Shown one piece after another: positions 1-64,000 of a stretch of DNA of 64,000 bases. The notes under the pieces are model-generated. The model saw only the letters and a list, made by a program, of their open reading frames with translations, did no database searches and had not been told where the DNA came from. The DNA lies in the NCBI GenBank assembly GCA_008632985.1, contig QPGO01000233.1, forward strand, positions 1 to 64,000, written 5' to 3'. The DNA comes from Psammoneis japonica. Its lineage: Eukaryota. The translations under genes and the position numbers were made by a program. Position 1 is the stretch's first letter. Every line of letters begins with the position of its first letter.

Positions 1-716
1 TGCCGGTGCCATGCATGGAACATGGAACGGTGTGGCATTGGCATTGATCGCTGACCTTTGACCTTCCTCAGGCTTGGTCATCGTGCACACCACACGCACG
101 ACGTGTGCCAACTGCTGCGGCAGCGCCCGTTGTCGCAACGGAAACAAGTTAAAAACATCTCAAGCACAGCAGCGCAATGTTGGACAGACGACTGTCGTGC
201 TTTTTTTGCGATTTGCGCGACAAATTGCTGTCGACGCCGACGATGACGATGACATTTTTCTGACGGTCTTGCAGAACGACTTTACAACATGCACTTAATG
301 ACGTCATCAATGATGCTCTTATGAACACGAATACGTAAAGAAAGCCACCCGGACGAACTCACAATCGTTCGACAATTGAATGCATCAAATGACAGTCAAA
401 AAACAGAGCTCAGCATTGGCGCGACGTTTTGCGATTGAATGAAGGCTGCTCCTGGTCCATCAAATGACTCAATGTGTTCGTAAATTTAACAATCTAAATG
501 TCCATAACTCTCAAAGACTCCAGGACACGTCGATGTCGTCGCTGTCATTACGACAACGCACCGCCGTCATGTCGCCGATTTTCAGCGATGATCGTGTAGC
601 GTGCACGAAGTTTCCAGCACAAAAAAAATTCAGAATGTCAAATCGTCTTGCCATCCATCAGCTCGTTGTGCGAATACGTTAATAGAAACATTAGTGTTTT
701 GATTGACATGCATGCG

Positions 717-1256
717 TGTGACGAGGAAAAAACTGGTCAAAGTTTTTTAGTCATCACATTAAGACACGTATGTTTAAAGTGTCTGTTGACCCAAACAACA
801 GAAGAATCTGCAGGTGCATGTGGACGAAAACGCTGGTCAAAGTTTTTCAGCCATCACATCAAGAAAAATCTTCAGGTGTGGAGGAAAAACCGGTCAAAGT
901 GTTTTGGCCATCACATCAAGACACGAGTGTTTGACATGTCTGTTGATGGAAACAACAGAAAAATCTTCAGGTGTGGAGGAAAAAACTGGTCAAAGTTTTT
1001 CAGCCATCACATCAAGACACCAATGTTCAACATGTCTGTTGACGGAAACAACAGAAAAATCCTCAGGTGTGGAGGAAAAAATGGCCATCACATGAAGACA
1101 CGAATGTTTGACATGTCTGTTGATGGAAACAACAGAAAAATCTTCAGGTGTGGAGGAAAAAACCAGCCAAAGTTTTTCAGCCATCGCATCAAGACACGAA
1201 TGTTCAACATGTCTGTTGAAGGAAACAACAGAAAAATCTTCAGGTGTGGAGGAAAG
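717..1256. repeat. Tandem repeat, ~96-bp unit, about 5-6 imperfect copies
   Basis: The anchor GTGGAGGAAA recurs at about 878, 973, 1069, 1150 and 1246, within the unit ...CAGCCATCACATCAAGACAC...TGTCTGTTGATGGAAACAACAGAAAAATCTTCAGGT. Confidence 0.9.
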
Positions 1257-1261
1257 GTCTT

Positions 1262-1285
1262 TCTCTCTCTCTCTCTCTCTCTCTC
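1262..1285. repeat. (TC)n microsatellite
   Basis: Visible run of about 12 TC units. Confidence 0.95.
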
Positions 1286-2180
1286 ACAAAAGAACAAGTG
1301 AGCAAACAAACGATTGACAGCAATGGCGCCCAAGGGTGTGTGCAAGGACAGCGTGCAATGTTGACAACCCCAGATTTTGAGTGCGTGTCATCTTCCAGCT
1401 CGTCCCAGATGCCCCTCATGCCAAACTTTGACACATCATCTGTGGATCCTTTTGCCACTTCATCGTGGAACAAAAGTGACAAAGAGCAGCTTGCAGCTCA
1501 TGATCTGCCATCTGCTTCGACGCACAAATCCAGCGGCACCTCTTGTTTGACTTGGATTTTAACTCATGGAAAGTCAAGAACATGGAAAGGCCGTGGTGAC
1601 TTTTGAGGAAGCTTTGTGCATCTGCTTGACTCGTTGACGGGATCACGCCTTGGTGGCCAATTTGCGCAATGATGTGGGAGTTTGTCACACCCACTTGGGG
1701 AATGTTTGTGCTGCATTTTCCAATGCTTCAAGGGCACATGAAGTGCAACAAAATTTGGCTCAGAAGCAACAACCACAGGAAGCTGCTGTGGAGCAAGACA
1801 AGATGCAAATGGACACTGCCGGCACACTCTGCAATCATGTGAAGGTCTGCATTTGAAATGGACACAACACAAGGGAGACTCGCTGACGGCTTCTTGTTGG
1901 AATGGTCATGTGACACAGTCTTGGTCTTTTGTGAAGCGTTGGCCATTCAAAAAAAAATTGTCGCATCCATTGCTCCGTGACACAGCGCATTTGTCCCTGG
2001 GCAATTTGCAATGACAGCTTTCTGAGGAACAAAAGAGTCAATCAGGTGTGCATGCAGCCCCTTCTGTGGCTGATGCAGCTTCTTCTTGGCTCTGTCCCAA
2101 ACCTTCTTCACAACAAAAAATGCTGAATCTGAGCATGGCAAATCCAAAATCAGCTCATGATTGATCAACGGAGTTGTCAT

Positions 2181-4790
2181 TGACAAACATCTGAGATGGG
2201 GGGCACACTCCCTTGTGTTGGACAGACTGGCATGGATGGCATGGAGAGATCTGACAATCTCTTCTTTGCTCACTTTCTTTCTCATCTGGCGCACAATTGT
2301 CACTGTCCCAGACATCTGTCAGATTGTCCCAAATGCCGGCAATCCGCAAGGTTGTGAGCAGCAGCGCCATTCATCTTCCTCTGTGCTGCTGTGCTGCAAC
2401 ATCCATTGTGTGATTTGGTGACTTTTCTTCGTTGAAATTGCCATCATTGTCGCAGCTGTTTTTCACTCTTGATTTGTGATCACCACAACCACCGCAGAAC
2501 ACGCGCCAGAGCTCTGCACAGGAATTTGATTTTTTTCCGTGCAACCATGGTGAACAAAAATGCAAACGCCATCAATTTGACCAAGATCACCTCAACAATG
2601 GTCAAATTCAAGCTGCACCACCTCTCACCTGATGCCCACATTTTCCTGAATGCCCTTCATTTGGATGAGATCCCTGCTCCTGAAGATCTTCTGGATGGAT
2701 TTGCTCCTCAAGGCCTCAAGAGCAACACTTGCAACTCTCCATCATGAGATTGTTCATGACCTCGTCATTCCCCAAGCTGTGCTGACCAAAGATCTTGCGC
2801 ACATTGGACCACTCACAGACAAGGCTCCTCCATTTGTGGCTGCTCCTCAAGGTCATCAGGTTCATCTGAATCCTGCCAATCTTCAGAAGACTGTGATCAA
2901 AGCAATCTCAGAAGGTCACAACACCACAACGACATGTGTTGAGACTGTTCGTCTCCATTTCGTCCTGGTTTTTAGCACTGTGATTGTCAGGATGATGTCT
3001 TTGATGTCCCGCATCCAAACTTGTTGTCTGCCCCAAGTTCTTCACCTCTGCCATCTGCTGCTGCAGGCACAACCCCTGAAGATCTTGCCAAAGCATCGGC
3101 CACTCATTTGCCTGGTCCAAAAGAGTTTGAGCAAGCCATGACAAATGTGTTGAAGAGTGTTTCAAGCTCCAATGGATTTGTTGAGTCCAAGTTGTGCCCA
3201 GATCCTGCCTCCATTGCCAGCAGCTGCAACGCTGCTGTTGCATCTTGTGTTGAAGATGTGCTTGCTGTGGACATGTCGGATGGACCCTGCGGATGACAGT
3301 TCCTTGAATGTCAAGTCTGCCACATCTGTTGTGGAACCTGTGGGCAAGCCATCCACATGGGTGCTCGGGTGGACCCTGCGGATGCCAACTCCTTGAATGT
3401 CAAGTCTGCCATGTCTGTCATGGAACCTGCAGGTGAGCCATCTGCAGATGTTGATGCCAGATCCCTTGCAATTCCTGCCAAATTGGCAATGCTTCTTGCC
3501 AACATCCATGCCTGCCTGCTCCAGACCCCAAAGTTTTTTGTTTCTGGCCACTCCGTTGTTCCGTGCAAAGATGGCCACATTTGCCTCCAGGATGGAATGC
3601 CCCCCATTGCCAAGGTTGCACCCAACAAGCTGCTTGCAACATGTGTGCCACTGTCATCTGACACTTGCGGATGCCACCAGTGCTCTGTTGCTCATCAAGT
3701 TGATTTGCACTTGGATTTTTGGTTCGACTGTTGTCAATTTTAGACACACGCCGCCACCACTCCTTCTGTTGTCCAAACAAGACCAATGGAAGCAGGGCAG
3801 TTGTGAAAGTGGACCATGGAGTCTTGCTGCCTTCTGCCATCACATCTCTTTCCTCTGTTGTCAGGACCGTTGTTGTGTCTGTTTGTGCTTTTCATGGTGC
3901 TCTGGACCTGTCCACCATCGCTGATGATGATTCTTCATTTTCTGATCAAGGGAGGGAGCAACACCATGCAGAGGAAGTGCACAAGATTTACAATCACACC
4001 AACTCTTCCAGCACGTTGCCTCTTTCCTTCACTGTCAAGATCATTGTGGTGTTGAACAGCATTTTTCCTGGTGCTCCCAACCTGTCGACCATCCCTGACA
4101 ATGACCCTGTGATTTTTTGTCAGGGGAGGGATCCTGTGGTGAAGAGGAAGAATGCAAGGCTGTTGAGAATTCAACCTTCAACCAAGAAACCTTGCTTGAC
4201 CACCATGATTCAGCGCGGTGCTTGCTCACTGTGCATCGCTGTTCTTCCAACATTGAGCAATTTTACGATGTGCTTTGTTTGTCCAACATGTTTTTCAGGG
4301 GCAACACAAATGGTGGCAGAAGCACTGGCTTGTCATGTGGATTGCTGTTGCTTCATTTTCGCTGCATCATCTGCCACAGCACAACTCGCCAGAGTGTCCC
4401 ATTGCAGTCAATCATTTGTGGAATGACAAAGTTGTTCTTTGGTGCATGACTCAATTCATCCAAAAGATTTTTGTTGGGAAGCCTTTGACTTTTTTTTGTT
4501 GAAGGCCAATGCATCGATTGCGCGATGAATGTTTTTTGTTTCCAACATGCTCCTTGCTTGATGGGCCATCATGGTTGATTGTCACTGTGTTTTGCGAAAC
4601 AAGTCTTGGCCATTTCTTTTGGTCTTCTTCTTTGTTCTGCTGTTCTGGCCCTCTCTTTTTGTTTGGATTGTCTCTTTCTTTCTTGATGAGCACAGCATCA
4701 GCTCATCAGGGGAGGGTGACAGACATCCTGGATGGGGGCCACACTCCCTTGTGTCAGACAGACTGGTGTGGATGGCATGGAGAGATCTGT
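2181..4790 (+). mobile_element. Degenerate LTR-retroelement-like remnant (two LTR-like starts)
   Basis: A ~75-bp direct repeat begins TGACA at 2181 and 4717. The second copy is directly preceded by the polypurine tract AGGGGAGGG (4708-4716). The interior is too degenerate to assign domains. Confidence 0.4.
3281..3447. repeat. Two-copy ~89-bp tandem repeat with reciprocal CA/TG differences
   Basis: GGACCCTGCGGATG...CCTTGAATGTCAAGTCTGCC at 3282 and 3371. The copies differ by five CA<->TG swaps. Confidence 0.85.
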
Positions 4791-5759
4791 TGCAACCATT
4801 CTGCAGAATCTGAGACTCCGGTGAATCCTGGCATGGAATCTTCTGAAAATGAATTCTGTGGAACCAGACCTTGTGCCCATGTTTCGATTTGTGTGAATGA
4901 CGGACATTGAAGAATCCCTCTCACCAGATCACCAGAGCTCCTGTTTCTTGCCAGATTCTGAAGAATTGGCTGCTCGCTCAAGATGTGGCACCCTTGGCTC
5001 TCAGCCTCTGTTGCCTTTTTGCAGCACTTCTCTTGCTGCAATTCCATTGAGTTCATTGGTCAAAAGAGGAGAGCCTCTTTGTGTTGCTTCTTTTGCCACC
5101 ATGTCAGTTGCTGTCCTCCCCTCCTGCCCTGATGCCGATGCGTTCCAGCTCCAGGTGGGACCTTGCACTGCTGCACTGTGACATCAACAGTTTTTTGGAT
5201 CACGTCACATGTCGCGCACGCACATTTCTGCGTGTTGTGTTCTGCGAAATTGTTTCACACTCCCTGTTTTGCGAAGCCAAAGGCTTTCCATTTTCAACAT
5301 TCATGAGAACAAAAATGTGCTGGGTGTGTTTTTTGATGTCTGCAGAACACACCCGGGCAAACTGTTGATGATGTGCTCCAAGCATGAAGGAGGAGATGCG
5401 TTCATAAGATTGCCTCTTTTTCTGTTGGTGATCATTTGTATTTTCATTACAGTGCAAATTTGCTGCGGAGCTCGCACGTGGAATTCCACAGGCCCAATGT
5501 CACACGGAGCCCCACCTGGGGCTGGAACCCGTTTGCCACTGTTGTGACTTCTCCCGAGAAGGTCAGGAGCATTTTCATGGAGACCAAACACCAAGATGCC
5601 TTCAACAAGGCAGCATTTGGCATTGAGAATGATGACTTTGCCAGTGCTGTGATCCCACCAAAGTCCAAGCTCCTGCTTCAATCTGAGTGGGAGAAGAGGG
5701 TTTGGGCAGTGAAGCCCTGCATCAGCGAATGGCGATCAGTTGGCAAGAGGGTCTGGTTG

Positions 5760-6900
5760 CGGAAAAAGATGCAGAAGAGCCATCACCAGCCAATCCCCAC
5801 GGTGCCATGGGAGGAAATCTGACATCGGCTGCACTTGGAGTCATTAAAGGACTGGTGGGGCCCGCCATTTTGTGTCCACCACACGTCTTGGCCTTGACTG
5901 CTGTCGTGTTTTTGTTTTCCTCGGATTGCTTGTTCAAGAGTTGGGCTCTGGAAAATAAGAAGGAGCAGTCCATCAAGCCCATTCTCAAACACGAGGAAGA
6001 GCCACTGCAACCCAACAAGAAAAGTTGTCATGCTGACGTGTCCTGAATTGGCATGTTGTGCTCTGGGACCAACCGGCGAGAGCTTGGTCAAGCTGGGATT
6101 GGCCTTGGTGCAATCGGGAGTGTGCTTGACGCATTTGATTTTTGTCCCGCAAAACTTGCACTCGTCCTTTCTCCTGCTCTTTGGGTTGGACTGGAGCGCA
6201 CGATGGTGGTTGATTGCCATGGTGCTGATTCAAATACCCCTGTCGTGGATTCGTGATATTCGCAAGCTGACGCCTACCAACTTACTTGCCAATACGTTAA
6301 TACTGTATGGTTTACTGATTTGCTTGGGGTATGCTGTACGCCAAACCGTGGGAGGAGAACTAGTCTGGTATGAAGACATTTACAAGAGCGTGACCAGTCT
6401 AAGTCCTTATCGGGACTTATGGTATTTATTCATCGGAACAAGTGTAAGACAAAATGCAGGACTCAGTGCCTGGTACTGCCTTGCGGTCATATGCACCTTT
6501 CCACTCCAAAACTTCCCCTCTCTTCAAATTGCTTGTCATTCCATGACTGTCGCAGTAAAACACCGGTATCCCAGCCTATCTTCCGACAATTGGGTCAATA
6601 CGCGCGTGCTAACGTTGCTATCAACACGCAACTTTCAATCGGCTCTGTGTGTGTGCGTGTGTGTGTTTGTTCTCGATTGTCGCGGTATGCACCATGGATT
6701 CGCTAGACAAGGTGGTGAGTCTCAAGGGGACCATGCTGGGATGTCCAATAGCACTGGTCTTTCCGCCGCAGATTCACAATCGTCTAGATCCCAACATTAC
6801 ACCGTGGAGAACGTTCTTGAATAACGTCGTGTCGGGGATGGGTTTCATTGCAGTGGTCGTTGCATCCATAATCACCATTCTCACATGGAACAATAGATGA
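5760..6900 (+). pseudogene. Amino-acid transporter (Aa_trans/SLC36-38-like) pseudogene with a hypermutated 5' half
   Basis: Recognisable segments SAALGVIKGLVGPAIL, QSGVCLTHLIFVPQNL, QIPLSWIRDIRKLTPTNLLAN, WYLFIGTS|gtaag and SLDKVVSL..GCPIALVFPP. It is frameshifted and central helices appear to be missing. The true start is uncertain (possibly about 5450). Confidence 0.8.
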
Positions 6901-6931
6901 AACAGATGCTCGAGCAGATGTCCCTTTCTTT

Positions 6932-9900
6932 TTAACTGATAGAGACTTCATTGGACTTTAACGACTGGGCCTTGACGTGTTCATTGGATGCCTTGTCCGC
7001 TACGTCTTCATTGGATGCCTGTTTTGGTTCCGGCAACGACTCGCTAGAGTCACAAAGGGATCCTTTAGAGCCAAAAAGCGAGATTCGCTCGAACTCTTTC
7101 GAACTTCCTTGCAGGTCCTGCGACAAATGCTCAACTCTCTCCAAGCTGAGCCGTTTATGCATGGAAGAAGCTTTCTTGCTGAATCGCTGCCTGCCTTTTG
7201 AGTTGGTTCCAAAGGTGAGGCGTCGCCGAGAGGCAGATATGACGGAACCGTACTTGTCGCTGAGTTGCGTCACCTTCGCCTTTGCTCCCCATTCACGGTA
7301 AACTTTGTAAGCCTGGTCCAAGTAAGACGTTGCCCAGTCCCTGTCCCCCGGCGCTTAAAGAATGCACCAGCCAGTTCGAAAGCAAGGGCGGTGTCCTGGA
7401 GAAAACCAGACCTCCGAGCGGTGCGGATTGAGTTTTCGTACATTACTTTGATGGAATCCGTGTCGTCATTAGAGACTTGAATGGATGCCAGCTCGGCTTC
7501 CAGCAACGCCAGCTTCTGCAGGCAATTAACAGCCTGAGCCTTGGCCCATTTCTTCATCTGTGCGATGCACTTGAGCGCGTGGGCTTTGCTTTGGCCTCTT
7601 TCTCCAACTCAATTCGGTTCGCAGGAGCTCAAGAGACACGAGGCCATCGAAGAATACAAATACGGAATAAATGAAATGACCTTTCACGGCTTGCAATTGC
7701 CTCGAAAACCGTCTGCCATCTCCACGCCAACGCAATGTCTCCAAAGTAGTAGCCAAGCTGCAGGCGATGCAACCAGTATATCAACATTGATGGGATATCA
7801 TTTTTTTCATCGCAGCTTTTGAGAAAACTGTCTTCCTTCATGGCTTTTCCAGACAATTTCAAAGGATTTCGAGAGCGACCCATGAGATTCAAGACAAACT
7901 GGTGATAAGGAAGATTCCCATAGTAGACAGTCATTTGATTGTATTCTAGCATCTGGGCGCAATACGACTGAAAATCTTTTTCGAGCGGCTGAAATTACAA
8001 AGAGAAAAGACGACGACGACAGCAATTGATAAGAAATGGTGTCAGCTACGCACAAGTTGACAGATGAAAAAGGCCGGGCTTACTTCCAGGGGCAGACCGG
8101 AGTACAAATAGTTGTGGGTGTAGCTACTGGCACAGAGAATTGCATTCTCTATATCACCAGTTTCCATCCCAATGATGTATCCTTTCAGTAAGGGTTCGAG
8201 AGTGTCTTGAAGAGGGTTCTGCCACGGAAATATGAATGAATATGCCACATTAGCAACTCCCGCCTCGCATTCCCGTGCGCCGCGTTTTTCGAGAATGGAC
8301 AATGCAAGCTTTCCAAATCTTGATGCCTCACTCAATTTCCCAAGCGAGCACTGCACGACTCCATACTGAGTGAAGGCAAACGAAGACAGATTTGTCTCCC
8401 CGTTACGTAGCGTGTGTTTCATTGAACGAAGCAACAGAACAACAAACAAAGTACTTTTCTTCGACCAGAACGCGCATCGAGCAATCAAAATGATCGCCTT
8501 CATTGCGCTAATCTTGTGATGGTCCGTCATTTGTGGTAGAGAGAGGAGGTCGTCATCGTCTAACTTGCGCACCATTTTCTTCACTTTTATGATGTCACGT
8601 AAGACATGTAGCATAGACGGCCTCTCGGGTATGATTTCTCCCAGCTGGGAGAGTAGCTCAAGACCAATCTTAATAGCTTCATCAAACTTTCTCTGGTTAG
8701 CAGAGAGGGACTCTATGATGGCAAAATACGCAGGGACTTTATCGTCAAGAGATCGAGCATATGATAGTACCGTGTCTGACATGAGTCTGCTCAGTTCAAT
8801 GTTCCCATTTCTTAGCTCCATTTCAGCCGAAGCGCTATGTAGCTTCAAGTTCAAGTTGTACTCTTCGTTCCAACTGTTCTTCTGGTCTTTCAGCAGCGTA
8901 ATACCATACTGGAGGTATTCTGCTGCTGGCACAAAAGCGGATATGCCCATTGCAATCTCGGCGGCTTCTAAGTTCAGCTTGGCTAATTCTGTCTTGTCAT
9001 GGTCAGATGAGATGCACCTCGAACCAAGATTTAATTGATACGCAGCAATGAACAGCAACACCTCCTTTGATCCTTTGTATGAGGTACTGCTGTACCATAT
9101 TGTTTTACCAATCTCAAGATGTAACTTGTCCTTTTCGTCGCCGTCAGCCACGAGCGAATACGCGGCTTGTTGGATACGATCATGCGAGAACTGATATCTC
9201 TTGTTAGATACCTTTTCAATGAGTCCCTCATTTTCTGCCAAGCCGAGGGTTTTTATTATCTCTTCCTCCGAATTGTGTCCATCAGATTCCGCCATGTCTA
9301 GATGTTTGATGACGGGCACTAGGAGGTCAACGTCAAAAGTCGAAAAGAGGCATGCCGCAATCTTGAGAAGGCACTGCCCCTCAGAAGCAAGACGTTTGAT
9401 TCTTGCACAAACCACGTCGACGACGTTGTCTGAGGCATCCGTTTCTGCCACAATGCGATCAATATCCCAGCTCCAATCATAAGATATGAGAGAAAATGAA
9501 ATTAAACCATCGCACTGGAGCATGTCGAGGAACTGCAAGACAAAGAAAGGGTTACCATGAGTTCGACGATACACAAGATCCGACAGCGGTCGAATTGATG
9601 ATGGATCGTGTCTCATGAGGTCCGAAAGCATCTCGTTGACGGTTTCGAGGCTGAGATTAACCAGCGTGATTCGGTGAATTTCTTTTTGGCTTTCAATGTC
9701 CGTGAACGTCTTCGATACTGCGTGGTCCTCGTCCACTTCGTTTTCCCGGTAGGTGCCGATGAACAAAAAGTTCTTCAAGTTATCGAAGGTCGCCAACGCT
9801 TTTATTAGCTCCAATGAGGAAGCATCAGCCCATTGCAAGTCATCCAGAAACACTACAAGGGGCTGAAAATGCTCGCAAACTGCCTGAACAAACGATCGAA

Positions 9901-10414
9901 ACACAAAAAGAAGCCGATTGAAAGCCTCTGCGCTTCCTGAAACATGTGTGGAATTGCCCGGATCACCAATGATAGGTCGAAGTTCTGGAATTACATCTAT
10001 TAGCACTTGTCCTTCAGACCCGACAGCATTTCTGATTGCCTCGCTCGCTTGTTCTGTTTGTTCAGAATGGAGAATTTTGGTGCACAACTCGTTGAACGCA
10101 ACAGCTAATGCAGAGTATGGCTCCATGTTTCCAAAGTGGTCAAATTTCCCCGCTACAAACATTGCATTTTCTTCATCGATCTGATAACGAAAGTTCCGGA
10201 CGAGGCAACTCTTTCCTGTTCCTGAATATCCCGAAATTACCAGCACTTCGTTTGCCGCCGCTTCCAGGCTGACGTTAGCGTATACATTTTCAAGTGTTTG
10301 AAATTCTTTAGAACGCCCATAAAGCCGCAAACCGGTCAGATTAAGTTGCGTGGCAGTTGCAAATGATAGTGACGAATCCTTGGAACACGATGAAAAGGTC
10401 GCACTCGTACTCAT
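6932..10414 (-). CDS. STAND-class (AAA_16/COG3899-like) predicted ATPase with a helical C-terminal region
   Basis: LYGR motif, Walker A GYSGTGKS, Walker B VFLDDLQWAD, THGNPFF and FSHDRIQQAAY. Intron 8083-7989 (GT..AG). The last exon is broken by about three frameshifts near 7730, 7600 and 7335. Confidence 0.85.
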
Positions 10415-10842
10415 CGTTCTCTTTTCTTTCCAGGTATAAAACACTTTTGCTACTCTCGCAAAACACGCTTGCTACTCTCACAATTTTCAATTTTACCCGA
10501 GATGAACAAGAGGAAAGAGAAGACCGTGCGGTAAAACATTAATTTTGCCATGAACAATGGACAATGAAGAATAAGCAACGCTAGGTACAGTAGACTAACA
10601 CCCCTACCATGCGGCGGCGCCGCCCTCCGGAGAATAGTCGCTCGAGGCAATAGGAAATGCTTTGTTCATCTACATTATTTTGTCTATTTTTTCGTACAAC
10701 TATGTTAGTAAGACTCTTTTTGAGACTATGACAATGACTCAATGTTGTAATAAAGACTTGTATAAAACCATATTGCCCTCCAATTGCCTCAACAAATCCC
10801 GGTGACAACCGCAACAGAGGTGCACCTCTGACCCGCAAGTGG

Positions 10843-11523
10843 TCTGCACTGTATTCTTGACAAGGACTGACATAGACTCCAGTACAATCGACATCCGTAA
10901 AGGTGACAACCTTGAAATATGGATTGCTCTCTGCGATTTTCTTTATCCACTCATTGCACGACCCGCAGGGAGGGAGTGGATTCAAGTCCTAATTTGGTCG
11001 AGAGAATATAACTTAAGTTAGACGAAAAAAATCGGAGCTTCAAAGAAGTAAAGGCGGTTCAACCAATCTTACCTCTGAGGAATTTACAACAACCTTGCGC
11101 TTCTGTTGAGTCTTTTCATACGGATTTGAGTAGAGGCTAATGACACGCTTTGGCGTTATTGGTGGCGTCTTGTTGGGTGTCGAAGAAACCAGAGACATTG
11201 ATGGCGGCATATCAAAGGCAGGCGGAACTGACGCAGAAACGGCAGGTGAGAATCTGGGAGACTTGCGCACGGTAACAACATTCCTTCTGTCTTGAGGGAT
11301 TCTCGATTCGCTCTTGCTGCTGTCTGAGTCTTGCCGTGGGGCGTTTTCCACGACCCAGTCTTCTTCCCGCCCCGACCCTTCATCCTCTTGATTAGCATTG
11401 GTCTCTTCTTGAATGACGCTAGAGAAACTCTCCATACTTGAGGACCGTCCAATCGGATCACTTCGCGGTTTGACATCCGTCGATACCTTGTAGCACATCA
11501 ACGACTCGGACGATCCCGCACCT
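10843..11523 (-). pseudogene. Partial duplicate of the 3' end of the deaminase-like gene (16222-16906), including its last intron
   Basis: Near-identical to 16222-16906 at an offset of 5383. It encodes NPLPPCGSCNEW but lacks the CAE half, and the stop codon is lost. Confidence 0.9.
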
Positions 11524-13096
11524 AGGAGTACGTTGTCAAGGGCGACCCCAGCAAATTTAAATCTATGAAGGAATCCACCGGAGAAACGACGTCCGGGTGC
11601 GCCTTTTCTTTGCTTTAGGTTCGTACAGTACAGTACGGTATACCCTGAGACAAATCTTCACAGCCTTCACCTTTCCTTTCAGCTCTTGTCTAAATGCCGT
11701 AGAGCTTTCTTTCTTGCCTTTGCGCTGGAAAATGATGGAGCGGTACGCTTCAGAGCAAACACGATTCGAGCGTGAATAGGCTTTATGACCGACTCCTTCT
11801 GTTGAGGCTGCCTCCTTCTCATTTATTCCTCCGGTGAGTCGCTGAAACGTCTGAACCCATCGTGGCATGCTGGCCATTACGTGTTTCCTCGGCAACGACA
11901 TTATTTCTCTCTGACACTTTACGCCCGTCAATGAACGTAGCAACTTCATACACTATCTCGTGTGCAAGCATGATAAATTTTGGGTGTAACAATGTAAGTT
12001 GCCCTTTGTTCAAGATGCGATCTTCTATGCAATAGTATCTTACCAAATATACCTCGTCGCTCACAATGTCCTTCTCCGTTGCACTCATTTGGTACAGAAT
12101 CTTTAGCTTCGAGATGCTCTGTGTATTCTCTCCATCGTTGCCATCCTGTTCGTCGCCCCCAACACCACCACAGTGCTTTGACTTCGTGTTGTAAAGGGCG
12201 CCCCCTGCAAATCTGTTCACGTCTACAGCTGTAGCGAGCCATTTTGCCGTGTCGAAGAAGTGGGAGTTGGTTGGTTTGCGACCGGTACTCCTACTCTCCG
12301 TCTCTCCGGGCGTCCAATGAGCCGCCCAATCAGAATCGGCAAAGAATACGAAGCTGTCATCTCTTCTGCATGTGCTCTGTGTCAATAGTATGAATGTCGT
12401 GAACTCGTTTATCCAGAAGTGATTGTCGCTGTTCGAGCCGAGACGCTGCGGTAAGTTGCCCCCCCCCCCCTCATAAATGGATCGGGTGCCAGATGACCAG
12501 CTGTTTGATTTCTTTAAGGTTAGGCAAGCTCTAAGGGTGCAAAGTGCAAATGATGGCGAGTAAATACTGCGAACTTGTGCAGCTTGTGCGACGACGCTGA
12601 TGGAACGCATCGGAGACCGTTTTGTCCTAGACGGCTGTCAAGAGGACCTGTAGAGATTTTCAGTCTTTCGTCGCGTTCAAAAAGGGTTGATCAGTCACGC
12701 ATTCGAGAGACATATTCACAACAGATGCAATGGATGTCTAGCTTTCAAACGGTATGTGCATGTTTTTTTGTGATGGTGTGTTTATGTTTAACTTTCTTTT
12801 CCAGAATCTAATAGTTGTGGAGCTTGTCTTGTTATCTCGCTTCTTCTTCTCATCCGCTTGGACGCCATGAGCTCTCGGTACCGACGGTTTTGCGGACTCG
12901 ACAGAATCATTGCTGTGGGTCACCCTATCCAAGTGGCTCGGGCATAAGAGTTCATGGACATCGTTCACAAACCAGAAAGTAAGAAATTCAAGTGAACAAG
13001 ACTAGCCCCTTGTTGACGCTTTACCAATTCTCAATATCCATGGGCTCTCCCATCGGATAGTCAACGTCCATCGGATCGCCAACATCAATCGGATCG

Positions 13097-15618
13097 TCAA
13101 TCTCCATTGGTTTGGCGCCGATGCCACGAATACTTCGAAAGCGCTCTTCCTTTCTTTTTCCTTCGGGTCATGTAACGAGATTCCCATTTCTTCATATCAA
13201 CATTCTTTTTGTGGTTCTCAAACGACTTGGGCGACGATCGACGGAGTGTTTGTACCGGTACTTTCTTTCGGACAAGCAAATGGGGAGCAAAAGGATTGTA
13301 CGAATCGCTGACATTGGACGACGAATTTCCAGGCTGCGATTCTTGGGACGAATCGCTGACAGGCAGAGCAGTAGAGGACACCGTCGAAGGTGGCGTAGAT
13401 GGAACATCACTCGGTTCTGTCGAAGGTGTTGTTGAAGACGTGTCACTCGGAGCTGCACTTGGTATTGCCGACGGAGAAGTAGATGGCGCCGTTGACGGGG
13501 TGAGAGTCGGGCCATCCCTCGGTTCTGCCGAAGGTGCCTTAGAAGGTACATCACTCGGCGCTTCACTCGGGACTGCAGATGGAGCAGCTGAGGGTACCGT
13601 CGAAGGGGTGAGAGAAGGGACGTCACTAGGCTCTGCAGGTGGCATTGTTGAAGGCACGCTACTTGGAGCAGCACTAGGCATTGTAGACGGAGCAGCAGAG
13701 GGCGCTGCCGATGGACTGTAACTTTCCGTTGTACGCACTTTCCGCTGACTGTGCTGTCTTGCTCTCCTTTCCTTTTTGCGACGTTCCTCTGTGTGTCGTC
13801 GGTTGGTCGCTTTCAAGGTCTCTTCACTGGCCAGCATGTTTAACTTTTGGGGGTTGACTCTTGTAACCTTCCTGCGCGACTTTCGTTTCTTCACAGGCTT
13901 GTGGGTATCCCCATCTTTAGTCGACGATAAGAGACCCAGCAGATCATTGATTGGGGTGGGACTGGCATTCCCGTCAGCTACTGTTGGAACCACGCTCTGG
14001 ATCGTTACTGCAGCGGCTTCATTCTTGGCAGCAATGCGCTTCAGGACGTTTCGGAACATGTTTTGAATCTTGGTGGCGGCGACAATGAACTTGCGGCGTT
14101 GCTTCTTGAAGCGTTTGAAGGATGCCTGGATTTTCAAAGCTGCTGCGTTCTTGGCAATGTAATTTCGAAACAGCCTCTGTATCGTTTCGGCAGCGGCATT
14201 CTTGGCAGCAACGCGCTTCTGGACGATTCGGAAGATGTTCTGGATCTTGGTGGCGGCGACAACGAACATGCGGCGTTGCGTCTTGAAGCGTTTGAAGGTT
14301 GCCTGGATTTTCAAAGCAGCAGCATTCTTGGCAATGTAGTTTCGAATTTGTGTCTGGATCGTTGCGGCAGCGGCGTTCTTGGCAGCAACGCGCTTCAGGA
14401 CGGTTCGGAAGATGTTCTGGATCTTGGTGGCGGCAACAATCAACGTGCGGCGTTGCTTCTTGAAGCGTTTGAAGGTTGCCTGGATTTTCAAAGCTGCAGC
14501 ATTCTTAGCGACAACGTTCGAGGGAGCGCTGACCAAGGCAAGGGTGTTGGAGGCTCCATATCCAGCAAGAGGTGCACCAGGTTGAACGTCGCCCAAGGCG
14601 AGGACGTTGGTGGCGTTCTGGCGGATGCAACGGGCTTGAGCAAAAATGCGCGTGGATTCATTCAAACTGAAGGAGGTCGTGGCGTCACGGTTGACGGTCG
14701 CCACCGTCGTCGGGATTTCGTAGTTGGTGTGAGTTGGCGTCGTAGTCCTCCAATTCGAGAAGGTCGGACACGGGAACTCGAGGACCGCCTTGGCAACAAT
14801 ACAAGGACCGGATGCTGTGTCATTTTGCTCGAGGAAAATATTCGCTTGGATGATTGGCAACACCGCAAGCCACTTGTTGAGGGTGTCAAGCACAGCCGTG
14901 TCAAAACTGTTGGGATCAGCGTCGGACTGGCAAGGCTTGAAGATGACTTCAACGCCGGCGAAAATGGAGTTTGTAGTTGATAAAGTAGAAGCGCTCTTTA
15001 TCACATAAATCACAGTAGTATCCATTCTTTGCATATGGCAGGGACCATCGTTCATCATAGCCTGGTTGCAGCCTTGATTGGTCGTGGCGGGAAACTTGAA
15101 AATCGGTCCGACTCGAAACTTGGTGGCAAGACGCGCGAGTTTCTCGATGTACGATTTGAACCAAGCGTCATGTGAGTCGAAGTACACAACATTGACATTG
15201 GAGTATGGAACAATCGAAAGAGTCTCTTGGGAAGTTGGGGTGAGAATGAATCGAATCGTCCCCGTTTTCCCATCGTCGAAAAGCTTCTTCGAGATCGGCT
15301 CCAACGGGAGAAAGACGGCAAAGGCTGCGAGAACGGCTTTGCTCACCTCCTGCGTCAAGGCGGTAACAACGCAAGAACATTGTTGGGCGTGATTGTCAAG
15401 GCGTAAAACTTGGATGGCAATGTTACACAAAGCATTCGTTCACTTACCATTGTAGTCCAGCTCTTTGGAAACACCCAAGGAAAGAGGCCGAAAACATAGC
15501 GACGGAAGAAGCGAACGTAGATCTCGATACCCCCGACAACAGCTGGAAGCGAGAGAATGGCACACGCGAAGACGAATGCAAGGAAGATGTTGGACATGGT
15601 AGAATCGGATAGATCCAT
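13097..15618 (-). CDS. IQ-motif repeat protein with an N-terminal hydrophobic segment and PSxxPS repeats
   Basis: Exon 15618-15448, phase-0 intron 15447-15350 (gtaagt..gcag), exon 15349-13097. About three 59-aa units carry IQ motifs (AALKIQATFKRF, AATKIQNIFR, AAATIQTQIRNY), followed by PSAAPS/PSDVPS repeats. Confidence 0.75.
13990..14510 (-). repeat. 177-bp coding tandem repeat (IQ units)
   Basis: TTGAAGCGTTTGAAGG..GCCTGGATTTTCAAAGC recurs with a 177-bp period. Confidence 0.85.
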
Positions 15619-16233
15619 GCTTTCAATGCAATTGAGTCAATGCAATACGTCGATTGAATCAATTGTGTGCCCTTGCACGAGAAAGCGTGGGTCAGTGGGA
15701 ACGATCGTGTCGTGAGATCTGCGGATGGTTTTGCGAGGACAATGTTGTGTGATTGGAAGGTTTCACGTAGAAATATGTACCATGGTTTGTGTAGGTCGGA
15801 TAGTATATTCAAATCTCCACGATTGAATGCATCTATTAGCCTTGTGTCCAGTTGAACGGGATTTCGCGCTCCAATGAACGATTTGTACGTCGTAGACTCT
15901 GGTACAAAAGTGCTTTCACCAGCCGGCTCGTCGAGATACAATATATAAAACCTTTATTCAAATAATTCATAATTTCCTTGGTAACCAAATAAATTAAATG
16001 AAGACATTAACGGCGAAAGACAAAATTGTCGCGCGAGCCAGTCACAAAATCTGAAAGAAGTCGGCGGAGCTCGAAAATGCTGTCCAACTGCGTAGGAGGA
16101 CACGTAGGGGTGTACCAGTAAAAACCCCGGATGTGTGTCCAACATCTGTCCATCAGAGGACAGATGTGCGTGATGGAAAAAAACACTCAAAAGGAAGCTC
16201 TCATAACAACACAGCATCATATCTGCACTACGA

Positions 16234-18914
16234 CTATTCTTGACAGGGACTGACATAGACTCCAGTACAATCTGTGTCCGTGAAGGTAACAACCTTGAAA
16301 TATGGATTGCTCTCCGCAATTTTCTTTATCCACTCGTTGCACGACCCGCAGGGAGGGAGTGGATTCAAGTCCTAATTTGGTCGAGAGAATATGACTTAAG
16401 TTAGACGAAAAAAATCGGAGCTTCAAAGAAGTAAAGGCGGTTCAACCAATCTTACCTCTGAGGAATTTACAACAACCTTGCGCTTCTGTTGAGTCTTTTC
16501 ATACGGATTTGAGTAGAGGCTAATGACACGCTTTGGCGTTCCTGGTGGCGTCTTGTTGGGTGTCGAAGAAACCAGAGACATTGATGGCGGCATATCAAAG
16601 GCAGGCGGAACTGACGCAGAAACGGCAGGTGAGAATCTGGGAGACTTGCGCACGGTAACAACATTCCTTCTGTCTTGAGGGATTCTCGATTCGCTCTTGC
16701 TGCTGTCTGAGTCTTGCCGTGGGGCGTTTTCCACGACCCAGTCTTCTTCCCGCCCCGACCCTTCATCCTCTTGATTAGCATTGGTCTCTTCTTGAATGAC
16801 GCTAGAGAAACTCTCCATACTTGAGGACCGTCCAATCGGATCACTTCGCGGTTTGAAATCCGCCGTTGCCTTGTAGCACACCAACGACTCGGACGATCCC
16901 GCACCTCTACTGTCCTTTGGCAGTGAAACGGACAGGACAGCAATCATTCTCAAATCCTGACGTTTTAGACCGGGATTTGCCGCAAGAGCAGTTCCAATAA
17001 CATTGCGTTCTGCACAAAGTGATCCCGTCGGCATGCTCACTTCCATGTTGGTGCCACGATAGAGCTTCTTCTGCTTGTCGTCTGTCTCTACTAACAGCAC
17101 CGCCAACACAGGCTTTCTCGTTTTGCGCAACCAAAATTTGACCAAATCAGGAGAGATGGATTGACAGAATTCTAGCCGAAAGTTGCGCATTTCCGCTACC
17201 ATCAATTTTAAATTGTCACTGTCATCCATTTTGTCCTTGTCCAATGACGACGCATCAATTGCAGGCACACCCTCCATGTCCTCAAAAGAGTGCACCTCGA
17301 TATCGTCTTCGCAAATCTTGGTATCATGCCAGAAGGTCTTGAGTTGCCACACATGAAAGTAGGTAGGACGGTAACTCTTGAGAGCTGATTGAATGGCATG
17401 AGTACGGGCGTGAGAGCCATCGGCAAAACTGAGCGTCATAGCAAACGATTGTTTCCAGTCTGGCGAAAATGGATTTGCGGTTGCTGTTATTGATTTGGCA
17501 CGACTACTCTCGTCGGGATATAGCTCATTCCGTGCATGTGCATCGCGGTAGGATTCAATGCACGGCAAGAGTTCGCGGTTGGCAAAGCTCATGTTCTCGT
17601 CGTATCGAAATATGTTGGTGTCAGAATGAATCCTTGTAAGTGGTAGTACAAACAATGTGAGGCAAAATTTTTCGATTGATTGTGTGTAGAAAGAGATAGC
17701 ATCATTGACACTCACCTTACGACAGTCACGTCAGGGTACAATTCATGGACAAAGTGTTCCATCAATTCGGCACACGCCCTCGTCGAGTTTCCGCTGACCG
17801 AATGAGTCCAGTTTCTCGGAGTCCCTACTCCACTCACCAACACCACGACCTTTTTAATTGCAATCCCATACTCTTTGGTTTTCATTTGACCATGCCATTT
17901 TGGCAACAGCGTGGCTAGTAGCGGAAAGAACACGTGATTTAGCTTGAAGTCTTGGTGTCCTGCGACTCGTGGCACATCGCGACCCCGGAACCGCAGACCG
18001 TCCTTATCCGCCTCGACAGGATTTGAGAGGCAAAACCCCGTTGGAATCATGGACCGTCGTGAAGGAGTCGGTTGCACAATGGGGTACCGCAGTGTTTGTG
18101 GGGAACGTTCGAATTTGGGAAAGGAAACAATTTCTCTGCGATTGGAAGTCTGAAGCGATTTGAGGATGCGAGTCGAATACAAATCAAATGCAGAGAAGCG
18201 TGGTTGACAGAGACTGTAATCTTCATCGTTCTCGTTTATTTTGGGAAGGTCCACACTGAGCACGAGATCCGTATGAGAGACATTGTGCACCAGCATTTCC
18301 AAATACCTTCCGGAAGAACTTGTTGTAGGTTGACTGGGAGGCTCGCTGAGCATTCTCTCTTCTCGAGGAATATCTCTTATTGTTGAGCGTCTCTTTTCAT
18401 TCAGTTCATCTTTTTCCTCGTCGTTTTCGTCATTTGGTCTCTTATGCATTTCTTCCACAGACAAAACATGCAAAAATAAAAGCGCAATGGGTGTAAGCTC
18501 CCACCACCTGAATCTTGGAGATCCTAGCTCGACCCACCAAGTGGAGAACACGAAAATCATGGGTACATTGATTGGAGATGTGACCTCTTTCCACGCCCTA
18601 TACAATGCACTGCTGCTCCACGCAAACAACTCCTTTATCGCCGGGTGCTCTTGAATCTTGTGGCGAATCTGTATCAATGCCTTTTGCTGTTCACGCTTTT
18701 GTTCTGAATCATTGTAAAGTGCATAGCAGTATCCAAACGTCCCACAAGTCAAACCCGCAAATACCGAGTACAAGAGCGGCAGCAAATGACCCTTTTGCTT
18801 GTTGTCGCTCATCTCCTCACAGTGAGAAGCAGAACACCTACAGAACAACAGAATGTTGAAAGGCGCAAACACAAGAAGAGCAAAAACTGCTCTTCGTCTC
18901 GTTGAATGGGGCAT
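16234..18914 (-). CDS. Large cytidine-deaminase-like (Zn-dependent CDA fold) protein
   Basis: YRGTNMEVSMPTGSLCAERN (CAE motif) and DLNPLPPCGSCNEW (PCxxC). Introns 17715-17633 and 16455-16372, stop at 16234. The start may instead be the ATG at 18812 (MSDNK). Confidence 0.8.
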
Positions 18915-19059
18915 ACGTACTTTCCAAAAATCCGGTTCCGCGCAGAAATTTCACGCACACGTGACAGACGACAATTCGTGTGCCGAATGACAAACAATGT
19001 GACGATGGCTAAGACTGCCATCATGCCGTCAAGAAGGCTCGTCTCCATTAGAGCTTAGA

Positions 19060-21360
19060 ACTGCAAATGTGAATGTGCACGGTCCCCCACAGTGCAGGTT
19101 TAAACATAAAATTGCACTGAAACCCCCAAGCAATCCACAAATCTGAGAAGACTGCCAGGTCTTGCCTCGGGTGCATTCCACGTGCTGTCACGCCACTTTT
19201 TTCAGTGGATTCACTGCACGCTCATTCCCAGAGTGATCTGTTGCCACAGCAGCAGACACAAGAACTTCTTTGCTTGTGAACTTTCGATCACTCCTGGCAA
19301 AGAAAGGCTGCAACAGAAGCTGTCCCCCGAACCTCCAAGCAGCAAGAACACTCCTGCAGCCCTTGTCGAGCATGTTTGCAAACTTTGGTGGCGATGAGCT
19401 GTCTTTTTTCTGAAACTCTTCTTGCATTGGCAGCAAATTGCTCCTCTCAAAATAATCTGCATCAGACACCCCCCAAGCCACAGTTCCCAACCTCCCAGCC
19501 ATCCGCAAAGCTGCAGAAATGTGGCACCTTTTGCAACGTTGCCTCCACAATGCAGTGAGCAGGTCAGTCGCTGCAAATCCAAGTCTCTGGGCTTGCCCAT
19601 AAAATCAACATTTGTGTTGTCCCACATTGTGACATGCTTGTTTTTGCACTGCTCTTTCCATTTCTCCTTTCGCAGTTCCATGTCTTCCGCGTGTGTGAGA
19701 AACCTTGGCCAAGACTGAGCCGCTGCCAACACCAGTTTTGACTTAGCCCGGAACATGTCACAGAGGACACACTGATTCATGCCATGTGCTGCCTGTGCAT
19801 CGATCCACCGCACGCACGAATGACCCCATGCCATTTCAAAATGGAGGAGCCACTCTTCAAACCAAGTCAAAGACGACTGTGTTTTCATCATCAAATCAAT
19901 GTTGCCATTGCAAACAACAGCAACAAAACACAGAAGGAGCACCATTGACAAAAAACCGGTTCGACGCTGCACTTCAGCATCTTTTGTCGCTTGTGGCAGA
20001 ATGATGGGTTTTTGGTGCAAAGTTTTGCTTTTTGTTTCAGTCGCCCTGCGTGGTTGCTTGCGAGGCGGCGACGAGAGATGCACATTGAGATTAGCAGCTT
20101 TGAGCACAGATGGATTGACAAGAGTTTTTACAGCCGCATGACCCCCGTCAGATGCCTCAGCAGTTTGTTGCAGGGCAAGGTCACCGCCACCATTTTCCTT
20201 GGCATCCTCCAGCACTTGCACCAACATTCTGTTGGTTCCAAGTCCTTTTGACAATGTCACGGGTTTAGCCTCATGACTTTTGGAACCGTTGTTGTCCGGG
20301 GCAAGGAAGCGTACAGTCTCCTTTGCCGCCACCATCTTTCCCTTGATGCATTTCACACAACTGAACGGTTTGGAAATTGTCACCAGCGGGTGGTCGTGGC
20401 ACATCTGCTGAAAATCTCTGGTTGATTGACGTCAATGTTTCCGAACGTCACGTTTCCGAACATCACGATGACATCATCAGACATGTCCATCCGTCACCCA
20501 ATGCCGCCGTGGCTTCTTCGACAAGGGTGAGGCAGCCAGGAACCCGAGCTCTCTGAATCCCAGATCTGCTCATTCAACTTGATTTAGCAGCTAGACCCTC
20601 CCAGGATGCAATTGGCAGATTTTGTTTCCTGGAAGCGCACTGTGCAAACAGGCATCAAAACAACGACATGTGCTGGTGGAAAGAGAGAGTTTTTGGGGCC
20701 TCATCGTGTCGTGCAGCAGAGGAATTGGGGAACTGTCACAACTGAAAAGGCTGTCATGCACTCCATCAGCTGATGGACAGAAACAAATGTGGAGCTGTGC
20801 CAGCTTTTTCTGCAGGTGCTTGGTCGAAGCATTTTGGCTTGCACTCGTCAAATTGGAGAAAAGCGCACTGGGGTCGTCAGAGACGCACGCCGCACACCCC
20901 AGGGACATGAGTGCCCAGTCGAACAGGATGTGTCACACGGTGCAAGCTCAATGTTTGATTCATGACATGGTGTTTTAATCATTTGGCTTAGAAACTCCCA
21001 TGGTGACTTTTGACACGGCATTCCCTTTGACCGACCAAGAAAGCTGGTGTGTGGCTTCTTCTTTCTCCCACCTCTTCCTCCCTCCGAGGCACAGCACACA
21101 GCAACACACCATCCGAGCACTTGTCATTTGCATTGGACATGCTGAAGCATCCATTGCACAGCACAAACCCCACACATTCACCTGTGTAAGTCATGCTAAA
21201 TGCATTGGGTTGTGTGGCATGAGTGCATGCATGCAAGTGCCATTTTTGTGTCCCTGGCGCACCCCCACACCCGCCAGTTTTCGGAGAGACAAACAAACAC
21301 GACTCCAACACGACTGAAAAAGATGGTGAGTTTTTCGTTGGCCGGCCGGGGGGCGGTTTG
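19060..21360. other. TpA/CpG-depleted hypermutated block B (DNA-transposon relic)
   Basis: TA and CG are depleted between two normal-composition genes. The block contains a transposase relic. Confidence 0.85.
19188..20404 (-). pseudogene. DDE transposase relic (PIF/Harbinger-ISL2EU-like, DDE_Tnp_4 type)
   Basis: Motifs WDNTNV, RLT[C]SL[HC]GGNVAKG, LDKG[C]RS and TD[H]SGNERAV match the D..DxGY..ER layout. Frameshift near 19470. Confidence 0.75.
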
Positions 21361-21759
21361 GGTTACGGTACCTCACGCACGGGCACTAGTACTGTATGAA
21401 TACACGGGACAAAACGGTATCTTCGTTCTCTGTTCGATTACCGCTTTAAATACACTTCTACCTTACACCTTAACAGTAGAGCAACAAAGCAACGCAGCGA
21501 AGACAGATGGGTGCGGGTTGAGCAGAACGAACGTTCGAGAGAAGAAACACTGAGACAGACAAAGGACAAAGAGCAAACAGCCATTGAAGTGTTTTTGTAG
21601 TCACCCACGGATCCTTCATCAAAATTGCTTCTGCCTGAAAGACTGACTGCGGGCTGCTGCGACGACTCTCTGCTGACTCGAATTCGTAGTGTACAACGAA
21701 ACTGCGTTGCCGTTTGGACTTAAAAGTGAATCTAGCGAAATACCGGTAATCTGGTAGCC

Positions 21760-24257
21760 ATGCACCTCCCTGCAGTTGTCGTAACGATTCTGCTGTCAGG
21801 GAGTGCAGCCGCAACAACCAACGCCAACTTACCTCAAGCTTGCGCACCTCCTCATGATTACTACCAGTTCTGCAACGCTACTTTACCCTTAAATCAACGG
21901 ATCGATGATTTGATCTCTCGACTCAAGCTCGAGGAGAAACCCTATCTTTTGACGGCCCGTGAGTCTCCATGGAATAACATCAGTCGGCTTGGAGTAAGTA
22001 GGATAGGTGGTTGGCGAATTTGATGGAATATGGTTTTCCGAAGCTTATGCTTTTCGCTCTGCCCTTTTGGCTGTCGATTGGTGTATCGATCGCACATACT
22101 CGTCTGTGATGCGAAATGTAGCTCCCGGAGCTCGATCTCGGGGCAAATTGTATGCATGGCGTTCAGTCGCATTGCACTCGCGATGGACGTTGCCCCACCT
22201 CCTTCCCGAATCCAAACACATTGGGCCAGACTTTTAATAGAACATTGTGGAAAGGTATGGGGGCTGTAATTGGGTTGGAATTGCGGGCGTTGTGGCTACA
22301 AAATGTGTCGGAAAACAACCCAGACAGGCTGCCTCATATCGGATTGGATTGCTGGTCACCCAATCTAAATATTGTGCGGGATCCTCGATGGGGCCGTAAT
22401 TTGGAAACGCCCTCAGAAGATCCCTTTTTGATCGGAGTCTATGGAGCTCAATACACTCTTGGACTTCAGAATAACGCTGATTTGGACGCTAGATACCTGC
22501 AAGCTGTTTCAACATTAAAACACTTTGATGCCAATTCTCTGGAAGGACCTTACTGGACAGCGGATGGAAAATGGGATCCCGAGCATGGAAATATTTCCAG
22601 ACACAATGTGAATGTAAAACTTTCCTTGTATGATTGGTTCTCGACATACCTACCGGCCTTTGAAGCGGCTGTAAAACAGGGAGGAGCAGCTAGCGTCATG
22701 TGCTCCTACAATCGAATCAATGGTGCGCCGGCTTGTGCGCACGAATACTTACTCGAGCAAGTGCTTCGAAAGGATTGGAACTTTCGCGGCTATGTCACGT
22801 CGGACTCCGGCGCCATTGACAATATTTTCATAGACCACAAGTACACAAGCGACTGGCCTGAAACTGTTCAAGTGGCGCTGCAAGCTGGCTGCGATGTGGA
22901 GAGCTCCTTTGAGGCGCATCGTCCATGGGCGACTGGAGGGCGGTACATTGATGAAATTGTTGGCGCGGTACAAAGTGGATTGCTGGAAGAAAGCCTCGTG
23001 GACAGGGCTTTGCGAAATACCTTGGAGGTTCGATTCCGATTGGGGTTGTTTGATCCGATTGATGATCAGCCTTTTTGGAACGTCCCTTCGTCGGTGGTCC
23101 AGCAACCGAGGCATGTGCAAACGGCGAAAGAAGCGACAGCCCAAGGGTTGGTATTGCTGAAAAACGAAAACAACTTGCTTCCCATTGACATTGAGAAATA
23201 TTCGATTGCTCTGATTGGGCCTCATATTGACGACGAAAGAACAATGGCTGGAAACTACATCGGGCAGTTGTGCCCTGATTCTGATGAGCATTGCGTGATG
23301 ACGTTCTCCCAGGGATTTGCCAACGTCATTTCGAAGTATGGAGGGCGGCTCAAAAAGGCAAAGGGATGCGCAATTTCGAAACTTGATACAAGTGGATTTG
23401 TAGAGGCTGTAAATGTTGCATTGGAGTCCGACGTCGTCGTTTTCATTGGTGGACTCGACCTGACGATTGAAAATGAGGGGCATGACCGTCATGATATCCG
23501 GCTCCCGTCCGTCCAAACACATCTTTTGAAGAAAATTGTCGAGGTTAACTCAAACATAGTCTTGGTGTTGATGCATGGTGGAATGGTGGGGTTGGATGCT
23601 ATTGTACAAGATGTGCCAGCGATCGTTTCAGCCGGGTATCCTGGTCGGTATGCTGGAGAAGTTCTACCTGGCGTTCTATTTGGTCACAATGAGCGAGCAT
23701 GGGGAAAGCTGGCTGTTACGTGGTACCATGATGCTATCACAGAGGAACTAAATATGATGGATTTCTCCATGACCCGCCCACCAGGCCGAACATATCGCTA
23801 CTACAGAGGCGTGCCGCAGTTTCGGTTCGGTCATGGTATCAATCCATTGACAACATTTGATGTTAAGTTGGTGACACATGTGAACAGGGAGGATGATAAA
23901 TATATTTCTCTGACCGCCATAATTACGAACTCTGGGAATCGTGCTGGGGATGAAGTGATTACTGCTTTCTTCAGCCCACCAGCTGATCTGAAAGCTTCGA
24001 ATCCGGCTTCTTTTCTCCGCGAACAACTGTTCAGCTTTGATCGAGTCCATCTGAAGCCAGGGGTAACGGAAGAAGTTTTCGTGGTGCTGTCGTCTGAAAT
24101 GCTAAGACTGCATGATGTAGACGGAATGAAAGTGCTCTATGCAGGAACCTACCGTATTCGAGTGACGAATGGAATGACTGAGTCGACTGTTTCGGTTCGA
24201 GTTGACCAGAAAGGTATGCTTGCAATTGCAGGCGAAGAAGTTGCATCAAAACGTTAG
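21760..24257 (+). CDS. Secreted GH3 glycoside hydrolase (beta-xylosidase/BXL-like)
   Basis: Signal peptide and intron 21994-22121. Motifs WSPNLNIVRDPRWGRNLETPSEDP, LKHF, SVMCSYNRING, VTSDSGAI (nucleophile Asp), LVLLKN, GRTYRYY and a C-terminal Fn3-like domain. Confidence 0.93.
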
Positions 24258-25125
24258 AGTGCCCTGGGACTTTGGAGGAGTGGGGTCTGTGACAGTGACA
24301 TAATCATTGAACAATCGACCTCCAGACAATTCATGTCGGCTCCAAACGCCGGATGGTGCACTGTGACGTTGCTACTGTATTCCAGCGACGCCGTTTCTCC
24401 TCGCTATGGATGAATCAGGCGAGATGGCGCCGTCCTTTTCCAGTTTCTTGTAGACACTGGTACTTGTAGTAACACATGACATGTTCGAACCTTGCCATGC
24501 GCGAGTCGACTCGCTTGATTTCAGCTTTGTGCCAACAACAACAATGGTAGGTAATCAATTCATTCCACCTCTAGAGAGATCGAATACTTTTCCCGAAACA
24601 TATATCCTAGCTATAGTACGAGTGTCCTGTACTGTGCAGCTTTTGCTGGTGTGCTTTTCCTCGCCCGTCAACAAGCTACGGTTCCGTCCTTCCATTTCAT
24701 GCTGACAATCCTTGTCGTAACCCGCTCTACCTCCTCTTTCATCTTTGGCTTCCTTGATACGCCTCCAGTCGATCGAGGTTCGTTTCGTCCTGGCTCTAGC
24801 TAGAGTACCAGGTGCCGGTAGTCTAGAGTAAGCCTCTATCTACTACTCTAGAGAGAGTAGCTACTCTACTTTACTCTCTCTCTCGGCGTTTCCCGCGCAG
24901 ATTAGACGGTTGTGCTTTTTCACTCTCGCCCGGAGGTCGGTAACATACACGGTACCGGTAAACTTACGATCGCGCGAAGATACGATAATACAGCCAGGAG
25001 AACGACAAGATGAGAGATCGTACGCGACTCGCGACATGTTGGCAATGACGACTCTCAAATGCACCGTCTACTGCCGGTAAACCTTACGAAATCAGTGAAC
25101 GCAAAAGTAATACGAATCTGCAAGC

Positions 25126-26883
25126 ATGAGCCCCAAGAAACACAAGAATCGTAGCCGTGGTATGGACAAGCAGGAAGTGCAACCGCCTTCGTCGCTGCAA
25201 CAGAAGCAGCAGCACTCGTTGAACACGGAGGCCATAAGAATAGCCCAAAATGTCAACGCGGCCGTCCTATCCCAAGTCAAAAAAGATTTTCTGCAATACA
25301 ACAAAACGATACAGGAAGAAACGGGTGTGTTTATTGGTTTTAAGCCGGGCCCCGTTGAAATGACGTGGCTTGGTGTAGGGCACTTGTCCTCGCCGGATCA
25401 TAGTGATGTCTCCGCGAGGCTACCTCCGTTTTGCGTTTCGGCCGCTCGTCAGCTCATCAACAATGGGAAGCATTTTCCAGCCCTCCAAAATCTCGAGCGT
25501 CCGGAGAGTTTGCTGAACAAATGTCGTATCGTGGTGGAAAACAGAGCCGATCAGGCCTGGCTGGAAGAAATTTGGCAAGGCCACAGCCTGGTATTTTACG
25601 TTTACGATTCCAGTGTATGTGATGACGGTGCTTGCGTCAAATTGATCGTCACTACAGCTCAAGACGAAAGACTCATAAGCTTCACCGGATATCCACAGGA
25701 ACTGAAGCAACGGGGTCCAGTGGAAATGCCGTCCCCGCGATTGTTACGCATCGTTCCAGATGTCAAGGACAGGATGCTTTTGTGGTCTCGAATTATGCAC
25801 ACCTTTCTTCGCACGCATGCCTACATGCTCCCCTCACACATTCTGGTGGACCTCATGGATATTTACTTGGAGCCTGACTACCCCTTGACATCAAAAAAGT
25901 ACAAGGAGGACTATTTAGATTGGCAGATTCTCCGAACGGATTTGACACTCAACCTGCCGGGGTTGACACGTTGGACCGAGAACGACGACGACGATGATCT
26001 AGCCTATGCGATCAATGGTTGCTTGATGAAGGTTGGATGTGCCTTAGCGGCTTTGAATCGATTCGAACAAGCCGCTCTGCTCTATGCGGATATTGGCGAC
26101 ACCTTTCAAGAATCCGTCAATAGCTACATCCAAGCGGGGCAGTGCTTTTTCAATTTCGGCGACTACGGTGCAGCACTCGACTACACCACCAAGAGCATTG
26201 GTCGACTGGTGAAAGACGATCCAGAGCCAGATCTTAATGATCCAAACCATGAAAATGCTTTGACCATCATTCTGTTGTCCTATCATGCCATTTTTGAGCA
26301 GGCTATATCTCGCCACGGCCGCAACAACCGAATGCTAAAATATGACAAAGACATTGTTGTCGCCTTGGGGTGCCTTGCACTTTTCTCAACCGCACACGGT
26401 AAGTTTCGAGACTTTGCCTTTGAATTTGGCGTCCCCGAGGGTACACGTCTTTCGTCGTTCATGAGGAGCCGAGTCTCTAGTCCCGCCAGAGCCAAGCACG
26501 TCCTTGTCAAGTTGATGCGATCAGGATCCATTGAGGAATACAAGGCAGCCTTTGAGAATGTGTTAGAAAAGCCTTTGCCATTGAGGCCAAAGTTTGACAC
26601 GAATAGCTCGGACGAATATCGGCGGTCCCTTGCGAAGGATGGTCGCAAGTCAGCACACTTCGTCAACAAGCATGGATGCCGTCCCATGTGCTTGGCCTGT
26701 GGGTTGATGAAAGGAAAGCTCCTCGCTTGTCCCTGCAAGAGTGCAATGTACTGTGATGCGTTATGCCAACGATCGCATTGGGCAGTTCACAAGGAGGTCT
26801 GTTCTCATCACCTGTCCAAAAAGGCGACGAAGAGGAAGAACGCCGAACGCAGCGAGGCTGACACTTCAGAATGTCGCAAGTGA
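25126..26883 (+). CDS. MYND zinc-finger protein with TPR-like helices
   Basis: 585-aa ORF with C-terminal CLACG...ACPCKSAMYCDALCQRSHWAVHKEVC and a TPR-like YIQAGQCFFNFGDYGAALDY. Confidence 0.85.
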   Translation: MSPKKHKNRSRGMDKQEVQPPSSLQQKQQHSLNTEAIRIAQNVNAAVLSQVKKDFLQYNKTIQEETGVFIGFKPGPVEMTWLGVGHLSSPDHSDVSARLPPFCVSAARQLINNGKHFPALQNLERPESLLNKCRIVVENRADQAWLEEIWQGHSLVFYVYDSSVCDDGACVKLIVTTAQDERLISFTGYPQELKQRGPVEMPSPRLLRIVPDVKDRMLLWSRIMHTFLRTHAYMLPSHILVDLMDIYLEPDYPLTSKKYKEDYLDWQILRTDLTLNLPGLTRWTENDDDDDLAYAINGCLMKVGCALAALNRFEQAALLYADIGDTFQESVNSYIQAGQCFFNFGDYGAALDYTTKSIGRLVKDDPEPDLNDPNHENALTIILLSYHAIFEQAISRHGRNNRMLKYDKDIVVALGCLALFSTAHGKFRDFAFEFGVPEGTRLSSFMRSRVSSPARAKHVLVKLMRSGSIEEYKAAFENVLEKPLPLRPKFDTNSSDEYRRSLAKDGRKSAHFVNKHGCRPMCLACGLMKGKLLACPCKSAMYCDALCQRSHWAVHKEVCSHHLSKKATKRKNAERSEADTSECRK

Positions 26884-26889
26884 TTGCTT

Positions 26890-29800
26890 GGAAGAAACTG
26901 CTTTCATGTTAGTCCATAAATTAGCACTTCCTGCACGTGCACCAACATGCTTCATTCATTCACTGCAAGAAACATGATGGCTTTCAACAGCACTCCGCAT
27001 GTTGGCAGGCCATTTCGGGGGCCCGATCTCAACTCACGCGACCACAAGTTTTCCATTGCTCTCGACATTGTCTCTTCTCGTTGGAACCCATGACACTCTA
27101 GAGAGAGAGAGACTCTAGAAGTGTCCACTTAGAGAAACTGCACGCGCTTCCACTCTCTAGCCACTGCAGCAGCTTAGAGGCCCTCTCCAGTGAAGAGTGG
27201 AGAGAGAGTCTCTGCCAGGGCCCCAGCGATGAATCCATCATGTGCCGTCCAACCCAATGTGATCTCACAATGAAAGCACCGAGGATCATCTGAAAGCCCA
27301 ATGAAATGGTTCCATGCTTCATTCCGGCCTGTTTAGAGTCATCAGTGTGTCACCTGCCAAGCTCTCTCATTGTTTGCATCAATGCAACCAAGAAGCGGCA
27401 AATGAGAAAAGACATCAAACATGAGAGAAGGGTGCAGGTTTTGAGGATGGGTTTCCTGAGGATGGCAACAAAGACAAAATGGGTGAGGGATGGAAAATGT
27501 TGATGTGCACGGTGGCTTGCCATTTTTGGGCATGCCCAACTCCAACAATGGGAAGCTGGACAGCACCATTGTTGCTGCTGCGTGCAAAGCGACAAGAGAT
27601 TGTTGGCTGGAAAAATCAAGGAATGCCATCAAGAATGCAAACAGATGGAACAATGGTTGGCAATTCTTGGTGATGAAAATGAAGACCTGCTGGCAAAAGA
27701 GATTGAGACATTGCCCCACAAGTTGCAGCAGTTGGGGCCACACAGACAGGTGTGCCAAGCAAAACACCAGCACGGTTTGGCCAAACACTTGTTGAACCAT
27801 GCATTTTTGAAAGAGATTGGCTTCATTTGTCGTGTCAAGTGCAGGGCACAAACGGACACTCAGGTGGTTCATGGCCGAAGATTGTTGTGGATGAGTGCAC
27901 AACTTCAGAACAATGGCAGCTGCGTGAACATCCCATTCTAGACAACAACTCATTTTGTTGGCCCTGCTTGGACACTCACCTCTTCTTGCTTGTCTCACTT
28001 TCTGTGACTCCACCCATGTGTGGGGAGGACAAACCATGTGCTGCTTCTTTCATGTGATGAACATGGTTGCATGGTGTGTCAGCAGGGTGGAATGCAGTGC
28101 TGATTGAGTCAATTGGGGGGTCAGAGGGTGAGATGGTGGGGAGCAACATTGCAAAACATTTGAGGTTCAACCCCAGGAGACATGTGCAGAATTTTTGAAG
28201 AAAAGGAACACACAGAGAGCTGTGTTGAGTCAAGCACAAGTTCGCCCATCATGTCAGCCAACAATTGTCACACCTGTGACTTTAATTGTGAAGCATCCTG
28301 TGCCAAACCTTGTGGCACCACAACAAAATGGACTGTGCTGCAGCCCCCCAAGACCAGAGGCAAACAAAAGTGCACAACAAATTGGGGGGCGACTTGCACT
28401 GGACTTCTTGCCACAGTTGCAGCTCTCTTTGTGTGACTTGCAGGGGCAAGAGACAATGGCAAAACAAACAGCTGCACACATGCCATGTGGATGATGGTGT
28501 GCAGAGAAGCAATGCATCAGTCAGCATCAGCAGGGCTCTCACCACATCTGCAACTGATGAAGGAGATGACATTGCAAGTGAAAGAAAACGACAAAAAAGT
28601 GGCACAACAATGAAGTGAGAGACAGAAACATGATTGTGCTGGAGAGCTGCTGCAAGAAGAAGAGGACTTTGTTTGGGTGGAAAAAATTTCTAAAAAGGCC
28701 ACAAAATGCCATGTCAGCAGAGTGGCAACAGCGGCATTGTCTGAGCTCAATGTGCTGCAAATCAACAGAGAGTGAGCATGATGGGAAATGTCAAAGGACA
28801 AGGTGCACAGGGGAATGGATTGCACAGGAGGAGGGGTTGGCACTGGGGCATGCAAAGTGAACCTGCATTGACAATGCAGCAAGCCAGCATCACTCCCCAA
28901 ACCAAATGTGGCATCACCCACACTGCAGCCAGCACCAACATGTCAGGAAAATGTGAGGCAAGAACCTGCACATGTGGTGGAAACTGTGCAGAGGAGGACA
29001 GACCCACATGGATCAATTGGGCCCAACTCAAATTGCTCCCCCCCCCCACATGCAGTTTGTGCACACCATGTTGCAGTTTGAAAAGAACTCCAGCAGCAAG
29101 GAACAGCGGGCTGAGCGTGCTGTGTTGCCAGCTTGGTCAAACCCGGTTGTTGACCCCAGCAGCTTGATTTGAAAGTCTCGGGCTTGCACAAGCACTGCAC
29201 AGCAGCAACAACCTTGCCAAGAACAAACACCATCAATTTTTCTGAGCACCAAGCATGGCACCAACACCCCAACCCTCCTGGGAGACTGTGATGTGAGCCA
29301 AAAAAGTGCCCTTCTTTTTGCAAGCCAGGGTGACACTGACTCAAATTGTGCTTGTGCCAAGATGCCAACACCAAGCTCATCAGAGCTTGTAAAGACAGCT
29401 CCGGAACAGCTCCTGTGGAGAAACTTGGAGAGCTTTTTTGTTTCCAATGCATTTGGAAGTGTGTGATCCTTTTGCAGTGGAAATGCACTGCTCCATGTGT
29501 TGGCGATGTTGTTTGACGCCACACCTTGGCAGCTGTTTGAAAGCTGCAAGGCAGCAAAGATTTTTTTGCGGTGCAAAAGCCAAACAGTGGACACACCATC
29601 CTCTGCACATCATGTGGCTGCTGCACTGGCAGAGGCCCAGTGTTTTAGCACACCAGCAGATGGCAGGCAAAGCAAGTTGATGGAGAACGAAAAGGTGGTC
29701 AGAGGAATTGAGCTGTCACTTGTCAGTTGCATCAAGCTAAATGACATGTGCATCAGCCATGCGGTGCTTCTGAAATCCTCAGCAGTTCTTTTTCCTGTGA

Positions 29801-29980
29801 CACATCGATGTTTTGACAGGGAACGAAAGGCTGATCAGATGGAGGAATGGAACCGTCACTCGTCAGTTGCATCACTCAAATGACATTTGCATCAGCCATG
29901 CGGTGCTCATGAAATCTTCGGCAGTTCTTTTCCTGTGACACATCGATGTTTTTGGAAACCAAATGTTTTGCTCAAGATGA
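26890..29980. other. TpA/CpG-depleted hypermutated block C
   Basis: Starts immediately after the MYND stop codon. Residual TA is mostly in TAA/TAG/TTA/CTA contexts. No recognisable intact ORF. Confidence 0.85.
29713..29952. repeat. ~100-bp direct repeat with a 140-bp period at the edge of block C
   Basis: GTCAGTTGCATCA...GCATCAGCCATGCGGTGCT...TCCTGTGACACATCGATGTTTT occurs twice. Confidence 0.85.
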
Positions 29981-30072
29981 ATTATAAAAGCAGAATAAAA
30001 TAGTGCTTGAAAGCTAAATTATGTTGGACCTACTGTCTTTATTCTCCTAACTAATGTTTTGTGGCACAAACT

Positions 30073-30738
30073 CTACTCAGCAGGAGCCGCAGCGGAAGCC
30101 GCTGCAGAAGCCGATCCAGAAGCTGCAGCAGCTGATTCTTCAGGAGCCTGTGCCTCCGCATCAGGCAAGAGGGCTCCAGCCTTCTCCATCAACTCCTTAG
30201 CTTCTTCAGGAATCTCGACATCACCTTCGACAATCTCCGCTATCGTTTCCTTTCCGTAGGCAGCCACGTTGGTGTCATGGACCTCCCAAATGACGTTGTT
30301 CTCCAGTTGAACGTTGATCATGGCGCCCTTGGTAAATACGTAGACATAGGAATAGCCCGTGCCCTTGGCGAGCTCGGCTTGCAACTCTCGACCAACCGGG
30401 CCGGCAGCGAATCCCGCCGTTGCGCCGACCTTCAATTTGAAATCGGACTCGTACATGCGCTCCGTCGCCATCTTGCCAAGAACAATCACCATTATTTTCT
30501 TCTGAGCACCAATCGTGGCGCCAACTCCCCAACCCTCCTGGGAGACTGCGATGGGAGCCGAAAAGGTACCGTCCTTTTTGCGAGCCAGCATAACGCCCAA
30601 TCCACCACTGCCAGAGATGCCAAGGCCAAGCTCACCAGAGCTTGCCAAGATGACTCCTGAACAGGTCTTGTAGAGATCCTTGTCGAGCTTTTGTGCGTGT
30701 TCGATGCACTCAGAAGCGGCGGTAATGTACTTCTCCAT
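30073..30738 (-). CDS. SYLF/Ysc84-like domain protein
   Basis: GLGISGSGGLGVMLARK.DGTFSAP, GWGVGATIGAQ, AGFAAGPVGR and YSYVYVFTKG..NVAAYG are typical of the SYLF (Ysc84/SH3YL1) domain. Confidence 0.85.
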   Translation of the reverse strand: MEKYITAASECIEHAQKLDKDLYKTCSGVILASSGELGLGISGSGGLGVMLARKKDGTFSAPIAVSQEGWGVGATIGAQKKIMVIVLGKMATERMYESDFKLKVGATAGFAAGPVGRELQAELAKGTGYSYVYVFTKGAMINVQLENNVIWEVHDTNVAAYGKETIAEIVEGDVEIPEEAKELMEKAGALLPDAEAQAPEESAAAASGSASAAASAAAPAE

Positions 30739-31000
30739 GTTGACGATTGAGCGGTTTTGGCAGCAGGCAAAAGATTTTTTTGCGTGAGAGTTGGAAGCTA
30801 AGAAGAGATACTGTACTGTAGAGATGAATGATGAAGTACCGTTGGCAAAAAAAATGACAACAACAAGAAAGATCGCAAGAAAAGACCGTTATTTACTATT
30901 ACTATCATACACGTTGTAAGATATGTATTTCGATTTAAATCGCGCGAACGTTAAACTTTTCAAATTGCCCTTTGGATCTAATTTATCGATACTATACTTA

Positions 31001-34000
31001 ATCGGAGTGCTCATTTCATTCGTGAAAACTGACATCCCATGACAAGGTGATTTCAAATTTCATCCTCATTCTCGTTCGAAATCTTGAAGGGTGCATCAGC
31101 GCAGCAACCAGCAATGCGAGGACACAAAAAATTGCAACCTCGCTCTGCATGTTCACAAAAAATCTGTGTCACAATGGCAGAAAGAAAGCACGCATCTTGG
31201 GCAAAGGGAGCTGCCATGCTTCTCAGCAGCTCAAGGTGGGGTGTGTGCTGCACCACAAAACTCTGGTGCCAGAGAGGGGGAAGAACAACACAGATTTTGT
31301 GTGGCTCTGCTGGGTTTTCTTTTGTTGAGTGCAGGTTCACCCACCGCAAGTTCTTGGAATTTGACAAACCTGCATTTTTTGCAAGAAACGGGGCTTTGGC
31401 CAACCAGCCGCACTTGCGCACAAAAGACATCTTTCGCCAGTGCTCCTCCAAAAGCTCATGCACCCCCCTGGCATGTTTTCTGCAAGCTGGTTCTCTGCAT
31501 GCTTTTGGGGCAAGATGCATGGGCAGCCACCCCACACTCTCACAATTTGTGTTTGACTGTGGTGTCAGGCACTTTGTGGCTCCCTTGCTGATGCACTTTT
31601 GTGCACAAAGTTCTTGTGCAAGCACATGGTCATCATGTGGGACAAAACTCAGTGCAGCCCCATTTTTGTCCCCCTGGGGTGCACCTCAGACACCCACCAC
31701 TTGAATTGTCCCATGTGTCCCATGACACATTTGCCTCAGAATTCTGTCCCAAGCAACAACCAGCATGACAGCAGGGTTGCCACACAGCCCTTCCCCAACC
31801 TCAGCGTTGTTCTGCCATTGTGGCACCTCCGGCTGGGGTCCCAGCCATGAGTGCCATGCACACAATGAGCTCGTTGTGTCAAATGGTTGGGACGCCATTG
31901 CTGACCAGCAACTCATGCAAGACAAAGCTGTGGCAGAAACCTGGAAACAGAAGTGGTGCCCGCACATTGACGAGCAACTGGGAAAGCACACAACATGCAA
32001 CCCTGGATGCTCCATTTCAGCCCTGGACTCTGTTGCAGACCTTTGCTGCCAAAACACAGATGGCAGCTGGAATGATTTGATGTGATGTGGTGTGCCAGGC
32101 TTTCTTGCAGTTTCCCATGAATTTCAAAGGAAGGGCACCTGCAATGTCCTGCACTTTGTTCCACAACTCACAATGCAAGGAAATGGTGTCCTCCCCAGGG
32201 TGTGTTGCCTGGCACTGCACTCTGATTGTCATTGCATCTTTTCATTGTTCTCACTTTTGTTTTGCTTGCACCCTGCCATGCAGTCTTCTTTCACTCCAAC
32301 CATCCAAAAGATCTCAAGCATTTGAGAGTCAAAAAGCAGCTGCACCTGTCAACTCAGCTTGTGTGTTGTCCAACATCTGCACATTTGTGAGGAGCAGCTT
32401 GCTCTCTCCAAAGATGTTTTGCAGCCCAGAACAGCACAGGTTGGCAGATCCAATGCATGCAGGAGGACCCCCCCAACAAGTTGCCGTTGCCAGCAGTGTT
32501 CCCTGACTCTTCTCCCTTTCCAAATCCTGGCGACATTTTTCAGAAAAATTGTTCCCACCTTTCTGTGTTTGAGAAGACACCTGGGTTTGGCTCGCACTCT
32601 GGGAATCCATGAGCATGTCTGAATTTCACCTTGTTGATGAGCCATCACCTCAAGAGGTGGTGGCTGGTGACACAACCAAGCTCATCGATCATGGAGCGGC
32701 TCCTGCCAAAGACCCTGTCAAATTGGTTGCCCATGACTGTGTGACAACCCACCCACCAACTGCAGCCTGTGAACATTGTGCGACAAGTTGTGTGACAAGA
32801 AGTTCTCTTTTGTTGTTCAGAGCTCCCATTCCTCATGCAAGAAGCAACACTTTTCTTGATGGTGAGTCAGTGTGTCAGCCATGGTTTTTCACACAGCCCT
32901 CCAACATGGGAGGCCCAATGTGAAGAGAGGGGTGGAGTCAGAAGTGTGAGGTGCAATGTGCTTTCAAACAGCAGTTGGTTGTTGTGCTCAGAATTTGCTT
33001 TGGGCAAGATCAGCTCTGCTGCAGAGGAGAAGACTGCAGCATGTTGGCATTGAAAATTTGCCACACCAGGGCCTGGTGCGCCCTGCAGCAACATCCACTC
33101 AAGGTCATGCAGTTCACAAAATTTGTCCCCCTCATCCAAAATGGTGATCCACAAGGTTGGATTTAAGGCAATTTTTGAGATCACTTCACACAATCTGCAA
33201 ATGCATTTTGCACTTGCTGGCTGCACATGTTCTTGAAGCTTCCTTTTGTTTGTTTCTCAGGCAGGGTCTGTTGCATCTGTGAGCAGCTCCATCCACTCCA
33301 CATGTGGGTGGGCTGTTTTCACCTGGTCCTTTTGTGCTGTGGCATCTTTCTTGATGACTGTGTCTGGGCTCTGTGTGTGTGCAATCTTAGCTTCACACCC
33401 TTGTGTGGTGTTGGTGGGTCCTGCTGCAACAACTCAAAGTCTGGCCTTCCCATCTTGTCTTTGGCTTTGGTGTCCCATCATGGCCCCTCCTCCTTTGGAT
33501 GAGCTGGGCTGTTCCAAAATGCAAAAACACCTTCATTTTTGTCAACAACACATCAACAAGGGGTCAAACACCAGATTTCCATCCACTGTGCAGGCCTTTG
33601 CATGTTGTTCTGCCATGATCAGGGATGACTCAAGAAGCAAGCTCAATGGAACCTTTGACAGACACCTTGGTTGTGCTGACAATGTGTGATGCACTTGAGC
33701 AATGCTTTTGGTGCAGATGCTTTGTTGCCACTGGAGGAAGCTCAAGTCCTGCCATTTTGGAGAACCACTCCTGCAATGCATGCACCCAAGTCTCAGCCAT
33801 CTCTGTGACATGATTGATGCAAGAATGTTCACATTGCAGCTGGTGCATGGGTGTGAGGAAAGCAACTTGGAACTTGGTTCCACTGCCTTTCTTGTTCCTT
33901 TTTTGGGTTGTCATTCTTCATCATCAAAGACAAAGCAAAAGCTGACCTGGTGGGCTATTTCAGCAAGCAGCAGCAGTTTTCCTTGCATCAGTTGTCATTT

Positions 34001-37000
34001 TTTGTGGTCTGCAGGGTAGAAGAGGTTCTTGCTTTGGGCTTGTGAGCATGGGTCCTTCGTAAAGCACTTGTCATTGCTCTCAATTTGTTGGCTCTGTGTT
34101 GTCCTTCCAGAGAACCACCATGCCAGGAAATGAGTTGGGGAAAGTGCTTTGTGCACTCTGTCTTTTGCAGATCCCATCTTTTGCCACAAGCCTTGCACTT
34201 GTCTGTCTTTGGCTTTGTCCAAATTTGAGGATGAGCATTCCCAGAATGCCATCAACCATGATGCCAATGGACATGCCTTTGCTTTGCAAAGGCCCCTTTC
34301 TGTTGGTTGTTTGCACTCCAGAAGCCACCCAGTCACTTTGTCCATTCACAGAAGCACAACAACATTTCCAACAGTTGTGCCCACAATTTGTCAAGAACTG
34401 CAAGATTGTCATCATCATTGTCATGCTCAATCCATGTGAGTTGCTGGATGGCAGGATTCCTCTTTCAAGTCATTGGCAGCAATGCACAATTTTCTTTGCT
34501 GTTTCTCTCTCCAAGATGTCCACAATTTGCCTTTGCCAACTCCCATCTGCAGCAGCACACCAGTGTAAAACAAGACACCCCAGCATGCTCAATCACTTCC
34601 ATTCAGCTTAGAAAATGGTCATGCCGGTCATGAAGTTTGCACAAGGGTGGCTCAACAACAACTTGTTTGTCTGTGCCTTGGGGTGTCAATTGCAAGCCAA
34701 AGCAAGCAATCCAGCAGGTCAGCCCTCCCACTTTGAACAAGTGATTTGCACAAAACCTTGACAATCTCCTCAGCCACTCTTGGTTGAAGGCATTCATGAG
34801 ATTTGTTGGTGTCTCATGCTGCACATTCTCTCAACTGGGTCAGCACTCTGCATCTCAAAAGAAGCCCTCCCCACACAGGATGGATGGACATCAGTGAAAG
34901 ATTTTTTTTCTTGTTCTGTTGGTGCAGATGTTTTGTCAGTCAACCCCACAGTGGCTGACACAAATGACTGGCTGGCTCCAAGGTTTCCCAAGTTAATCAG
35001 CTGCACTTGTGGCACGGGTCATGAGTTTGGCTTTGTTGCTGGGGCAGTTGCACACCCAATGAAGCCAACTTGCTCAGTTTTGCATCCACACACTTTGCAT
35101 CACTGCAACAATGCATCCAAGCCAAGCCTGTTCCAGCAGCACAAAAGAATGAGAGCAAATGCCATGTTTCATGGGCCTTGATCCCACAAACCACACTGAC
35201 CAACATTGTTGCACCCAGCTGAACTTGTTTTGGAGGCTTCTGCACATTGTTTGCAGCTGTTTTTGTGGAACTCCTGCTGCACACTGCACACATGTCAAAG
35301 CCTGCCTTCACCCTGGCACTCACAAGTTGCGCCATTTCTGAAGATGAAAGGCAAACAGAGGTGGCAATGTGCCTCTGGAAGGTTCCTGGCTGTGCTTGTG
35401 CTGAACAAGACAAAGTGCCAGTTGCTGACTCACAGGCAAGTCTCACATTCATTCTGTGCCCCCCACATTTTGTTAACATGGAACACTGTCTCAACAACAA
35501 AGTCATCATTGGAGCTCAAGAATGGAGCACACTCTGAGCATCCTGGAAGACAAAACTGTCTTGCAGCTCCACCACCCATTGCCAGTCTTGCTTTCTTGTT
35601 GGCAGAAACTGGAGGGGTTGTTGCAGGCAACACTGGGGGCGGGGATGTCAACTTGTGATTTGTCAAGAGCCACTGGAGCTGTGGTGCAGGAGCACCCCAA
35701 ATAGCCACACAGCAGTGGATTGCAAATCCAGCGTTGTTCCACCACTCACCAGCTCCTGACCCAGCACATGATCAGTGGCTGGCAAGGGAGGAGGCAAACA
35801 TCTCCTGAAGTTGCTTTGCAAATGCACTGCAGTCACCAGAGAAACTAGAAAAATGAGTGGCTTGTTAAAAGCATCACAAGCCCAATTGGCAACATCTTGG
35901 AAATGATGTTTGGGCACCTGCATTCTGTCAAACAGTCATTGTGGCTTGAAAAGATGCTTCTCTTCCTCTGAGTGCAAAGTCATGGTCAATGTGCCAATGC
36001 AAAAAATGATCACACTGTGTGCTCCATTTGAGGTGGAGCTTGTTTCTTCTGCATTGCTGGGGCAGAGCAAAGCAACATCATGCAGCACTTTAGCCAGAAT
36101 GCAGAGGTGGCAACCATGCCGCTTTCTTTGCACCTTCTTTTTCTTCTTCTTTTTCTTTGCATGTCTTCTTGGGAAGAAACTCAGAGAATTTCTGTTGCCC
36201 CATCAAAGTTCTTTTCTCTGTTGTTGTTGCCATCTCTCTGCTTGACCCTGAAGATGTGCCAGTGAGGCAACTCCGCTGTTTGCATTTGCAGGGTGCTCCA
36301 TTGCTGTGTTTGTCTGAATGCCTTGGTGGACTTGACCTTGATGTTTGGTCAAGGTGGCAAGCCATGTGCCATCATCTTGGCTGGTGGCTTGACAGCCTGC
36401 ACTTTCCAATGGCAAAACAGTGGAGGAGCTGTGATGCCTGCACTTTCCCAATCATCATGCTGGTGAAAGGAATGTGAGTGGCTTGTCTGGGCTTCTTGAA
36501 ATTCATTGATGAAAAAAAAATCAGTGCTTCCCACACATGGAGGACCAACATGTCTTGTTTCTTTGCTGGAAAACCCCTCGGCAGATTTTGACAGCAGCAG
36601 CCAACATGTTGGCAGGCAACTTCAAGAGCCCAGTCTCACCCCACACATCTGGAAGCTCTCTGCTGCTCTGGACACATGCTGTCTCTTGTTCTTGCCTTGC
36701 TGTTGATCTTGCGGCTTGGACAAACATCCAATTGAGCAGAGCTCCACCTCAGCTGCTTTGTGGCTTTTTTGCTGCTTTTGATGGAAAATTGGCTGCACCA
36801 ATTTGTCTGTTCCTTCAAAAGAGAGGAGACCCTGGAAGTGCCAACTCTGACAAGAGGAAGAGCCTCTTTGCTCAGCATTTTTTGCTCACTTTGCTTGGTC
36901 TTTATTTGAGCCACTCCCGTGACCACTGCTGTTTCAGAAAAAGTGTGCACAGGAGATGTGGGCCTTTGCTCCACTCTCAAAAAGGACCTCCTTTGCATGC

Positions 37001-38910
37001 AATGCTTTTGGGGCTTTACCCTCATTTGTTGTGCCAACATGATCAGCAAACAAGATTGTTTTTAATGAACAATCTCTTGGCTGCTGGTGTGAAATCTACT
37101 TTCAATTCACAGCAGCCAAAAATCAAACTGTTGCAAACCCAGTGATTCCCACCCAAATTTCATCAGTGCATCATCCATGCAACAATGCCCCCCACTCATG
37201 GGAGGAGGCAGGAAACATCACAGGAAATCAAATCAACCCCCCCCCCCCCTCACATTTTGATGCAAAGAGCAGTTCACACAACAAATGAGCCCAGTGCAGT
37301 GGATGGTTGCACAAGTCAGGCATGTCTGTTGTTTCGCTGCATTGTTGTTCCTTTTCTGTTTGAGATTTGCTCTGTGTCATCTGGAAAGATTTGGAAAGAT
37401 TGTGGGTGTGGATGGCACCATTTGTGTTTTCAAAGGGGTGCTGTTGCCAATCAAACACCCTGCCAGTCTTGCATGTGTTGTGCCTCTGTGCTGGCTGACA
37501 CTGTGCTTCTCTGTTGCCAACCACAACTGCCCCACAGCTCTTCAGCATCTCTTGACATTCCTCATCTTAAGATGGGAGACTGCAAAAGCTCAGCTTGTGG
37601 ATTGACTTGGCAATGAAGCCAAGCACCTTGTTCACACTGAGGGAACTGTGTCAGAGTTTGTGACTGACAGAATGCACTCCAAAAATTGTCCACTGCTGTG
37701 AAAGCATCTCTTCAAGCACAAGTGTTGCATGGAAGAAAAGGCAACTTACAAGCACACCTGCCAAAGGTTTGAAAAAGGGCACCAACAAAGAAGGGAAGAT
37801 GATGCTTTTGCCAAGGGTGTTGACAGTGACAAAAGAATGGTCAAAAGTGCCAGCGGGGGTGCTGCTCCAGGCTGCTGCTGACAAGGATTTTTGTTGTCAA
37901 GTCAAGAACAAGATGTGGGTTGAGTTGGGGCCTCATGCAAGTCAAGGAACAAAAGGCTGTGATGTTCGTCAAGTTTCAGCCTGCTGGTGCCAAAGATGCA
38001 GCCCTGGAGGGTGCTTGCAAAGGCTCTGGCTGACAAGCTGACAGACAAGGCCATGGATCAAGTGTTTGATGACACTGGCAACAAAGCAAAGGCAGGGCAG
38101 GCTCTGATTCTCAGCCAAAACTGCCTGAGACAAAGACACAAAGAAGGGAGAGCAGCACCCCACTGTGTTGACATCCTCCAAACCAAAAAGACAGAGAGAG
38201 AAGTGTCTGCAGCATCGCTGCACTTGTGATTTGTAAACTCAGCCTGCTCACAAGCTGTGAGTGCTTGCGCGTTGATGGCACCATGCACACTTCTTGTGCA
38301 AGGCTCAACTGTGCAAATGCACACTTTTGGCCAACCCTCTCAGGGCTCAGCTGTGTTGCTGCTGTCACACATGGACAACGCCCCTTGTTTTCTGGCTCAT
38401 CACAAGCATCAGAATGACGAAAATCTCCCTGCACTGAGTGTGGCACTGCTGCTGCATCTGCTCAACATGTCTTGCAGCACCAAAGCAGAAACTGCACCAC
38501 CTCTCTGTTTTTTTTGTGGTTGCAATTGTGAGTTGTGTCCGGGATGTCGAAGAATGTTGAGCTTGCCTTGCACAAAAGAACAAGAGTGCAATTGTCTCAA
38601 ATCAGTCCAGTGGGGACCACTCTCTGGCTGCTCTGCCGGAGCCGCTGCCAGCTGCCAGCTAGAGAGAGAGAGCACCGGTGGAATGGAGAGGTTTTCAGTC
38701 GGATCGCTCTCGCTCACAGTTAAAGCATCGATCATGCTGACCTGCATTTCATTCATTCATCATCGTCGTCGGTCCTTCCCGTGCCGCCGTGTGCCGGCCA
38801 GGCGCGACGAAGTAAACAGGCGATGCGACGACGCGAAACAAACGCACCTTATTGCGCCGCACACATTGACACAAAGACGACGGCGGCAATGCTCAACGCC
38901 GCTGCTGTGC
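31001..38910. other. TpA/CpG-depleted hypermutated block D
   Basis: By manual reading there is no TpA between 31001 and 33163 and only a few dozen elsewhere. TG/CA-rich throughout. Confidence 0.9.
33900..37150 (-). mobile_element. Possible degenerate non-LTR retrotransposon ORF2 relic
   Basis: Scattered minus-strand peptides (TSRSSPPRH, SNGAHSVII, GYLG, LTKCGGHR) occur in the order expected for a diatom LINE RT region. The resemblance is weak. Confidence 0.25.
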
Positions 38911-39042
38911 TACTTCACACAACCTCTATTGTCTATTGTAGCTACAGAACTTTGTACGCATAGCAGGCATCAGTGGAGTGATAGAACCGCTGTTGTTGTA
39001 GACAAAAACTCGTCGGAGTTCTTTTGAAGTGAATAAATCATC

Positions 39043-40980
39043 ATGTCGCAAAACACCGATGATCTTTTCGCCAGGTACGTCAGATTATACCTCCGTTTTT
39101 CTCAGCAGGATCTGGAACTTCCGACTGGCTCTCCTTTAGTGCATTAAAATATGTGACGACTCTAACGTATCCGTCCGTTCCGTATTTTTCAGCTTGGGCG
39201 GTTCGGTCATGAAGGACTTGTGGGATGACCTGCAAGTGGGCGAAGACGATCTGAAGACCGATCGATGGTCGTTGGAGCAGCTAGAGCGAGAGCTTGCTCA
39301 CTTGGAAGAACCGCCGCCACCGCCACCTCCTGGTCTATCGGCTGCGTCTTTGGTTGTCTCCCATGCTCAAGAAAAACAACATCAGCGTCCGGAAACTACT
39401 ATACCGACGACTACGACATCCGCCGCGGATGCCTGGAGTGAATCGCTTCAGAAATTTACAGCACTCTCTCTAGAAAAGGACTTCTTAGCAGCTGATTCGG
39501 CGCGAAAGCAGCAGACGGCACCGCCACCGGGTCTCGAAATTTAAAACTATTCGAGGATGCTACTGATTATGATGTTTCTGAGAAAGTGGAATTGGGTACT
39601 CCTCCTCCGGGAATGGGTGCTCCGCCTGGACTAGCGGCGGTAGCTCGATCTCAAGTATCAAAACAGCAGCAAGCCGCGAAGACTCCACCCATACCTGCGC
39701 CTGTAGAGCAGAAGCCGATGCCGATGCCCTTTCCCCCGCAACAGCCATCTACTCCGCAACAACAACCTCCGATGCAGCCTCCTCAGCAACAACAGCCTCC
39801 GCCGCCGCAGCCACAACAACAGCCAACTGCAGTTCTGAGACGGCCTCAACCGCCTCAGATGCAGCAACCCGTGGTTATTCAGCAGCCTCCACCGATGCAA
39901 CAGCAGCCTCCACTTACTGTGCAGCAACCTTCTGCGGGTGGAATGGCGTGGCGATCGCCTCCTCCGAAGCAAATGCAGGCACCGCCTACTCCAGCTCGTG
40001 TGTACTGCCAGCCTCATCCATCGGCGCCGCCCATTCCAGCTACCTTGCTAGAATCGTCCTACATGAAGGCTCGCGATATTTCTTATGTCTTGCATAGCAT
40101 GTTGAAGCCCGTCTTGCTCATGCCAGCGTCATCGAATTATCATTTGGAACTGCTTTCGCGACACTACATGCAGCAACAAAATGTCAAGGAGCCCGGGGCA
40201 CCGATCAAGGGACTCAGGAGTGATACCGCCGTATCGCTCAAAAGTAAAGAATGGATGGAGAAACATTCGACATTGGGCCACTTGTCCAAGGCGGACGTGA
40301 CGAGGCCACGGGCTCTGATTGCGACAACGACATTGTCCAAGGAACAGCTAGAGCAACAAGACGATGGTACCAGGAAGCAACGTGCCTCATTATGGAAGTC
40401 TCGTCTATACATTGATCAAGCCTATCAAGCTTACAATAATCTTGTTCGCGTATGGAAGGCTTCTGCCGCGGGCAAGGTGCCACCCCAAGAGATTCAACAG
40501 CATCTGTTGCGATTGTACAAGTTTCTGGGCATTTCTATTGCTACGACTGAAGGCGGTGCCACAGCTGTCGACCCAGCGGTATTGGGAATCATTTTGAAGT
40601 TATCAAAAGGCAAAGTGTTGGTGGCTCGCATTGTAGAGCAAGCGCTCCTGCCACCCCACGTCGTACAAGCATTGATGCCTGCAGTTTTTGAAATTCTCCT
40701 GCCTTCGGCTACAAACAAAGACGATCCCTCTCCCGAGAATCGCTTGTTTGGAGCCTGCGCTCGTGTCTTGACGACACTTCCCTCCTTGACAAAAGACAAT
40801 GTGGCTTTGTGTTTGCAGGAATTCTTGAATCATTCCGAGCACGCCTTGGATACTACCTTTCGTATGGAGTGCATCCATGCGTTGCTGCAGCGGGGTGGTT
40901 CAATGGCAGCGGCTGATCCGGCCTTTGCTTCGCAGACGTGGACTGCCATGGAGGAGCAATTTCTTAAAATGCTATCGTAG
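39043..40980 (+). CDS. PAT1: PAT1-like mRNA decapping activator
   Basis: Exon 39043-39074, intron 39075-39192, then a Pro/Gln-rich region, YMKARDISYVL, LGHLSKADVTRPRALI and LSKGKVLVAR. One 1-nt frameshift at about 39538 (A run). Confidence 0.72.
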
Positions 40981-42056
40981 GCGTCTAGGGCTGTGCCTGA
41001 GGAGGTTGTGGGGAAAGACTTTGTGTACTAGATCTGATTATTACTAGCACGATCCTCTTGTTCACTAGCACCATCCATCCCATAGTCTAGCTTCGTCTTT
41101 CTGGACACTGTCTTCCAATTTCATTACAAAGGAAAAGACTGGCGCTGCTGACAAAATAAAGACAGCGGAACTGTGAAGCCCCCTCATCATCTTCCCGGGA
41201 TGTCGTGGGTAGAGTTCAGTTGTTTTTGTTTGTAGCATTGCAAACACAAAATGTCAATTTGTTTGTGGGGTTTGGCTTCTTGGGCGTAAGTTCGGCCGCA
41301 GTCATGCTGTGGTCAACAGTAGACAGAATGTATTCAAAGAGAGCCTGGTTCGATGGCTGGCGCATGAGACCAATGCCCACAAGAATAAACAGCAATTCTT
41401 TACATTTCGTCATCCTCTTCTTAACCCACGACACTATATGGAAGAGGCAATGCAATTCAATCACGTCTGTTTTTCAATACCGACAACGTCAACCTCTTTT
41501 TTCTTCGCCTTCAATGAAACAATCTCGCGTAATATGGCTCTTGCGACACGACTGAAGTCACCCTACCTACTATGGTATGGTACCTACGGTAATCGATCGT
41601 TGATGACGTCATCGCACGACTCAAGGTGCGGTGAGAAAAGAGTGCATCCAGCATGTAACGCGTAACGCAAATAAGTTTCAGAATAGGAGTTCTTCGCGAT
41701 GGACTCTCAGTTCGACAACATAAGCTCAAGGATATACATGTCAGGGTAGTGATAGGTGCTACCACTCCATTGTGTCAGCGTACCTTTTAGGGTACATGTT
41801 TTTACCAGCAGCAGAAGAAAAGCGAGGAGTACAGGAGCCCGGCGACCGATGGACGCCCAACGGACACTAACGTGCGTTAGATGCGTTACGTACCGTACAA
41901 TAGAGGGCCCCTATCATACAGCATGTCTGTGCGCTCAAAATATGATGTGTTTTTTGTGTTGCGTTTTACCGTAGAGACAAACTTGCACCGGTAACGTATT
42001 GTAGAGGAGTGACACCAGACGTCAAATTCAGGGCCCTACCGAGTGTGTTGTTCACA

Positions 42057-43795
42057 ATGGCACAACAACAACAGCTCAAAAGCCAAAGCACTAATAAAAT
42101 GGATATGGCTGCACCTTGTCGAAGGGTACTTTTACTTGCCGCCATGGTTATCCAGAGCTCAAGCACAGTACTTATCGGTCGATATACGCGATCCAGCTCT
42201 CCACAAGAAGAGTTGTATGAGATTAGCATTTGATTCTTTTGTGTGAAGTTGCAAAGGTGATTGTGAATGGAGTGCTCGAAGTGGTGACATCCGGAGGACG
42301 CTTCTTTGAGAGATTGAAGAAAGGCACATGGCAACAACCCATGGATACCATGAAGCTTTCGATCCCAGCGCTTTTTTACTTTATCCAGAATTCTCTTTTT
42401 TACGTTGCCGTCGGAAATTTGAGTGCTCCGGTATTTCAAGTTACATACCAGAGCAAACTCGTTGCTACGGCTGTTGTGAGTGTTGTCATGTTACAACGAA
42501 GATACACGGTTCGACAGTGGGCGTGTCTTGTTGCATTATCTCTGGGAGTGGCAATTGTTGTTTTGGGTGAAGCGAGAGAAGGCAGTGACTACAAACGTGA
42601 ATTAAATCAGAATCTGTTTTCGGGGCTCGGCGCTGTCTCGGTTTCGTGCCTGTGTAGTGCCTATGCTGGGGTGTACTTTGAAAAGATTGTTAAGCACAAC
42701 AATGGGGTACCGGTGTCATTGTTTATGCGTAACATGCAGCTTGCGTTCTTTTCCGTACTCTTTGCTTCGCTACAACAAATATTCAATGTCAAAACTACGG
42801 AGAAACCCTTCTTGCATGGCTTTTCGACAATGGCGTGGGTGTTGGTCCTTCTGCAGGCGGTCGGCGGTTTGCTTGTGTCTGCCGTGGTCAAATATGCTGA
42901 CAATATCATCAAGGGACTCGCGACGGGTGTGTCGGTTTTGCTTGCAACGCTCCTGAGCAGTCTTATCTTCGGCACACCATTGACTGGTCATTTTGCTCTT
43001 GGAGCCTTGCTCGTTCTCAACAGTATCTATTTCTTCTGCAACCCGTGCCCGAACATGAAACGCATCCAAGGTATTTGTATGATCTATTTCTTTATTTTTG
43101 CTGTGAAACAGCAGCTGAAGACCTTGCAAGATGCCCTTGCATACTCGCCTTTAATGTCTACGGCTCAAACGTCCTGCGCCGTCATTTATAGCTCTGGAAC
43201 ATTGTTAAAATACAAAGATGGCCCGCTCATTGACACGTTTGATGAGGTGATTCGAATCAACATGGCAGACACGATTGGCTTTGAAGACTACGTCGGCAGC
43301 AAGACGACGATCCGAGTGTGTCATTTGGGCCATAGATTTAGTCCAGCCGCATGGTTTGCCAATCGAAACGAATCCAATGTCAAGGGTCTCACTTTGAATT
43401 TGACCTTTGAACAAAACAAAGGGAAACACCGAGAATGGGAACGTTTAAAGCAGAGTACAGTTTCGGATTGGACCATGGCTCCGAGATTGCTTGAAGACGA
43501 CTGTAATCGTCTTGTCGGGTACGATAGCCCAATGCGTTGCAGCTCTGGCCTCATTATTGTACTCTGGGCTGTTGAGAACTGTGATAGTGTTACGGTGTTT
43601 GGGGCAGTGACGGATCGTTGTTATCCATATCATTATTATGATGCAATCGCACCCAACTGCTCAAGACCACTGCAATTTAAGAAAAAATTCCATGACTTTG
43701 ATCGAGAACACGCCGTTCTTGAGCAGTTGCATTGGAATGGCAATGTGACGATTAACAGGCTGACAGTGGCTGGCAAGAATGCTGCTCCCTTGTAG
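42057..43795 (+). CDS. SLC35A-like nucleotide-sugar transporter fused to a GT29 sialyltransferase-like domain
   Basis: Transporter motifs LCEVAK, IPALFYFIQN, FQVTYQSKL, AGVYFEK and VVKYADNIIKG. A short TM segment follows, then sialylmotifs L (CAVIYSSG..IDTFDEVIRIN..GFEDYVGSKTT), S (SSGLIIV..CDSVTVFG), III (HYYD) and VS (HDFDRE). 1-nt frameshift at about 42227. Confidence 0.88.
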
Positions 43796-44039
43796 GAGGA
43801 AGTGGCCTCTTTGCGTCCGTCCCGCAGCTCTCCAATTGCCGCAGTACAAAATTTTTATTAAGTGAAGCCTAATCTGAGATGTTTGCTGCCGCATGAAGTC
43901 TTTCCATTTCTCTACGTAGTCTCGAGTAAAATGAAACTGAATGACTGAAATATAGTGTGTGTAAATGGAATTATGGTGCTTCAAGGAGCTCTTTGATCAA
44001 AGCCAAGAATCTGTTGTCAACGGAGGGAGCTGGAGTAGC

Positions 44040-46600
44040 GACAGGACGCAGGATGTTGAGAAGATGATGTTTGATGATGCAGCTCAGATGTCCAGATGGG
44101 CCATTCTCAAAGGAAGTCTAAGATTTTGTGGCTCAGTCTTCTGAACAATGTTGTCAGTCTCACTGGCCTGTGAAAACTTGCATCAAGCCATGGGCTCACA
44201 ATGTTGGGTGAATGCTCTGATCACAGCATCCTTTTCCACATGGCCATTGTTGCCAGCATGAGTGCTGGCACAGACCCTCTTCCTCCTGCCTTGCTTGTTG
44301 ATGTGGCAAAGAAGAAGCACCACAACATGTTGCAGAGGGGCACATTGTCAGCCATGACTGAGACCATCACAATGACCTGTCAAGACTCCCCGTGCAGTTT
44401 TGTGGATGTGATCACTCCTTTGGATGTCAAAAAAAGCTCTGAATCACATGGTGGGCCAGCAATGCTGCTCCTGCTGGCCCTGTGCCCTTTGACAAAGCTC
44501 ACATCAATTTTTGAGCACCTTGTTGCATTTCTGTTGAGAACACCAAGTCACCCAACACCCAGCCCTAACAACTCTTGTGCAACACTGTGTCTGCCATTGC
44601 ACCGGCAGAGGAGAACAATGTCAAGATGGTTTTGCAACTTTGAGAGCCCATTTTTGTGAAACCTCTTGCAGAGGTCATTGGCAAGAATTTGTGGGAAACA
44701 CAACTGAGCAGCCAGATTGAGGCTGCATCATGGGCTTTTGGAAATCACAACCCTCACCAACTTGTGGATGCCAGGTGGGAGAACATGCAACCAGGGCATC
44801 AGCAAGTCTTGACCAGCATCACAGGGGCACACTGCACGTGCCTGTTTCAAGAAGGAATGTGCAGGACAATGCAAATCACATGGGCCATCATTGTGGTTTG
44901 AGTCTCTGGAGAACACAGCACACAGCACAGGGGTGCTTGGAACCACAGAATGAGCCTGCACTTGGAGAGTGCTGAGAACAATTAGATTTGCTGCAGAGTG
45001 TGCTGCACACCAGGCAGCTCTGACCATTTGATTGGAAGAAAAGAGAATGGTGCCAACAAAGCTGGTTGGTGATCACAAAGATGAGCAACATGGAGGGCTT
45101 TGGAATGTCAATTCTCTTGTGCAGGAGGTGCATGAATGCCTTGGGAGCACATGGCTCAAGGAATCATTTGCAGATCCAAAAGCAAGGGAGTTTGTTGCAA
45201 AGAGGAGGGATGCTGCTTGTGCTGTCAATGTGGACAGTCGCAAACATTGACACTGGCCTGGCAAATTGTTTGGGTCACATGATGCAATTTCTGTCATGGC
45301 ACTCAGCACTCAAAGGACTGTTTGACACTGTGGTCAAATAACCACATGCATCTCTCCCTGTTGACCAGCCCTGCCCTGCTTTGCACCACAACATGTGATC
45401 TGCCACAATGGCCAACACATCACAGAGGAAGCAAACAGCTAAGATGAGCATGTTTTTTCTTGCTGTGGACAGAAGGCATCAAGACATGCCATGTGCCAGC
45501 CTGAGAAATCTGGGTTGAAAATTTAAAGTGAGTCTCATTTTGGCTGTGCTTCCCTGAAAAGGATGTTGGGGCAATCCTCACAGAAAGCCACAAAGCAAAA
45601 TCTCTGGAGCAAGCTTTGAGGCTGTGGTCAATCACAGCGGAGCTGAGCCACACACTGGGCCAGATTGCTGTCAATCTGGATGACTCCAATGCCCAAATGA
45701 AGCAGCACAAAGGCACTTGAAAGCAGGGCATGTTCAGCAAATCATGCTCTCTCAAAGAAGCAAGAGCACAAAAAGATGCGCACCTCTTTCCTCATTTGTT
45801 CGTGTCATGCCCAGAAGCTTTGGCTGCTCGTCGCCATTTCTCAAAACAAAAGCTGGGGCCAGCAGCAGCCAAGCATGTAGCACAATGTGTCCTGCACTGC
45901 CAGAGACAATGATGTTGGTGATCCAAAGACAAGGAAACTGCTGCAGCAGAGGAGAAAAGCTCTCTCATTTTCTTTTGCACCCAAGACACTCTGCCAGACA
46001 GCATGGCTGCACTGCATTTTTGTCTTGAGCCATTGTTGTTGTGGCCATTGCCAGCCTCCTCTTGAATTTTCATGCAAGAGCTTTCATCCTTTGACTCACA
46101 AAAGCAAAGGAGGTCTCCACCAGATCTGTTTTGTTGCCCTGCCACTCAAGCTGAGACGACAAAAACACACTCGTCTCGCTTGCTGTTTTTTCATGGGCCA
46201 ACGCGCAGATTGGAGTTTGGCTTCTTTTTTCTGTGCTGTTTGGTGTTGGAAGTGCAAAAGGCAACAATGTGGCTGGAGCAGGCCAGGGCTTTGTCAACTG
46301 CAGGGCTCTTGTGGCGCTGCACAAACTGGCACATGGCCGAGAGACAGAAGACATGAGAAGCATGTGCAAGAAAAGACCCAAGCTCCAAAAGGACCCCCCC
46401 CAGTGGATTTGGGAGCGGCCACTCACGCTCAAAACAGCTTAGAAAGTGACTGCAATCTACTGCAGATGCGATTTCAATGTTCTAATTTCAACTCTGAAAC
46501 TCAGCTCCATGGTGCTGCACATTTTTTATTGACTGCCGAGAAACGTGAAGTGTCAAATGACGCAGTGCAGCAGCAATGTCCACCCTAAGAAATGAGTTTT
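44040..46600. other. TpA/CpG-depleted hypermutated block E
   Basis: Same dinucleotide signature, flanked by normal-composition genes. Confidence 0.85.
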
Positions 46601-46784
46601 CCGTTGAATTCAAAATAGCTACATTCATGTTTATTATATAAAGTTACGTTTTTATGGTGCAACCTCCTCACATTTTGCGATGACCGAAAGCCATGAACGA
46701 ATGAAGCCTGGGTGCCGTAGAAGGTCATTACACTTACTACTCTGTCACTACTCGTAATTGTATTGGAAACCTGCTGTTGCTAAA

Positions 46785-48320
46785 ATGATGCTATGGAAGC
46801 ACCGGCTTCTCCTAATGTCAATCTACGTCGTCGCTCTCAGCCGCCCCAACGCCACGGACGCTTGCTCCATTTGTGGTGACGAGAGTTCTCTCCCTTATCC
46901 CGATCGAAACGTGTATGGCGGTGATGGCACAGTATCCACCTGTTCCGAGCTAGAACTCGCTGCTGACAATGATGCCGCACTCTGTTCGGACCTTTCAAAC
47001 TTGTCGTACTATTGCGGTTGTGCAAACGCGGTACTAGATTGTACTCTCTGTCCAACAGCCACAGAAGTCTCCGCTGAATTTGAAGATTTGGAGCTGAAGG
47101 CATACAAGCCTGACTGGTTTCCCTCCGATATTCCGTTCACGTGTGCTGATGCTCAGCGACTGATATCGCTAGTTGGAAACACAGATGAGTGTTCAGCGGC
47201 ACAAAAAGAAATGGAAGATGTTGCTCTGCTCTGCGGATGCTTCATTCCCGAAGACTACCATTGTACTTCAATTTGCCCGGATGGATCGTTAGTGGATACT
47301 GAGTACAGAAATGTTCATGCTCTTGAAGATCAGCCAATCTACGAAGGGGCCTATGAACAGCCGGCCTTCTTTATCCACGCAACGTGTGCAGAGTATGAGT
47401 TGTGGGCAGCCCAAGGCACACTGCTTCCTTGGGAATGCGATGCGGCACATTACGTTGGAACAAAGCTATGCGGCTGTAAAGAAGAAACCAACAGGTCGCC
47501 TTGCGACCTTTGCCAAGATGGAAGTTCCCCGGTAGACCTGTCAAAGCATATTTCCTACCAGAAGGCATGTTTAGACTATGCTAGCATTGCATACGGCGTC
47601 GACTCGTCTTCTCCAGTTTGTGGTACATACCAAGGTACATCGGGAATATATTGTGGTTGTAACAACACCCCTTCAGAGTGCAGAATTTGTGATGAAGCTT
47701 TTGGCGATGTAGTGCCAGATCCAAACCATACAATTAGCACCGATGAAGGTTCGATTCACGATTGCGGAGAGCTTGAATTATTTGGGAACTACGACGAGAA
47801 CCCGTTTAACTATTCATGCTCCGACGTGATTGCAATCGGTGGCTCGATCTGCTGCAGCTTATCGCCTGCGCCGACATCATCGTTGGGCGCCGCTTTGGCT
47901 GTCGATACTCCTGCACCGTCACTTCGACCTAGTCTCAGTCCATCTCAAACTCCAACGGCCATCCCGTCGGCCATCCCGACAGGCATCCAATCGGAGTCAC
48001 CTACCCAAGAACCGACCTCTTCGCCAATTTCACCAAATACGCCACAGCCAACGGTTGAACTGCTAGCAATTGTTGCTCCACCTTTGTCAGCCCCACCAGA
48101 GACGCCGCAGCCAACGTTCGAAATGTTAGCAATCTTTGCTCCACCGCAGCCTATCCACCCCCCAAGAATCAACCCGAACTGGAAACCATGGTTTGCAAAG
48201 TGGGCTCCTTCACCATTGTCCGTCCCTTCAGAAACGCCGCAGCCACCTCAGCCTGTTCACCACCCCCCAAGAATCAACGAGAACTGGAAACCGTGGTACT
48301 CAACGTGGGCGAACCCATGA
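46785..48320 (+). CDS. Secreted Cys-rich repeat protein with a Pro/Ser/Thr tail
   Basis: Signal peptide, five CxxC..TC..C..CGC-type modules and PTxxPS repeats. Paralogous to 61357-63282. Confidence 0.85.
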   Translation: MMLWKHRLLLMSIYVVALSRPNATDACSICGDESSLPYPDRNVYGGDGTVSTCSELELAADNDAALCSDLSNLSYYCGCANAVLDCTLCPTATEVSAEFEDLELKAYKPDWFPSDIPFTCADAQRLISLVGNTDECSAAQKEMEDVALLCGCFIPEDYHCTSICPDGSLVDTEYRNVHALEDQPIYEGAYEQPAFFIHATCAEYELWAAQGTLLPWECDAAHYVGTKLCGCKEETNRSPCDLCQDGSSPVDLSKHISYQKACLDYASIAYGVDSSSPVCGTYQGTSGIYCGCNNTPSECRICDEAFGDVVPDPNHTISTDEGSIHDCGELELFGNYDENPFNYSCSDVIAIGGSICCSLSPAPTSSLGAALAVDTPAPSLRPSLSPSQTPTAIPSAIPTGIQSESPTQEPTSSPISPNTPQPTVELLAIVAPPLSAPPETPQPTFEMLAIFAPPQPIHPPRINPNWKPWFAKWAPSPLSVPSETPQPPQPVHHPPRINENWKPWYSTWANP

Positions 48321-48609
48321 TCACCAACAGAAATTCGCAATAAAGTAACCGTAGTGCTCTCAATACCATAACAGCGTAAAGCAGTTTTTAATGCAGAGAG
48401 AGTCGGTCGTGCTCTCTTATAAAATATACAAAGCTCACGGTGGCGAGTCGTCGCATGGTTTACAAGTAAGGTCGGGACACCAGACAGGGTTGCATTTTTT
48501 GGTGAGTTTTCAGATTTAAGTAGAAGTTCAAGCATTTTTTGGAAGCAACGAACAGTGTGATATACAAATAACAAGTGCTCTGTCGTTTCTCGGCATCGCT
48601 ACCAAATAT

Positions 48610-49859
48610 TCAGTGCCCTGCAACCTTCTCGCCTGGATCAGTAGCAACCAGAGCAATTCCAGTCATCAACAAGAGGACGCCAGACCATCCCTGTAGCATT
48701 AGCGTTTCACCCAGCATGAGAAGTCCCAAAACTGCACCGAACATGACAGAACCGCCGATGATTATGGGGATCGACTTGGAGGCGTCCACTCCCATTCCCG
48801 AAACAACAAATGATAACATCTCGGCAGTCCCGACGGCCAGTCCCGCACAACACGCCCAGAGCAAGCCTGTGCCTGAAATGGCTAACTGAGAAGTGCCTTT
48901 TTCATTCCAAATGAGGCCACCTAAAAGTAGAGATCCAAAAACTGCAGCCACAAATTGCAAAATGACGCCCCCAAGAACTGGATTAATGGAAGCTGATCCC
49001 TTCTTGATAAAGATATTGTAGAATGCATACATGGACGCACAAACCAACGCCGGGGCAATCCATATTGCTAACGGCGGAGAGCCAGATGTCAATCCCCGCC
49101 ACCCCCTTCTTCAACCTTTTCTCCAGGATCTGTAGCCACAAGAGCTATACCAGTCACCAACAAGAGGACGCCAGACCATCCGTGCAGCATCATCTTTTCA
49201 CCTAAAACCAGCAATCCCAACACTGCACCAAACATGACGGAACCGCCGATGATCACAGGGATAAATTGACTTGCTTGCACGCCCAGACTCGAGACAAAAA
49301 ATGACAGCATCTCTGCACAACCGACTGCTATTCCAGCGCATACGGACCAACCAAACCCCTTTCTATCGCAATGGATTTCGGGTTTTTCTTCCTGCGGAAG
49401 GAGGATGCGGGCCGCAAGCAAAAACGTACCAAGAATGGCCGCCACAAATTGCAGGACAACCCCACCTAAAATTGGATTGATCGATGCAGAACCCTTTTTG
49501 ATGAAGATATTATAAAATGCATAAGCCGAGGCACAGGTCAAGGCTGGAGCAATCCATCGACGTAATGGAGGTGGACCACGCTTGGTAGACAGTCTGAGTT
49601 TGGGCGACATCTTTGTGATGAGTGGGGAAGCTTCCGTAAGTAAAGCCTCATCTGTAAGGTCTCGAACCGAATCAAAGTGACCGCCCAGACGCCCCCCAAT
49701 CGAACGCGTATGATCTTCATGGACTTGAAAAGCTCTTTCCTCCAAGACCCTCAAGCTGTTTCGGCGGTCCAAACTATTCTGTCGAAAGAGATGAATGCTG
49801 TTGGGCTCAAAGGCATCATCATCGCCCTCTTCGACCTTGGCATTAAAATCATCCGCCAT
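48610..49859 (-). CDS. EamA/DMT-family transporter with two repeat domains
   Basis: Two homologous halves (WIAPAL..ASxYAFYNIFIKKGSASINP.LGG..LQFVAA...GIALVATDPGEKV) are joined by a 1-nt frameshift in a G run at about 49095. Probable start MADDF at 49859. Confidence 0.82.
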
Positions 49860-49951
49860 GGCTTTGAAATATAAGAGGGCAACACCGACACCGCCAGCAA
49901 CCACAAGCAAGATGTACCGGTTAAGCAAGAAGCAAAATACTAGTACTGATT

Positions 49952-50003
49952 TGACACGACGACATCGATGACATCGCATCATCGATGATTTTCAATCTCC
50001 ACG
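49952..50003. repeat. Left copy of a ~50-bp direct repeat (partner at 60995-61041)
   Basis: 27-nt perfect match CATCATCGATGATTTTCAATCTCCACG plus upstream TGACAC..GACATCGATGACATC. Confidence 0.85.
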
Positions 50004-50432
50004 AGTACTATTCTGGTGTTTTTCTTGGTCTGCCAGTCGTCAGATTTGTGTTTACCGAGAAGTCCGTAGGTCCTACGTGATGCCGAAACCGCGCAACTTT
50101 TGTTGAACTTGCTACTTTGTTTAGGTTTTTTGTTGAGATTGAACTAGAAACACATGAAGTCTTTGTTACTTTTCATTATAAAATTTGTTCGGCATTTCGG
50201 AATTCAAAACCCACGAAGGGAGCCGTTGCAATTTCTTGCGTTTTCTCAGATGAGCAAACGCGACAACACACAACACGACAAACAACACCAAGAACGACGG
50301 CACCGACACAATAGAAACTATATCAACAAGGAATATATATCGAAATAGACACTTCTTCGACCGCATTCTCAAGCCGACCGACATACAATACACAAAAACC
50401 GGAAGACACGACCGAGACCAGACCTGTAGACA

Positions 50433-51957
50433 ATGGCCAAGGAGAGCAAGCCACGGGGGCCATACAAGAAGAAGAAGAAGACTAAGAAGGAGAAGGAACG
50501 GGATGCAAAGATAAGTCGTGCAAAGAAAAGGGTGCGGTTCAGGGAACGCTATGAGAGAAAAAAAAAAGAAAAGGAGGCTGCTATGGTCGCCGCTTATTAT
50601 GAACGACATCCTCAAAGCCGTCCTACCTTACCAGTAAACTTGGCGAATGGCCCACCTACAATTCCTACCATGAACCCGTACCAGATGCCATCCAACCCTG
50701 CTAACCCCGCCCGCTTTGGTGGTGGTGGGCGTCCTCCGGCTTCACCGTTCTCGGCTCCTCTACCGCGTGATGTCGCTGCTTATTATGAACGGCATCCTCA
50801 AAGCCGTCCTAACTTGGCGAATGGCCCACCTACAATTCCAGCTCAACCAGGTCGTCCTGACAATACCATAAACCCGTACCAGATGCCATCCAACCCTGCT
50901 ACCCCCGCCCGCTTTGGTGGTGGTGGGCGTCCTCCGGCTTCACTGTTCTCGGCTCCTCTACCGCGTGATGTCGCTGCTTATTATGAACGGCATCCTCAAA
51001 GCCGTCCTAACTTGGCGAATGGCCCACCTACAATTCCAGCTCAACCAGGTCGTCCTGACAATACCATGAACCCGAACCAGATGCCATCCAACCCTTCTAC
51101 CCCCGCCCGCTTTGGTGGTGGTGGGCGTCCTCCGGCTTCACCGTTCTCGACTCCTCTACCGCGTGATCAAGCAGCAGCATTGTTGTCAACGCCACACCGT
51201 CGTCACCAGCTTGTACCACCCGGTTCACCGGGCGGGGTGTCCCAAGCATCAGACTCGTCATTAGCAAGTAGAGGAAGTAGAGCCATTGACCTTTTACATG
51301 ATATGGTTCATGTTGTCCACAGCTGCGTGCACTTAGACAATGAGTGAGTGTGATTTCTATTCCGCTGTGCTTGTTTTCAAACCGCCGTCGTTCTTTCTGA
51401 CTTTTTATCCTTTTTGCGTACTGTGCCCTTTTTGCGTACTGTGCCATCCTTTCTCACTGCAGTTATGCTCCTCAAGGCGCCACCACCAATGTTGGAGTGG
51501 GCGTACCAACCTCTGTTGTGTTGCCGGCGGACCATCAATCCGCTCATCCTTCTGGTACCACCAATGGGGGGGTTCCGGCTTTCGGTACTACCAACACGGG
51601 GTCGCAGCTTTTCGGTACTACTACGACCAGCGCTCAGCCTTCTGGCACCGCCAACGGTACCACCAATACGGGGTCGCAGCTTTTCGGTACCGCTACGACC
51701 AGCGCTCAGCCTTCTGGTACCGCCAATGGGGGGTTCCAGCTTTCGGTACTACCAACACGGGGTCGCAGCTTTTCGGTACTACTACGACCAGCGCTCAGCC
51801 TTCTGGCACTGCCAACGGTACCACCAAGGTGTCGCAGCTTTTCGGTGCCGCTACGACCAGCGCTCAGCCTTCTGGTACCGCCAACGGCACCACCAATACG
51901 GGGTCGCAGTCTTCTGGTGGTTTTTCGTCGGACGGTGCTGGCCCCATAGAGTTCTAA
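50433..51957 (+). CDS. Low-complexity repeat protein (basic N-terminus, three ~63-aa Pro-rich repeats, FG/Thr-Gly repeats)
   Basis: ORF 50433-51343. A phase-2 intron at 51344-51462 joins it in frame to GSQLFGTTTTSAQPSGTANG repeats. 1-nt frameshift in a G run at about 51730. Confidence 0.6.
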
Positions 51958-52778
51958 CCCAAGTCGTCTTTCCCCCCAACTAGAGGAAAGTAGGCGTTGG
52001 CGATTATGTTTTCAAGCCGTCCGCCACTGCACTAGAAGTCATAACTATGTCACAATGTACCGGTCCCGCTCTAGCTAGAGAAAGGAGACAGAGTCAAAGT
52101 ATTGTTGTTTTGCACTGGCTACGATGTAGAATAAGAAAAAAAAATAGACCTAAAGGTTTTATCAAATGACAGTGATGCAGCTTCGCTTACAGTAGTTGTT
52201 TCATTCAAGATTTTAGCTTACAGTGTTTTTGCAGCATGTACAACAAGCAATGAGGACTGAGATGAGGCGAGCGTTCCATGAAGTTAGACGGGACTCATTC
52301 AGTCGCGTGTGCGCATCATCACACTGAACGAACATACGGTACTTGTACACACAACACACCTACCGGTACCTACTAAGGTTACCTACTTCTACCATGACAG
52401 AATTGGAGCGGCTGATTAGATAGACTATTGCCGAACCTTTCAACAATACCAACACTATCTACTCTAGTCTTTACCATCATATAGAAACAACTCATGTTGC
52501 GTTTTTTGAAGGTAAGCGGCCAATTGTAAGATGAAAAAAGGATTTTGTATTGACACCACGATTCTGCTGTGATTTATTTGTATTGCTCCTTTATGTCACT
52601 ATCTCACTCCTTTTATTTGATACTTTCGTTTCAAATACAAACAGACAGAGTGTTTAGACCATAGCAACAGTTTGAACAGGCAACAACGGCTGATAGTTTC
52701 GCATCGGCATTAACACCTTTTCGTTTCAATACATTGTTTTCTTCCTTGTTTCGGAACGTGGCTGTGGCGTGTCCTACG

Positions 52779-53069
52779 TGCCGAATATCACGGTCATCTA
52801 TATTCATTCGTATATTCATTCGTGGGTGTCAACCTGGTGTCAAAAGTGTCAAAAGGATGTCAACGATGACACTTTCTAGAAACCTCTTCTCCTTTCTCGA
52901 TACATCTCGGTGCCTCTCGAAAGATTGTTTCTTTATATTTCTACGCGGTTTCTTAGTATTAATTCTACGAGATTTCGGAGTAGCCGAATCTCTTTCATTT
53001 CTTCTCACAACATTAGCAACAGTCAACTTTACAACGCTACTTTATACTGTTACTTGGCGCCACTTGGCA
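52779..53069 (+). repeat. 5' LTR
   Basis: Direct repeat of 57388-57678 at an offset of 4609. Confidence 0.97.
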
Positions 53070-53142
53070 TAGTAAATTTACTCCCAAACACTTATTCATC
53101 TCTCTTGAGATATATCTACCGATCATATTGTCCTGACCAGAC

Positions 53143-56100
53143 ATGTCAGCAGAAAACTGCCCATTCGAACTTAAACGTCCTGACCGCTCTGAGGAAGAGC
53201 GGCGCAAAGACCAACTCGTGTCTTTTGAAAGCCCCATTGATCCTGACGATCCAGATGGGCTTAAAACTACGATCGAGGTACGTAAGTTAGCTTCAACTGA
53301 ACCGGAAGATGTTCTTACCTTCTGGTCAAACTTCGATGAACTTATCAACGATCTCGGCACGGCTGAAGGACAGCCACGTTTCCGGCTCGTGACCAGACTT
53401 ATGACCAGAACACCAAAAGACGACTGGGAAATCGTCGTAGACGAATACGAAAACCGCGACCAAGTTACATTCGACACTTGTCGTGAAGAATTTCTACTCC
53501 AATGCATGGATGGAGAAATTGCCCTTGACACTGAGGAATGGCTTCAAAGCCTTAAGAAACCCAGGAACCAAACTGTCAAGTCATTTGTTAATGACATCCG
53601 TCGCTTTAATAAGTTGATTAATGTCATGCCTGCGCCAACCGAAGATGACGCCGAAAGAGTTCCGTCATTCACGGAAGCGGAATTATCCGCAATCCTTCGA
53701 AAATGTGGACCAAGATCATGGGCCGAAACTCAGACTAAAGCCCGTCTTCGCAACTTAAACTTGAACGACCAAGCTCAACACTACGAGACTCTCCGACGTA
53801 TGGAACGACGTGGTGACAAAGGGTCTGCCGACAACAACAGACGCAATGACAACAGGAGTCAACGCAACAACGGTCGACATGCGCGTCACGGCCAGAACAA
53901 CGACCAAAATCGCGACACCAGGAACAGGAATCAAAACAATCGTGAACAAACATGTCCAATCCATGGCGTTGTACATCCGAACGGTCAAGAGTGCAATGTC
54001 ATCCGTCGTGAACGTGAAAATTATGAGCGGAACCGCGCAAATCGGGGTGCGCCGAATCAACAAAATAACTCTCGAAACGAGCCGACACACCGCTGTCCTA
54101 CACGGAGCCGCACACGGAACGTCGAAAACAATGATGTGGACTCCAAAGCCAGTCGCTCCGCTTCTAACGATGTCGATAGCGTCGCGTCAGACGACATCAA
54201 CGACATTTTTGAAGACGTCACGTCTCTTCTAGACGATTCCATCGAATCCGAAGTAGAAGACAATCTTACCACGGAAGCGCGTGTCCAGATGATTGACACT
54301 CATTCTGGAATGCACAAGTTCCGTGTTGCTCTACTCGATACCGGCGCAAATCGCAATTTTGTGAAGCGCTCAGCCCTTCGCGGGATTCCTCACAAAATCC
54401 GTAAATGTAACGTTCCCGTTAAAGGCCGTTACAGTACCGTTAATCTACACGAGATTGCGACGCTGACATTGAAGTTCCCAGACTTCGCATCGTCCAAGAA
54501 GGTTTCCGTCGATGCTTATGTGGAAGACAAAGCCGTAGGAAAACACGATATTATCATCGGAAGAAAAACCGCCACAGAAATGGGACTCGTTTTTGATTTT
54601 CGACATCAAACAATCACGTGGGGCGATGTTACCCTATCCATGCGATCCAAGGGCTCTTTCGACCAAGTCGAAGTTAATGCAATTCATCCCGGCGATGCTG
54701 AATTACCCAAGTTCTTCCAGAATGCCGTCAACCGTCAGGTTCGAGGTATGACGAGCAATACGTACGACAAGCACAATTATCGCGACATGGTTCTACGCTG
54801 CAAACACCTTGATAACGATCAACAGCACCAACTCATCGAACTCTTCGGACGATACCCGCAATTATTCGATGGTACACTTGGAGCTGTACCCGGTAAACCC
54901 GTCCATTTGACCCTGAAACCAGGATCGCGTCCATACTGTGCGAAAGCTTACACTATTCCGCAAGCGTTATATCCCATGGCTCGCAAAGAAGTGGATGAAT
55001 TGGAAAAAATCGATGTTATTACGCGCAAACTTCACTCTCCTTGGGGCGCACCCTGTCTTTTCCGATCGAAGAAAAGCGGTGGTATCCGTTTCTTATCCGA
55101 TTTACGGAAACTCAACGAGTGTCTCGAACGGCATCCATATCCACTACCTATTATCGACGACGTCGTATGGAAAATGAACGGCTTTACCTATGCGACATGT
55201 TTGGACCTCAACCGAGGCTACTGTCACTTCGTGCTTGACGACGAGTCAAAAAAACTCTGCGGTATCATCCTGCCGTGGGGCAAGTATTGCTACAACCGCC
55301 TACCGCAAGGAATCAAACCGGCAAGCGATATTTTTCAAGCTTACATGACAGATATTTTTCATGATATGGAAGATATCATAGTCTACATCGACAATATCAT
55401 CCTCTTTACCAAGAACAACTTCAACCATCACTGTCAACGACTCGAACTCGTCTTGCAACGGCTCCTCGCGAACAATCTTCACGTACATGTCGAAGAATCC
55501 TATCTCGCCGCCAAGACCGTCGACTACTTAGGCTATACCATGACTACAAAAGGTATTCAGCCTCAGAAAAAGAAAATCCTACCCTTACTTCGCTTCGCTC
55601 GCCCTCAAAACCGTCGACAATTACGTGGTTTCATCGGGTTCGTGAATTATTACAAGAAATTGTGGTACCGACGCAGCCACACTCTTACGCCCTTAACTGC
55701 GCTGTCATCAGACAAAGTCAAATTCAAGTGGACTGACGTCCACACGGAAGCTTTCAATCAGATGAAAAAAATTATGGCGCGCGAAATCCTCCTCCGATTC
55801 CCCGACTTCTCTCAACCTTTCAATATCTATCCGGATGCGAGTGATTATCAACTTGGTGCAGTAATTACTCAAGATTTTGACGATGGCGAATGGCCAATTG
55901 CATTCTACAGCCGAAAATTATCTCAAGCGCAACGAAACTACACGACAATGGAAAAAGAGCTACTGTCGCTCGTGGAAACGACCGAAAATTTCAAAAGCAT
56001 CCTTTTTGGTCATCGATGCTACCTATTTACCGATCACAAAAATCTTACATTTGACAAATTCAAGTCAGAACGCGTCAAACGCTGGCGTTTACTTCTCGAG

Positions 56101-57366
56101 GAATACGATTACTCTTTCGAGTACCTGCCAGGCCATAAGAATGTCGTGGCTGATTTTTTGAGTCGCTATCCTATTGTCCAAGTCGATCAAAGCGATTACG
56201 AGGAAATGACTTCGTTGGAAATCGATCCTTCAATATTCCCCGTTACTTTCGATATTATCGCCGACCATCAGAAAAAAGATTCTGCTCTTCAGCAACGACT
56301 CGACAAGTCCGAATCCTACTCAGCCGAACTGTTCAACGGAAAACAGATTATCCTTTACAAGAACAAGATTGTCCTCCCTCCAACGCTTTTTCCTACAGTT
56401 CTACGGTGGTACCATGAAACTCTCTGCCATCCTGGTGCTAATCGCACCTACCAAACTTTGGCTTCACATTTTTACATTCGCGACATGCAGACGAAAGTCC
56501 GTACTTTTGTCCGTAAGTGCCGCACGTGTTCCAAATCCAAGCGTACTACGGCAAACTATGGCGAATTACCTCTTCCAGATACTACTTATAAACCTTGGCA
56601 GGCAACTCAAGTCGATCTTTTCGGTCCCTGGACGTATACCGACAAAAATGGTGTCGATCGCAAAATCAGAGCCGTTTCAATTATTGATGTCGCAACCCGT
56701 TGGGTCGAACTCGCGAACTATAAGTTCAAAACGTCCGAAGACATTTCACTTATCGTCGATCGCGAGTGGTTTTGTCGCTATCCGCGACCAGAAATTGTCA
56801 TTTATGACAACGGTTCCGAATTCACTTCCGAGTTTACAGATCTCCTCTACAGTTATGGTGTTAAACCGAAACCTACAACAATCAAGAATCCTCAAGCCAA
56901 CGCGTTCGTTGAACGTATTCATCAAGTGATAGCCGATTCTCTCCGTGCGATGGATCTCCCTTCTCGCGATCATGATGAAGACACAATTCATGGAATTTTG
57001 CAATCCGTTGCATGGGCCTTGCGCAGTACCTACCATACTGCCCTTATGTCGTCTCCCGGACAAATTGTCTTCGGTCGAGACATGGTCATTTCTGCTACTT
57101 ATCTTGCGAACTGGAAAATGATTAATACCCGTCGCAAGCGCGATGTCCTACGCAATAATCTCCGCGAAAACGCAAAACGTCTTACTTGCGACTACAACAT
57201 CGGCGATCAAGTCTTCGTTATGACCAAAGACATCCAACGCAAACTCAACACCAAAGATGGTCCTTTCCGTATCGTACGTGTCCATACCAATGGAACCGTT
57301 ACCATCCAGCGCTCGCCTCACGTCACTGAACGTATCAATATCCGCCGTCTTCACCCTGTCTTCTAA
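53143..57366 (+). CDS. Gag-Pol polyprotein (protease-RT-RNase H-integrase)
   Basis: LLDTGA (protease), LPQG and YIDN (RT), DASDYQLG and EKELL (RNase H), H..H..C..C with D,D,E (VDLF, YDNGSEF, VERIH) and a GPF motif. Domain order is Gypsy-type. Confidence 0.97.
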   Translation: MSAENCPFELKRPDRSEEERRKDQLVSFESPIDPDDPDGLKTTIEVRKLASTEPEDVLTFWSNFDELINDLGTAEGQPRFRLVTRLMTRTPKDDWEIVVDEYENRDQVTFDTCREEFLLQCMDGEIALDTEEWLQSLKKPRNQTVKSFVNDIRRFNKLINVMPAPTEDDAERVPSFTEAELSAILRKCGPRSWAETQTKARLRNLNLNDQAQHYETLRRMERRGDKGSADNNRRNDNRSQRNNGRHARHGQNNDQNRDTRNRNQNNREQTCPIHGVVHPNGQECNVIRRERENYERNRANRGAPNQQNNSRNEPTHRCPTRSRTRNVENNDVDSKASRSASNDVDSVASDDINDIFEDVTSLLDDSIESEVEDNLTTEARVQMIDTHSGMHKFRVALLDTGANRNFVKRSALRGIPHKIRKCNVPVKGRYSTVNLHEIATLTLKFPDFASSKKVSVDAYVEDKAVGKHDIIIGRKTATEMGLVFDFRHQTITWGDVTLSMRSKGSFDQVEVNAIHPGDAELPKFFQNAVNRQVRGMTSNTYDKHNYRDMVLRCKHLDNDQQHQLIELFGRYPQLFDGTLGAVPGKPVHLTLKPGSRPYCAKAYTIPQALYPMARKEVDELEKIDVITRKLHSPWGAPCLFRSKKSGGIRFLSDLRKLNECLERHPYPLPIIDDVVWKMNGFTYATCLDLNRGYCHFVLDDESKKLCGIILPWGKYCYNRLPQGIKPASDIFQAYMTDIFHDMEDIIVYIDNIILFTKNNFNHHCQRLELVLQRLLANNLHVHVEESYLAAKTVDYLGYTMTTKGIQPQKKKILPLLRFARPQNRRQLRGFIGFVNYYKKLWYRRSHTLTPLTALSSDKVKFKWTDVHTEAFNQMKKIMAREILLRFPDFSQPFNIYPDASDYQLGAVITQDFDDGEWPIAFYSRKLSQAQRNYTTMEKELLSLVETTENFKSILFGHRCYLFTDHKNLTFDKFKSERVKRWRLLLEEYDYSFEYLPGHKNVVADFLSRYPIVQVDQSDYEEMTSLEIDPSIFPVTFDIIADHQKKDSALQQRLDKSESYSAELFNGKQIILYKNKIVLPPTLFPTVLRWYHETLCHPGANRTYQTLASHFYIRDMQTKVRTFVRKCRTCSKSKRTTANYGELPLPDTTYKPWQATQVDLFGPWTYTDKNGVDRKIRAVSIIDVATRWVELANYKFKTSEDISLIVDREWFCRYPRPEIVIYDNGSEFTSEFTDLLYSYGVKPKPTTIKNPQANAFVERIHQVIADSLRAMDLPSRDHDEDTIHGILQSVAWALRSTYHTALMSSPGQIVFGRDMVISATYLANWKMINTRRKRDVLRNNLRENAKRLTCDYNIGDQVFVMTKDIQRKLNTKDGPFRIVRVHTNGTVTIQRSPHVTERINIRRLHPVF

Positions 57367-57387
57367 CGTCTCAATTGGGGAAGCGAG

Positions 57388-57678
57388 TGCCGAATATCAC
57401 GGTCATCTATATTCATTCGTATATTCATTCGTGGGTGTCAACCTGGTGTCAAAAGTGTCAAAAGGATGTCAACGATGACACTTTCTAGAAACCTCTTCTC
57501 CTTTCTCGATACATCTCGATGCCTCTCGAAAGATTGTTTCTTTATATTTCTACGCGGTTTCTTAGTATTAATTCTACGAGATTTCGGAGTAGCCGAATCT
57601 CTTTCATTTCTTCTCACAATATTAGCAACAGTCAACTTTACAACGCTACTTTATACTATTACTTGGCGCCACTTGGCA
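57388..57678 (+). repeat. 3' LTR
   Basis: Preceded by the PPT and followed by the TSD CTACG. Confidence 0.97.
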
Positions 57679-58399
57679 CTACGCTCCCTTTTGGGCCGAA
57701 CCAAGCAAGCTACAGTTGATACTATCACAAAAAATGACAATTATAATGCTCAATGGGTTGGGTATTGAAGTCCATGACCTTGCCGAGTGCCCCCCTCGAT
57801 CGGGGACCGAAAACTGGTGTAAATCTTGATACGTGGAGATTATGCGATTATAATGTGAGCTAGAAGGCTGGAATGTTGTGCTGATAAATCTTGAGGCTGT
57901 GTACCAAAGAAAAGTATGTTGACATTTAAAGCAGTACTGATGCATCATGCATTTACAGCACTATGAGGATTTACAAGCTAACAACGCCATTCTCCGTCTC
58001 CATCTTTCCCATGTAGGCGGTGTCTTAATTTTGTTTCTTGTGGCCTTTCGGATCTGCAGAGGAGGACGGGAACGACTTGTACCTTATCAATCTAGGGTTT
58101 TCGTCAGTCCATAATCTGTGGTGACGAGGTGTCAACGAGTACAAAGTGAAGACGCACCTCTCCGCTCTACGCGCGGCTCATTTTTGTCTCCCCCCAAAGC
58201 TCCAAACGAAGTGCAAGATGCACCCTAAGAACTTGCGTTGTTGTTAGCAAAATTATTGATCTATCTTGGTCAAACAGACTATGAATCAAAACAAGCATCT
58301 AAAAAATCATACAAGCAACAATGTATCTGGGCTGTTTCCTGATGGTAAGAATAGCTGACGTGAGACTGACACCACGATTGTTGTGTATTATCATTTATC

Positions 58400-58790
58400 C
58401 AACAGCATGCTTCTCGTATAAATCTCGTTATTCAATGCTACAGACACGTCCTGTTCGATCAGGGATCCTCCCTGATCGAAAGAACTGTGGTGGCACTGAT
58501 GCTTGCGGAGAAATTTCTCCACAAGCTGGAAGGACACCGTCGCTCGTCATTCGCCGCCTGGTAGCTTTGACACGCTCGGCATTGGCGCGCATGTAAGCAA
58601 CATTGTCAACTGCGATACAGGCAATCTTCTGCGAGAGACAGTCTATTGTAGGAATCCTTGATCTTGTATAGCGCTTGAAAGAGATCGGTCGGACCAATGC
58701 AGTATCCGACTCGCAGACCGGCAAGCGAGTATGACTTGGAAAATGACCTGGCAACCAGAACGTTTGGCAGCTCAAGCGCCATATCAATGA
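58400..58790 (-). pseudogene. Histidinol-phosphate aminotransferase-like (HisC-like PLP enzyme) C-terminal fragment
   Basis: PNVLVARSFSKSYSLAGLRVGY (PLP-lysine motif) and KIKDSYN. Frameshifted and 5'-truncated. Confidence 0.75.
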
Positions 58791-58872
58791 GAATGTCGGA
58801 GATAGTCGGCATTTTGCTCTTGCGTTGTGAGAGCATGCGGTTACCTTTTCGCGTTGATTTTTGCTTATTTCA

Positions 58873-59830
58873 GAAGAGACTCTCTTCGAAGGAGCGAGGA
58901 CAGCCTGGTCGTCGAGGGGTTCCACACACCTTAAACTCTTACGATAGCGATGATGATGCGTGGGGTGAGCATAGTGGACCCATCATTTATGGCTACCTCC
59001 ATCAGTTAGCTAGAAATGGGAAGTGGCAACGTAGGTTCTTTGAGACTGATGGAGAATGCCTTTCTTACTACAAGTCAAGCAGCCGAACCACGCTCCTGGC
59101 AACTTTGGACCTTTGCAAGGTAAGGACGAAAATGTTGTCAAATGCATCTTGCCTGTTGCTTCGGATTGCGTCTCACCCTGCTTTTGTTCGACTCAGGTTG
59201 GTGACATTGTATTGGACAACTCCGATCCAGCAGCATGTAGGGTTACCATTCAAGTATCTGATCGTCCTTATCACCTGCGCGCTGGGACGAGTACTTCTCG
59301 TAAGGACTGGGTCATTACGTTGAACCGCATAAAGGAGGCTCGAATGCATATCGGAAACGTTGAACTTGTGTCGCCAAAGTTTAGACCTCCACCAGACTTG
59401 CTTGATCGAACGAGGACGGATTCAGAAGAATATGCGGCATAGTACATAGTGGTCCACCCAAATCGGCCCCGAACGCGTGCTGTCGAAGACAACATCAAAA
59501 CATGGGATCAGCTTGTGGAAAGCTGACCAAGCCTCCTGACCTGCTTAGTAACTCTCTACAGTTACCCAACCTGGCGTTTCATCGGAACGACCACCGAAAC
59601 GCATCGTCTCTCATCTTCCACCAAAGGTATTGGCTCGTTGGCAGAAGCGGCGGTCTTTGGTCCACATGATGGGACATCGTATCGTCCGGTGGGCTCGACG
59701 AATGCGTCAACTTAATTGCATGGACAGCCGGGACGAAGTACAGCTGGATCGTGGCGTACACCCACCTGGACACAACGACCCTGACGTAAGTTCTCGCCGG
59801 TCTTTCTTTGTACTTGTTGCTGCTGGTTGC
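58873..59830 (+). pseudogene. PH-domain protein pseudogene/fragment
   Basis: GYLHQLARNGKWQRRFFETDGECLSYYK, an intron at about 59120-59197, then RPYHLRAG...KDWVITLN. In-frame stop at 59440 and no evident start. Confidence 0.72.
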
Positions 59831-60523
59831 TGACGTATCGTTTTTTTCATGTCATTAGCCAAAGTCGTACCTAAGAAAGCCCGGGACTGGAAATAGCAAA
59901 GACAGTTGCGATAAAAGCAAAGTCAGTGCTGACAGTGGTGCTTCAGTAGGAAGTGGCTCCGGTGAATCGCCTTCTCATAGAGCTGTCGAGACGTTGAGTC
60001 ACACCGAGTGGATTGGAAAAGAATCTCAGATCGTCGTGCAAACGATTGCGAAAAAAGAAGTTGACGACGATGTTACATAGATACAATCGGCCACCTACGA
60101 GGAGCAATGACGATGGCTCTTTTCCGCTCTTCTCAAACGATAAAAATACCACACGCTTGTTCTATTGATTAAAACCCATAAGCGACAAACAAACTACAGA
60201 GGAACGGCAAGAGGCCCACGGAAAGGTGAGTTGATTCAGTTTGACGAGGACGAAATGGGACGATTGGAAATTGGAAAATAGCCAACGAATGTCGTGCTAA
60301 CCCGCTGCGTTTTCTCTCACGTCGCACAGTGCAAACACGTGGCTAGCAGACGAAAAGTTTGAGAGACGAGGTAGGTGGCTGTATTTTGGACGGTGGACGG
60401 TGCGTGGCAGGCCAATCGGTCAACGAGACGAGCCCAATTTATCGGATGACCGATACTTTCGTCCTCTAACAAACACCCTCTTTTCGTTGTTTCGAACACA
60501 GGATCGCCACAAAGGACATAATT

Positions 60524-60997
60524 ATGACGGATCCGGGGAGTAACACCACTGCGGTGTCTCTGCGTGACTCAGCGACCTTTGTGGCCAAGATGAACGAACA
60601 GACAGCTTTGTACAAAGAGCATTCAGTCTCTCGTAGCTCTGGTCCCCGATGGCCCGATTCAGAACACAACAGCGTCCTTGCTTTCATCAAAAAGCTCCCT
60701 CCAAGGGGGACAGCGACAGGACAAGAAGATGATGAACGACCTCCAAGATTCCTACAACACCCTTTGCGCTCAGCTTGGATACCGTACGTGGTTGGTGGAT
60801 CCTGGAAGAATTTCTTGAAGAATTATTGGTACACCACTTGTGTTCTCGACAACAAAACGTACGCCACTGTCCATAAGAAGCCCAACCCGCCCAACGAAGA
60901 GCTCCTCGCTCTTTCTATGCTTCTACCTGATATTGGTGGATCCAACGTACAGAAGGAACGCTTTGACAAGAAGCAAAATACTGATTTGAATGTATGA
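60524..60997 (+). CDS. Hypothetical protein or gene fragment, 157 aa
   Basis: ORF with normal composition and no recognised domain. Confidence 0.3.
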   Translation: MTDPGSNTTAVSLRDSATFVAKMNEQTALYKEHSVSRSSGPRWPDSEHNSVLAFIKKLPPRGTATGQEDDERPPRFLQHPLRSAWIPYVVGGSWKNFLKNYWYTTCVLDNKTYATVHKKPNPPNEELLALSMLLPDIGGSNVQKERFDKKQNTDLNV

Positions 60998-61041
60998 CAC
61001 TATGACATCGATGACATCATCGATGATTTTCAATCTCCACG
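60995..61041. repeat. Right copy of the ~50-bp direct repeat (partner at 49952-50003)
   Basis: 27-nt perfect match at 61015-61041. Confidence 0.85.
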
Positions 61042-61356
61042 GCACGGTCGACGGTTGTACTGTAGCTCGCAACAATTTCATTCAGTCGTGTTTTCCCCCC
61101 TGACTTTTTTCGTCCGTCACTGACTTAGCTTGGCTCATGACCACTTTCTGTTCTCTTCTAATAAGTCATCCCATAAATTAAGAAGAATTCGTTAAGTATC
61201 TTTCCCAATAATTGTTAGATTTACTTAATAAAATGACCTGTTCGGGACAGAAGGATTTCTCGGCTTTGTACAAAAGACCGCAAGTTTGTCTCACCTTTTC
61301 TCCGTAAAAAACGAAAAAATTTCGAAGAGATCGTGCATGTCACCAGAACGATCACC

Positions 61357-63282
61357 ATGGTGTCACAACGGCTTTTTGGTTTCTGGGCACTGAGTCTGAT
61401 TGTATCTCTTACTCAAGTGATTGCTCAAACGTGCCCCATTTGCGATGACGGTGTAGATCTCCCTTTTCCAGATCGCCCCGTCTATCGACCAGGGCAAGAA
61501 CCCACGACGTGCGCCGAACTACAAACACAGGCGGGTTCTGAAACTGAGTTGTGTGATTCCATTTCGGATTTTCAATTTTACTGTGGATGTCCAGATGTGG
61601 ATAGAGTGTGCTCCTTGTGTGAATCTGGAAGTTTAAGCGTATTTCCGGATTTGGTTCTCAAGGGCAGGGCTCCTGATTACATTCCTGACTCGGAATATAC
61701 ATGCAGTGAGGTAGAAAGACAGCGGAGCTTGTTGAGTTTTCTAGAATGCTCACAAACTCTCGATGAATTTGAAGATATTGCTACTCTTTGTGGATGCAAT
61801 CTTCCTGCGCAGGGGGGTGACTTATGCACCACTCTTTGCTTGGACGGCACACTGATTGATCCTGAATTCAACGACGTTGTGGCATTATTGAATCAACCAT
61901 TTTTCGGAAATCTTACGTGCGAAGAATACCAACTTGAGATTGCAGGTGGAACATTTTCAGGGGGTGAATGTAACTCTGCTCAATACGTTGGTCTCAAACA
62001 TTGCGGTTGTACCACCACCGAACCGTTTTGTGATATCTGCGAGGACGGTTCGGCTATTGAAGTTGAAACATTGGCCGAGGAAATATTCTTTGGGTTCACT
62101 TGTCTAGATCTAGCAGGTTCTGCTTTTGGGAGGGACTCTGATGCGGAGGATTGTCCGGCATATCAGAACACGTTTGGAGTTTATTGCGGTTGCGACAACC
62201 CCATTGCTAGTGAAGATGCTTGTCGTGTTTGTGATGTCAATGGTGGCTCGGTTGTGCCGGATCCAAATCGCACCATTCTCATTAATGGATTTCCGGCGGA
62301 CTGTGGTGAAATTGAATTTGCTGGAAACGACCCTTTAGATGATTTCACGTGTCAGGAATCCCGTGAGGATGGTGCGGAATGCTGTGACGCTCCACCAGAA
62401 ACACCGCCACCGACAACTGAGCCCACGCAAGCACCACCCATCGATACTCCGTCACCTACTATTTCTTCAACCATTGTTACAACTTCGGAGCCGACAGCAA
62501 AACCAACCCAAGGCTCCACAATAAGTCCGACGCAGACGTCCACTCAAGAATCCACAGACGGACCTACCGCGGAACCAACACCAAACGAAACAACACAATC
62601 GCCCACGTTGGAGCCAACACCCGAAGAAACGGCGCCACCAACGAATGAGCCGTCAGCGAGTCCAACACCAGGAGAAAGATCGCCATCAACCGATGAGCCT
62701 ACAGCCGAACCGACAGAACAGACCACATCCAATCCCACACCTTCGCTCAGGCCATCTCGGAGGCCGACAAGAAGACCTACACGAAGGCCAACAAGGAGAC
62801 CATGCACTCATAGACCTGCAAAAAAGCCTGTCGGGTGCGGGTATCACCGACAGCCTGTCTATTGGGGGAACAGAGTATATTGGTATAAATGGGTTTATTC
62901 TTGCCCGGGATATGGAAAAGGCCGAGGCCGAGGTAAAGGTAGAGGGAAGGGCAGAGGAAATGGTTGGAGCTGGACAAACCATGGTAGAGGAAAGGGCAGA
63001 GGCCATGGATATGGCAATGGTTGGGCACATAGTTGGAGCTGGAGAACAAGCAGTCACCATAGTTGGAACAAGGGTAAGGGACATAATCGACAGCCATCTA
63101 CGAATAACAAGCATGGTACGTGGAATAATTATCGCTGGAGGGGTGGTCATCAAGCGAACCATGGATCTTTACGGCAGCAAAAACAACCGTCAAAGCCCAT
63201 CAAGAGCAACTACTACAACGACCGCATGAACTACTGGAGAAATTACAAGAACCATGATAAAAAAGGACATCACTCTTGGTGA
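61357..63282 (+). CDS. Secreted Cys-rich repeat protein with an acidic Pro/Thr stalk, RRPT repeats and a basic G/K/R/H/W-rich tail
   Basis: Signal peptide and Cys modules colinear with 46785-48320, then PTxEPT repeats, RRPTRRPTRRP and GKGRG repeats. Confidence 0.87.
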   Translation: MVSQRLFGFWALSLIVSLTQVIAQTCPICDDGVDLPFPDRPVYRPGQEPTTCAELQTQAGSETELCDSISDFQFYCGCPDVDRVCSLCESGSLSVFPDLVLKGRAPDYIPDSEYTCSEVERQRSLLSFLECSQTLDEFEDIATLCGCNLPAQGGDLCTTLCLDGTLIDPEFNDVVALLNQPFFGNLTCEEYQLEIAGGTFSGGECNSAQYVGLKHCGCTTTEPFCDICEDGSAIEVETLAEEIFFGFTCLDLAGSAFGRDSDAEDCPAYQNTFGVYCGCDNPIASEDACRVCDVNGGSVVPDPNRTILINGFPADCGEIEFAGNDPLDDFTCQESREDGAECCDAPPETPPPTTEPTQAPPIDTPSPTISSTIVTTSEPTAKPTQGSTISPTQTSTQESTDGPTAEPTPNETTQSPTLEPTPEETAPPTNEPSASPTPGERSPSTDEPTAEPTEQTTSNPTPSLRPSRRPTRRPTRRPTRRPCTHRPAKKPVGCGYHRQPVYWGNRVYWYKWVYSCPGYGKGRGRGKGRGKGRGNGWSWTNHGRGKGRGHGYGNGWAHSWSWRTSSHHSWNKGKGHNRQPSTNNKHGTWNNYRWRGGHQANHGSLRQQKQPSKPIKSNYYNDRMNYWRNYKNHDKKGHHSW

Positions 63283-64000
63283 TCAATAGAAGGTTGATTC
63301 CATGCACACCTGACGTACACGCGGAAACTTGGATTTTGTTCGAGTATAGTATTCCAAACTTCAGTGCCTGCCTTAATCCGACAAAAGAACGTTCACCGAA
63401 GGCAGCGGAATCATCACAGAAAGTGCCGCTGGCTCTAGGACAAGGTCCGCTTGTCGCTTGTTGATCCATCTATTGCAGTACTCTGGTTTCGGTAGGGGGT
63501 TGATCAGAATTGCAAGCCACGACGGTGAGAAGAACTTTCTAATGAGTGTGCAGAGCTATAACTTTACATTACATGTTTCTACCAAGTCAGGCGTTTTTCG
63601 AACGGCTGCCTGATCCAGCGAGTTGAAGCGATCAGGGCAACACCTTGACGATGACGCCTAAAGGGGGAGCAAGCAGCGAGACGTTGACTTTTAGTGTACG
63701 GTACGAACGGTATTATAAACTAATCGGACCTAGTTTATCGATTTACGTAACATCAGTGTGGAGATGAACGCGACATGATGTGTAGATGAATTAGATATTA
63801 TTGAAAGAAATGGCAGACCAACCACACCACAGTCATTTTTCTGATGTATCACATGGACTTGAATGTTATGGCATGAATCAACAGTTAGTTGTAAAGACAC
63901 CAGCACCGACCTTTTACAACTTTGACGCACCCACCCTCAGATCCCGAGAGGGGAGGGCATCTGTCGGCACACTGTCTCGCGAGTAATACCAGAGAAGACG

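Follow-up and report, generated by a model that had tools for sequence, protein, structure and literature searches.

Repeat-induced point mutation (RIP), a genome defence known from Neurospora and other fungi, changes C to T at CpA (or another CpN), which creates TpA and AT-rich DNA; it needs duplication, a RID/DNMT-type enzyme, and a premeiotic stage, affects both copies, and can leak into adjacent single-copy DNA. Deaminases give A>G and C>T changes, and enzymes of the ADAR/TadA type prefer a 5' U or T. In Bigelowiella natans, a preprint reports de novo mutations in integrated NCLDV/virophage DNA that are exclusively TpA>TpG/CpA, and finds domains of the DDE and reverse-transcriptase types enriched in TpA-poor coding sequences (Mettrop et al., bioRxiv 10.64898/2026.01.13.699255). 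Methylation of transposons is described for diatoms (PMC9998398), and the amphioxus enzyme BjADAT2, an ADAT2, is reported to deaminate both A and C in DNA (PMC10354150). TpA-specific DNA hypermutation has been described only once so far, in the 2026 chlorarachniophyte preprint, and no diatom precedent for TpA hypermutation was found in the literature searches made.

Dinucleotide counts over a window of 64,000 nt, the whole stretch of DNA that was analysed, revealed five blocks in which TA is nearly absent, CG is scarce and TG/CA are correspondingly raised:

775 to 6234, no strand: block A, TA 0.0019 and CG 0.0208, rich in TG/CA
19107 to 21364, no strand: block B, relic of a hypermutated Harbinger/PIF-type transposon
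26922 to 29983, no strand: block C, TA 0.0042 and CG 0.0144, holding a copy of a Ysc84 gene fragment
30999 to 38660, no strand: block D, TA 0.0027 and CG 0.0064, with 14 TA in 30900-30999 and then none
44000 to 46440, no strand: block E, TA 0.0033 and CG 0.0086, with sharp borders at both ends

TA and CG together made up 0.0178 of the dinucleotides within the five blocks and 0.0990 outside them, and TG and CA together made up 0.2205 and 0.1438, respectively. Taken together, the four pyrimidine-purine steps kept their share (0.238 in blocks, 0.243 outside), and base composition was unchanged as well (A 0.250 versus 0.263, G+C about equal). Compared with background fractions of 0.0406 for TA and 0.0583 for CG, the TA fraction of single blocks was 0.002-0.006, and their CG fraction differed from block to block (0.006 to 0.035). 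TpA depletion was more complete than CpG depletion in every block and also in the spill zone, the part of a gene copy that lies within block A. Block A alone, counted from 776 to 6234, contained 10 TA, whereas the rate outside the blocks predicts 221.6 (Poisson P = 5e-80). Conversions were found on both strands and interspersed in the five blocks, and a runs test of TG versus CA gave no strand-coordinated clustering above background in any of them (z from -1.2 to +0.2). Each of the ten block borders in the window was as sharp as the others. The TA-free blocks are devoid of TAA and TAG stops and show overlapping false ORFs in six frames with Tyr-free 'proteins', which will mislead gene prediction. 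No transposon or viral Pfam family was detected in the 202 ORFs scanned in blocks A, C, D, and E (52 plus 150, the latter out of 171 small ORFs); a Csm4_C match in one block ORF was judged spurious, as its 22.2 bits lay below the cut-off of 25.9. Since these four blocks carry no recognisable transposon or viral protein, only the read depth of block A and the content of block B speak for the label 'foreign DNA'.

The right end of block A lies within a copy of a transporter gene. Positions 6030-6446 matched the Pfam family Aa_trans (PF01490; E 1.4e-11, 44.2 bits, cut-off 25.6), 6679-6897 matched the same family below the cut-off (E 0.0014, 17.8 bits), and the best homologues were diatom proteins with up to 64% identity; neither of the two protein libraries searched contained a close orthologue (best 62-66% identity). 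Using four full-length homologues as tblastn queries, we resolved the copy as follows:

5729 to 5962, plus strand: Aa_trans piece 1, about homologue residues 109-194, with 12 residues missing at 5886-5889 (tblastn and alignment)
6018 to 6446, plus strand: Aa_trans piece 2, about residues 211-354, in a frame different from that of piece 1 (tblastn and Pfam)
6446 to 6473, plus strand: deletion site, about 76 codons lost, homologue residues ~355-430 being absent (tblastn)
6474 to 6891, plus strand: Aa_trans piece 3 (6474-6545) and piece 4 (6661-6891), the frame changing near a (GT)n run at 6640-6677 (tblastn)

The N-terminal ~108 residues of the transporter were not found at the locus by tblastn, and no uninterrupted reading frame spans the full domain, the frame changing near 6023 and near 6640-6677. 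In addition to these two frame changes, the window copy has deletions of 36, 38, and 201 nt. The copy is a pseudogene, truncated and frameshifted, with breaks to the left and to the right of the border of block A; because of these breaks on both sides, its history is more complex than a single spill-over. The original prediction had called it a host transporter gene: the family was correct, but a working gene it is not, and an unbroken version exists in the reads. The mutated half, the unmutated half, and the neighbouring convergent gene with its 95-nt GT..AG intron all lie collinear.

The border divides the copy into two halves of different character:

5721 to 6234, plus strand: mutated half, the spill zone, with 2 TA, 19 CG, and 0 Tyr
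6132 to 6235, no strand: border interval, from the last proven conversion (6132, Tyr>His) to the first retained TA (6235), with no TA between
6235 to 6897, plus strand: unmutated half, with 36 TA versus 26.9 expected

In the mutated half, the 2 TA compare with 20.9 expected (P = 2e-7), whereas TA is back at 6235, 6257, 6275, and onward, with 20 in 211 nt. Tyr was absent from the two gene pieces inside the block (0 of 60 and 0 of 68 residues) and accounted for 6 of 71 residues just past the border. We identified ten TA>TG/CA conversions in the spill zone (5755, 5759, 5784, 5831, 5873, 5876, 5900, 6039, 6055, and 6132) and three CG>TG/CA conversions (5792, 5972, and 6057). The changes there are of the TpA>TpG/CpA kind, with additional CG>TG/CA changes. 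At TA sites, 10 were converted and 2 retained inside the border versus 2 and 66 outside (P = 2.5e-9), so that conversion past the border is not quite zero (2 of ~68 TA sites). The corresponding numbers for CG sites were 3 and 19 inside versus 0 and 91 outside (P = 0.007); CG conversion in the spill zone was weak, at 3 of 22 sites (~14%) as against at least 10 of 12 known TA sites (~83%).

The peptides and codons named in the original prediction were found as it had given them. ILCPPH is encoded with TGT CCA at 5873-5878, LTCPELACCALG with TGT at 6039, 6054, and 6057, and CLTHLIF with CAT at 6132, and past ~6233 Tyr and TA return in the reading frame as ILYG, GYA, WYEDIY, PY, and WY. The family consensus that had been assumed for these places also proved right: among 120 diatom homologues, from which the conserved columns were defined and of which 113-120 sequences contributed to each column, the columns are Tyr in 97%, Leu in 99%, Tyr in 99%, Tyr in 75%, Arg in 96%, and Tyr in 100%. 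Cys, His, or Pro, whose presence in orthologues had been named beforehand as speaking against the idea, occurs at these columns in only 0-1% of the sequences. Of the replacements at conserved columns, 9 of 22 inside the block but 0 of 17 outside are explained by a single TA>TG/CA or CG>TG/CA step (Fisher P = 0.0025), and those explained inside include three Tyr>Cys, one Tyr>His, one Leu>Pro, and one Arg>Cys. None of the five conserved Tyr columns inside keeps Tyr (three Cys, one His, one Phe), while both of those outside (6306 and 6474) do.

A second, unbroken version of the locus is present in public reads (record 9 of run X2, a 4.3-kb contig labelled 'DNA?', and run X1). Its likeness to the window starts at 5721 and runs to beyond 9000, with 35 differences over 5721-6445, 13 over 6473-7988, and 0 over 8084-9000; the divergence is stepwise, at ~5-7% in 5721-6015, 0.9% in 6473-7988, and 0 in 8084-9000. 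Among the 40 of 568 differing places that were listed (for record 9, 17 of its 35 differences in 5721-6445), the second version has TA or CG where the window has TG or CA at 8 of 14 places inside the border and at 2 of 16 outside (P = 0.019); 5 of the 14 listed differences inside are transversions. The second version reads TAT at 6055, CGT at 6057, and TAT at 6132. The proposed direction of change (TAT->TGT, CTA->CCA, TAT->CAT, and CGT->TGT) is borne out by both homologues and second version, and the classes of substitution differ on the two sides of the border in both comparisons. The second version also has 32 additional letters at 5886-5889 and 46 letters for the window's 8 at 6015-6024 (net +38, which restores one frame), and record 9 has 228 letters for the window's 27 at 6446-6473. 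Separately, record 9 is without 95 nt at 7989-8083 that have GT..AG ends on the minus strand, and may represent a spliced cDNA or an intron-less allele.

The window's own letters were only partly recovered from short reads. Its TGTTGT at 6055/6057 was seen in short-read contigs at a depth of 69.6, and X1 contigs carry the window's letters at 6055, 6057, and 6122; of the 14 listed places inside, 11 (5755-5824, 5972, 6099-6108, and 6132) show the other version's letters only in X1 contigs, window cover being missing there. Depths of ~63, 127, and 171 at neighbouring places indicate that at least two versions of the locus, possibly more, are in the reads. No read or contig from X1 or X2 was seen to bridge 6235 with the window's own letters on both sides. 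Elsewhere in block A, short-read contigs differed from the window by 0 letters over 3000-3308 and by 2 over 4626-4904.

Upstream of the copy, read depth identified a further feature:

5010 to 5612, no strand: repeat of very high copy number, immediately upstream of the transporter copy

The summed contig depth over this stretch in run X1 was 43,524-69,821, compared with ~60 per single-copy contig, and contigs over it contain many rearranged joints. A Pfam scan of its ORFs yielded no domain, and another block A ORF, 3704-4423, had no homologue at E 0.001. From 5613 to 6215 the depth was 184-353, similar to 135-513 over 6216-9000. The idea that mutation had spread from repeats into coding sequence outside transposable elements is strengthened as regards its repeat origin by the depth over 5010-5612 and by a likeness to the second version that begins only at 5721.

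Mutation in two other blocks took the same direction as in the transporter copy. In block B, an ORF at 19214-20431 on the minus strand has 40 homologues, 2 of which carry PF13359; Tyr makes up 0 of its 406 residues versus 3.3% in the homologues, and conserved Tyr residues of this transposase relic are changed to Cys three times and to His once. In block C, 29213-29440 is 78% identical to part of an intact Ysc84 gene (30472-30695), and at sites that are TA or CG in the gene, the copy reads TG or CA at 4 of 4 and 6 of 7, respectively; the intact source copy is itself unmutated. Other repeats in the window are undepleted: an intact Ty3/gypsy element at 52778-57678 retains its TA, a 672-nt duplication with 97% identity contains 25 and 22 TA, and a 292-nt LTR pair with 99% identity is likewise not depleted.

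Observed at this locus are a TA/CG signature with its mass balance, direction and specificity, a sharp border, and an adjoining high-copy repeat. These observations confirm that a half-mutated gene copy exists, and they support the earlier interpretation that mutation derived from repeats entered the gene and stopped at a border. We consider it probable that TpA is edited in place and within limited domains of silenced repeat DNA, where CpG also decays, and that this spilled into the flanking gene. The diatom-like host would subject silenced repeat or foreign DNA to hypermutation in a specific sequence context: A:T>G:C transitions on either strand would make TpG or CpA of nearly all TpA, and CpG would change to TpG/CpA more slowly, as expected for the decay of methylated CpG. 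The repeat-rich block would adjoin the truncated Aa_trans copy at 5721, and the process would have run ~514 nt into the copy, acting on chromosomal DNA in place and ending between 6132 and 6235, probably bounded by a chromatin or silencing domain. Action in place is suggested by the collinearity of the mutated half with the unmutated half and the neighbouring gene. The chemistry could be an enzymatic deamination of adenine at 5'-TA or a mutagenic modification of thymine at TpA, with the CpG loss presumably coming from deamination of 5mC. ADAT2-like or other CDA-fold deaminases would be candidates for the putative editing enzymes, for example the product of an LmjF36.5940-like gene 10 kb away in the window, at about 16240-17730.

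The border could also be read differently while the hypermutation itself is accepted: it may be a junction, produced by a crossover or gene-conversion endpoint, a haplotype switch, or an assembler chimera. At least two versions of the locus coexist in the reads at the depths given above, the stepped divergence between them is the pattern that recombination between haplotypes gives, and no contig was seen to bridge 6235 with the window's letters on both sides. On the other hand, the right half of the window copy is distinguished by a 201-nt deletion, a frame change, and 13 substitutions, several of them at the X1 single-copy depth of ~50-60, and because it differs in this way from the unbroken version, the border cannot simply be a switch to the intact allele. 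Ten equally sharp block borders also favour a property of the process, and we regard a junction as rather unlikely. The sharp stop that had been predicted stands as a TA border within ~100 nt, which may be the edge of the process or, less probably, a recombination or assembly junction. Still less probable in our judgement is a RIP-like mutation triggered by duplication, with 5721-6234 belonging to a repeated unit such as a gene fragment captured and amplified by the neighbouring repeat. A second gene copy does exist, block C holds a mutated Ysc84 duplicate, and the DNMT4 enzymes encoded by diatoms have a kinship with fungal RID (PMC9998398). However, the stretch shared with the second version extends from 5721 to beyond 9000 (>3.7 kb) and only its first 514 nt are mutated, the depth over 5613-6215 resembles that of 6216-9000 and is not that of an amplified unit, the 97% and 99% duplicates are undepleted, and the Ysc84 source escaped mutation although RIP affects both copies. 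For B. natans, the preprint describes a target that is single-copy (bioRxiv 10.64898/2026.01.13.699255).

Editing before integration, by an ADAR- or APOBEC-like enzyme acting on mobile or viral RNA, cDNA, or an episome that carried the gene fragment along, would trivially explain the sharp block borders, and the 5' U preference of ADAR mentioned in the same preprint (bioRxiv 10.64898/2026.01.13.699255) agrees with it. We nevertheless hold it to be very improbable: the mutated part is in register with its unmutated continuation and the neighbouring gene, which would need a precise landing by homology, and both strands are converted without strand-coordinated runs. Almost negligible is the chance that no mutational process took place and that the pattern stems from selection or codon bias, or from modified DNA being misread in sequencing or base calling. 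Of the pyrimidine-purine steps, TA and CG are the two that are self-complementary, and DNA modification at them is plausible, but independent short-read contigs reproduce the TA-free sequence; since they differ from block A by only 0 and 2 letters and also contain TGTTGT, a base-calling artefact is ruled out. The context of 6mA is ApT, the wrong dinucleotide, and 6mA was rejected as an explanation. Codon bias and selection were likewise rejected, as invariant residues are replaced in a copy with deletions and frameshifts.

For the reading that we favour, domain-limited editing of TpA in place, the locus offers one gene copy that serves as its own control through its mutated and unmutated halves, and an unbroken second version that supplies the ancestral letters. 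It thereby shows the direction of change, the specificity for TA versus CG, that TpA editing and CpG decay are separable, and an edge of <100 nt. On this reading it also shows that host genes can suffer collateral damage from the process, and it points to 6132-6235 as the place where maps of chromatin or small RNAs might reveal the cause of the boundary.

Among known systems, B. natans resembles this locus in A:T>G:C changes at TpA on either strand, in delimited regions, and in a depletion of TpA with a gain of CpA and TpG, and the DDE enrichment reported there is paralleled by block B, a DDE (Harbinger-type) relic. The host differs, being a diatom-like stramenopile here and a rhizarian there. 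TA depletion is saturated here (0.002-0.006), compared with 0.033 in the B. natans NCLDV region (bioRxiv 10.64898/2026.01.13.699255), and the targets are repeats and transposon relics with no viral genes recognised, whereas those reported in the preprint are viral DNA. CpG is also lost in the blocks here, and the text of the preprint contains none of the words 'CpG', 'border', 'flank', 'diatom', or 'stramenopile'. At this locus, the spill-over reached the copy of a host gene, the border being <=100 nt wide, and only the end state is seen, in contrast to the de novo events in B. natans. The likeness to RIP lies in repeats filled with transitions at a fixed dinucleotide, in skewed blocks, and in damage to neighbouring genes; unlike in RIP, TpA is destroyed instead of created, base composition is unchanged, duplicates of 97-99% identity are untouched, and the source of the mutated Ysc84 fragment is intact. 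As in CpG decay driven by 5mC, CG is changed to TG/CA with a matching excess of TG/CA, to a degree that varies by block as in a slow, age-dependent process, but CpG decay leaves the loss of TpA unexplained (10 of 12 TA sites versus 3 of 22 CG sites in the spill zone). The substrates of ADAR and APOBEC are RNA, cDNA, or single-stranded DNA, edited before replication or in its course, while the process here would have affected chromosomal DNA in place, on both strands, and near saturation. A saturated end state in a diatom-like genome may mean that the process is widespread among marine protists. The chances seem to us evenly balanced that diatoms share with Bigelowiella an enzymatic, SAR-wide DNA-editing defence that erases TpA in place in silenced repeat DNA, saturating within chromatin-like domains whose edges are <100 nt, distinct from RIP, and able to destroy an adjacent host gene allele.

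Dinucleotide profiles of the window, which is nuclear-type eukaryotic DNA with zero N, revealed five blocks in which TA was almost nil, CG was depleted, and TG and CA occurred at about twice the expected level.

Blocks delimited by dinucleotide profile
775-6234: block A
19107-21364: block B
26922-29983: block C
30999-38660: block D
about 44000-46440: block E

TA and CG together made up 0.0178 of all dinucleotides within the blocks versus 0.0990 outside, and TG and CA 0.2205 versus 0.1438. The four pyrimidine-purine steps summed to an unchanged share (0.238 in the blocks, 0.243 outside), and the base composition of the blocks was that of the outside DNA. Such a mass balance, with the gain of TG and CA matching the loss of TA and CG, would follow if single transitions had turned both TA and CG into TG or CA. 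Block A retained 10 TA at 776-6234, where 221.6 were expected. TG and CA were intermixed without strand-coordinated runs (runs test z between -1.2 and +0.2), indicating that both strands were struck many times. These results show a context-specific change of TA to TG or CA, with CG affected to a lesser degree, confined to delimited blocks that are probably repeat or mobile DNA. The stops TAA and TAG cannot occur where TA is missing, and the blocks accordingly hold numerous overlapping ORFs (100-400 codons) in each of the six frames, with zero Tyr and a surplus of Cys and His; such blocks are a trap for gene prediction. Over window positions 1-775, TA was already low (observed/expected 0.27) and CG was normal, and a tandem or nested direct-repeat array with copies 78-83% identical (716-1255) spans the left edge of block A.

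Public read runs X1 and X2, from one sample, were compared with the window over 3000-9000. Short-read contigs matched block A with no differences at 3000-3308 and two at 4626-4904, and the mutated letters at 6055 and 6057 were seen at a depth of 69.6. Since short-read contigs reproduce the TA-free sequence, it is real DNA; a base-calling effect of modified bases was rejected, and the idea that no mutational process whatever took place is hardly credible. Summed X1 contig depth was 43,000-70,000 over 5010-5612 and 200-2,600 over 3000-5000, compared with about 60 per single-copy contig, demonstrating that block A is repeat DNA. X1 contigs on 3000-9000, mostly repeat copies, showed transitions at 439 places versus transversions at 125. 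No transposon or viral Pfam family was found in 202 scanned block ORFs, and a homologue search with the block A ORF 3704-4423 found none. The block B ORF 19214-20431 had 40 homologues, two of them with the Harbinger/PIF DDE domain PF13359; it contains no Tyr in 406 residues versus 3.3% among homologues, conserved Tyr having become Cys three times and His once. Block B thus contains a recognisable Harbinger/PIF relic. Block C carries a 78%-identical partial copy of an intact Ysc84 gene 1 kb away, reading TG or CA at all four TA and six of the seven CG of that gene. The Ysc84-domain gene (30076-30888, minus strand) occupies a 1-kb island of normal composition (29983-30999) between blocks C and D, with both borders no more than about 100 nt away from the ORF.

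Being duplicated is not enough by itself to draw the process, since a 672-nt duplication of 97% identity retains 25 and 22 TA, and LTRs of 99% identity also keep their TA. These undepleted duplicates speak against a duplication-triggered logic like that of RIP, which we regard as improbable. The LTRs (292 nt; two of their three differences are TA versus CA or TG) belong to an apparently intact Ty3/gypsy retrotransposon at 52778-57678, with a 1409-codon ORF encoding RT, RNase H and integrase. Element and LTRs were undepleted in TA and CG, with CG observed/expected of 1.4-1.7.

The original prediction described a host transporter gene mutated up to a sharp border near 6230. The peptides and codons on which it relied were all found in the sequence; block A, nearly TA-free, ends within the stretch it pointed to, and 20 TA follow in the 211 nt from 6235 onward. 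A Pfam Aa_trans match covers 6030-6446 (E 1.4e-11), and 249 homologues were found at E ≤0.001 among 700 candidates, and 330 in an exhaustive library. The named homologues were all diatoms, the closest at only 62-66% identity, which points to a diatom or near relative, absent from these libraries, as the source. The copy was mapped by tblastn with four full-length homologues.

Pieces of the Aa_trans copy
5729-5962: homologue residues about 109-194
6018-6446: residues 211-354, in a frame differing from that of the preceding piece
6474-6545: residues 431-454
6661-6891: residues 479-555, in a third frame

This search did not locate the N-terminus in the window; 12 codons are missing at 5886 and about 76 at 6446-6473. 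These fragmentary pieces, missing codons and frame changes mark the presumed host gene as a pseudogene copy, with breaks to the left and to the right of the border at 6234/6235.

To determine the direction of change, 120 homologues were aligned, and columns conserved at ≥70% were examined. The window departed from consensus at 22 of 86 such columns inside the block, five of them doubtful for lying in a poorly aligned linker or past a frame change (5945, 5981, 5993, 5996, 6035), and at 17 of 101 outside. Single TA>TG, TA>CA, CG>TG or CG>CA steps accounted for nine of the 22 inside replacements and none of the 17 outside (Fisher P 0.0025; 0.0009 without the five doubtful columns).

Conserved columns with a TA/CG-type step
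5792: Asp>Asn
5831: Val>Ala
5873: Tyr>Cys
5876: Leu>Pro
5900: Thr>Ala
6039: Tyr>Cys
6054: Tyr>Cys
6057: Arg>Cys
6132: Tyr>His, the last proven conversion

Tyr is the sole residue with TA in every codon, and no Tyr-consensus column was still Tyr inside (0 of 5; three Cys, one His, one Phe) versus two of two outside. The residues of the window occurred in only 0-1% of homologues, so an ancestral Cys, His or Pro does not account for them.

The reads also contain a second version of the locus, a 4303-nt X2 contig (record 9) with matching X1 contigs. It had no differences from the window over 8084-9000, 13 over 6473-7988, 17 at 6024-6445, nine at 5886-6015 and nine at 5721-5889, and showed no likeness to the window upstream of 5721. 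The gene is unbroken in this version, which keeps the 36 nt absent from the window at 5886, has 46 letters instead of eight at 6015-6024, bringing the reading back into one frame, and has 228 letters instead of 27 at 6445-6473. Of the 14 differences listed inside the border, the second version has TA in place of TG or CA at five (5755, 5759, 5784, 6055, 6132) and CG at three (5792, 5972, 6057), the rest being one other A>G (6108) and five transversions; at 11 of these 14 places the contigs show the second version alone, which reflects missing cover and is evidence neither way. Among the 16 listed outside, two were TA>CA (6377, 7489) and two ran in the opposite direction, so that substitution classes differed across the border (8/14 versus 2/16, P 0.019). 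The codons proposed as ancestral were read exactly in the second version: TAT at 6055, CGT at 6057 and TAT at 6132. The 13 differences over 6473-7988 include six AT>GC versus one GC>AT, and by family consensus the window is derived at 6725, 6731 and 6853. A faint continuation of the process, looser constraint or a boundary between haplotype blocks could each explain these differences past the border.

The mutated half of the copy (5721-6234) contains two TA versus 20.9 expected (P 2e-7). When homologue columns and the second version were pooled, TA sites were converted versus retained at 10 versus 2 in this half and 2 versus 66 in 6235-7988 (P 2.5e-9), and CG sites at 3 versus 19 and 0 versus 91 (P 0.007). 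TpA conversion here is near saturation and CpG conversion sparse. This disparity (10/12 versus 3/22), together with a TA fraction that is uniform among blocks (0.002-0.006) and a CG fraction that varies (0.006-0.035), demonstrates that the two processes are separable. Conversion runs 514 nt beyond 5721, where likeness to the second version starts, and stops within 100 nt. All block borders are equally sharp; for example, 14 TA in 30900-30999 are followed by none.

We favour, as the probable reading, an in-place, domain-limited TpA loss accompanied by CpG decay and reaching into the gene copy. Since the mutated half continues in register into the unmutated one and lines up with the convergent neighbour gene, intron included, mutation would have arisen in place on chromosomal DNA; editing before integration is very improbable. 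A silencing or chromatin domain spreading a small distance from the repeat may set the extent of mutation. TpA loss would be enzymatic, by adenine deamination at 5'-TA or, as we suggest ourselves, by a mutagenic thymine modification at TpA, two chemistries that look alike in sequence because TA is self-complementary; CpG loss would reflect the usual decay of methylated sites. The strongest alternative, though an unlikely one, is that the border is a junction left by recombination, gene conversion or assembly; the read contigs, with cover partly missing, show no single molecule bearing the letters of the window on both sides of 6235. The observation is confirmed and the predicted direction and border are supported, with the reservations that the gene proved to be a broken copy and that the mutated stretch may end at a junction.

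Convergent with the transporter copy lies a large AAA_16 (STAND-like) ATPase gene (6935-10471, minus strand), which has a 95-nt GT..AG intron at 7989-8083. As its 3' part is split into three ORFs in different frames (6935-7354, 7273-7608, 7632-7994), this copy may also be damaged or have further introns. Directly upstream of its ORF 8045-10471 (minus strand) lies a 672-nt, 97%-identical copy of the 3' part of a deaminase gene (10584-11523, minus strand), with PCGSC kept and CAE absent. The deaminase gene itself (16240-17730, minus strand; LmjF36.5940-like, CDA fold, Pfam PF14421, E 2.6e-38) has CAE near 17016 and PCGSC near 16353 with an intron between; block B is 1.4 kb away and block A 10 kb. 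For this family, Iyer et al. 2011 (PMC3239186) suggested that its members edit mRNA or mutagenise DNA. The enzyme is a candidate for the hypermutation, linked by proximity only.

A full-text literature search for TpA-directed or RIP-like hypermutation in diatoms turned up no report; diatoms carry DNMT4 enzymes akin to fungal RID, described as of unknown function in the available text (PMC9998398). Fungal RIP resembles the process in its defence role but has the opposite effect on TpA, whereas the blocks are TpA-depleted with base composition unchanged, and RIP depends on duplication, a dependence that the window process does not show. The closest precedent is hypermutation in Bigelowiella natans, where, according to the available portions of a 2026 preprint (bioRxiv 10.64898/2026.01.13.699255), two integrated viral regions gained 231 de novo mutations, of which 230 were A>G or T>C and lay without exception at TpA, DDE and reverse-transcriptase domains were enriched among TpA-poor coding sequences, and adenine deamination at 5'-TA by an ADAT2-like enzyme was proposed; those portions say nothing of diatoms, stramenopiles, CpG, borders or flanks. 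A process of this kind has thus been described once before, recently and in a different lineage; relative to that case, the new features are the lineage itself, the saturated depletion, its coupling with CpG decay, and a host gene copy mutated collaterally up to an edge that can be measured.

What the first reader, a model, noticed from the sequence alone, without database searches (positions are those of the whole stretch)
19188..19900. Transposase relic with conserved tyrosines systematically turned into Cys/His
Seen: LDKGC (TGC at 19358-19356), RLTCSLHCGGNVAKG (TGC, CAT, TGT) and TDHSGNER (CAC). The 397-aa ORF has no Tyr. Known: DDE_Tnp_4 transposases carry DxGY and a YS.Y motif. Inference: TAC->TGC, TAT->CAT/TGT and CGC->CAC. 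This is independent evidence that TpA and CpG both decay to TG/CA in transposons.
Basis: partly seen in the sequence, partly recalled or inferred. Interest (0 to 1): 0.75.

Follow-up and report, generated by a model that had tools for sequence, protein, structure and literature searches.

The report
Tyrosine-less transposase relic from TpA hypermutation
A dead DNA-transposon gene in a diatom has lost nearly all its tyrosine codons because almost every TA step in it was rewritten to TG or CA, a rare transposon-directed mutation process that a second version of the same locus suggests was still acting recently.

Summary
Window 19090-20404 (minus strand) is a dead transposase of a DDE_Tnp_4-like (IS4EU/Harbinger-type) family. 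It is read in three frames, with two frameshifts and a lost stop codon.

Against 33 homologous proteins and 38 metagenome loci, 7 of 9 Tyr-consensus columns are Cys (4) or His (3). One Tyr survives. The homologues' DNA carries TAT/TAC at these sites: Cys in 0 of 256 cells, His in 7.

In the 63 most conserved columns, all 6 changes fit TA>TG/CA (5) or CG>CA (1). TA loss (7 of 8 Tyr codons) is more complete than CpG loss (6 of 13 CGN Arg codons). It hits both strands equally (9 TG, 8 CA).

The relic lies in a sharply bounded TA-poor block (about 19108-21363), one of five in the window.

New here: contigs of a public DNA run hold the same locus with 17 differences, all transitions. They keep TAG, Val GTA and Leu TTA where the window has TGG, GCA and TCA. 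So decay went on after the two versions split.

The scan reported this hypermutation before on other DNA of this genome. The closest publication is a 2026 preprint on Bigelowiella natans. The enzyme is unknown.

The parts
19090..20404 (-). Dead transposase gene of a DDE_Tnp_4-like (IS4EU/Harbinger-type) family, readable in three frames
   Evidence: tblastn of homologues P0003/P0004/P0005/P0013 gives HSPs 20305-19466 (frame -1), 19508-19200 (frame -3) and 19185-19090 (frame -2), with E down to 3e-78. It is the only copy in the window. 33 homologous proteins, best E 3e-82.
19469..19476 (-). First frameshift (one base missing in or next to a run of six G on the minus strand)
   Evidence: The frame changes between ...WELWLGG and VSDADY.... 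The run's contigs break inside this run, so its state there is unresolved.
19186..19200 (-). Second frameshift, specific to the window's version
   Evidence: The frame changes between 19200 and 19185. Contigs of run X1 carry one extra base behind 19197, which puts the whole C-terminal part in one frame.
19087..19089 (-). Erased stop codon: TGG where the homologues end
   Evidence: All full-length homologues end one codon earlier. Run X1 has T for C at 19088, which gives TAG on the minus strand.
19547..19561 (-). TYSxYY motif of the family turned into TCSLHC (TGC, CAT, TGT)
   Evidence: Homologues have Tyr in 22/33, 32/33 and 33/33 at these columns. Each relic codon is one TA>TG or TA>CA step from TAY.
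19356..19358 (-). DKGY turned into DKGC (TGC)
   Evidence: Tyr in 26 of 26 homologues.
19646..19651 (-). ERY turned into EQC (CAG, TGC)
   Evidence: Arg in 21/33 with CGG>CAG. Tyr in 32/33 with TAC/TAT>TGC.
19784..19786 (-). Tyr>His (CAT)
   Evidence: Tyr in 16/32 homologues.
19841..19843 (-). Tyr>His (CAT)
   Evidence: Tyr in 15/28 homologues, Phe in 12.
19452..19454 (-). The one surviving conserved Tyr codon (TAT, in SDADYFE)
   Evidence: Tyr in 31 of 31 homologues and TAT kept in the relic.
19233..19235 (-). Arg>His (CAC) in DRSGNER
   Evidence: Arg in 20/23 homologues; CGC>CAC.
19634..19636 (-). Arg>His (CAT) before the WDNTN motif
   Evidence: Arg in 33 of 33 homologues; CGT/CGC>CAT.
19108..21363 (.). 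TA-poor, TG/CA-rich block that holds the relic and about 960 bases upstream of its ATG
   Evidence: 13 TA in 2,256 bases, against 3-9 per 100 bases just outside. CG is only about halved.

Best explanation
Window 19090-20404(-) is a dead copy of a DNA transposon whose transposase belongs to a DDE_Tnp_4-like (IS4EU/PIF-Harbinger-type) family common in marine eukaryote metagenomes. After insertion, the element and about 1 kb of its flank were hit by a locally confined mutation process. It turns TpA into TpG or CpA (A:T>G:C transitions at TpA, on both strands). Ordinary CpG>TpG/CpA decay ran beside it.

Tyr is the only amino acid whose codons begin with TA, and TAY is also the favoured T-A-pyrimidine context. 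So tyrosines were converted almost wholesale to Cys (TGY) or His (CAY). Arg CGN codons went partly to His, Gln or Cys. The TAG stop became TGG.

Shown: the direction and context of the changes, their restriction to the block, their strand symmetry, and their continuation after two versions of the locus split.

Inferred: that a dedicated enzyme does it. The likeliest is a DNA adenine deaminase aimed at silenced mobile DNA, as proposed for Bigelowiella natans. The CpG part is inferred to be deamination of 5-methylcytosine in methylated transposon DNA.
For: Homology and direction. 33 homologues were found. In alignment columns with a consensus of at least 50%, 176 of 227 are kept in the relic. 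Only 3 fit the same base changes in all other contexts. At 90% consensus or more, 57 of 63 are kept and 6 of 6 changes fit (5 TA, 1 CG).

Tyr columns: 9, giving Cys 4, His 3, Phe 1, Tyr 1. DNA of 38 related loci keeps TAT/TAC there. Codons with an internal TA are 2 of 403 in the relic, against 8.5% of 7,070 codons in 20 loci.

Both strands: 9 TA>TG and 8 TA>CA on the coding strand (my count).

Confinement: sharp blocks in the composition profile. The adjacent gene has normal TA and CG.

Context rule: of 69 TA left in the window's five blocks, 40 are YTAR and 2 RTAY. Outside, 286 and 537 of 1,763 are (Fisher p 2e-14). In this block, 8 of 13 are YTAR.

Second version: run X1 differs at 17 sites, all transitions, and 13 are TA or CG against TG/CA. 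At the 4 sites where homologues give polarity (stop, Val, Leu, Gly), X1 has the ancestral state and the window the derived one. None of the seven Tyr>Cys/His codons differs in X1, and all 30 bins are covered.

Precedent: TpA-only hypermutation of foreign DNA was measured in B. natans mutation-accumulation lines (bioRxiv 10.64898/2026.01.13.699255; abstract and sections 11, 12, 22 read).
Against: No enzyme is identified, and nothing here shows catalysis.

23 of the 51 changed columns are not explained by the two rules. That is ordinary divergence at 33-57% identity, and no close ancestor is available because no genome is held.

The enrichment among the 17 X1 differences is modest. 49% of sites would qualify by chance, so 13 of 17 gives one-sided p 0.02. 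X1 may be the assembly's own sample, another strain or the other haplotype, and some differences could be consensus errors.

A 672-base duplicate at 97.3% identity (16235-16906 / 10852-11523) is not hypermutated: 4 of 18 mismatches are at TA, in both directions. An intact gypsy element is not hypermutated either. So neither repetition nor being a transposon suffices.

The B. natans signature is TpA only. Here CpG decays too.
Confidence: 0.85

Rival explanations
1. There is no dedicated system. A passive, context-dependent mutation bias of silent or methylated chromatin (for example error-prone repair or replication of heterochromatin) slowly erodes TpA and CpG in any DNA that is no longer under selection.
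For: All hypermutated stretches are non-functional DNA. CpG decay in methylated diatom transposons is expected (PMC9998398, passages read). An intact young gypsy element is untouched, which fits slow accumulation.
Against: TA is nearly gone (observed/expected 0-0.1) in every block, while CG ranges from 0.03 to 0.77. In this relic, 7 of 8 Tyr TA are lost against 6 of 13 CGN. So TpA erasure outruns CpG decay, itself one of the fastest spontaneous changes. Non-TA, non-CG sites are well kept: 57 of 63 highly conserved columns. Block edges are sharp. In B. natans the rate was about 1000-fold raised and seen only in some lines (abstract).
Confidence: 0.12
2. The outcome is the same but the chemistry acts on thymine. 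An enzyme modifies T at TpA (for example oxidation to 5-hydroxymethyluracil by a TET/JBP-type enzyme), and the modified base mispairs with G, giving T>C.
For: TpA is its own complement, so A>G on one strand cannot be told from T>C on the other. TG and CA products are equal, 9 and 8. That thymine is replaced by 5-hydroxymethyluracil preferentially at TpA in dinoflagellates is my recollection, from no call.
Against: No TET/JBP gene or modified base was sought or seen here. The T-A-pyrimidine preference has a ready parallel in TadA/ADAT-type adenine deaminases (recalled; the preprint names ADAT2).
Confidence: 0.12
3. It is a RIP-like process triggered strictly by sequence duplication.
For: The targets are mostly multi-copy elements. 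Depth rises about 7-fold over the conserved 3' end of this relic, so the genome holds more family copies. Many diatoms have DNMT4, which may be related to the fungal RIP factor RID (PMC9998398 passages).
Against: A 672-base, 97.3% identical duplicate 5.4 kb apart keeps 22 and 25 TA. The gypsy LTR pair (292 bases, 3 mismatches) is nearly intact. The chemistry is opposite to RIP, which makes TpA.
Confidence: 0.08
4. It is an artefact. Modified bases in silenced DNA are misread, so true TA is assembled as TG/CA.
For: All 17 differences between the assembly and run X1 are transitions, and 9 of them have TG/CA in the window where the run has TA or CG. The platforms are unknown.
Against: X1's contigs, at depth 52-65, show the same TA-poor sequence with only 5 more TA in 2.4 kb, and the same seven Tyr>Cys/His codons. 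Differences also run the other way, 4 sites. A frameshift and many non-TA substitutions show real decay.
Confidence: 0.03
5. It is a functional, domesticated transposase that selection has made tyrosine-free.
For: A 397-codon open frame.
Against: There are two frameshifts and a lost stop. Invariant family residues are replaced (Tyr 33/33, Arg 33/33). The non-coding flank 20405-21363 is equally TA-poor. The open frame is expected once TAA and TAG are gone.
Confidence: 0.01

Closest known systems
TpA-specific hypermutation of integrated giant-virus and virophage DNA in the chlorarachniophyte Bigelowiella natans (Mettrop et al., bioRxiv 10.64898/2026.01.13.699255)
   Same: Almost only T/A>C/G transitions at TpA. 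Confined to foreign or mobile DNA. Leaves TpA-poor, CpA+TpG-rich sequence. Thought to be a deaminase-type defence (abstract and sections 11, 12, 22 read).
   Different: The lineage differs: this is a diatom, and the word 'diatom' occurs 0 times in that text. The target here is a DNA transposon. CpG decays alongside. Here the evidence is a footprint plus two versions of one locus, not measured rates. Their candidate ADAT2 was not examined here.
Repeat-induced point mutation (RIP) of Neurospora and other fungi
   Same: Transition hypermutation confined to mobile or repeated DNA that riddles coding sequence with missense changes and kills the element.
   Different: RIP is C>T, mainly at CpA, and creates TpA. 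Here TpA is destroyed and CpA/TpG created. A 672-base 97% duplicate is untouched. No link to a sexual cycle is known here. The features of RIP are stated from established knowledge, and its C>T direction also from the abstract of PMC7296669 in the listing.
CpG decay of methylated transposons (5-methylcytosine deamination)
   Same: It explains the Arg CGN>CAN/TGN changes (6 of 13 CGN Arg columns). Diatom transposons are CG-methylated (PMC9998398 passages).
   Different: It cannot produce TA>TG/CA, which is the larger and more complete component here.
IS4EU (ISL2EU) / PIF-Harbinger DNA transposons (Pfam DDE_Tnp_4, often with THAP and HTH_Tnp_4)
   Same: Homologues match PF13359. Atlas neighbours of P0004 are DDE_Tnp_4/HTH_Tnp_4/THAP clusters. 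One is named 'Putative is4eu-1' (TM 0.63/0.73), and two are commonest in diatoms.
   Different: Most homologues score below Pfam's cut-off. The relic itself scores nothing. No terminal repeats, target duplication or THAP remnant were found.

Membership tests
DDE_Tnp_4 (PF13359) transposases, IS4EU/PIF-Harbinger type | Match to the Pfam model above its curated cut-off | tested here: inconclusive
   The relic ORFs get no family at E<=1. Of 9 intact homologues, 8 match at E<=0.1 and 2 exceed the 24.8-bit cut-off (P0008 26.2, P0017 32.9). 1 has no match.
DDE_Tnp_4 (PF13359) transposases, IS4EU/PIF-Harbinger type | Conserved acidic residues (D in WDNTN, D in DKGY, E in NER) | tested here: met
   D239 and E372 are invariant and D324 at least 90% conserved in alignment A1. 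The relic keeps all three. That these are the catalytic triad is inferred, not tested.
DDE_Tnp_4 (PF13359) transposases, IS4EU/PIF-Harbinger type | Terminal inverted repeats and a short target-site duplication | tested here: inconclusive
   The best candidate is 14 nt at 86% (19064-19077 / 21173-21186), with unlike flanks. It is no better than chance, and hypermutation may have erased the ends.
DDE_Tnp_4 (PF13359) transposases, IS4EU/PIF-Harbinger type | N-terminal THAP or HTH DNA-binding domain | tested here: not met
   tblastn of the N-terminal parts of three long homologues against 20300-21500 gives nothing better than E 0.44. THAP is only weak (E 0.013, below cut-off) in homologue P0013.
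TpA-specific hypermutation of foreign DNA (B. natans type) | Changes are A:T>G:C transitions at TpA | tested here: met
   17 (+1) of 51 changed columns, 5 of the 6 most conserved changed columns and 7 of 9 Tyr columns. 5 sites have TG/CA in the window against TA in the run.
TpA-specific hypermutation of foreign DNA (B. natans type) | Confined to foreign or mobile DNA with normal flanks | tested here: met
   The block runs about 19108-21363. The neighbouring ORF has TA 0.40 and CG 0.92, against 0.09 and 0.54 in the relic.
TpA-specific hypermutation of foreign DNA (B. natans type) | Only TpA is affected | tested here: not met
   CpG>TpG/CpA explains 10 more changed columns, and CG is roughly halved. 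This may be a separate, superimposed process.
TpA-specific hypermutation of foreign DNA (B. natans type) | Per-generation rate raised by orders of magnitude | not testable with these tools
   It needs mutation-accumulation lines. Indirect hint only: the two versions differ at 17 sites in 2.4 kb, mostly TA or CG sites.
Fungal RIP | C>T at CpA, raising TpA | tested here: not met
   The direction is opposite: TA 0.09, TG 1.56 and CA 1.72 observed/expected.
Fungal RIP | Any sufficiently long duplicate is mutated | tested here: not met
   A 672-base duplicate at 97.3% identity keeps 22 and 25 TA.

The most novel reading that the evidence does not exclude
Diatoms run an active, enzyme-driven genome defence that edits A:T to G:C at TpA in silenced mobile DNA. 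It is the same kind of system as in the chlorarachniophyte B. natans, and so possibly old within the SAR supergroup. It is still at work in this strain, because two versions of this relic have each gained further TA>TG/CA changes, apparently once at the very same ancestral TA (19556-19557: TG in one, CA in the other). A long shot within this reading: the diatom-wide LmjF36.5940-like deaminase encoded 175 bases from the relic is part of the machinery.
Probability: 0.5. Interest if true: 0.85.

Novelty: new member of a known kind. Interest (0 to 1): 0.68.

Why it matters
A natural process that rewrites A:T to G:C in DNA at a defined dinucleotide, aimed at mobile DNA, would be a second kind of mutational genome defence beside fungal RIP and vertebrate APOBEC. 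It would also be a natural counterpart of engineered adenine base editors.

It matters for annotation as well. Diatom transposon relics lose Tyr, Ile and stop codons, escape profile searches (this relic gets no Pfam hit) and form long spurious open frames.

This relic gives a clean protein-anchored readout of direction, strand symmetry and the relative speed of TpA against CpG loss. It also gives a locus where two versions differ, which makes the process testable in culture.

Tried and rejected
- Own-genome search for other copies: no genome is held.
- Pfam on the relic's ORFs: nothing at E<=1.
- Terminal inverted repeats: only a 14-nt, 86% pair, judged chance.
- THAP or N-terminal remnant upstream of the ATG: no hit better than E 0.44.
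- Other hypermutated relatives among the 38 metagenome loci: none. L035 has low TA (0.15-0.27), but it is a 61% G+C contig without TG/CA excess, so it reflects composition, not hypermutation.
- The pair 30472-30695 / 29213-29440 (one copy in a block, one outside) is too diverged to be informative: 43 mismatches, 21 of them transversions. Even so, 4 TA and 6 CG sites go in the expected direction against 1 the other way.
- Expression: no RNA holder is listed for the stretch, so nothing follows.
- State of the first frameshift in run X1: the contigs break inside the G run.
- Literature: searches for LmjF36.5940, for TpA/diatom/transposable elements/hypermutation and for diatom/RIP/dinucleotide/retrotransposon turned up no paper that describes TpA hypermutation in diatoms. 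Only listings and the named passages were read.
- bioRxiv supplements of the B. natans preprint are closed. They may list affected families that bear on the comparison.
Full report
**What is there.** The window looks eukaryotic and intron-poor, with about 48% G+C. No whole genome is held for it. A neighbouring gene has its best relatives (42-63% identity) in named diatoms such as Thalassiosira, Skeletonema, Cyclotella, Cylindrotheca, Nitzschia and Seminavis, and in the bolidophyte Triparma. So the organism is a diatom or a close relative.

A word-seeded HMMER search with the 397-aa ORF nevertheless found 33 proteins (E 3e-82 to 5e-21, 33-57% identity), mostly from metagenomes.

tblastn of four of them back onto the window shows a single copy, read in three frames: 20305-19466, 19508-19200 and 19185-19090. 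That means two frameshifts. The homologues end where the relic reads on through TGG.

**Family.** Of 9 intact homologues, 8 match Pfam DDE_Tnp_4 at E<=0.1, and 2 of them are above the curated cut-off. One long homologue has a weak THAP match. ESM Atlas neighbours of P0004 are DDE_Tnp_4/HTH_Tnp_4/THAP clusters. One is named 'Putative is4eu-1' and two are commonest in diatoms.

The relic keeps the three conserved acidic residues, in WDNTN, DKG- and NER. I found no convincing terminal repeats and no N-terminal domain remnant. I file it as a DDE_Tnp_4-like, IS4EU/Harbinger-type transposase relic, with membership resting on its relatives.

**The observation.** The 397-aa ORF has no Tyr. In the true frames the relic has 1 Tyr in 436 residues (0.2%), against 3.1% pooled in the 33 homologues. 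Cys is 3.2% against 2.0%, His 3.2% against 1.7%, Arg 4.8% against 7.1% and Ile 1.6% against 4.1%. Each homologue has 1.9-5.2% Tyr.

**Direction of change, tested column by column.** I aligned the 33 homologues and added the three relic pieces.
- Consensus of at least 50% (at least 12 sequences): 176 of 227 columns are kept and 51 changed.
- Consensus of at least 70%: 115 of 130 are kept.
- Consensus of at least 90%: 57 of 63 are kept.

For each changed column I asked whether reverting TG or CA to TA, or TG or CA to CG, inside the relic's codon (using the real neighbouring bases) yields a codon for the consensus residue.
- At 50% or more, 28 of 51 do (17 by TA, 10 by CG, 1 needing both). Only 3 of 51 fit the same four base changes in every other context.
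- At 70% or more, 10 of 15 do, against 1 for the control.
- At 90% or more, 6 of 6 do (four Tyr>Cys/His, one Arg>His, one Val GTA>Ala GCA), against 0.

The nine Tyr-consensus columns read Cys 4, His 3, Phe 1 and Tyr 1. The Phe is a common family variant, 7 of 23. The surviving Tyr is TAT at 19454-19452.

The 17 Arg-consensus columns read CGN 7, AGG 3, His 4, Gln 1, Cys 1 and Leu 1. So about 7 of 8 Tyr TA are gone but only 6 of 13 CGN. On the coding strand, the 17 TA-type changes split 9 TA>TG and 8 TA>CA (my count from the list). Both DNA strands were hit alike. That argues against editing of a sense transcript and fits a DNA-level process.

A scan of metagenome contigs with the family alignment returned 38 loci with DNA. 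At the nine Tyr sites these give 256 readable cells: Tyr 203 (TAT/TAC), Phe 22, Trp 17, His 7, Cys 0 and others 7. At the five best conserved sites, 150 of 158 cells are Tyr and 1 is His.

The 30 loci with a match of 500 bases or more have TA observed/expected of 0.42-0.86, against 0.10 for the relic. Codons with an internal TA are 2 of 403 in the relic, against 8.5% of 7,070 codons in 20 loci (range 4.1-12.6%). Internal CG is 6.2% against 7.0% (range 3.6-12.7%). Intact relatives thus carry Tyr, not Cys or His. None of the 38 loci shares the relic's TA loss.

**Setting.** The relic lies in a block (about 19108-21363) with 13 TA in 2,256 bases, next to DNA with 3-9 TA per 100 bases. The window has five such blocks: about 1000-6000, 19100-21360, 27000-30000, 31000-38500 and 44000-46500. 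In them TA observed/expected is 0-0.1 and TG and CA are 1.5-2.3, while G+C stays at 0.46-0.53.

CG ranges from 0.03 to 0.77 between blocks and is highest in this one. No 500-base bin has CG lost with TA kept. TA erasure therefore saturates before CpG decay does.

The surviving TA follow a neighbour rule. In the blocks, 40 of 69 are YTAR and 2 are RTAY. Outside, 286 and 537 of 1,763 are (odds ratio 7.1, p 2e-14). In this block, 8 of 13 are YTAR. TG is most enriched before a pyrimidine. Tyr codons, being T-A-pyrimidine, are ideal targets.

**A second version of the locus.** One public DNA run (X1, coded, kept as contigs) holds 81% of the stretch's sampled words. Laid on 19000-21400, its contigs (depth 52-65, continuing for kilobases on both sides, so this is the same locus) differ at 17 places, all transitions, and carry one extra base behind 19197.

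By context:
- Window TG/CA against run TA: 5 sites.
- Window TA against run TG: 1 site.
- Window TG/CA against run CG: 4 sites.
- Window CG against run TG/CA: 3 sites.
- Other: 4 sites. Three of these are adjacent (19555-19557). There the window's TG and the run's CA at 19556-19557 could both derive from one TA.

Chance would put 49% of transitions in these classes, so 13 of 17 gives one-sided p 0.02.

With the run's letters, the whole C-terminal part reads in one frame up to the family's usual last residues and a TAG stop. The second frameshift, the Ala for Val at 19095-19093, the Ser for Leu at 19741-19739 and the Arg for Gly at 19588 are thus peculiar to the window's version. In all four cases the run agrees with the homologues.

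None of the seven Tyr>Cys/His codons differs in the run. So the bulk of the erasure predates the split of the two versions, and more TA and CG changes followed in both.

I cannot tell whether the two versions are alleles, strains, or in part consensus errors. The run may be the assembly's own sample.

**What it is not.**
- Not a Tyr-free functional protein (frameshifts, lost stop, equally depleted non-coding flank).
- Not RIP. The direction is opposite, and a 672-base duplicate at 97.3% identity (16235-16906 / 10852-11523) keeps 22 and 25 TA, with only 4 of 18 mismatches at TA sites, in both directions.
- Not something that befalls every transposon at once. The gypsy element at 52778-57678 has an intact 1,407-aa pol ORF, LTRs with 3 mismatches in 292, and normal TA with high CG.
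- An artefact of misread modified bases is unlikely, since the run reproduces the TA-poor sequence. Platform information is lacking.

**Mechanism and comparison.** The only published parallel I found is the 2026 preprint on Bigelowiella natans. Integrated giant-virus and virophage DNA there mutates about 1000-fold faster, almost only by T/A>C/G at TpA, in some lines only. ADAT2 is proposed as the DNA adenine deaminase. That text does not mention diatoms. My three literature searches found no description of this in diatoms.

I think the same kind of process acts here, on a DNA transposon in a stramenopile, with methylation-driven CpG decay superimposed. Diatom transposons are CG-methylated (PMC9998398 passages). 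Adenine deamination and thymine modification cannot be told apart from sequence, because TpA is its own complement.

Earlier agents of this scan reported the same hypermutation on other pieces of this genome, on the other blocks of this window, and as Tyr>His/Cys in Copia relics. I re-derived the points I use from my own calls.

**Verdict.** The case adds four things:
- A protein-anchored measure of direction.
- Strand symmetry.
- TpA loss outrunning CpG loss.
- Evidence that decay continued between two versions of one locus.

The enzyme and the targeting signal remain unknown.

Noticed in passing
window 16237-18914 (-): Directly downstream of the relic (ATG at 18914, 175 bases from the relic's end) lies an apparently intact gene for an LmjF36.5940-like CDD/CDA-type deaminase (PF14421, E 2.6e-38). 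It has an N-terminal Rossmann-like part, CAE and PCxxC zinc motifs and two or three short introns (GTGAGT at 17715). It is conserved across diatoms at 750-1250 aa. Iyer et al. 2011 (PMC3239186, passages read) suggested mRNA-editing or DNA-mutagenising activity for this family. Its place next to a hypermutated block is probably coincidence. Its CAE motif suggests a cytosine rather than adenine substrate, but it is an untested candidate mutator that the B. natans preprint does not mention.
   Followed up: partly
window 10852-11523 and 16235-16906: A 672-base duplicate of the deaminase gene's 3' end (97.3% identity, 18 mismatches, no gaps), including its last intron and PCxxC exon. Neither copy is TA-depleted (22 and 25 TA), so duplication alone has not drawn the hypermutation.
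   Followed up: partly
window 52778-57678: A young, apparently intact gypsy-type LTR retrotransposon. It has a 1,407-aa ORF with RT, RNase H and integrase domains. Its LTRs (52778-53069 and 57387-57678) differ at 3 of 292 bases. TA is normal and CG observed/expected is 1.4-1.7. Two of the three LTR differences are TA in the 3' LTR against CA/TG in the 5' LTR, too few to interpret.
   Followed up: partly
window 19081-19161: Summed contig depth in run X1 rises from about 60 to 420 over the conserved 3' end of the transposase. The loose ends of those extra contigs are TA-rich, which suggests several further family copies in the genome, some not hypermutated.
   Followed up: no
window 42230-43795 (+): One open frame joins a nucleotide-sugar transporter domain (PF04142, E 2e-74) to a family-29 sialyltransferase domain (PF00777, E 2e-28), an unusual fusion.
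   Followed up: no
window 19555-19557: Three adjacent differences between the window (GTG on the plus strand) and run X1 (ACA). Two of them fit one ancestral TA turned into TG in one version and CA in the other. The third fits neither rule.
   Followed up: partly

Follow-up and report, generated by a model that had tools for sequence, protein, structure and literature searches.

Five TpA-depleted blocks between ordinary genes

The window, by which we mean the whole 64-kb stretch of DNA that was analysed, contains an intact gene with a Ysc84/Las17-binding domain (30073–30888, minus strand; Pfam PF04366, E = 8.5e-22), an intact Ty3/gypsy LTR retrotransposon (52778–57678, plus strand) and five blocks, together about 20 kb, that are nearly free of TpA. 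The preliminary description had reported five such blocks with CpG depletion, an excess of TG and CA, and normal flanks, and sliding windows and pooled counts bear this out; a two-state HMM on YpR sites recovered these five blocks, and it found no further one in the window. Two of the limits first given had to be moved. Block 1 starts near 780 rather than at position 1 (positions 1–775 are of normal composition), and block 4, described as 31001–38910, holds as a block, although its end had been set to take in a transition zone beyond 38634.

The blocks carry no strand. Block 1 (780–6070, HMM and sliding windows; TA 10, CG 105, TG 596, CA 530) includes tandem repeats at 862–1255 and 3276–3442 (TRF) and a decayed coding-like stretch at about 2400–4200, visible as 3-base periodicity in RY space (power up to 9.4). 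A homologue search with its ORF 3704–4423 found none. Block 2 (19113–21255, sliding windows) is patchy, the HMM splitting it into three pieces, and shows the least decay of the five, with observed/expected (o/e) ratios of 0.09–0.13 for TA and 0.49–0.68 for CG; genes resembling LmjF36.5940 happen to adjoin it. Block 3 (27188–29978, HMM; TA 7, CG 34, TG 315, CA 330) is preceded by TA depletion that begins earlier, at 26922. Block 4, the one originally flagged (31000–38634, with the HMM segment starting at 31023; TA 20, CG 45, TG 880, CA 857), has no detectable coding remnant: there is no Pfam match in six frames at E ≤ 0.1, and its longest ORF is not above chance, with 91 of 200 shuffles reaching the same length. 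At its border at 31000 the TA loss is abrupt, within a few bases, and the CG loss is more gradual. Block 5 lies at 44049–46410 (sliding windows and HMM; TA 7, CG 16, TG 265, CA 275). ORFs longer than chance are absent from four of the five blocks, block 1 included, and ORF, Pfam and homologue searches found a recognisable origin for none of the four blocks other than block 2.

Pooled over the blocks as first delimited (21289 nt, with block 1 trimmed to 776–6230), TA occurs 73 times (o/e 0.05) and CG 337 times (o/e 0.27), with TG at 2342 (o/e 1.76) and CA at 2331 (o/e 1.75). The corresponding ratios in the other 42711 nt of the window, the flanks, are 0.61 for TA, 1.02 for CG, 1.17 for TG and 1.13 for CA. 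The density of TA falls from 41.1 per kb in the flanks to 3.4 per kb in the blocks, whereas the YpR total is conserved (238.8 per kb in blocks, 242.7 in flanks), and the losses of TA and CG are therefore balanced by the gains of TG and CA. GC content is unchanged (0.487 in blocks, 0.48 in flanks), and AA/TT shows no depletion, its o/e being 1.25 within the blocks and 1.14 in the flanks. The absence of TA noticed by eye over some 2.1 kb at 31001–33163 corresponds to the longest TA-free run, 30999–33164; with TA as frequent as in the flanks, 0.041 per position, a run of its 2165 nt would have a probability of about e^-91. The loss of TpA coincides with CpG decay, as had been described, and both are confined to these five blocks. 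The two are unequally advanced: by block, TA survival is 0.05–0.15, that is, saturated, and CG survival is 0.10–0.56, and the interval 31001–32000 has no TA yet retains 19 CG.

The assembled bases were checked against contigs of a public sequencing run (X1; De Bruijn contigs), which may derive from the assembly's own sample rather than from independent biology. These contigs span all of 26000–45999, joining blocks to genes, and carry another letter than the assembly at 13 positions in 3681 nt and at 22 in 10110 nt. The bases are thus supported by the X1 contigs and are no consensus artefact, and the TpA-depleted blocks are confirmed as real. Within the blocks, the window and X1 differ at no fewer than 3 of 35 TA sites and at least 10 of 95 CG sites, with at least one CA/TG double difference and at least 17 other differences in 12354 nt. 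The differences at TA sites hint that the TpA process is ongoing or recent.

Changes in a gene duplicate, a repeat and a transposase relic

A dead partial duplicate of the Ysc84 gene lies inside block 3 (29104–29584, minus strand; blastn and a transition-tolerant alignment), 1.2 kb from its unmutated parent, which has normal TA and CG and whose segment 30366–30795 is the counterpart of the copy. The copy matches the parent with 77.8% identity by blastn and 88.6% by purine/pyrimidine class only, and its RY local score of 137 compares with a maximum of 37 in 200 shuffles. None of the seven parental TAs is kept, three having become TG, three CA and one AA. Four of the 26 parental CGs are kept and 14 have become TG or CA, and 21 of 30 parental TG and 21 of 30 parental CA are kept. 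The copy also carries indels of the type seen in old pseudogenes.

A dispersed-repeat copy in block 4 (36518–36690, plus strand) is homologous to 26918–27082 at the edge of block 3 (RY-space BLAST; RY local score 78, shuffle maximum 36). All eight CG and the single TA of the copy at the block 3 edge are altered in the block 4 copy, which is the more mutated; the alignment also shows seven TG/CA swaps.

Block 2 harbours a PIF/Harbinger-like transposase relic of the DDE_Tnp_4 family (19090–20407, minus strand), interrupted by two frameshifts. Searched exhaustively, it has 662 homologues, of which 49 reach E ≤ 1e-30. A profile built from 36 relatives matches three frames (19463–20251, 19194–19478 and 19093–19254), with E values across the frames of 2.5e-85, 1.4e-28 and 1.9e-07, and tblastn agrees on the extent. 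The relic is truncated: its relatives measure about 1500 aa, and it covers their C-terminal ~440 residues. In seven of 12 relatives scanned, DDE_Tnp_4 (PF13359) lies just after or overlaps the matched part; a direct Pfam search of the window's ORFs gave no match for the block 2 transposase. Homology thus places block 2 with the DDE_Tnp_4 transposases, and block 2 is, judged by this homology, the one block that can be traced to foreign or mobile DNA, as a Harbinger-like DNA transposon.

The ten consensus tyrosine codons of the relic now read CAT (three), TGY (four), TTT (two) and TAT (one), and Trp is retained at 11/11 positions and Phe at 12/13. Within a 45-locus family set, 43 of the 44 other metagenomic loci have tyrosine at half or more of these positions, and in all 44 other family loci cysteine and histidine together occupy only 0–2 of them, at a TA o/e of 0.46–0.86. 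Since the relatives have ordinary TA and have kept their tyrosines, the transposase family is not natively TA-free. An unrelated metagenome contig, L037, has the same TpA pattern and has lost 10 of 10 consensus tyrosines.

Direction, strand symmetry and flanking context

The direction from TA to TG or CA, as first proposed, rests on three polarised comparisons (the Ysc84 pseudogene, the transposase relic and the metagenomic loci of its family) together with the YpR mass balance. The change is also strand-symmetric, as had been suggested, with TG and CA almost equal in the blocks, four tyrosines of the relic replaced by cysteine and three by histidine, and three TG against three CA in the Ysc84 pseudogene.

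The bias among surviving TAs was likewise seen correctly: YTAR makes up 44 of the 73 TAs in the blocks and 282 of 1758 in the flanks, and RTAY, nearly gone, makes up 2 of 73 and 537 of 1758, respectively. Relative to flank density, survival is 0.244 at YTAR (33 observed, 135.1 expected), 0.050 at sites with one half-site (22 observed, 435.8 expected) and 0.008 at RTAY (2 observed, 247.6 expected), where two independent half-sites would predict 0.010. The gradient in L037 is alike, at 0.89, 0.20 and 0.027. Bulk 4-mer accounting, which assumes that the blocks formerly had a flank-like 4-mer composition, assigns to TA>TG a share of -0.16 at RTAR, 1.17 at YTAY and 0.52 at RTAY; applied to L037, it did not balance. 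The bulk rule is therefore TAY>TGY and RTA>RCA, as would be expected if A>G took place at 5'-TAY-3' whichever strand carries it. The few polarised events informative about the A that changed disagree with TAY>TGY: three of three in the pseudogene are against it, and of the tyrosine codons three are for it and one is against.

Spared sequences

The preliminary description had cast the process as targeted to repeats, which, taken in the sense of fungal RIP, is not supported. A 672-nt duplicate, 97% identical, keeps its TAs (25 and 22), the Ysc84 parent is untouched, and so is the gypsy element, which serves as an internal control. This element was recognised by its LTRs (292 nt, three differences, 99% identical) and by the RT, RNase H and integrase domains of a 1409-aa ORF, and it is not hypermutated (TA o/e 0.64–0.84, CpG o/e 1.4–1.5). 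Genes, a young retrotransposon and a recent duplicate are all spared.

RIP mutates C to T mainly at CpA, creates TpA, lowers GC and needs duplicated sequence. Like the process in the blocks, it is regional, hypermutates by transitions at particular dinucleotides, and ruins DNA that was inserted or duplicated. It was rejected as the cause on two grounds: the blocks have lost TpA and equal the flanks in GC, whereas RIP would have created TpA and lowered GC; and its duplication trigger would have mutated both copies, whereas only one of the gene/pseudogene pair is hit and the LTR pair is unaffected.

Relation to known systems

We know of no eukaryotic example of regional, TpA-specific A:T to G:C mutation before a 2026 preprint. 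That preprint describes hypermutation of TpA to TpG or CpA in viral DNA integrated into the genome of the rhizarian Bigelowiella natans, caught in mutation-accumulation lines and in DNA that was already integrated (Mettrop et al., bioRxiv 10.64898/2026.01.13.699255). Two integrated viral regions took 231 of 302 single-nucleotide mutations, essentially all TpA>TpG/CpA; in the main region 210 of 211 were A>G/T>C, without accompanying C>T. The B. natans genome holds 124 clusters that are TpA-poor and rich in CpA and TpG, and DDE endonuclease domains are enriched among its TpA-poor CDS (10.64898/2026.01.13.699255). The earlier statement that no description was known therefore stands for diatoms, for which none was found in the literature searches, and falls for eukaryotes generally.

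B. natans and this window both show TpA>TpG/CpA changes on both strands in discrete regions, with the rest of the genome normal in B. natans as the flanks are here, and both have a long-term footprint of TpA-poor clusters rich in CpA and TpG, DDE-transposase domains among the TpA-poor sequences, and some insertions hit with others spared. The differences are several. The host here is a diatom, a stramenopile, whose best named relatives are Seminavis robusta at 64% and Nitzschia inconspicua at 57%, with Bigelowiella at 47%. The sequences shown here to be hit come from a DNA transposon and from a duplicated host gene rather than from giant-virus and virophage DNA, and TA o/e is 0.05, near saturation, compared with 0.45 in the B. 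natans NCLDV region. The effect of the -1 and +1 flanks (RTAY far more affected than YTAR) is not reported in the main text of the preprint. Strong CpG loss accompanies TA loss here, whereas CpG goes unmentioned in the preprint's text as available, so the two systems may differ. Mutations in B. natans were observed live in culture lines, and the process here is known from its sequence footprint.

Other systems share parts of the pattern. Transposons in diatoms are reported to be CpG-methylated (PMC9998398). Decay of methylated CpG, as in vertebrates, plants and diatom transposons, explains the CpG>TpG/CpA half, but it cannot remove TpA, and the TA loss is more complete than the CG loss; deamination of 5-methylcytosine (5mC) alone was rejected on this account. 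The APOBEC, ADAR and ADAT2/TadA-type defences likewise make context-specific transitions against foreign nucleic acid. APOBEC, which acts on retroviral cDNA, changes C to T, and ADAR acts only on RNA (double-stranded) and is to our knowledge restricted to metazoans, whereas the signal here is at the DNA level and symmetric. Enzymes of the ADAT2/TadA type are able to act on DNA.

Alternative explanations

That the TpA depletion is the product of a mutational process we consider very probable. Native composition, in which the elements lacked TA and had little CG already when inserted, or lost TA through selection, would suit the four blocks that have no identifiable ancestor. It is hard to reconcile with the polarised changes in the Ysc84 pseudogene and the transposase relic and with the ordinary TA and retained tyrosine codons of 44 of the 45 family relatives. 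Further, four of the five blocks lack an above-chance ORF and so offered nothing for selection to act on. We find this reading highly improbable, and for blocks 2 and 3 a native absence of TA, which would have undone the original proposal, is largely refuted. That modified DNA gave rise to an error of assembly or base-calling is extremely unlikely, given the agreement of the X1 contigs, the indels and frameshifts that the affected sequences have in common with old pseudogenes, and the same pattern in the unrelated contig L037. RNA editing of transcripts (ADAR/ADAT-like, UA>UI), followed by reverse transcription and reinsertion, draws on the 5' U/T preference that RNA-directed adenosine deaminases typically have (10.64898/2026.01.13.699255). 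Editing of one strand would give TG only, however, and here TG equals CA, tyrosine is replaced by both cysteine and histidine within one element, and what was identified as hit is a DNA transposon and a duplicate of genomic DNA, with the sole retroelement present unaffected; we give this route very little credence. Editing before or during integration, APOBEC-like on incoming DNA that was then inserted already TA-poor, would account for a TA border sharp to a few bases at 31000 and for untouched flanking promoters. It is nonetheless quite unlikely, since the duplicate of the adjacent host gene in block 3 is mutated alike, allelic TA/TG and TA/CA differences occur inside the blocks, and the B. 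natans mutations arose in DNA already integrated.

There is more to be said for TpA loss as a by-product of the handling of 5mC damage, and we rate it as unlikely. Deaminated 5mC leaves T:G mismatches, which would draw in error-prone Pol-eta-type patching; alternatively, a T:G-specific glycosylase or endonuclease would turn T into C where replication had erred. The two losses share five blocks and no others, both yield TG and CA, and both are strand-symmetric; a precedent for correction of this kind is VSP repair, proposed to cause CTAG loss in E. coli by correcting T to C. A Pol-eta-type WA>WG route, one of the candidates first put forward, needs depletion of AA as well as TA, since Pol eta also targets AA, and is disfavoured because AA/TT is undepleted in the blocks. 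All five blocks have lost almost as much TA as they can, yet they differ widely in how much CG survives, and the main B. natans region gained its A>G/T>C changes with no C>T alongside.

Two processes probably acting in place

The reading we prefer is that the five blocks are probably decayed non-coding DNA between pennate diatom genes, altered in place by TpA>TpG/CpA mutation together with CpG decay. One process would change A to G at TpA on either strand, in place and very efficiently. From the bulk composition it would prefer an A with a pyrimidine on its 3' side (5'-TAY-3' over TAR), and with this preference acting on both strands RTAY sites would be erased first and YTAR sites last. It would be of the same kind as the regional hypermutation in the B. 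natans lines. The other, slower process would be ordinary 5-methylcytosine decay, from CpG to TpG/CpA. The regions targeted are probably marked by methylation and silenced, and the process may play a role in genome defence. An enzyme that deaminates adenine to inosine in block DNA is a candidate step, quite possible though we would not yet favour it; it could be an ADAT2/TadA-like protein or another deaminase, for example one like LmjF36.5940. More tentatively still, a DNA adenine-editing defence with a 5'-TAY-3' preference may be common to diatoms and chlorarachniophytes, perhaps old and widespread in SAR, and in diatoms may act on the same regions as CpG methylation.

Regional mutation that replaces A:T by G:C at one dinucleotide only runs opposite to the usual GC>AT bias and to RIP. 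A saturated footprint in a diatom suggests that the process is not peculiar to a single alga, links it to regions undergoing methyl-CpG decay, and brings the question to transformable organisms for which genetic tools exist. The flank rule, with RTAY far more affected than YTAR, is one that any candidate enzyme must reproduce. For annotation, TA-free blocks rich in TG and CA are a signal of old mobile or foreign DNA beyond the reach of homology searches, and also a warning, for such blocks, lacking TAA and TAG stops, give rise to long spurious ORFs. If the adenine-editing reading is true, diatoms would have a defence that removes TpA at a higher rate than 5mC decay removes CpG.

Five blocks have exchanged TpA and CpG for TpG and CpA

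When every YpR site (TA, CG, TG and CA) was modelled with a two-state HMM, the window separated into five blocks and no further ones: block 1 (780-6070), block 2 (19113-21255, patchy), block 3 (27188-29978), block 4 (31023-38634) and block 5 (44049-46410). Sliding windows and pooled counts agree with this segmentation, bearing out the five TA-poor, CG-poor and TG/CA-rich blocks of the preliminary description, save that its block 1 started at position 1 and nt 1-775 are normal. Pooled over the blocks as first described (21289 nt, with block 1 trimmed to 776-6230), the observed/expected ratio (o/e) is 0.05 for TA (n = 73), 0.27 for CG (n = 337), 1.76 for TG (n = 2342) and 1.75 for CA (n = 2331); for the remaining 42711 nt, here called the flanks, the ratios are 0.61, 1.02, 1.17 and 1.13, respectively. 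The longest run lacking TA spans 2165 nt (30999-33164), which has a chance of ∼e^-91 at the flank frequency of 0.041.

TA drops from 41.1 per kb in flanks to 3.4 in blocks and CG from 58.4 to 15.8, while TG+CA rises from 143.2 to 219.5. The YpR total is equal (242.7 per kb in flanks and 238.8 in blocks), demonstrating that the loss of TA and CG is balanced by the gain of TG and CA, and GC content is the same in the blocks because A>G and C>T offset each other. With TAA and TAG missing, TGA is the sole remaining stop codon in the blocks. Chance ORFs of 150-240 aa are frequent on either strand of all five (shuffle means 169-229 aa), so that gene callers would be expected to over-predict there.

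The preliminary description had named unsupported assembled bases as a refuting point. X1, a coded public sequencing run, contains 91% of the words sampled from 29500-39400, and its contigs span all of 26000-45999, joining blocks to genes and supporting the assembled bases. Over 3681 nt of block 3, X1 has 13 letters unlike those of the window; one 10110-nt contig, which runs through the greater part of block 4 into the following genes, has 22. X1 is possibly the assembly's own sample, and its agreement thus excludes a consensus artefact without counting as independent biology. Among the differences listed between the window and X1, at least 3 of 35 TA sites and at least 10 of 95 CG sites in the blocks are affected, against at least 17 other differences in 12354 nt, a hint of recent activity. 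Two of the differences are adjacent, at 38034-38035 in block 4, where the window reads CA and the X1 contig TG, as would result if a single ancestral TA or CG had mutated in different ways in two haplotypes or strains.

No RNA run containing the window was listed in the public run search. In a second coded run, X2, whose record reads 'DNA?', 39071 is spliced directly to 39190 across a 118-nt GT..AG interval (39072-39189). The interval resembles an intron in the gene at ∼38873-41053 and suggests that X2 is RNA-derived. Within the stretch compared, X2 covers parts of genes and none of the block bins, which we take neither for nor against silence.

TpA survival depends on the flanking bases

Survival of TA, as observed counts against those expected from flank density, follows a gradient with the neighbouring bases. 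It is 0.244 in YTAR (33 observed, 135.1 expected), 0.050 with one purine-5′ or pyrimidine-3′ flank (22 observed, 435.8 expected) and 0.008 in RTAY (2 observed, 247.6 expected), the last close to the 0.010 predicted from two independent half-sites. By 4-mer accounting, with the CG loss split evenly, the TA>TG share is -0.16 for RTAR, 1.17 for YTAY and 0.52 for RTAY. These shares point to TAY>TGY and RTA>RCA, making the A before a pyrimidine the best estimate of the mutated base. The informative polarised events (n = 7) leave this strand rule unsettled, with three for and four against.

A pseudogene and a transposase relic record the change

Block 3 contains a dead partial duplicate (29104-29584, -) of a Ysc84-domain gene, and the counterpart segment of the intact neighbouring gene, identified by Pfam match, lies at 30366-30795 (-). 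The two are 77.8% identical, or 88.6% in purine/pyrimidine space, where their alignment scores 137 against a shuffle maximum of 37 (200 shuffles). Using the intact gene as a proxy ancestor, none of seven TAs is kept in the pseudogene (three are now TG, three CA and one AA). Of 26 CGs, four are kept and 14 are now TG or CA, while TG and CA themselves are mostly retained (21 of 30 each). The parent gene, 1.2 kb from the mutated copy, is unmutated.

Block 2 contains an ORF of 406 aa, the only one in any block to exceed its shuffle maximum (338 aa, 200 dinucleotide shuffles). Searched exhaustively and without a profile, it has 662 homologues (49 with E ≤ 1e-30); of 12 that were scanned, seven have a DDE_Tnp_4 (PIF/Harbinger) domain that overlaps the matched part or immediately follows it, and two have a Ulp1 protease. 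A profile of 36 relatives matches the window in three frames at 19093-20251 (-), an extent with which tblastn agrees, revealing a transposase relic with two frameshifts. The family consensus has Tyr at ten positions, for which the relic shows CAT (three), TGC or TGT (four), TTT (two) and TAT (one); Trp is kept at 11 of 11 positions and Phe at 12 of 13.

We found 45 loci encoding relatives in one metagenome scan, some of which may themselves be profile sources. In 44 of these TA o/e is 0.46-0.86; in 43 of the 44, at least half of the consensus positions still encode Tyr, and Cys and His together occupy 0-2 of them in all 44. So the family is not TA-free by nature; the copy in the window is an outlier. 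Among the 150 homologous proteins listed as matches, six have <1% Tyr, with one having none in 556 aa. The 45th locus, on the unrelated metagenome contig L037, has a ∼4.5-kb stretch (250-4750) with a Harbinger-like relic, in which o/e is 0.03-0.31 for TA, 0.14-0.33 for CG and up to 2.1 for TG/CA, and consensus Tyr is lost at 10 of 10 positions. TA survival there is 0.89 in YTAR, 0.20 with one half-site and 0.027 in RTAY, the same order as in the window, so the footprint is present elsewhere in nature. The 4-mer accounting did not balance for L037 and was uninformative.

Other origins were sought across the blocks. Pfam searches of the 150 longest (all ≥80 aa) of 186 stop-to-stop block ORFs of ≥70 aa gave sub-threshold noise only, with no transposon or viral domain, and block 4 read through stops in six frames matched no Pfam family at E ≤ 0.1. 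Reduced to purines and pyrimidines, 2400-4200 in block 1 shows a 3-base period with phase shifts, its power reaching 9.4 (random ∼1), which suggests decayed coding sequence; an ORF from this part (3704-4423) had no homologue at E ≤ 0.001. A low-complexity tract at 36129-36165, considered as a poly(A) tail, proved to be a CT-rich run.

Repeated sequences are spared

The loss had been described as repeat-targeted, and three repeated sequences in the window argue otherwise. An intact Ty3/gypsy LTR retrotransposon (52778-57678, +) with a 1409-aa ORF, whose 292-nt LTRs have three mismatches between them, shows normal TA and an unusually high CpG o/e of 1.4-1.5. A 672-nt duplicate, 97% identical (10852 and 16235), retains 25 and 22 TAs. 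With the Ysc84 parent gene also untouched, repetition per se is not the trigger, and the blocks differ in this from fungal RIP, which is triggered by repetition. Dispersed repeats do occur within blocks (26918-27082 matches 36518-36690), and 11 of 20 X1 contigs compared with the window match it only partially. Purine/pyrimidine self-comparison showed no relation of the blocks to the intact gypsy element. At two of its three LTR differences the 3′ LTR has TA where the 5′ LTR has CA in one case and TG in the other; these could be first strikes of the TpA process or ordinary C>T, as two copies cannot polarise them.

Neighbouring genes

The nearest named relatives of a GH3 glycosidase ORF (22122-24257) are from Seminavis robusta (64%) and Nitzschia inconspicua (57%), with Bigelowiella natans at 47%. 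An ORF at 42227-43795 (+) fuses a nucleotide-sugar transporter (PF04142, E 1.2e-74) to a GT29 sialyltransferase (PF00777, E 2.4e-28). An LmjF36.5940-like CDD/CDA-type deaminase gene (15954-18950, -; ORF 16423-17730, PF14421, E 2.6e-38) adjoins block 2 with its 5′ end, and a second copy, which looks partial (10581-12637, -), shares the 672-nt, 97% identical segment. The named relatives of the ORF are from diatoms and other ochrophytes and, with those of the GH3 ORF, place the window in a pennate-type diatom. The family is described as uncharacterised and possibly nucleic-acid-directed, occurring in kinetoplastids, stramenopiles and chlorophytes (Iyer et al. 2011). Nothing but vicinity ties this gene to the hypermutation.

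A diatom case of TpA hypermutation

TA and CG losses occupy identical blocks. As one candidate, the preliminary description had offered TA loss as a side effect of 5mC-damage repair by a WA-specific, Pol-eta-like polymerase. This is not supported, as AA/TT is undepleted (o/e 1.25 in blocks, 1.14 in flanks) and TA loss is the more complete, with survival of 0.05-0.15 in every block while CG survival is as low as 0.10 in block 4 and as high as 0.56 in block 2; 31001-32000 retains 19 CGs and no TA. The pseudogene, the relic and the family control, together with near-equal TG and CA (2342 and 2331), support the core of that description's interpretation, in which TpA is subject, beside CpG decay, to a further A:T>G:C process that affects both strands alike.

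Our full-text literature search found no account of TpA loss in diatoms, as the preliminary description had supposed, and a single relevant paper, a 2026 preprint on B. natans (bioRxiv 10.64898/2026.01.13.699255); PMC4504042 was rejected, the matched word being 'Tpase'. In the available text of a diatom DNMT paper (PMC9998398), RIP is named only in discussing DNMT4. Of 302 single-nucleotide mutations in mutation-accumulation lines, the preprint places 231 within two regions of integrated viral DNA; essentially all of these were A>G/T>C changes at TpA, arising at a rate of ∼6x10^-7 per site and generation. It describes 124 clusters of TpA-poor, CpA+TpG-rich windows in the genome and an enrichment of DDE endonuclease and reverse-transcriptase domains in TpA-poor CDS, and as the enzyme its authors put forward a DNA adenine deaminase resembling ADAT2. 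Its main text makes no mention of diatoms, CpG or flank context. The blocks of Psammoneis japonica differ in that TpA depletion is nearly saturated, is coupled with the decay of CpG and follows a flank rule. We infer that the most economical mechanism would be a deaminase that acts on adenine in marked DNA and so removes TpA. The phenomenon is a diatom case of a kind first reported in the rhizarian alga B. natans.

What the first reader, a model, noticed from the sequence alone, without database searches (positions are those of the whole stretch)
42057..43795. Nucleotide-sugar transporter-sialyltransferase (SLC35A-GT29) fusion protein
Seen: one reading frame with no stop runs from a complete SLC35A-like transporter through an extra hydrophobic segment (IQGICMIYFFIFAV, after Met at 43055) into a GT29 domain with all four sialylmotifs. 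Known: SLC35A C-termini are cytosolic and GT29 enzymes are type II lumenal Golgi proteins that use CMP-activated sugars, so the extra helix gives the correct topology. Inference: a substrate-channelling importer-transferase for CMP-sialic acid, CMP-Kdn or a related sugar, in a lineage whose sialylation is poorly characterised. The L motif is atypical (CAVIYSSG versus CAVVGNGG).
Basis: partly seen in the sequence, partly recalled or inferred. Interest (0 to 1): 0.8.

Follow-up and report, generated by a model that had tools for sequence, protein, structure and literature searches.

The report
Sugar importer fused to sialyltransferase
A probable diatom carries one gene joining a Golgi importer of activated sugars to a sialic-acid-attaching enzyme, most likely for the sugar Kdn, so it offers a natural test of whether importer and enzyme hand the donor over directly.

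Summary
The fusion is real in DNA, but the frame as given is not stop-free. From 42057 it stops at about 42231 because the assembly lacks one base; short-read contigs have that base, which gives 579 aa. The transporter-to-GT29 junction is open.

Six other sequences (40-49% identical) have the same layout: SLC35A transporter, an 11th helix, then GT29 with all four sialylmotifs. A glycosylation sequon conserved in 7 of 7 fusions supports a lumenal catalytic domain.

This is the only GT29 found in the genome. The genome also encodes one CMP-ulosonate synthetase-NeuB fusion carrying the Kdn gate-keeper arginine, and no UDP-GlcNAc 2-epimerase or KdsA was found, so the donor is probably CMP-Kdn. The fused transporter has Ser at one CMP determinant (7/7 fusions, 0/116 standalone relatives) but lacks the Tyr214 determinant. 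Two other paralogues carry both, so import by this half is inferred only.

There is no transcript evidence, and a donor-like splice site lies in the linker. A transporter-glycosyltransferase fusion was already noted in Ostreococcus; I found no SLC35A-GT29 fusion in print. Verdict: new variant, interest 0.66.

The parts
42057..43795 (+). Whole gene, SLC35A transporter - helix 11 - GT29; 579 aa once the base missing from the assembly at 42226/42227 is counted
   Evidence: full-length homologues of 571-587 aa
42057..42227 (+). N-terminal tail and first transmembrane helix of the transporter, in a different frame from the rest in this assembly
   Evidence: resembles the N-termini of homologues by eye; no Pfam hit on its own
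42226..42228 (+). One-base assembly error at a site with two alleles
   Evidence: tables 4 and 8
42233..43036 (+). Nucleotide-sugar transporter domain (PF04142), helices 2-10
   Evidence: E 1.9e-74; mouse CMP-sialic acid transporter E 4.3e-49
42743..42745 (+). Ala at the position of mouse CST Tyr214 (CMP determinant absent)
42878..42880 (+). Ser at the position of mouse CST Ser261 (CMP determinant present; Ala in 116 of 116 standalone relatives)
43037..43063 (+). Short loop after helix 10, inferred cytosolic, with Met43055 and Lys-Arg just before the extra helix
   Evidence: termini of mouse CST thought cytoplasmic
43064..43105 (+). Extra hydrophobic segment (helix 11, type II-like anchor). 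It contains an AG|GTA donor-like site at 43071.
   Evidence: hydropathy 1.85 over 15 residues, weakest of the 7 fusions; AlphaFold2 helix 277-304
43118..43738 (+). GT29 catalytic domain (PF00777); the only match in the genome
43175..43315 (+). Sialylmotif L with its cysteine; subfamily-type start
43538..43603 (+). Sialylmotif S with its cysteine
43631..43639 (+). Sialylmotif III (His-Tyr-Tyr)
43655..43663 (+). N-glycosylation sequon kept in 7 of 7 fusions and 0 of 4 unfused relatives
43691..43708 (+). Sialylmotif VS (His-x4-Glu) with the catalytic histidine

Best explanation
The gene encodes one 11-helix Golgi protein of a diatom (lineage inferred from homologues). Step 1 (inferred from sequence): a cytosolic CMP-ulosonate synthetase-NeuB fusion encoded at G000:C125:13718-15337 makes Kdn-9-phosphate from mannose-6-phosphate and PEP and, after an unidentified phosphatase acts, activates Kdn to CMP-Kdn. 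Step 2 (inferred, least certain): the SLC35A half imports CMP-Kdn in exchange for CMP. Step 3 (topology inferred from helix count, charge bias, sequons and cysteines): helix 11 places the GT29 domain in the lumen next to the transporter. Step 4 (family knowledge): GT29 transfers Kdn to a glycoprotein, glycolipid or polysaccharide acceptor by the inverting, His-base mechanism and releases CMP, which feeds the antiporter. The fusion fixes 1:1 co-localisation of importer and transferase; strict channelling is not required. Shown here: the fused frame in DNA, its conservation, the motifs and the companion synthase gene.
For: Two Pfam domains in one frame. Six other fusions: P0002, P0003, P0005, P0022, P0122, P0140. 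None of the 7 has a stop after helix 10, and 4 of 7 have no Met between helix 10 and helix 11. All 7 have a hydrophobic linker segment with 2-6 Lys/Arg before it. AlphaFold2 models (mean pLDDT 85.1 and 84.5) show an extra helix; Foldseek of the P0002 model gives mouse CST first and ST6GalNAc2 at rank 8. Conserved sequon 7/7 against 0/4. One GT29, one CMAS and one NeuB match in the genome, the last two in one ORF beside a eukaryotic ribosomal-protein-like ORF (label recalled). The best PDB hit of the CMAS half is P. parvum NeuA (E 2e-57), and the Arg196 gate-keeper is kept (PMC12934254). No PF02350 or KdsA match. Ser261-equivalent in 7/7 fusions against 0/116 standalone relatives (PMC6508934).
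Against: Tyr214, the second CMP determinant, is Ala in 7/7 fusions, as in 105 of 116 standalone relatives. Two other paralogues of the genome (L012, L015) carry both Tyr214 and Ser261, so CMP-Kdn could enter without this protein. The fused transporters may form one clade (support 83; not one side of a branch in the larger tree), so Ser261 may be a single event. Helix 11 of this protein is short and the weakest of the seven (1.19 over 19 residues), is T-rich DNA, and holds a donor-like site. Fusions were found through gene calls on contigs, which favours open frames. No good Kdn-9-P phosphatase was found. Absence calls come from a genome of unknown completeness.
Confidence: 0.58

Rival explanations
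1. The fusion protein is real and GT29 uses CMP-Kdn, but the transporter half does not import it. It carries a UDP-sugar needed for the acceptor, or exports CMP, or serves mainly as a Golgi anchor, while the Tyr214/Ser261 paralogues import CMP-Kdn.
For: Ala at the Tyr214 position, and descent beside a diatom clade with UDP-type small residues at both positions. L012 and L015 have the full CMP signature. The fused transporters sit on long branches, and P0122 shows drift in conserved motifs.
Against: Ser261, proposed to orient Asn210 for cytosine, is present in all 7 fusions and in none of 116 standalone relatives. Lys55, Asn210 and Lys272 equivalents are kept.
Confidence: 0.22
2. The DNA frame is continuous but the cell mostly makes separate or rearranged products: splicing from the donor-like site at 43071 gives a standalone transporter (or removes helix 11 in frame), and/or an internal start at Met43055 gives a standalone type II GT29.
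For: AG|GTATTT at 43071, T-rich DNA (51% T over 41 bases, top 1.2% of windows), and acceptors that would give a truncated transporter (41-50 or 121 bases) or an in-frame 60-base skip. Met-Lys-Arg plus a hydrophobic stretch looks like a type II N-terminus. P0131, inside the same GT29 clade, is a 249-aa protein with its own anchor.
Against: Three such donor-like sites occur in the 1566-base frame and no CTRAY branch motif lies near the linker. The linker is open and hydrophobic in 7/7 fusions, with Ala/Val-rich helices in P0022 and P0140 that do not look like translated T-rich intron; 4/7 lack a Met there.
Confidence: 0.1
3. The architecture and topology are as proposed, but the donor is another CMP-ulosonate (Neu5Ac, Kdo or a modified nonulosonate) rather than Kdn.
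For: The NeuB half scores below the cut-offs of both NeuB and PseI, so its product is not assigned by family. Plant GT29 proteins have been proposed to transfer Kdo (PMC5811610).
Against: Arg at the gate-keeper position, which in P. parvum NeuA excludes Neu5Ac; no 2-epimerase or KdsA match.
Confidence: 0.08
4. The gene is a frameshifted pseudogene.
For: The assembly frame from 42057 stops at about 42231.
Against: Short-read contigs carry the extra base in both alleles, and all catalytic motifs are intact.
Confidence: 0.02

Closest known systems
SLC35A nucleotide-sugar transporters: mouse CMP-sialic acid transporter SLC35A1 (PDB 6oh2/6oh3), maize CST (6i1r), UDP-sugar transporters SLC35A2/A3
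   Same: PF04142 over its cut-off; aligned over the whole of helices 2-10; Lys55, Asn210, Ser261 and Lys272 equivalents kept.
   Different: Ala instead of Tyr214; an 11th helix and a GT29 domain replace the free cytosolic tail. Nearest named relatives are standalone diatom transporters with Ala at both specificity positions.
CAZy GT29 sialyltransferases (porcine ST3Gal I 2wnb, human ST6GalNAc2 6apj, ST8SiaIII)
   Same: Motifs L, S, III and VS, both motif cysteines and the catalytic His; fold match.
   Different: Anchored behind a transporter rather than by a free N-terminal signal anchor; very short stem; subfamily-specific L and S motif starts; extra conserved cysteines. The stramenopile GT29 rows in Petit et al. 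2018 are Aureococcus and three 'Stramenopiles sp.', none named as a diatom.
Non-covalent transporter-transferase complexes of the mammalian Golgi (SLC35A1-ST3Gal4, SLC35A2-B4GalT1)
   Same: The same functional pair, donor importer plus the transferase using that donor; delivery within one assembly is proposed there 'in theory' (PMC11994309 passages).
   Different: Here the pair is covalent and 1:1.
[quoted passage not shown]
   Same: A published note of a transporter domain and a glycosyltransferase in one gene.
   Different: Different transporter subfamily and GT family; mentioned in passing in the passages I read; I did not examine its sequence.
[quoted passage not shown]
   Same: The genome's CMAS domain is closest to PpNeuA among solved structures and keeps Arg196.
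   Different: Synthase and synthetase are fused in one ORF here. The Golgi importer and transferase are not treated in the 2018 paper ('sialyltransferase' and 'transporter' 0 occurrences).

Membership tests
SLC35A / Nuc_sug_transp (PF04142) | Profile score over the curated cut-off | tested here: met
   251 bits against a cut-off of 27
SLC35A / Nuc_sug_transp (PF04142) | Ten-helix DMT fold | tested here: met
   Full-length homologue P0002 model matches 6oh3, TM 0.78 by target; the window's own model lacks helix 1 because of the assembly error
CMP-sialic acid transporter (SLC35A1 type) | Tyr214 equivalent | tested here: not met
   Ala in 7 of 7 fusions
CMP-sialic acid transporter (SLC35A1 type) | Ser261 equivalent | tested here: met
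   Ser in 7 of 7 fusions
CMP-sialic acid transporter (SLC35A1 type) | CMP-sugar/CMP antiport activity | not testable with these tools
   needs a transport assay
CAZy GT29 | PF00777 over the cut-off | tested here: met
   99.8 bits against 23
CAZy GT29 | Sialylmotifs L, S, III and VS with the catalytic His and the L/S cysteines | tested here: met
   L and S start atypically, as in unfused relatives
CAZy GT29 | GT-A variant 2 fold | tested here: met
   Foldseek of the P0002 model: 6apj E 2.8e-6, 5bo9 E 1.5e-5, 2wml E 2.1e-5
CAZy GT29 | Lumenal catalytic domain behind a membrane anchor | tested here: inconclusive
   Helix 11, Lys/Arg before it and a conserved sequon fit; the side was not measured
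CAZy GT29 | Transfer of an ulosonate from its CMP donor | not testable with these tools
   needs an enzyme assay
Kdn-specific CMP-sialic acid synthetase (companion gene on C125) | Arg at the PpNeuA Arg196 position | tested here: met
   Arg219 of P0130, 13 residues after the conserved Tyr

The most novel reading that the evidence does not exclude
This diatom lineage runs a eukaryotic Kdn-glycosylation pathway compressed into two fusion genes: a cytosolic synthase-synthetase, and a Golgi importer-transferase in which CMP released by the GT29 domain directly drives uptake of the next CMP-Kdn through the same polypeptide. The importer was retooled from a UDP-type diatom paralogue, and the design (transporter, helix 11, lumenal enzyme) recurs in a second, 1552-aa protein of the same genome.
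Probability: 0.3. Interest if true: 0.85.

Novelty: new variant of a known kind. Interest (0 to 1): 0.66.

Why it matters
Whether Golgi nucleotide-sugar transporters hand donors directly to partner transferases is open; in mammals it rests on interaction assays. A natural covalent importer-sialyltransferase can be purified as one chain, reconstituted, cut at the linker and compared with its separated halves, which makes channelling directly testable. The find also points to sialic-acid-type (Kdn) glycosylation in diatoms, with possible roles in adhesion, frustule coats or virus binding (inference), and offers a mixed Ala214/Ser261 transporter for testing how SLC35A proteins choose CMP over UMP. 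A single-gene importer-transferase could be useful in glyco-engineering.

Tried and rejected
RNA evidence: no RNA holder listed. Run X2 has no cover at 43071-43180 (one contig ends at 43070, the next starts at 43181), no joint was reported, and its kind is only guessed. The gap is not used for or against splicing; the two ends do not form a canonical intron pair. Homologue DNA: the one metagenome scan picked transporter patterns and returned 65 loci, none matching beyond residue 317 of the query, so I could not inspect the linker DNA of other fusions. Viral contigs: 1 candidate stretch, 0 confirmed (exact patterns, close relatives only). ESM Atlas: only sub-0.9 transporter clusters for P0001 and no usable hit for the C98 protein. 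Kdn-9-P phosphatase: one weak match, 26 bits against a cut-off of 107. The careful tree did not finish, so only quick trees were used. In one search the columns labelled Q101, N102 and K124 were mis-registered and were dropped; one search crashed after the motif counts and its hydropathy part was redone. The LicD reading of the C98 protein is below cut-off (E 0.13) with no PDB match. Rejected: pseudogene; a degenerate L motif (shared by unfused relatives); bacterial contamination (nearest named transporter relatives are diatoms; eukaryotic-type neighbours). Literature searches with no fusion found. Earlier scan notes: nothing for this sequence, these words or this genome. No complex prediction was run.

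Full report
Observation. Read from the ATG at 42057, the frame gives 58 residues and stops at about 42231. The long open frame is 42227-43795; I kept its part from 42230 as P0001, 521 aa. So 'no stop from a complete transporter' is wrong for this assembly. Contigs of two public runs explain the break. One X1 contig (depth 60.6) covers 41946-44200 with 0 other letters and 1 gap, an extra base behind 42226. Two 61-base X2 contigs each carry one extra base at the same place, as two alleles. Either restores a 579-codon gene. Both runs are one sample and may be the assembly's source, so they correct the consensus and add no independent support; a DNA contig does not show one transcript. In P0001, PF04142 covers residues 2-269 (E 1.9e-74) and PF00777 covers 297-503 (E 2.3e-28).

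Lineage. The genome has 91.4 Mb in 597 contigs. The named relatives of the transporter half are diatoms such as Epithemia, Cylindrotheca and Cyclophora, and an own paralogue (L005) nests among them. 'Diatom' is therefore an inference.

Conservation. Of the best 120 of 719 hits, 4 carry both domains (P0002, P0003, P0005, P0022). Of 10 hits to the GT29 region, 3 do, adding P0122. I scanned 28 of the 150 representatives listed against Pfam; 1 more, P0140, has both domains. The six are 40-49% identical to P0001, come from Logan, ENA and JGI, and are unnamed singletons. In a 22-row quick tree the 6 fused transporter halves tested form one side of a branch (support 83), sister to standalone diatom transporters. 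In a 40-row tree they do not, and long branches meet. The GT29 tree groups 5 fusions with one apparently unfused 249-aa protein, P0131 (98), and leaves P0022 and P0140 unplaced. One origin is likely but not shown. These proteins come from gene calls on contigs, which favours open frames.

Topology. Mouse CST has ten helices with both termini thought to be cytoplasmic (PMC6508934, passages). All 7 fusions have a hydrophobic linker segment (1.85-2.87 over 15 residues) with 2-6 Lys/Arg before it; 4 of 7 have no Met before it. The window's segment is the weakest. AlphaFold2 with 73-row alignments gives an extra helix at 277-304 in P0001 (pLDDT 85.1, pTM 0.59) and at 324-356 in P0002 (84.5, 0.68). 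The P0002 model matches mouse CST first and GT29 structures from rank 8. One Asn-Cys-Ser/Thr sequon is kept in 7 of 7 fusions and 0 of 4 unfused relatives, and each fused GT29 domain has 6-7 cysteines. This fits a lumenal domain; I could not measure the side from coordinates. Motifs L, S, III and VS with the catalytic His (PMC10225777, passages) align with porcine ST3Gal I. The odd L start is shared with unfused relatives.

Splicing caveat. An AG|GTA donor-like site lies at 43071 in T-rich DNA. In silico, acceptors at 41-50 or 121 bases would truncate the protein to a transporter, and one at 60 bases would remove helix 11 in frame. Against this, three such sites occur in the 1566-base frame, no CTRAY motif lies near, and the helices of P0022 and P0140 are Ala/Val-rich. 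I have no transcript evidence either way.

Donor. The genome search gives one GT29 match, this gene, one CMAS match and one NeuB match. The last two lie in one 539-aa ORF at G000:C125:13718-15337, beside a eukaryotic ribosomal-protein-like ORF (label recalled). Its CMAS half is closest to P. parvum NeuA (E 2e-57) and has Arg at the position of Arg196. In PMC12934254 (part 2 of 5 and passages) this residue makes the enzyme Kdn-specific, and R196L switches it to Neu5Ac. No UDP-GlcNAc 2-epimerase or KdsA match was found (completeness unknown), and no convincing phosphatase; PMC6200933 calls such phosphatases redundant (section 10). Relatives with both domains exist at 55-67% identity. CMP-Kdn is thus the likeliest donor.

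Transporter specificity. PMC6508934 (passages) names Tyr214 and Ser261 as the two CMP-contact differences between mouse CST and the UDP transporters (Gly and Ala there). The Ser261 position is Ser in 7 of 7 fusions and Ala in 116 of 116 standalone hits. The Tyr214 position is Ala in 7 of 7 fusions and in 105 of 116 standalone hits (9 Ser, 1 Ile, 1 unread). The Ser may reflect one event. Against a unique role, 2 of the 19 PF04142 matches of the genome (L012, L015) have both Tyr and Ser. Import of CMP-Kdn by the fused half is the weakest link.

Mechanism. Best reading (0.58): CMP-Kdn made in the cytosol enters through the SLC35A half, the tethered lumenal GT29 transfers Kdn to an unknown glycan, and the released CMP leaves through the same antiporter. 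Mouse CST is a nearly obligatory antiporter. Shown here are the fused frame, its conservation, the motifs and the companion gene. Expression as one chain, topology, substrates and channelling are inferred. Rivals: real fusion whose transporter carries something else (0.22), split or spliced products (0.10), another ulosonate (0.08), pseudogene (0.02).

Known context. Petit et al. 2018 (PMC5811610; parts 1-2 of 7, term passages, supplement searches) list four stramenopile GT29 rows, none named as a diatom; 'diatom' does not occur in the main text and 'fused' refers to GNE. Wagstaff et al. 2018 (PMC6200933; passages and section 10) found 7 of 48 Kdn-synthase-like sequences outside haptophytes and dinoflagellates. 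I could not see their Fig. 6 and did not read Table S2, so diatoms may be among them. Kleikamp et al. 2020 (PMC8157484; passages and supplement rows) tested two non-axenic diatoms with no pathway homologues by BLAST; I did not see their mass-spectrometry result. PMC6536626 mentions sialic acid only in references. Mammalian SLC35A1-ST3Gal4 and SLC35A2-B4GalT1 interact non-covalently (PMC11994309, passages). One printed precedent for a transporter-GT gene is O. tauri ostta19g00600 (PMC5082852, passages), which I reached through an earlier scan note. Other unchecked notes report such fusions in fungi. Searches found no SLC35A-GT29 fusion; the library omits most subscription papers.

Verdict. A real, conserved, rare fusion hidden by an assembly indel. 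The architecture class has precedent, while this pairing and the companion Kdn-type synthase fusion in a probable diatom appear undescribed. New variant of a known kind; interest 0.66.

Noticed in passing
G000:C125:13718-15337 (+), L025:3718-5337, P0130: One 539-aa ORF joins a CMP-ulosonate synthetase with the Kdn-type Arg to a NeuB synthase. Relatives with both domains are 55-67% identical.
   Followed up: yes
G000:C98:35820-40478 (+), L093:2821-7479: A 1552-aa ORF begins with an SLC35A transporter bearing the full CMP-type signature, then a further hydrophobic segment, a weak LicD-like stretch (E 0.13), a weak GDPD match and a beta-lactamase-fold match. It may be a second transporter-enzyme fusion, perhaps for a CDP-linked donor.
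   Followed up: partly
G000:C8:582063-583349 (-), L094:4064-5350: Standalone 428-aa SLC35A paralogue with Tyr214 and Ser261 equivalents; a candidate CMP-sugar importer.
   Followed up: partly
G000:C350:42879-43735 and G000:C6:371933-372651: Other transporter genes are split into overlapping pieces, suggesting more assembly indels; the C350 copy is near-identical in protein to the C46 copy and may be a haplotig.
   Followed up: no
window 41917-41945: Two sequence forms upstream of the gene in both runs, consistent with a heterozygous site.
   Followed up: no
proteins P0132, P0134, P0135, P0151, P0307: Related GT29 domains occur in long multi-glycosyltransferase proteins (with PF01762, PF13733/PF02709, PF04488 or FkbM domains), and P0307 joins NeuB to GT29.
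   Followed up: no
window 53137-57366 (+): 1409-codon retrotransposon ORF with reverse transcriptase, RNase H and integrase domains.
   Followed up: no
window 16423-17730 (-): LmjF365940-type CDD/CDA-like deaminase domain, E 2.6e-38.
   Followed up: no
window 22122-24257 (+) and 49089-49991 (-): A family 3 glycoside hydrolase and an EamA-like transporter; no sign of a cluster with the fusion gene.
   Followed up: no
window 39613-40980 (+): 455-aa Pro/Gln-rich ORF just upstream, no Pfam hit; it resembles a PAT1-like mRNA decay factor (recalled, untested).
   Followed up: no
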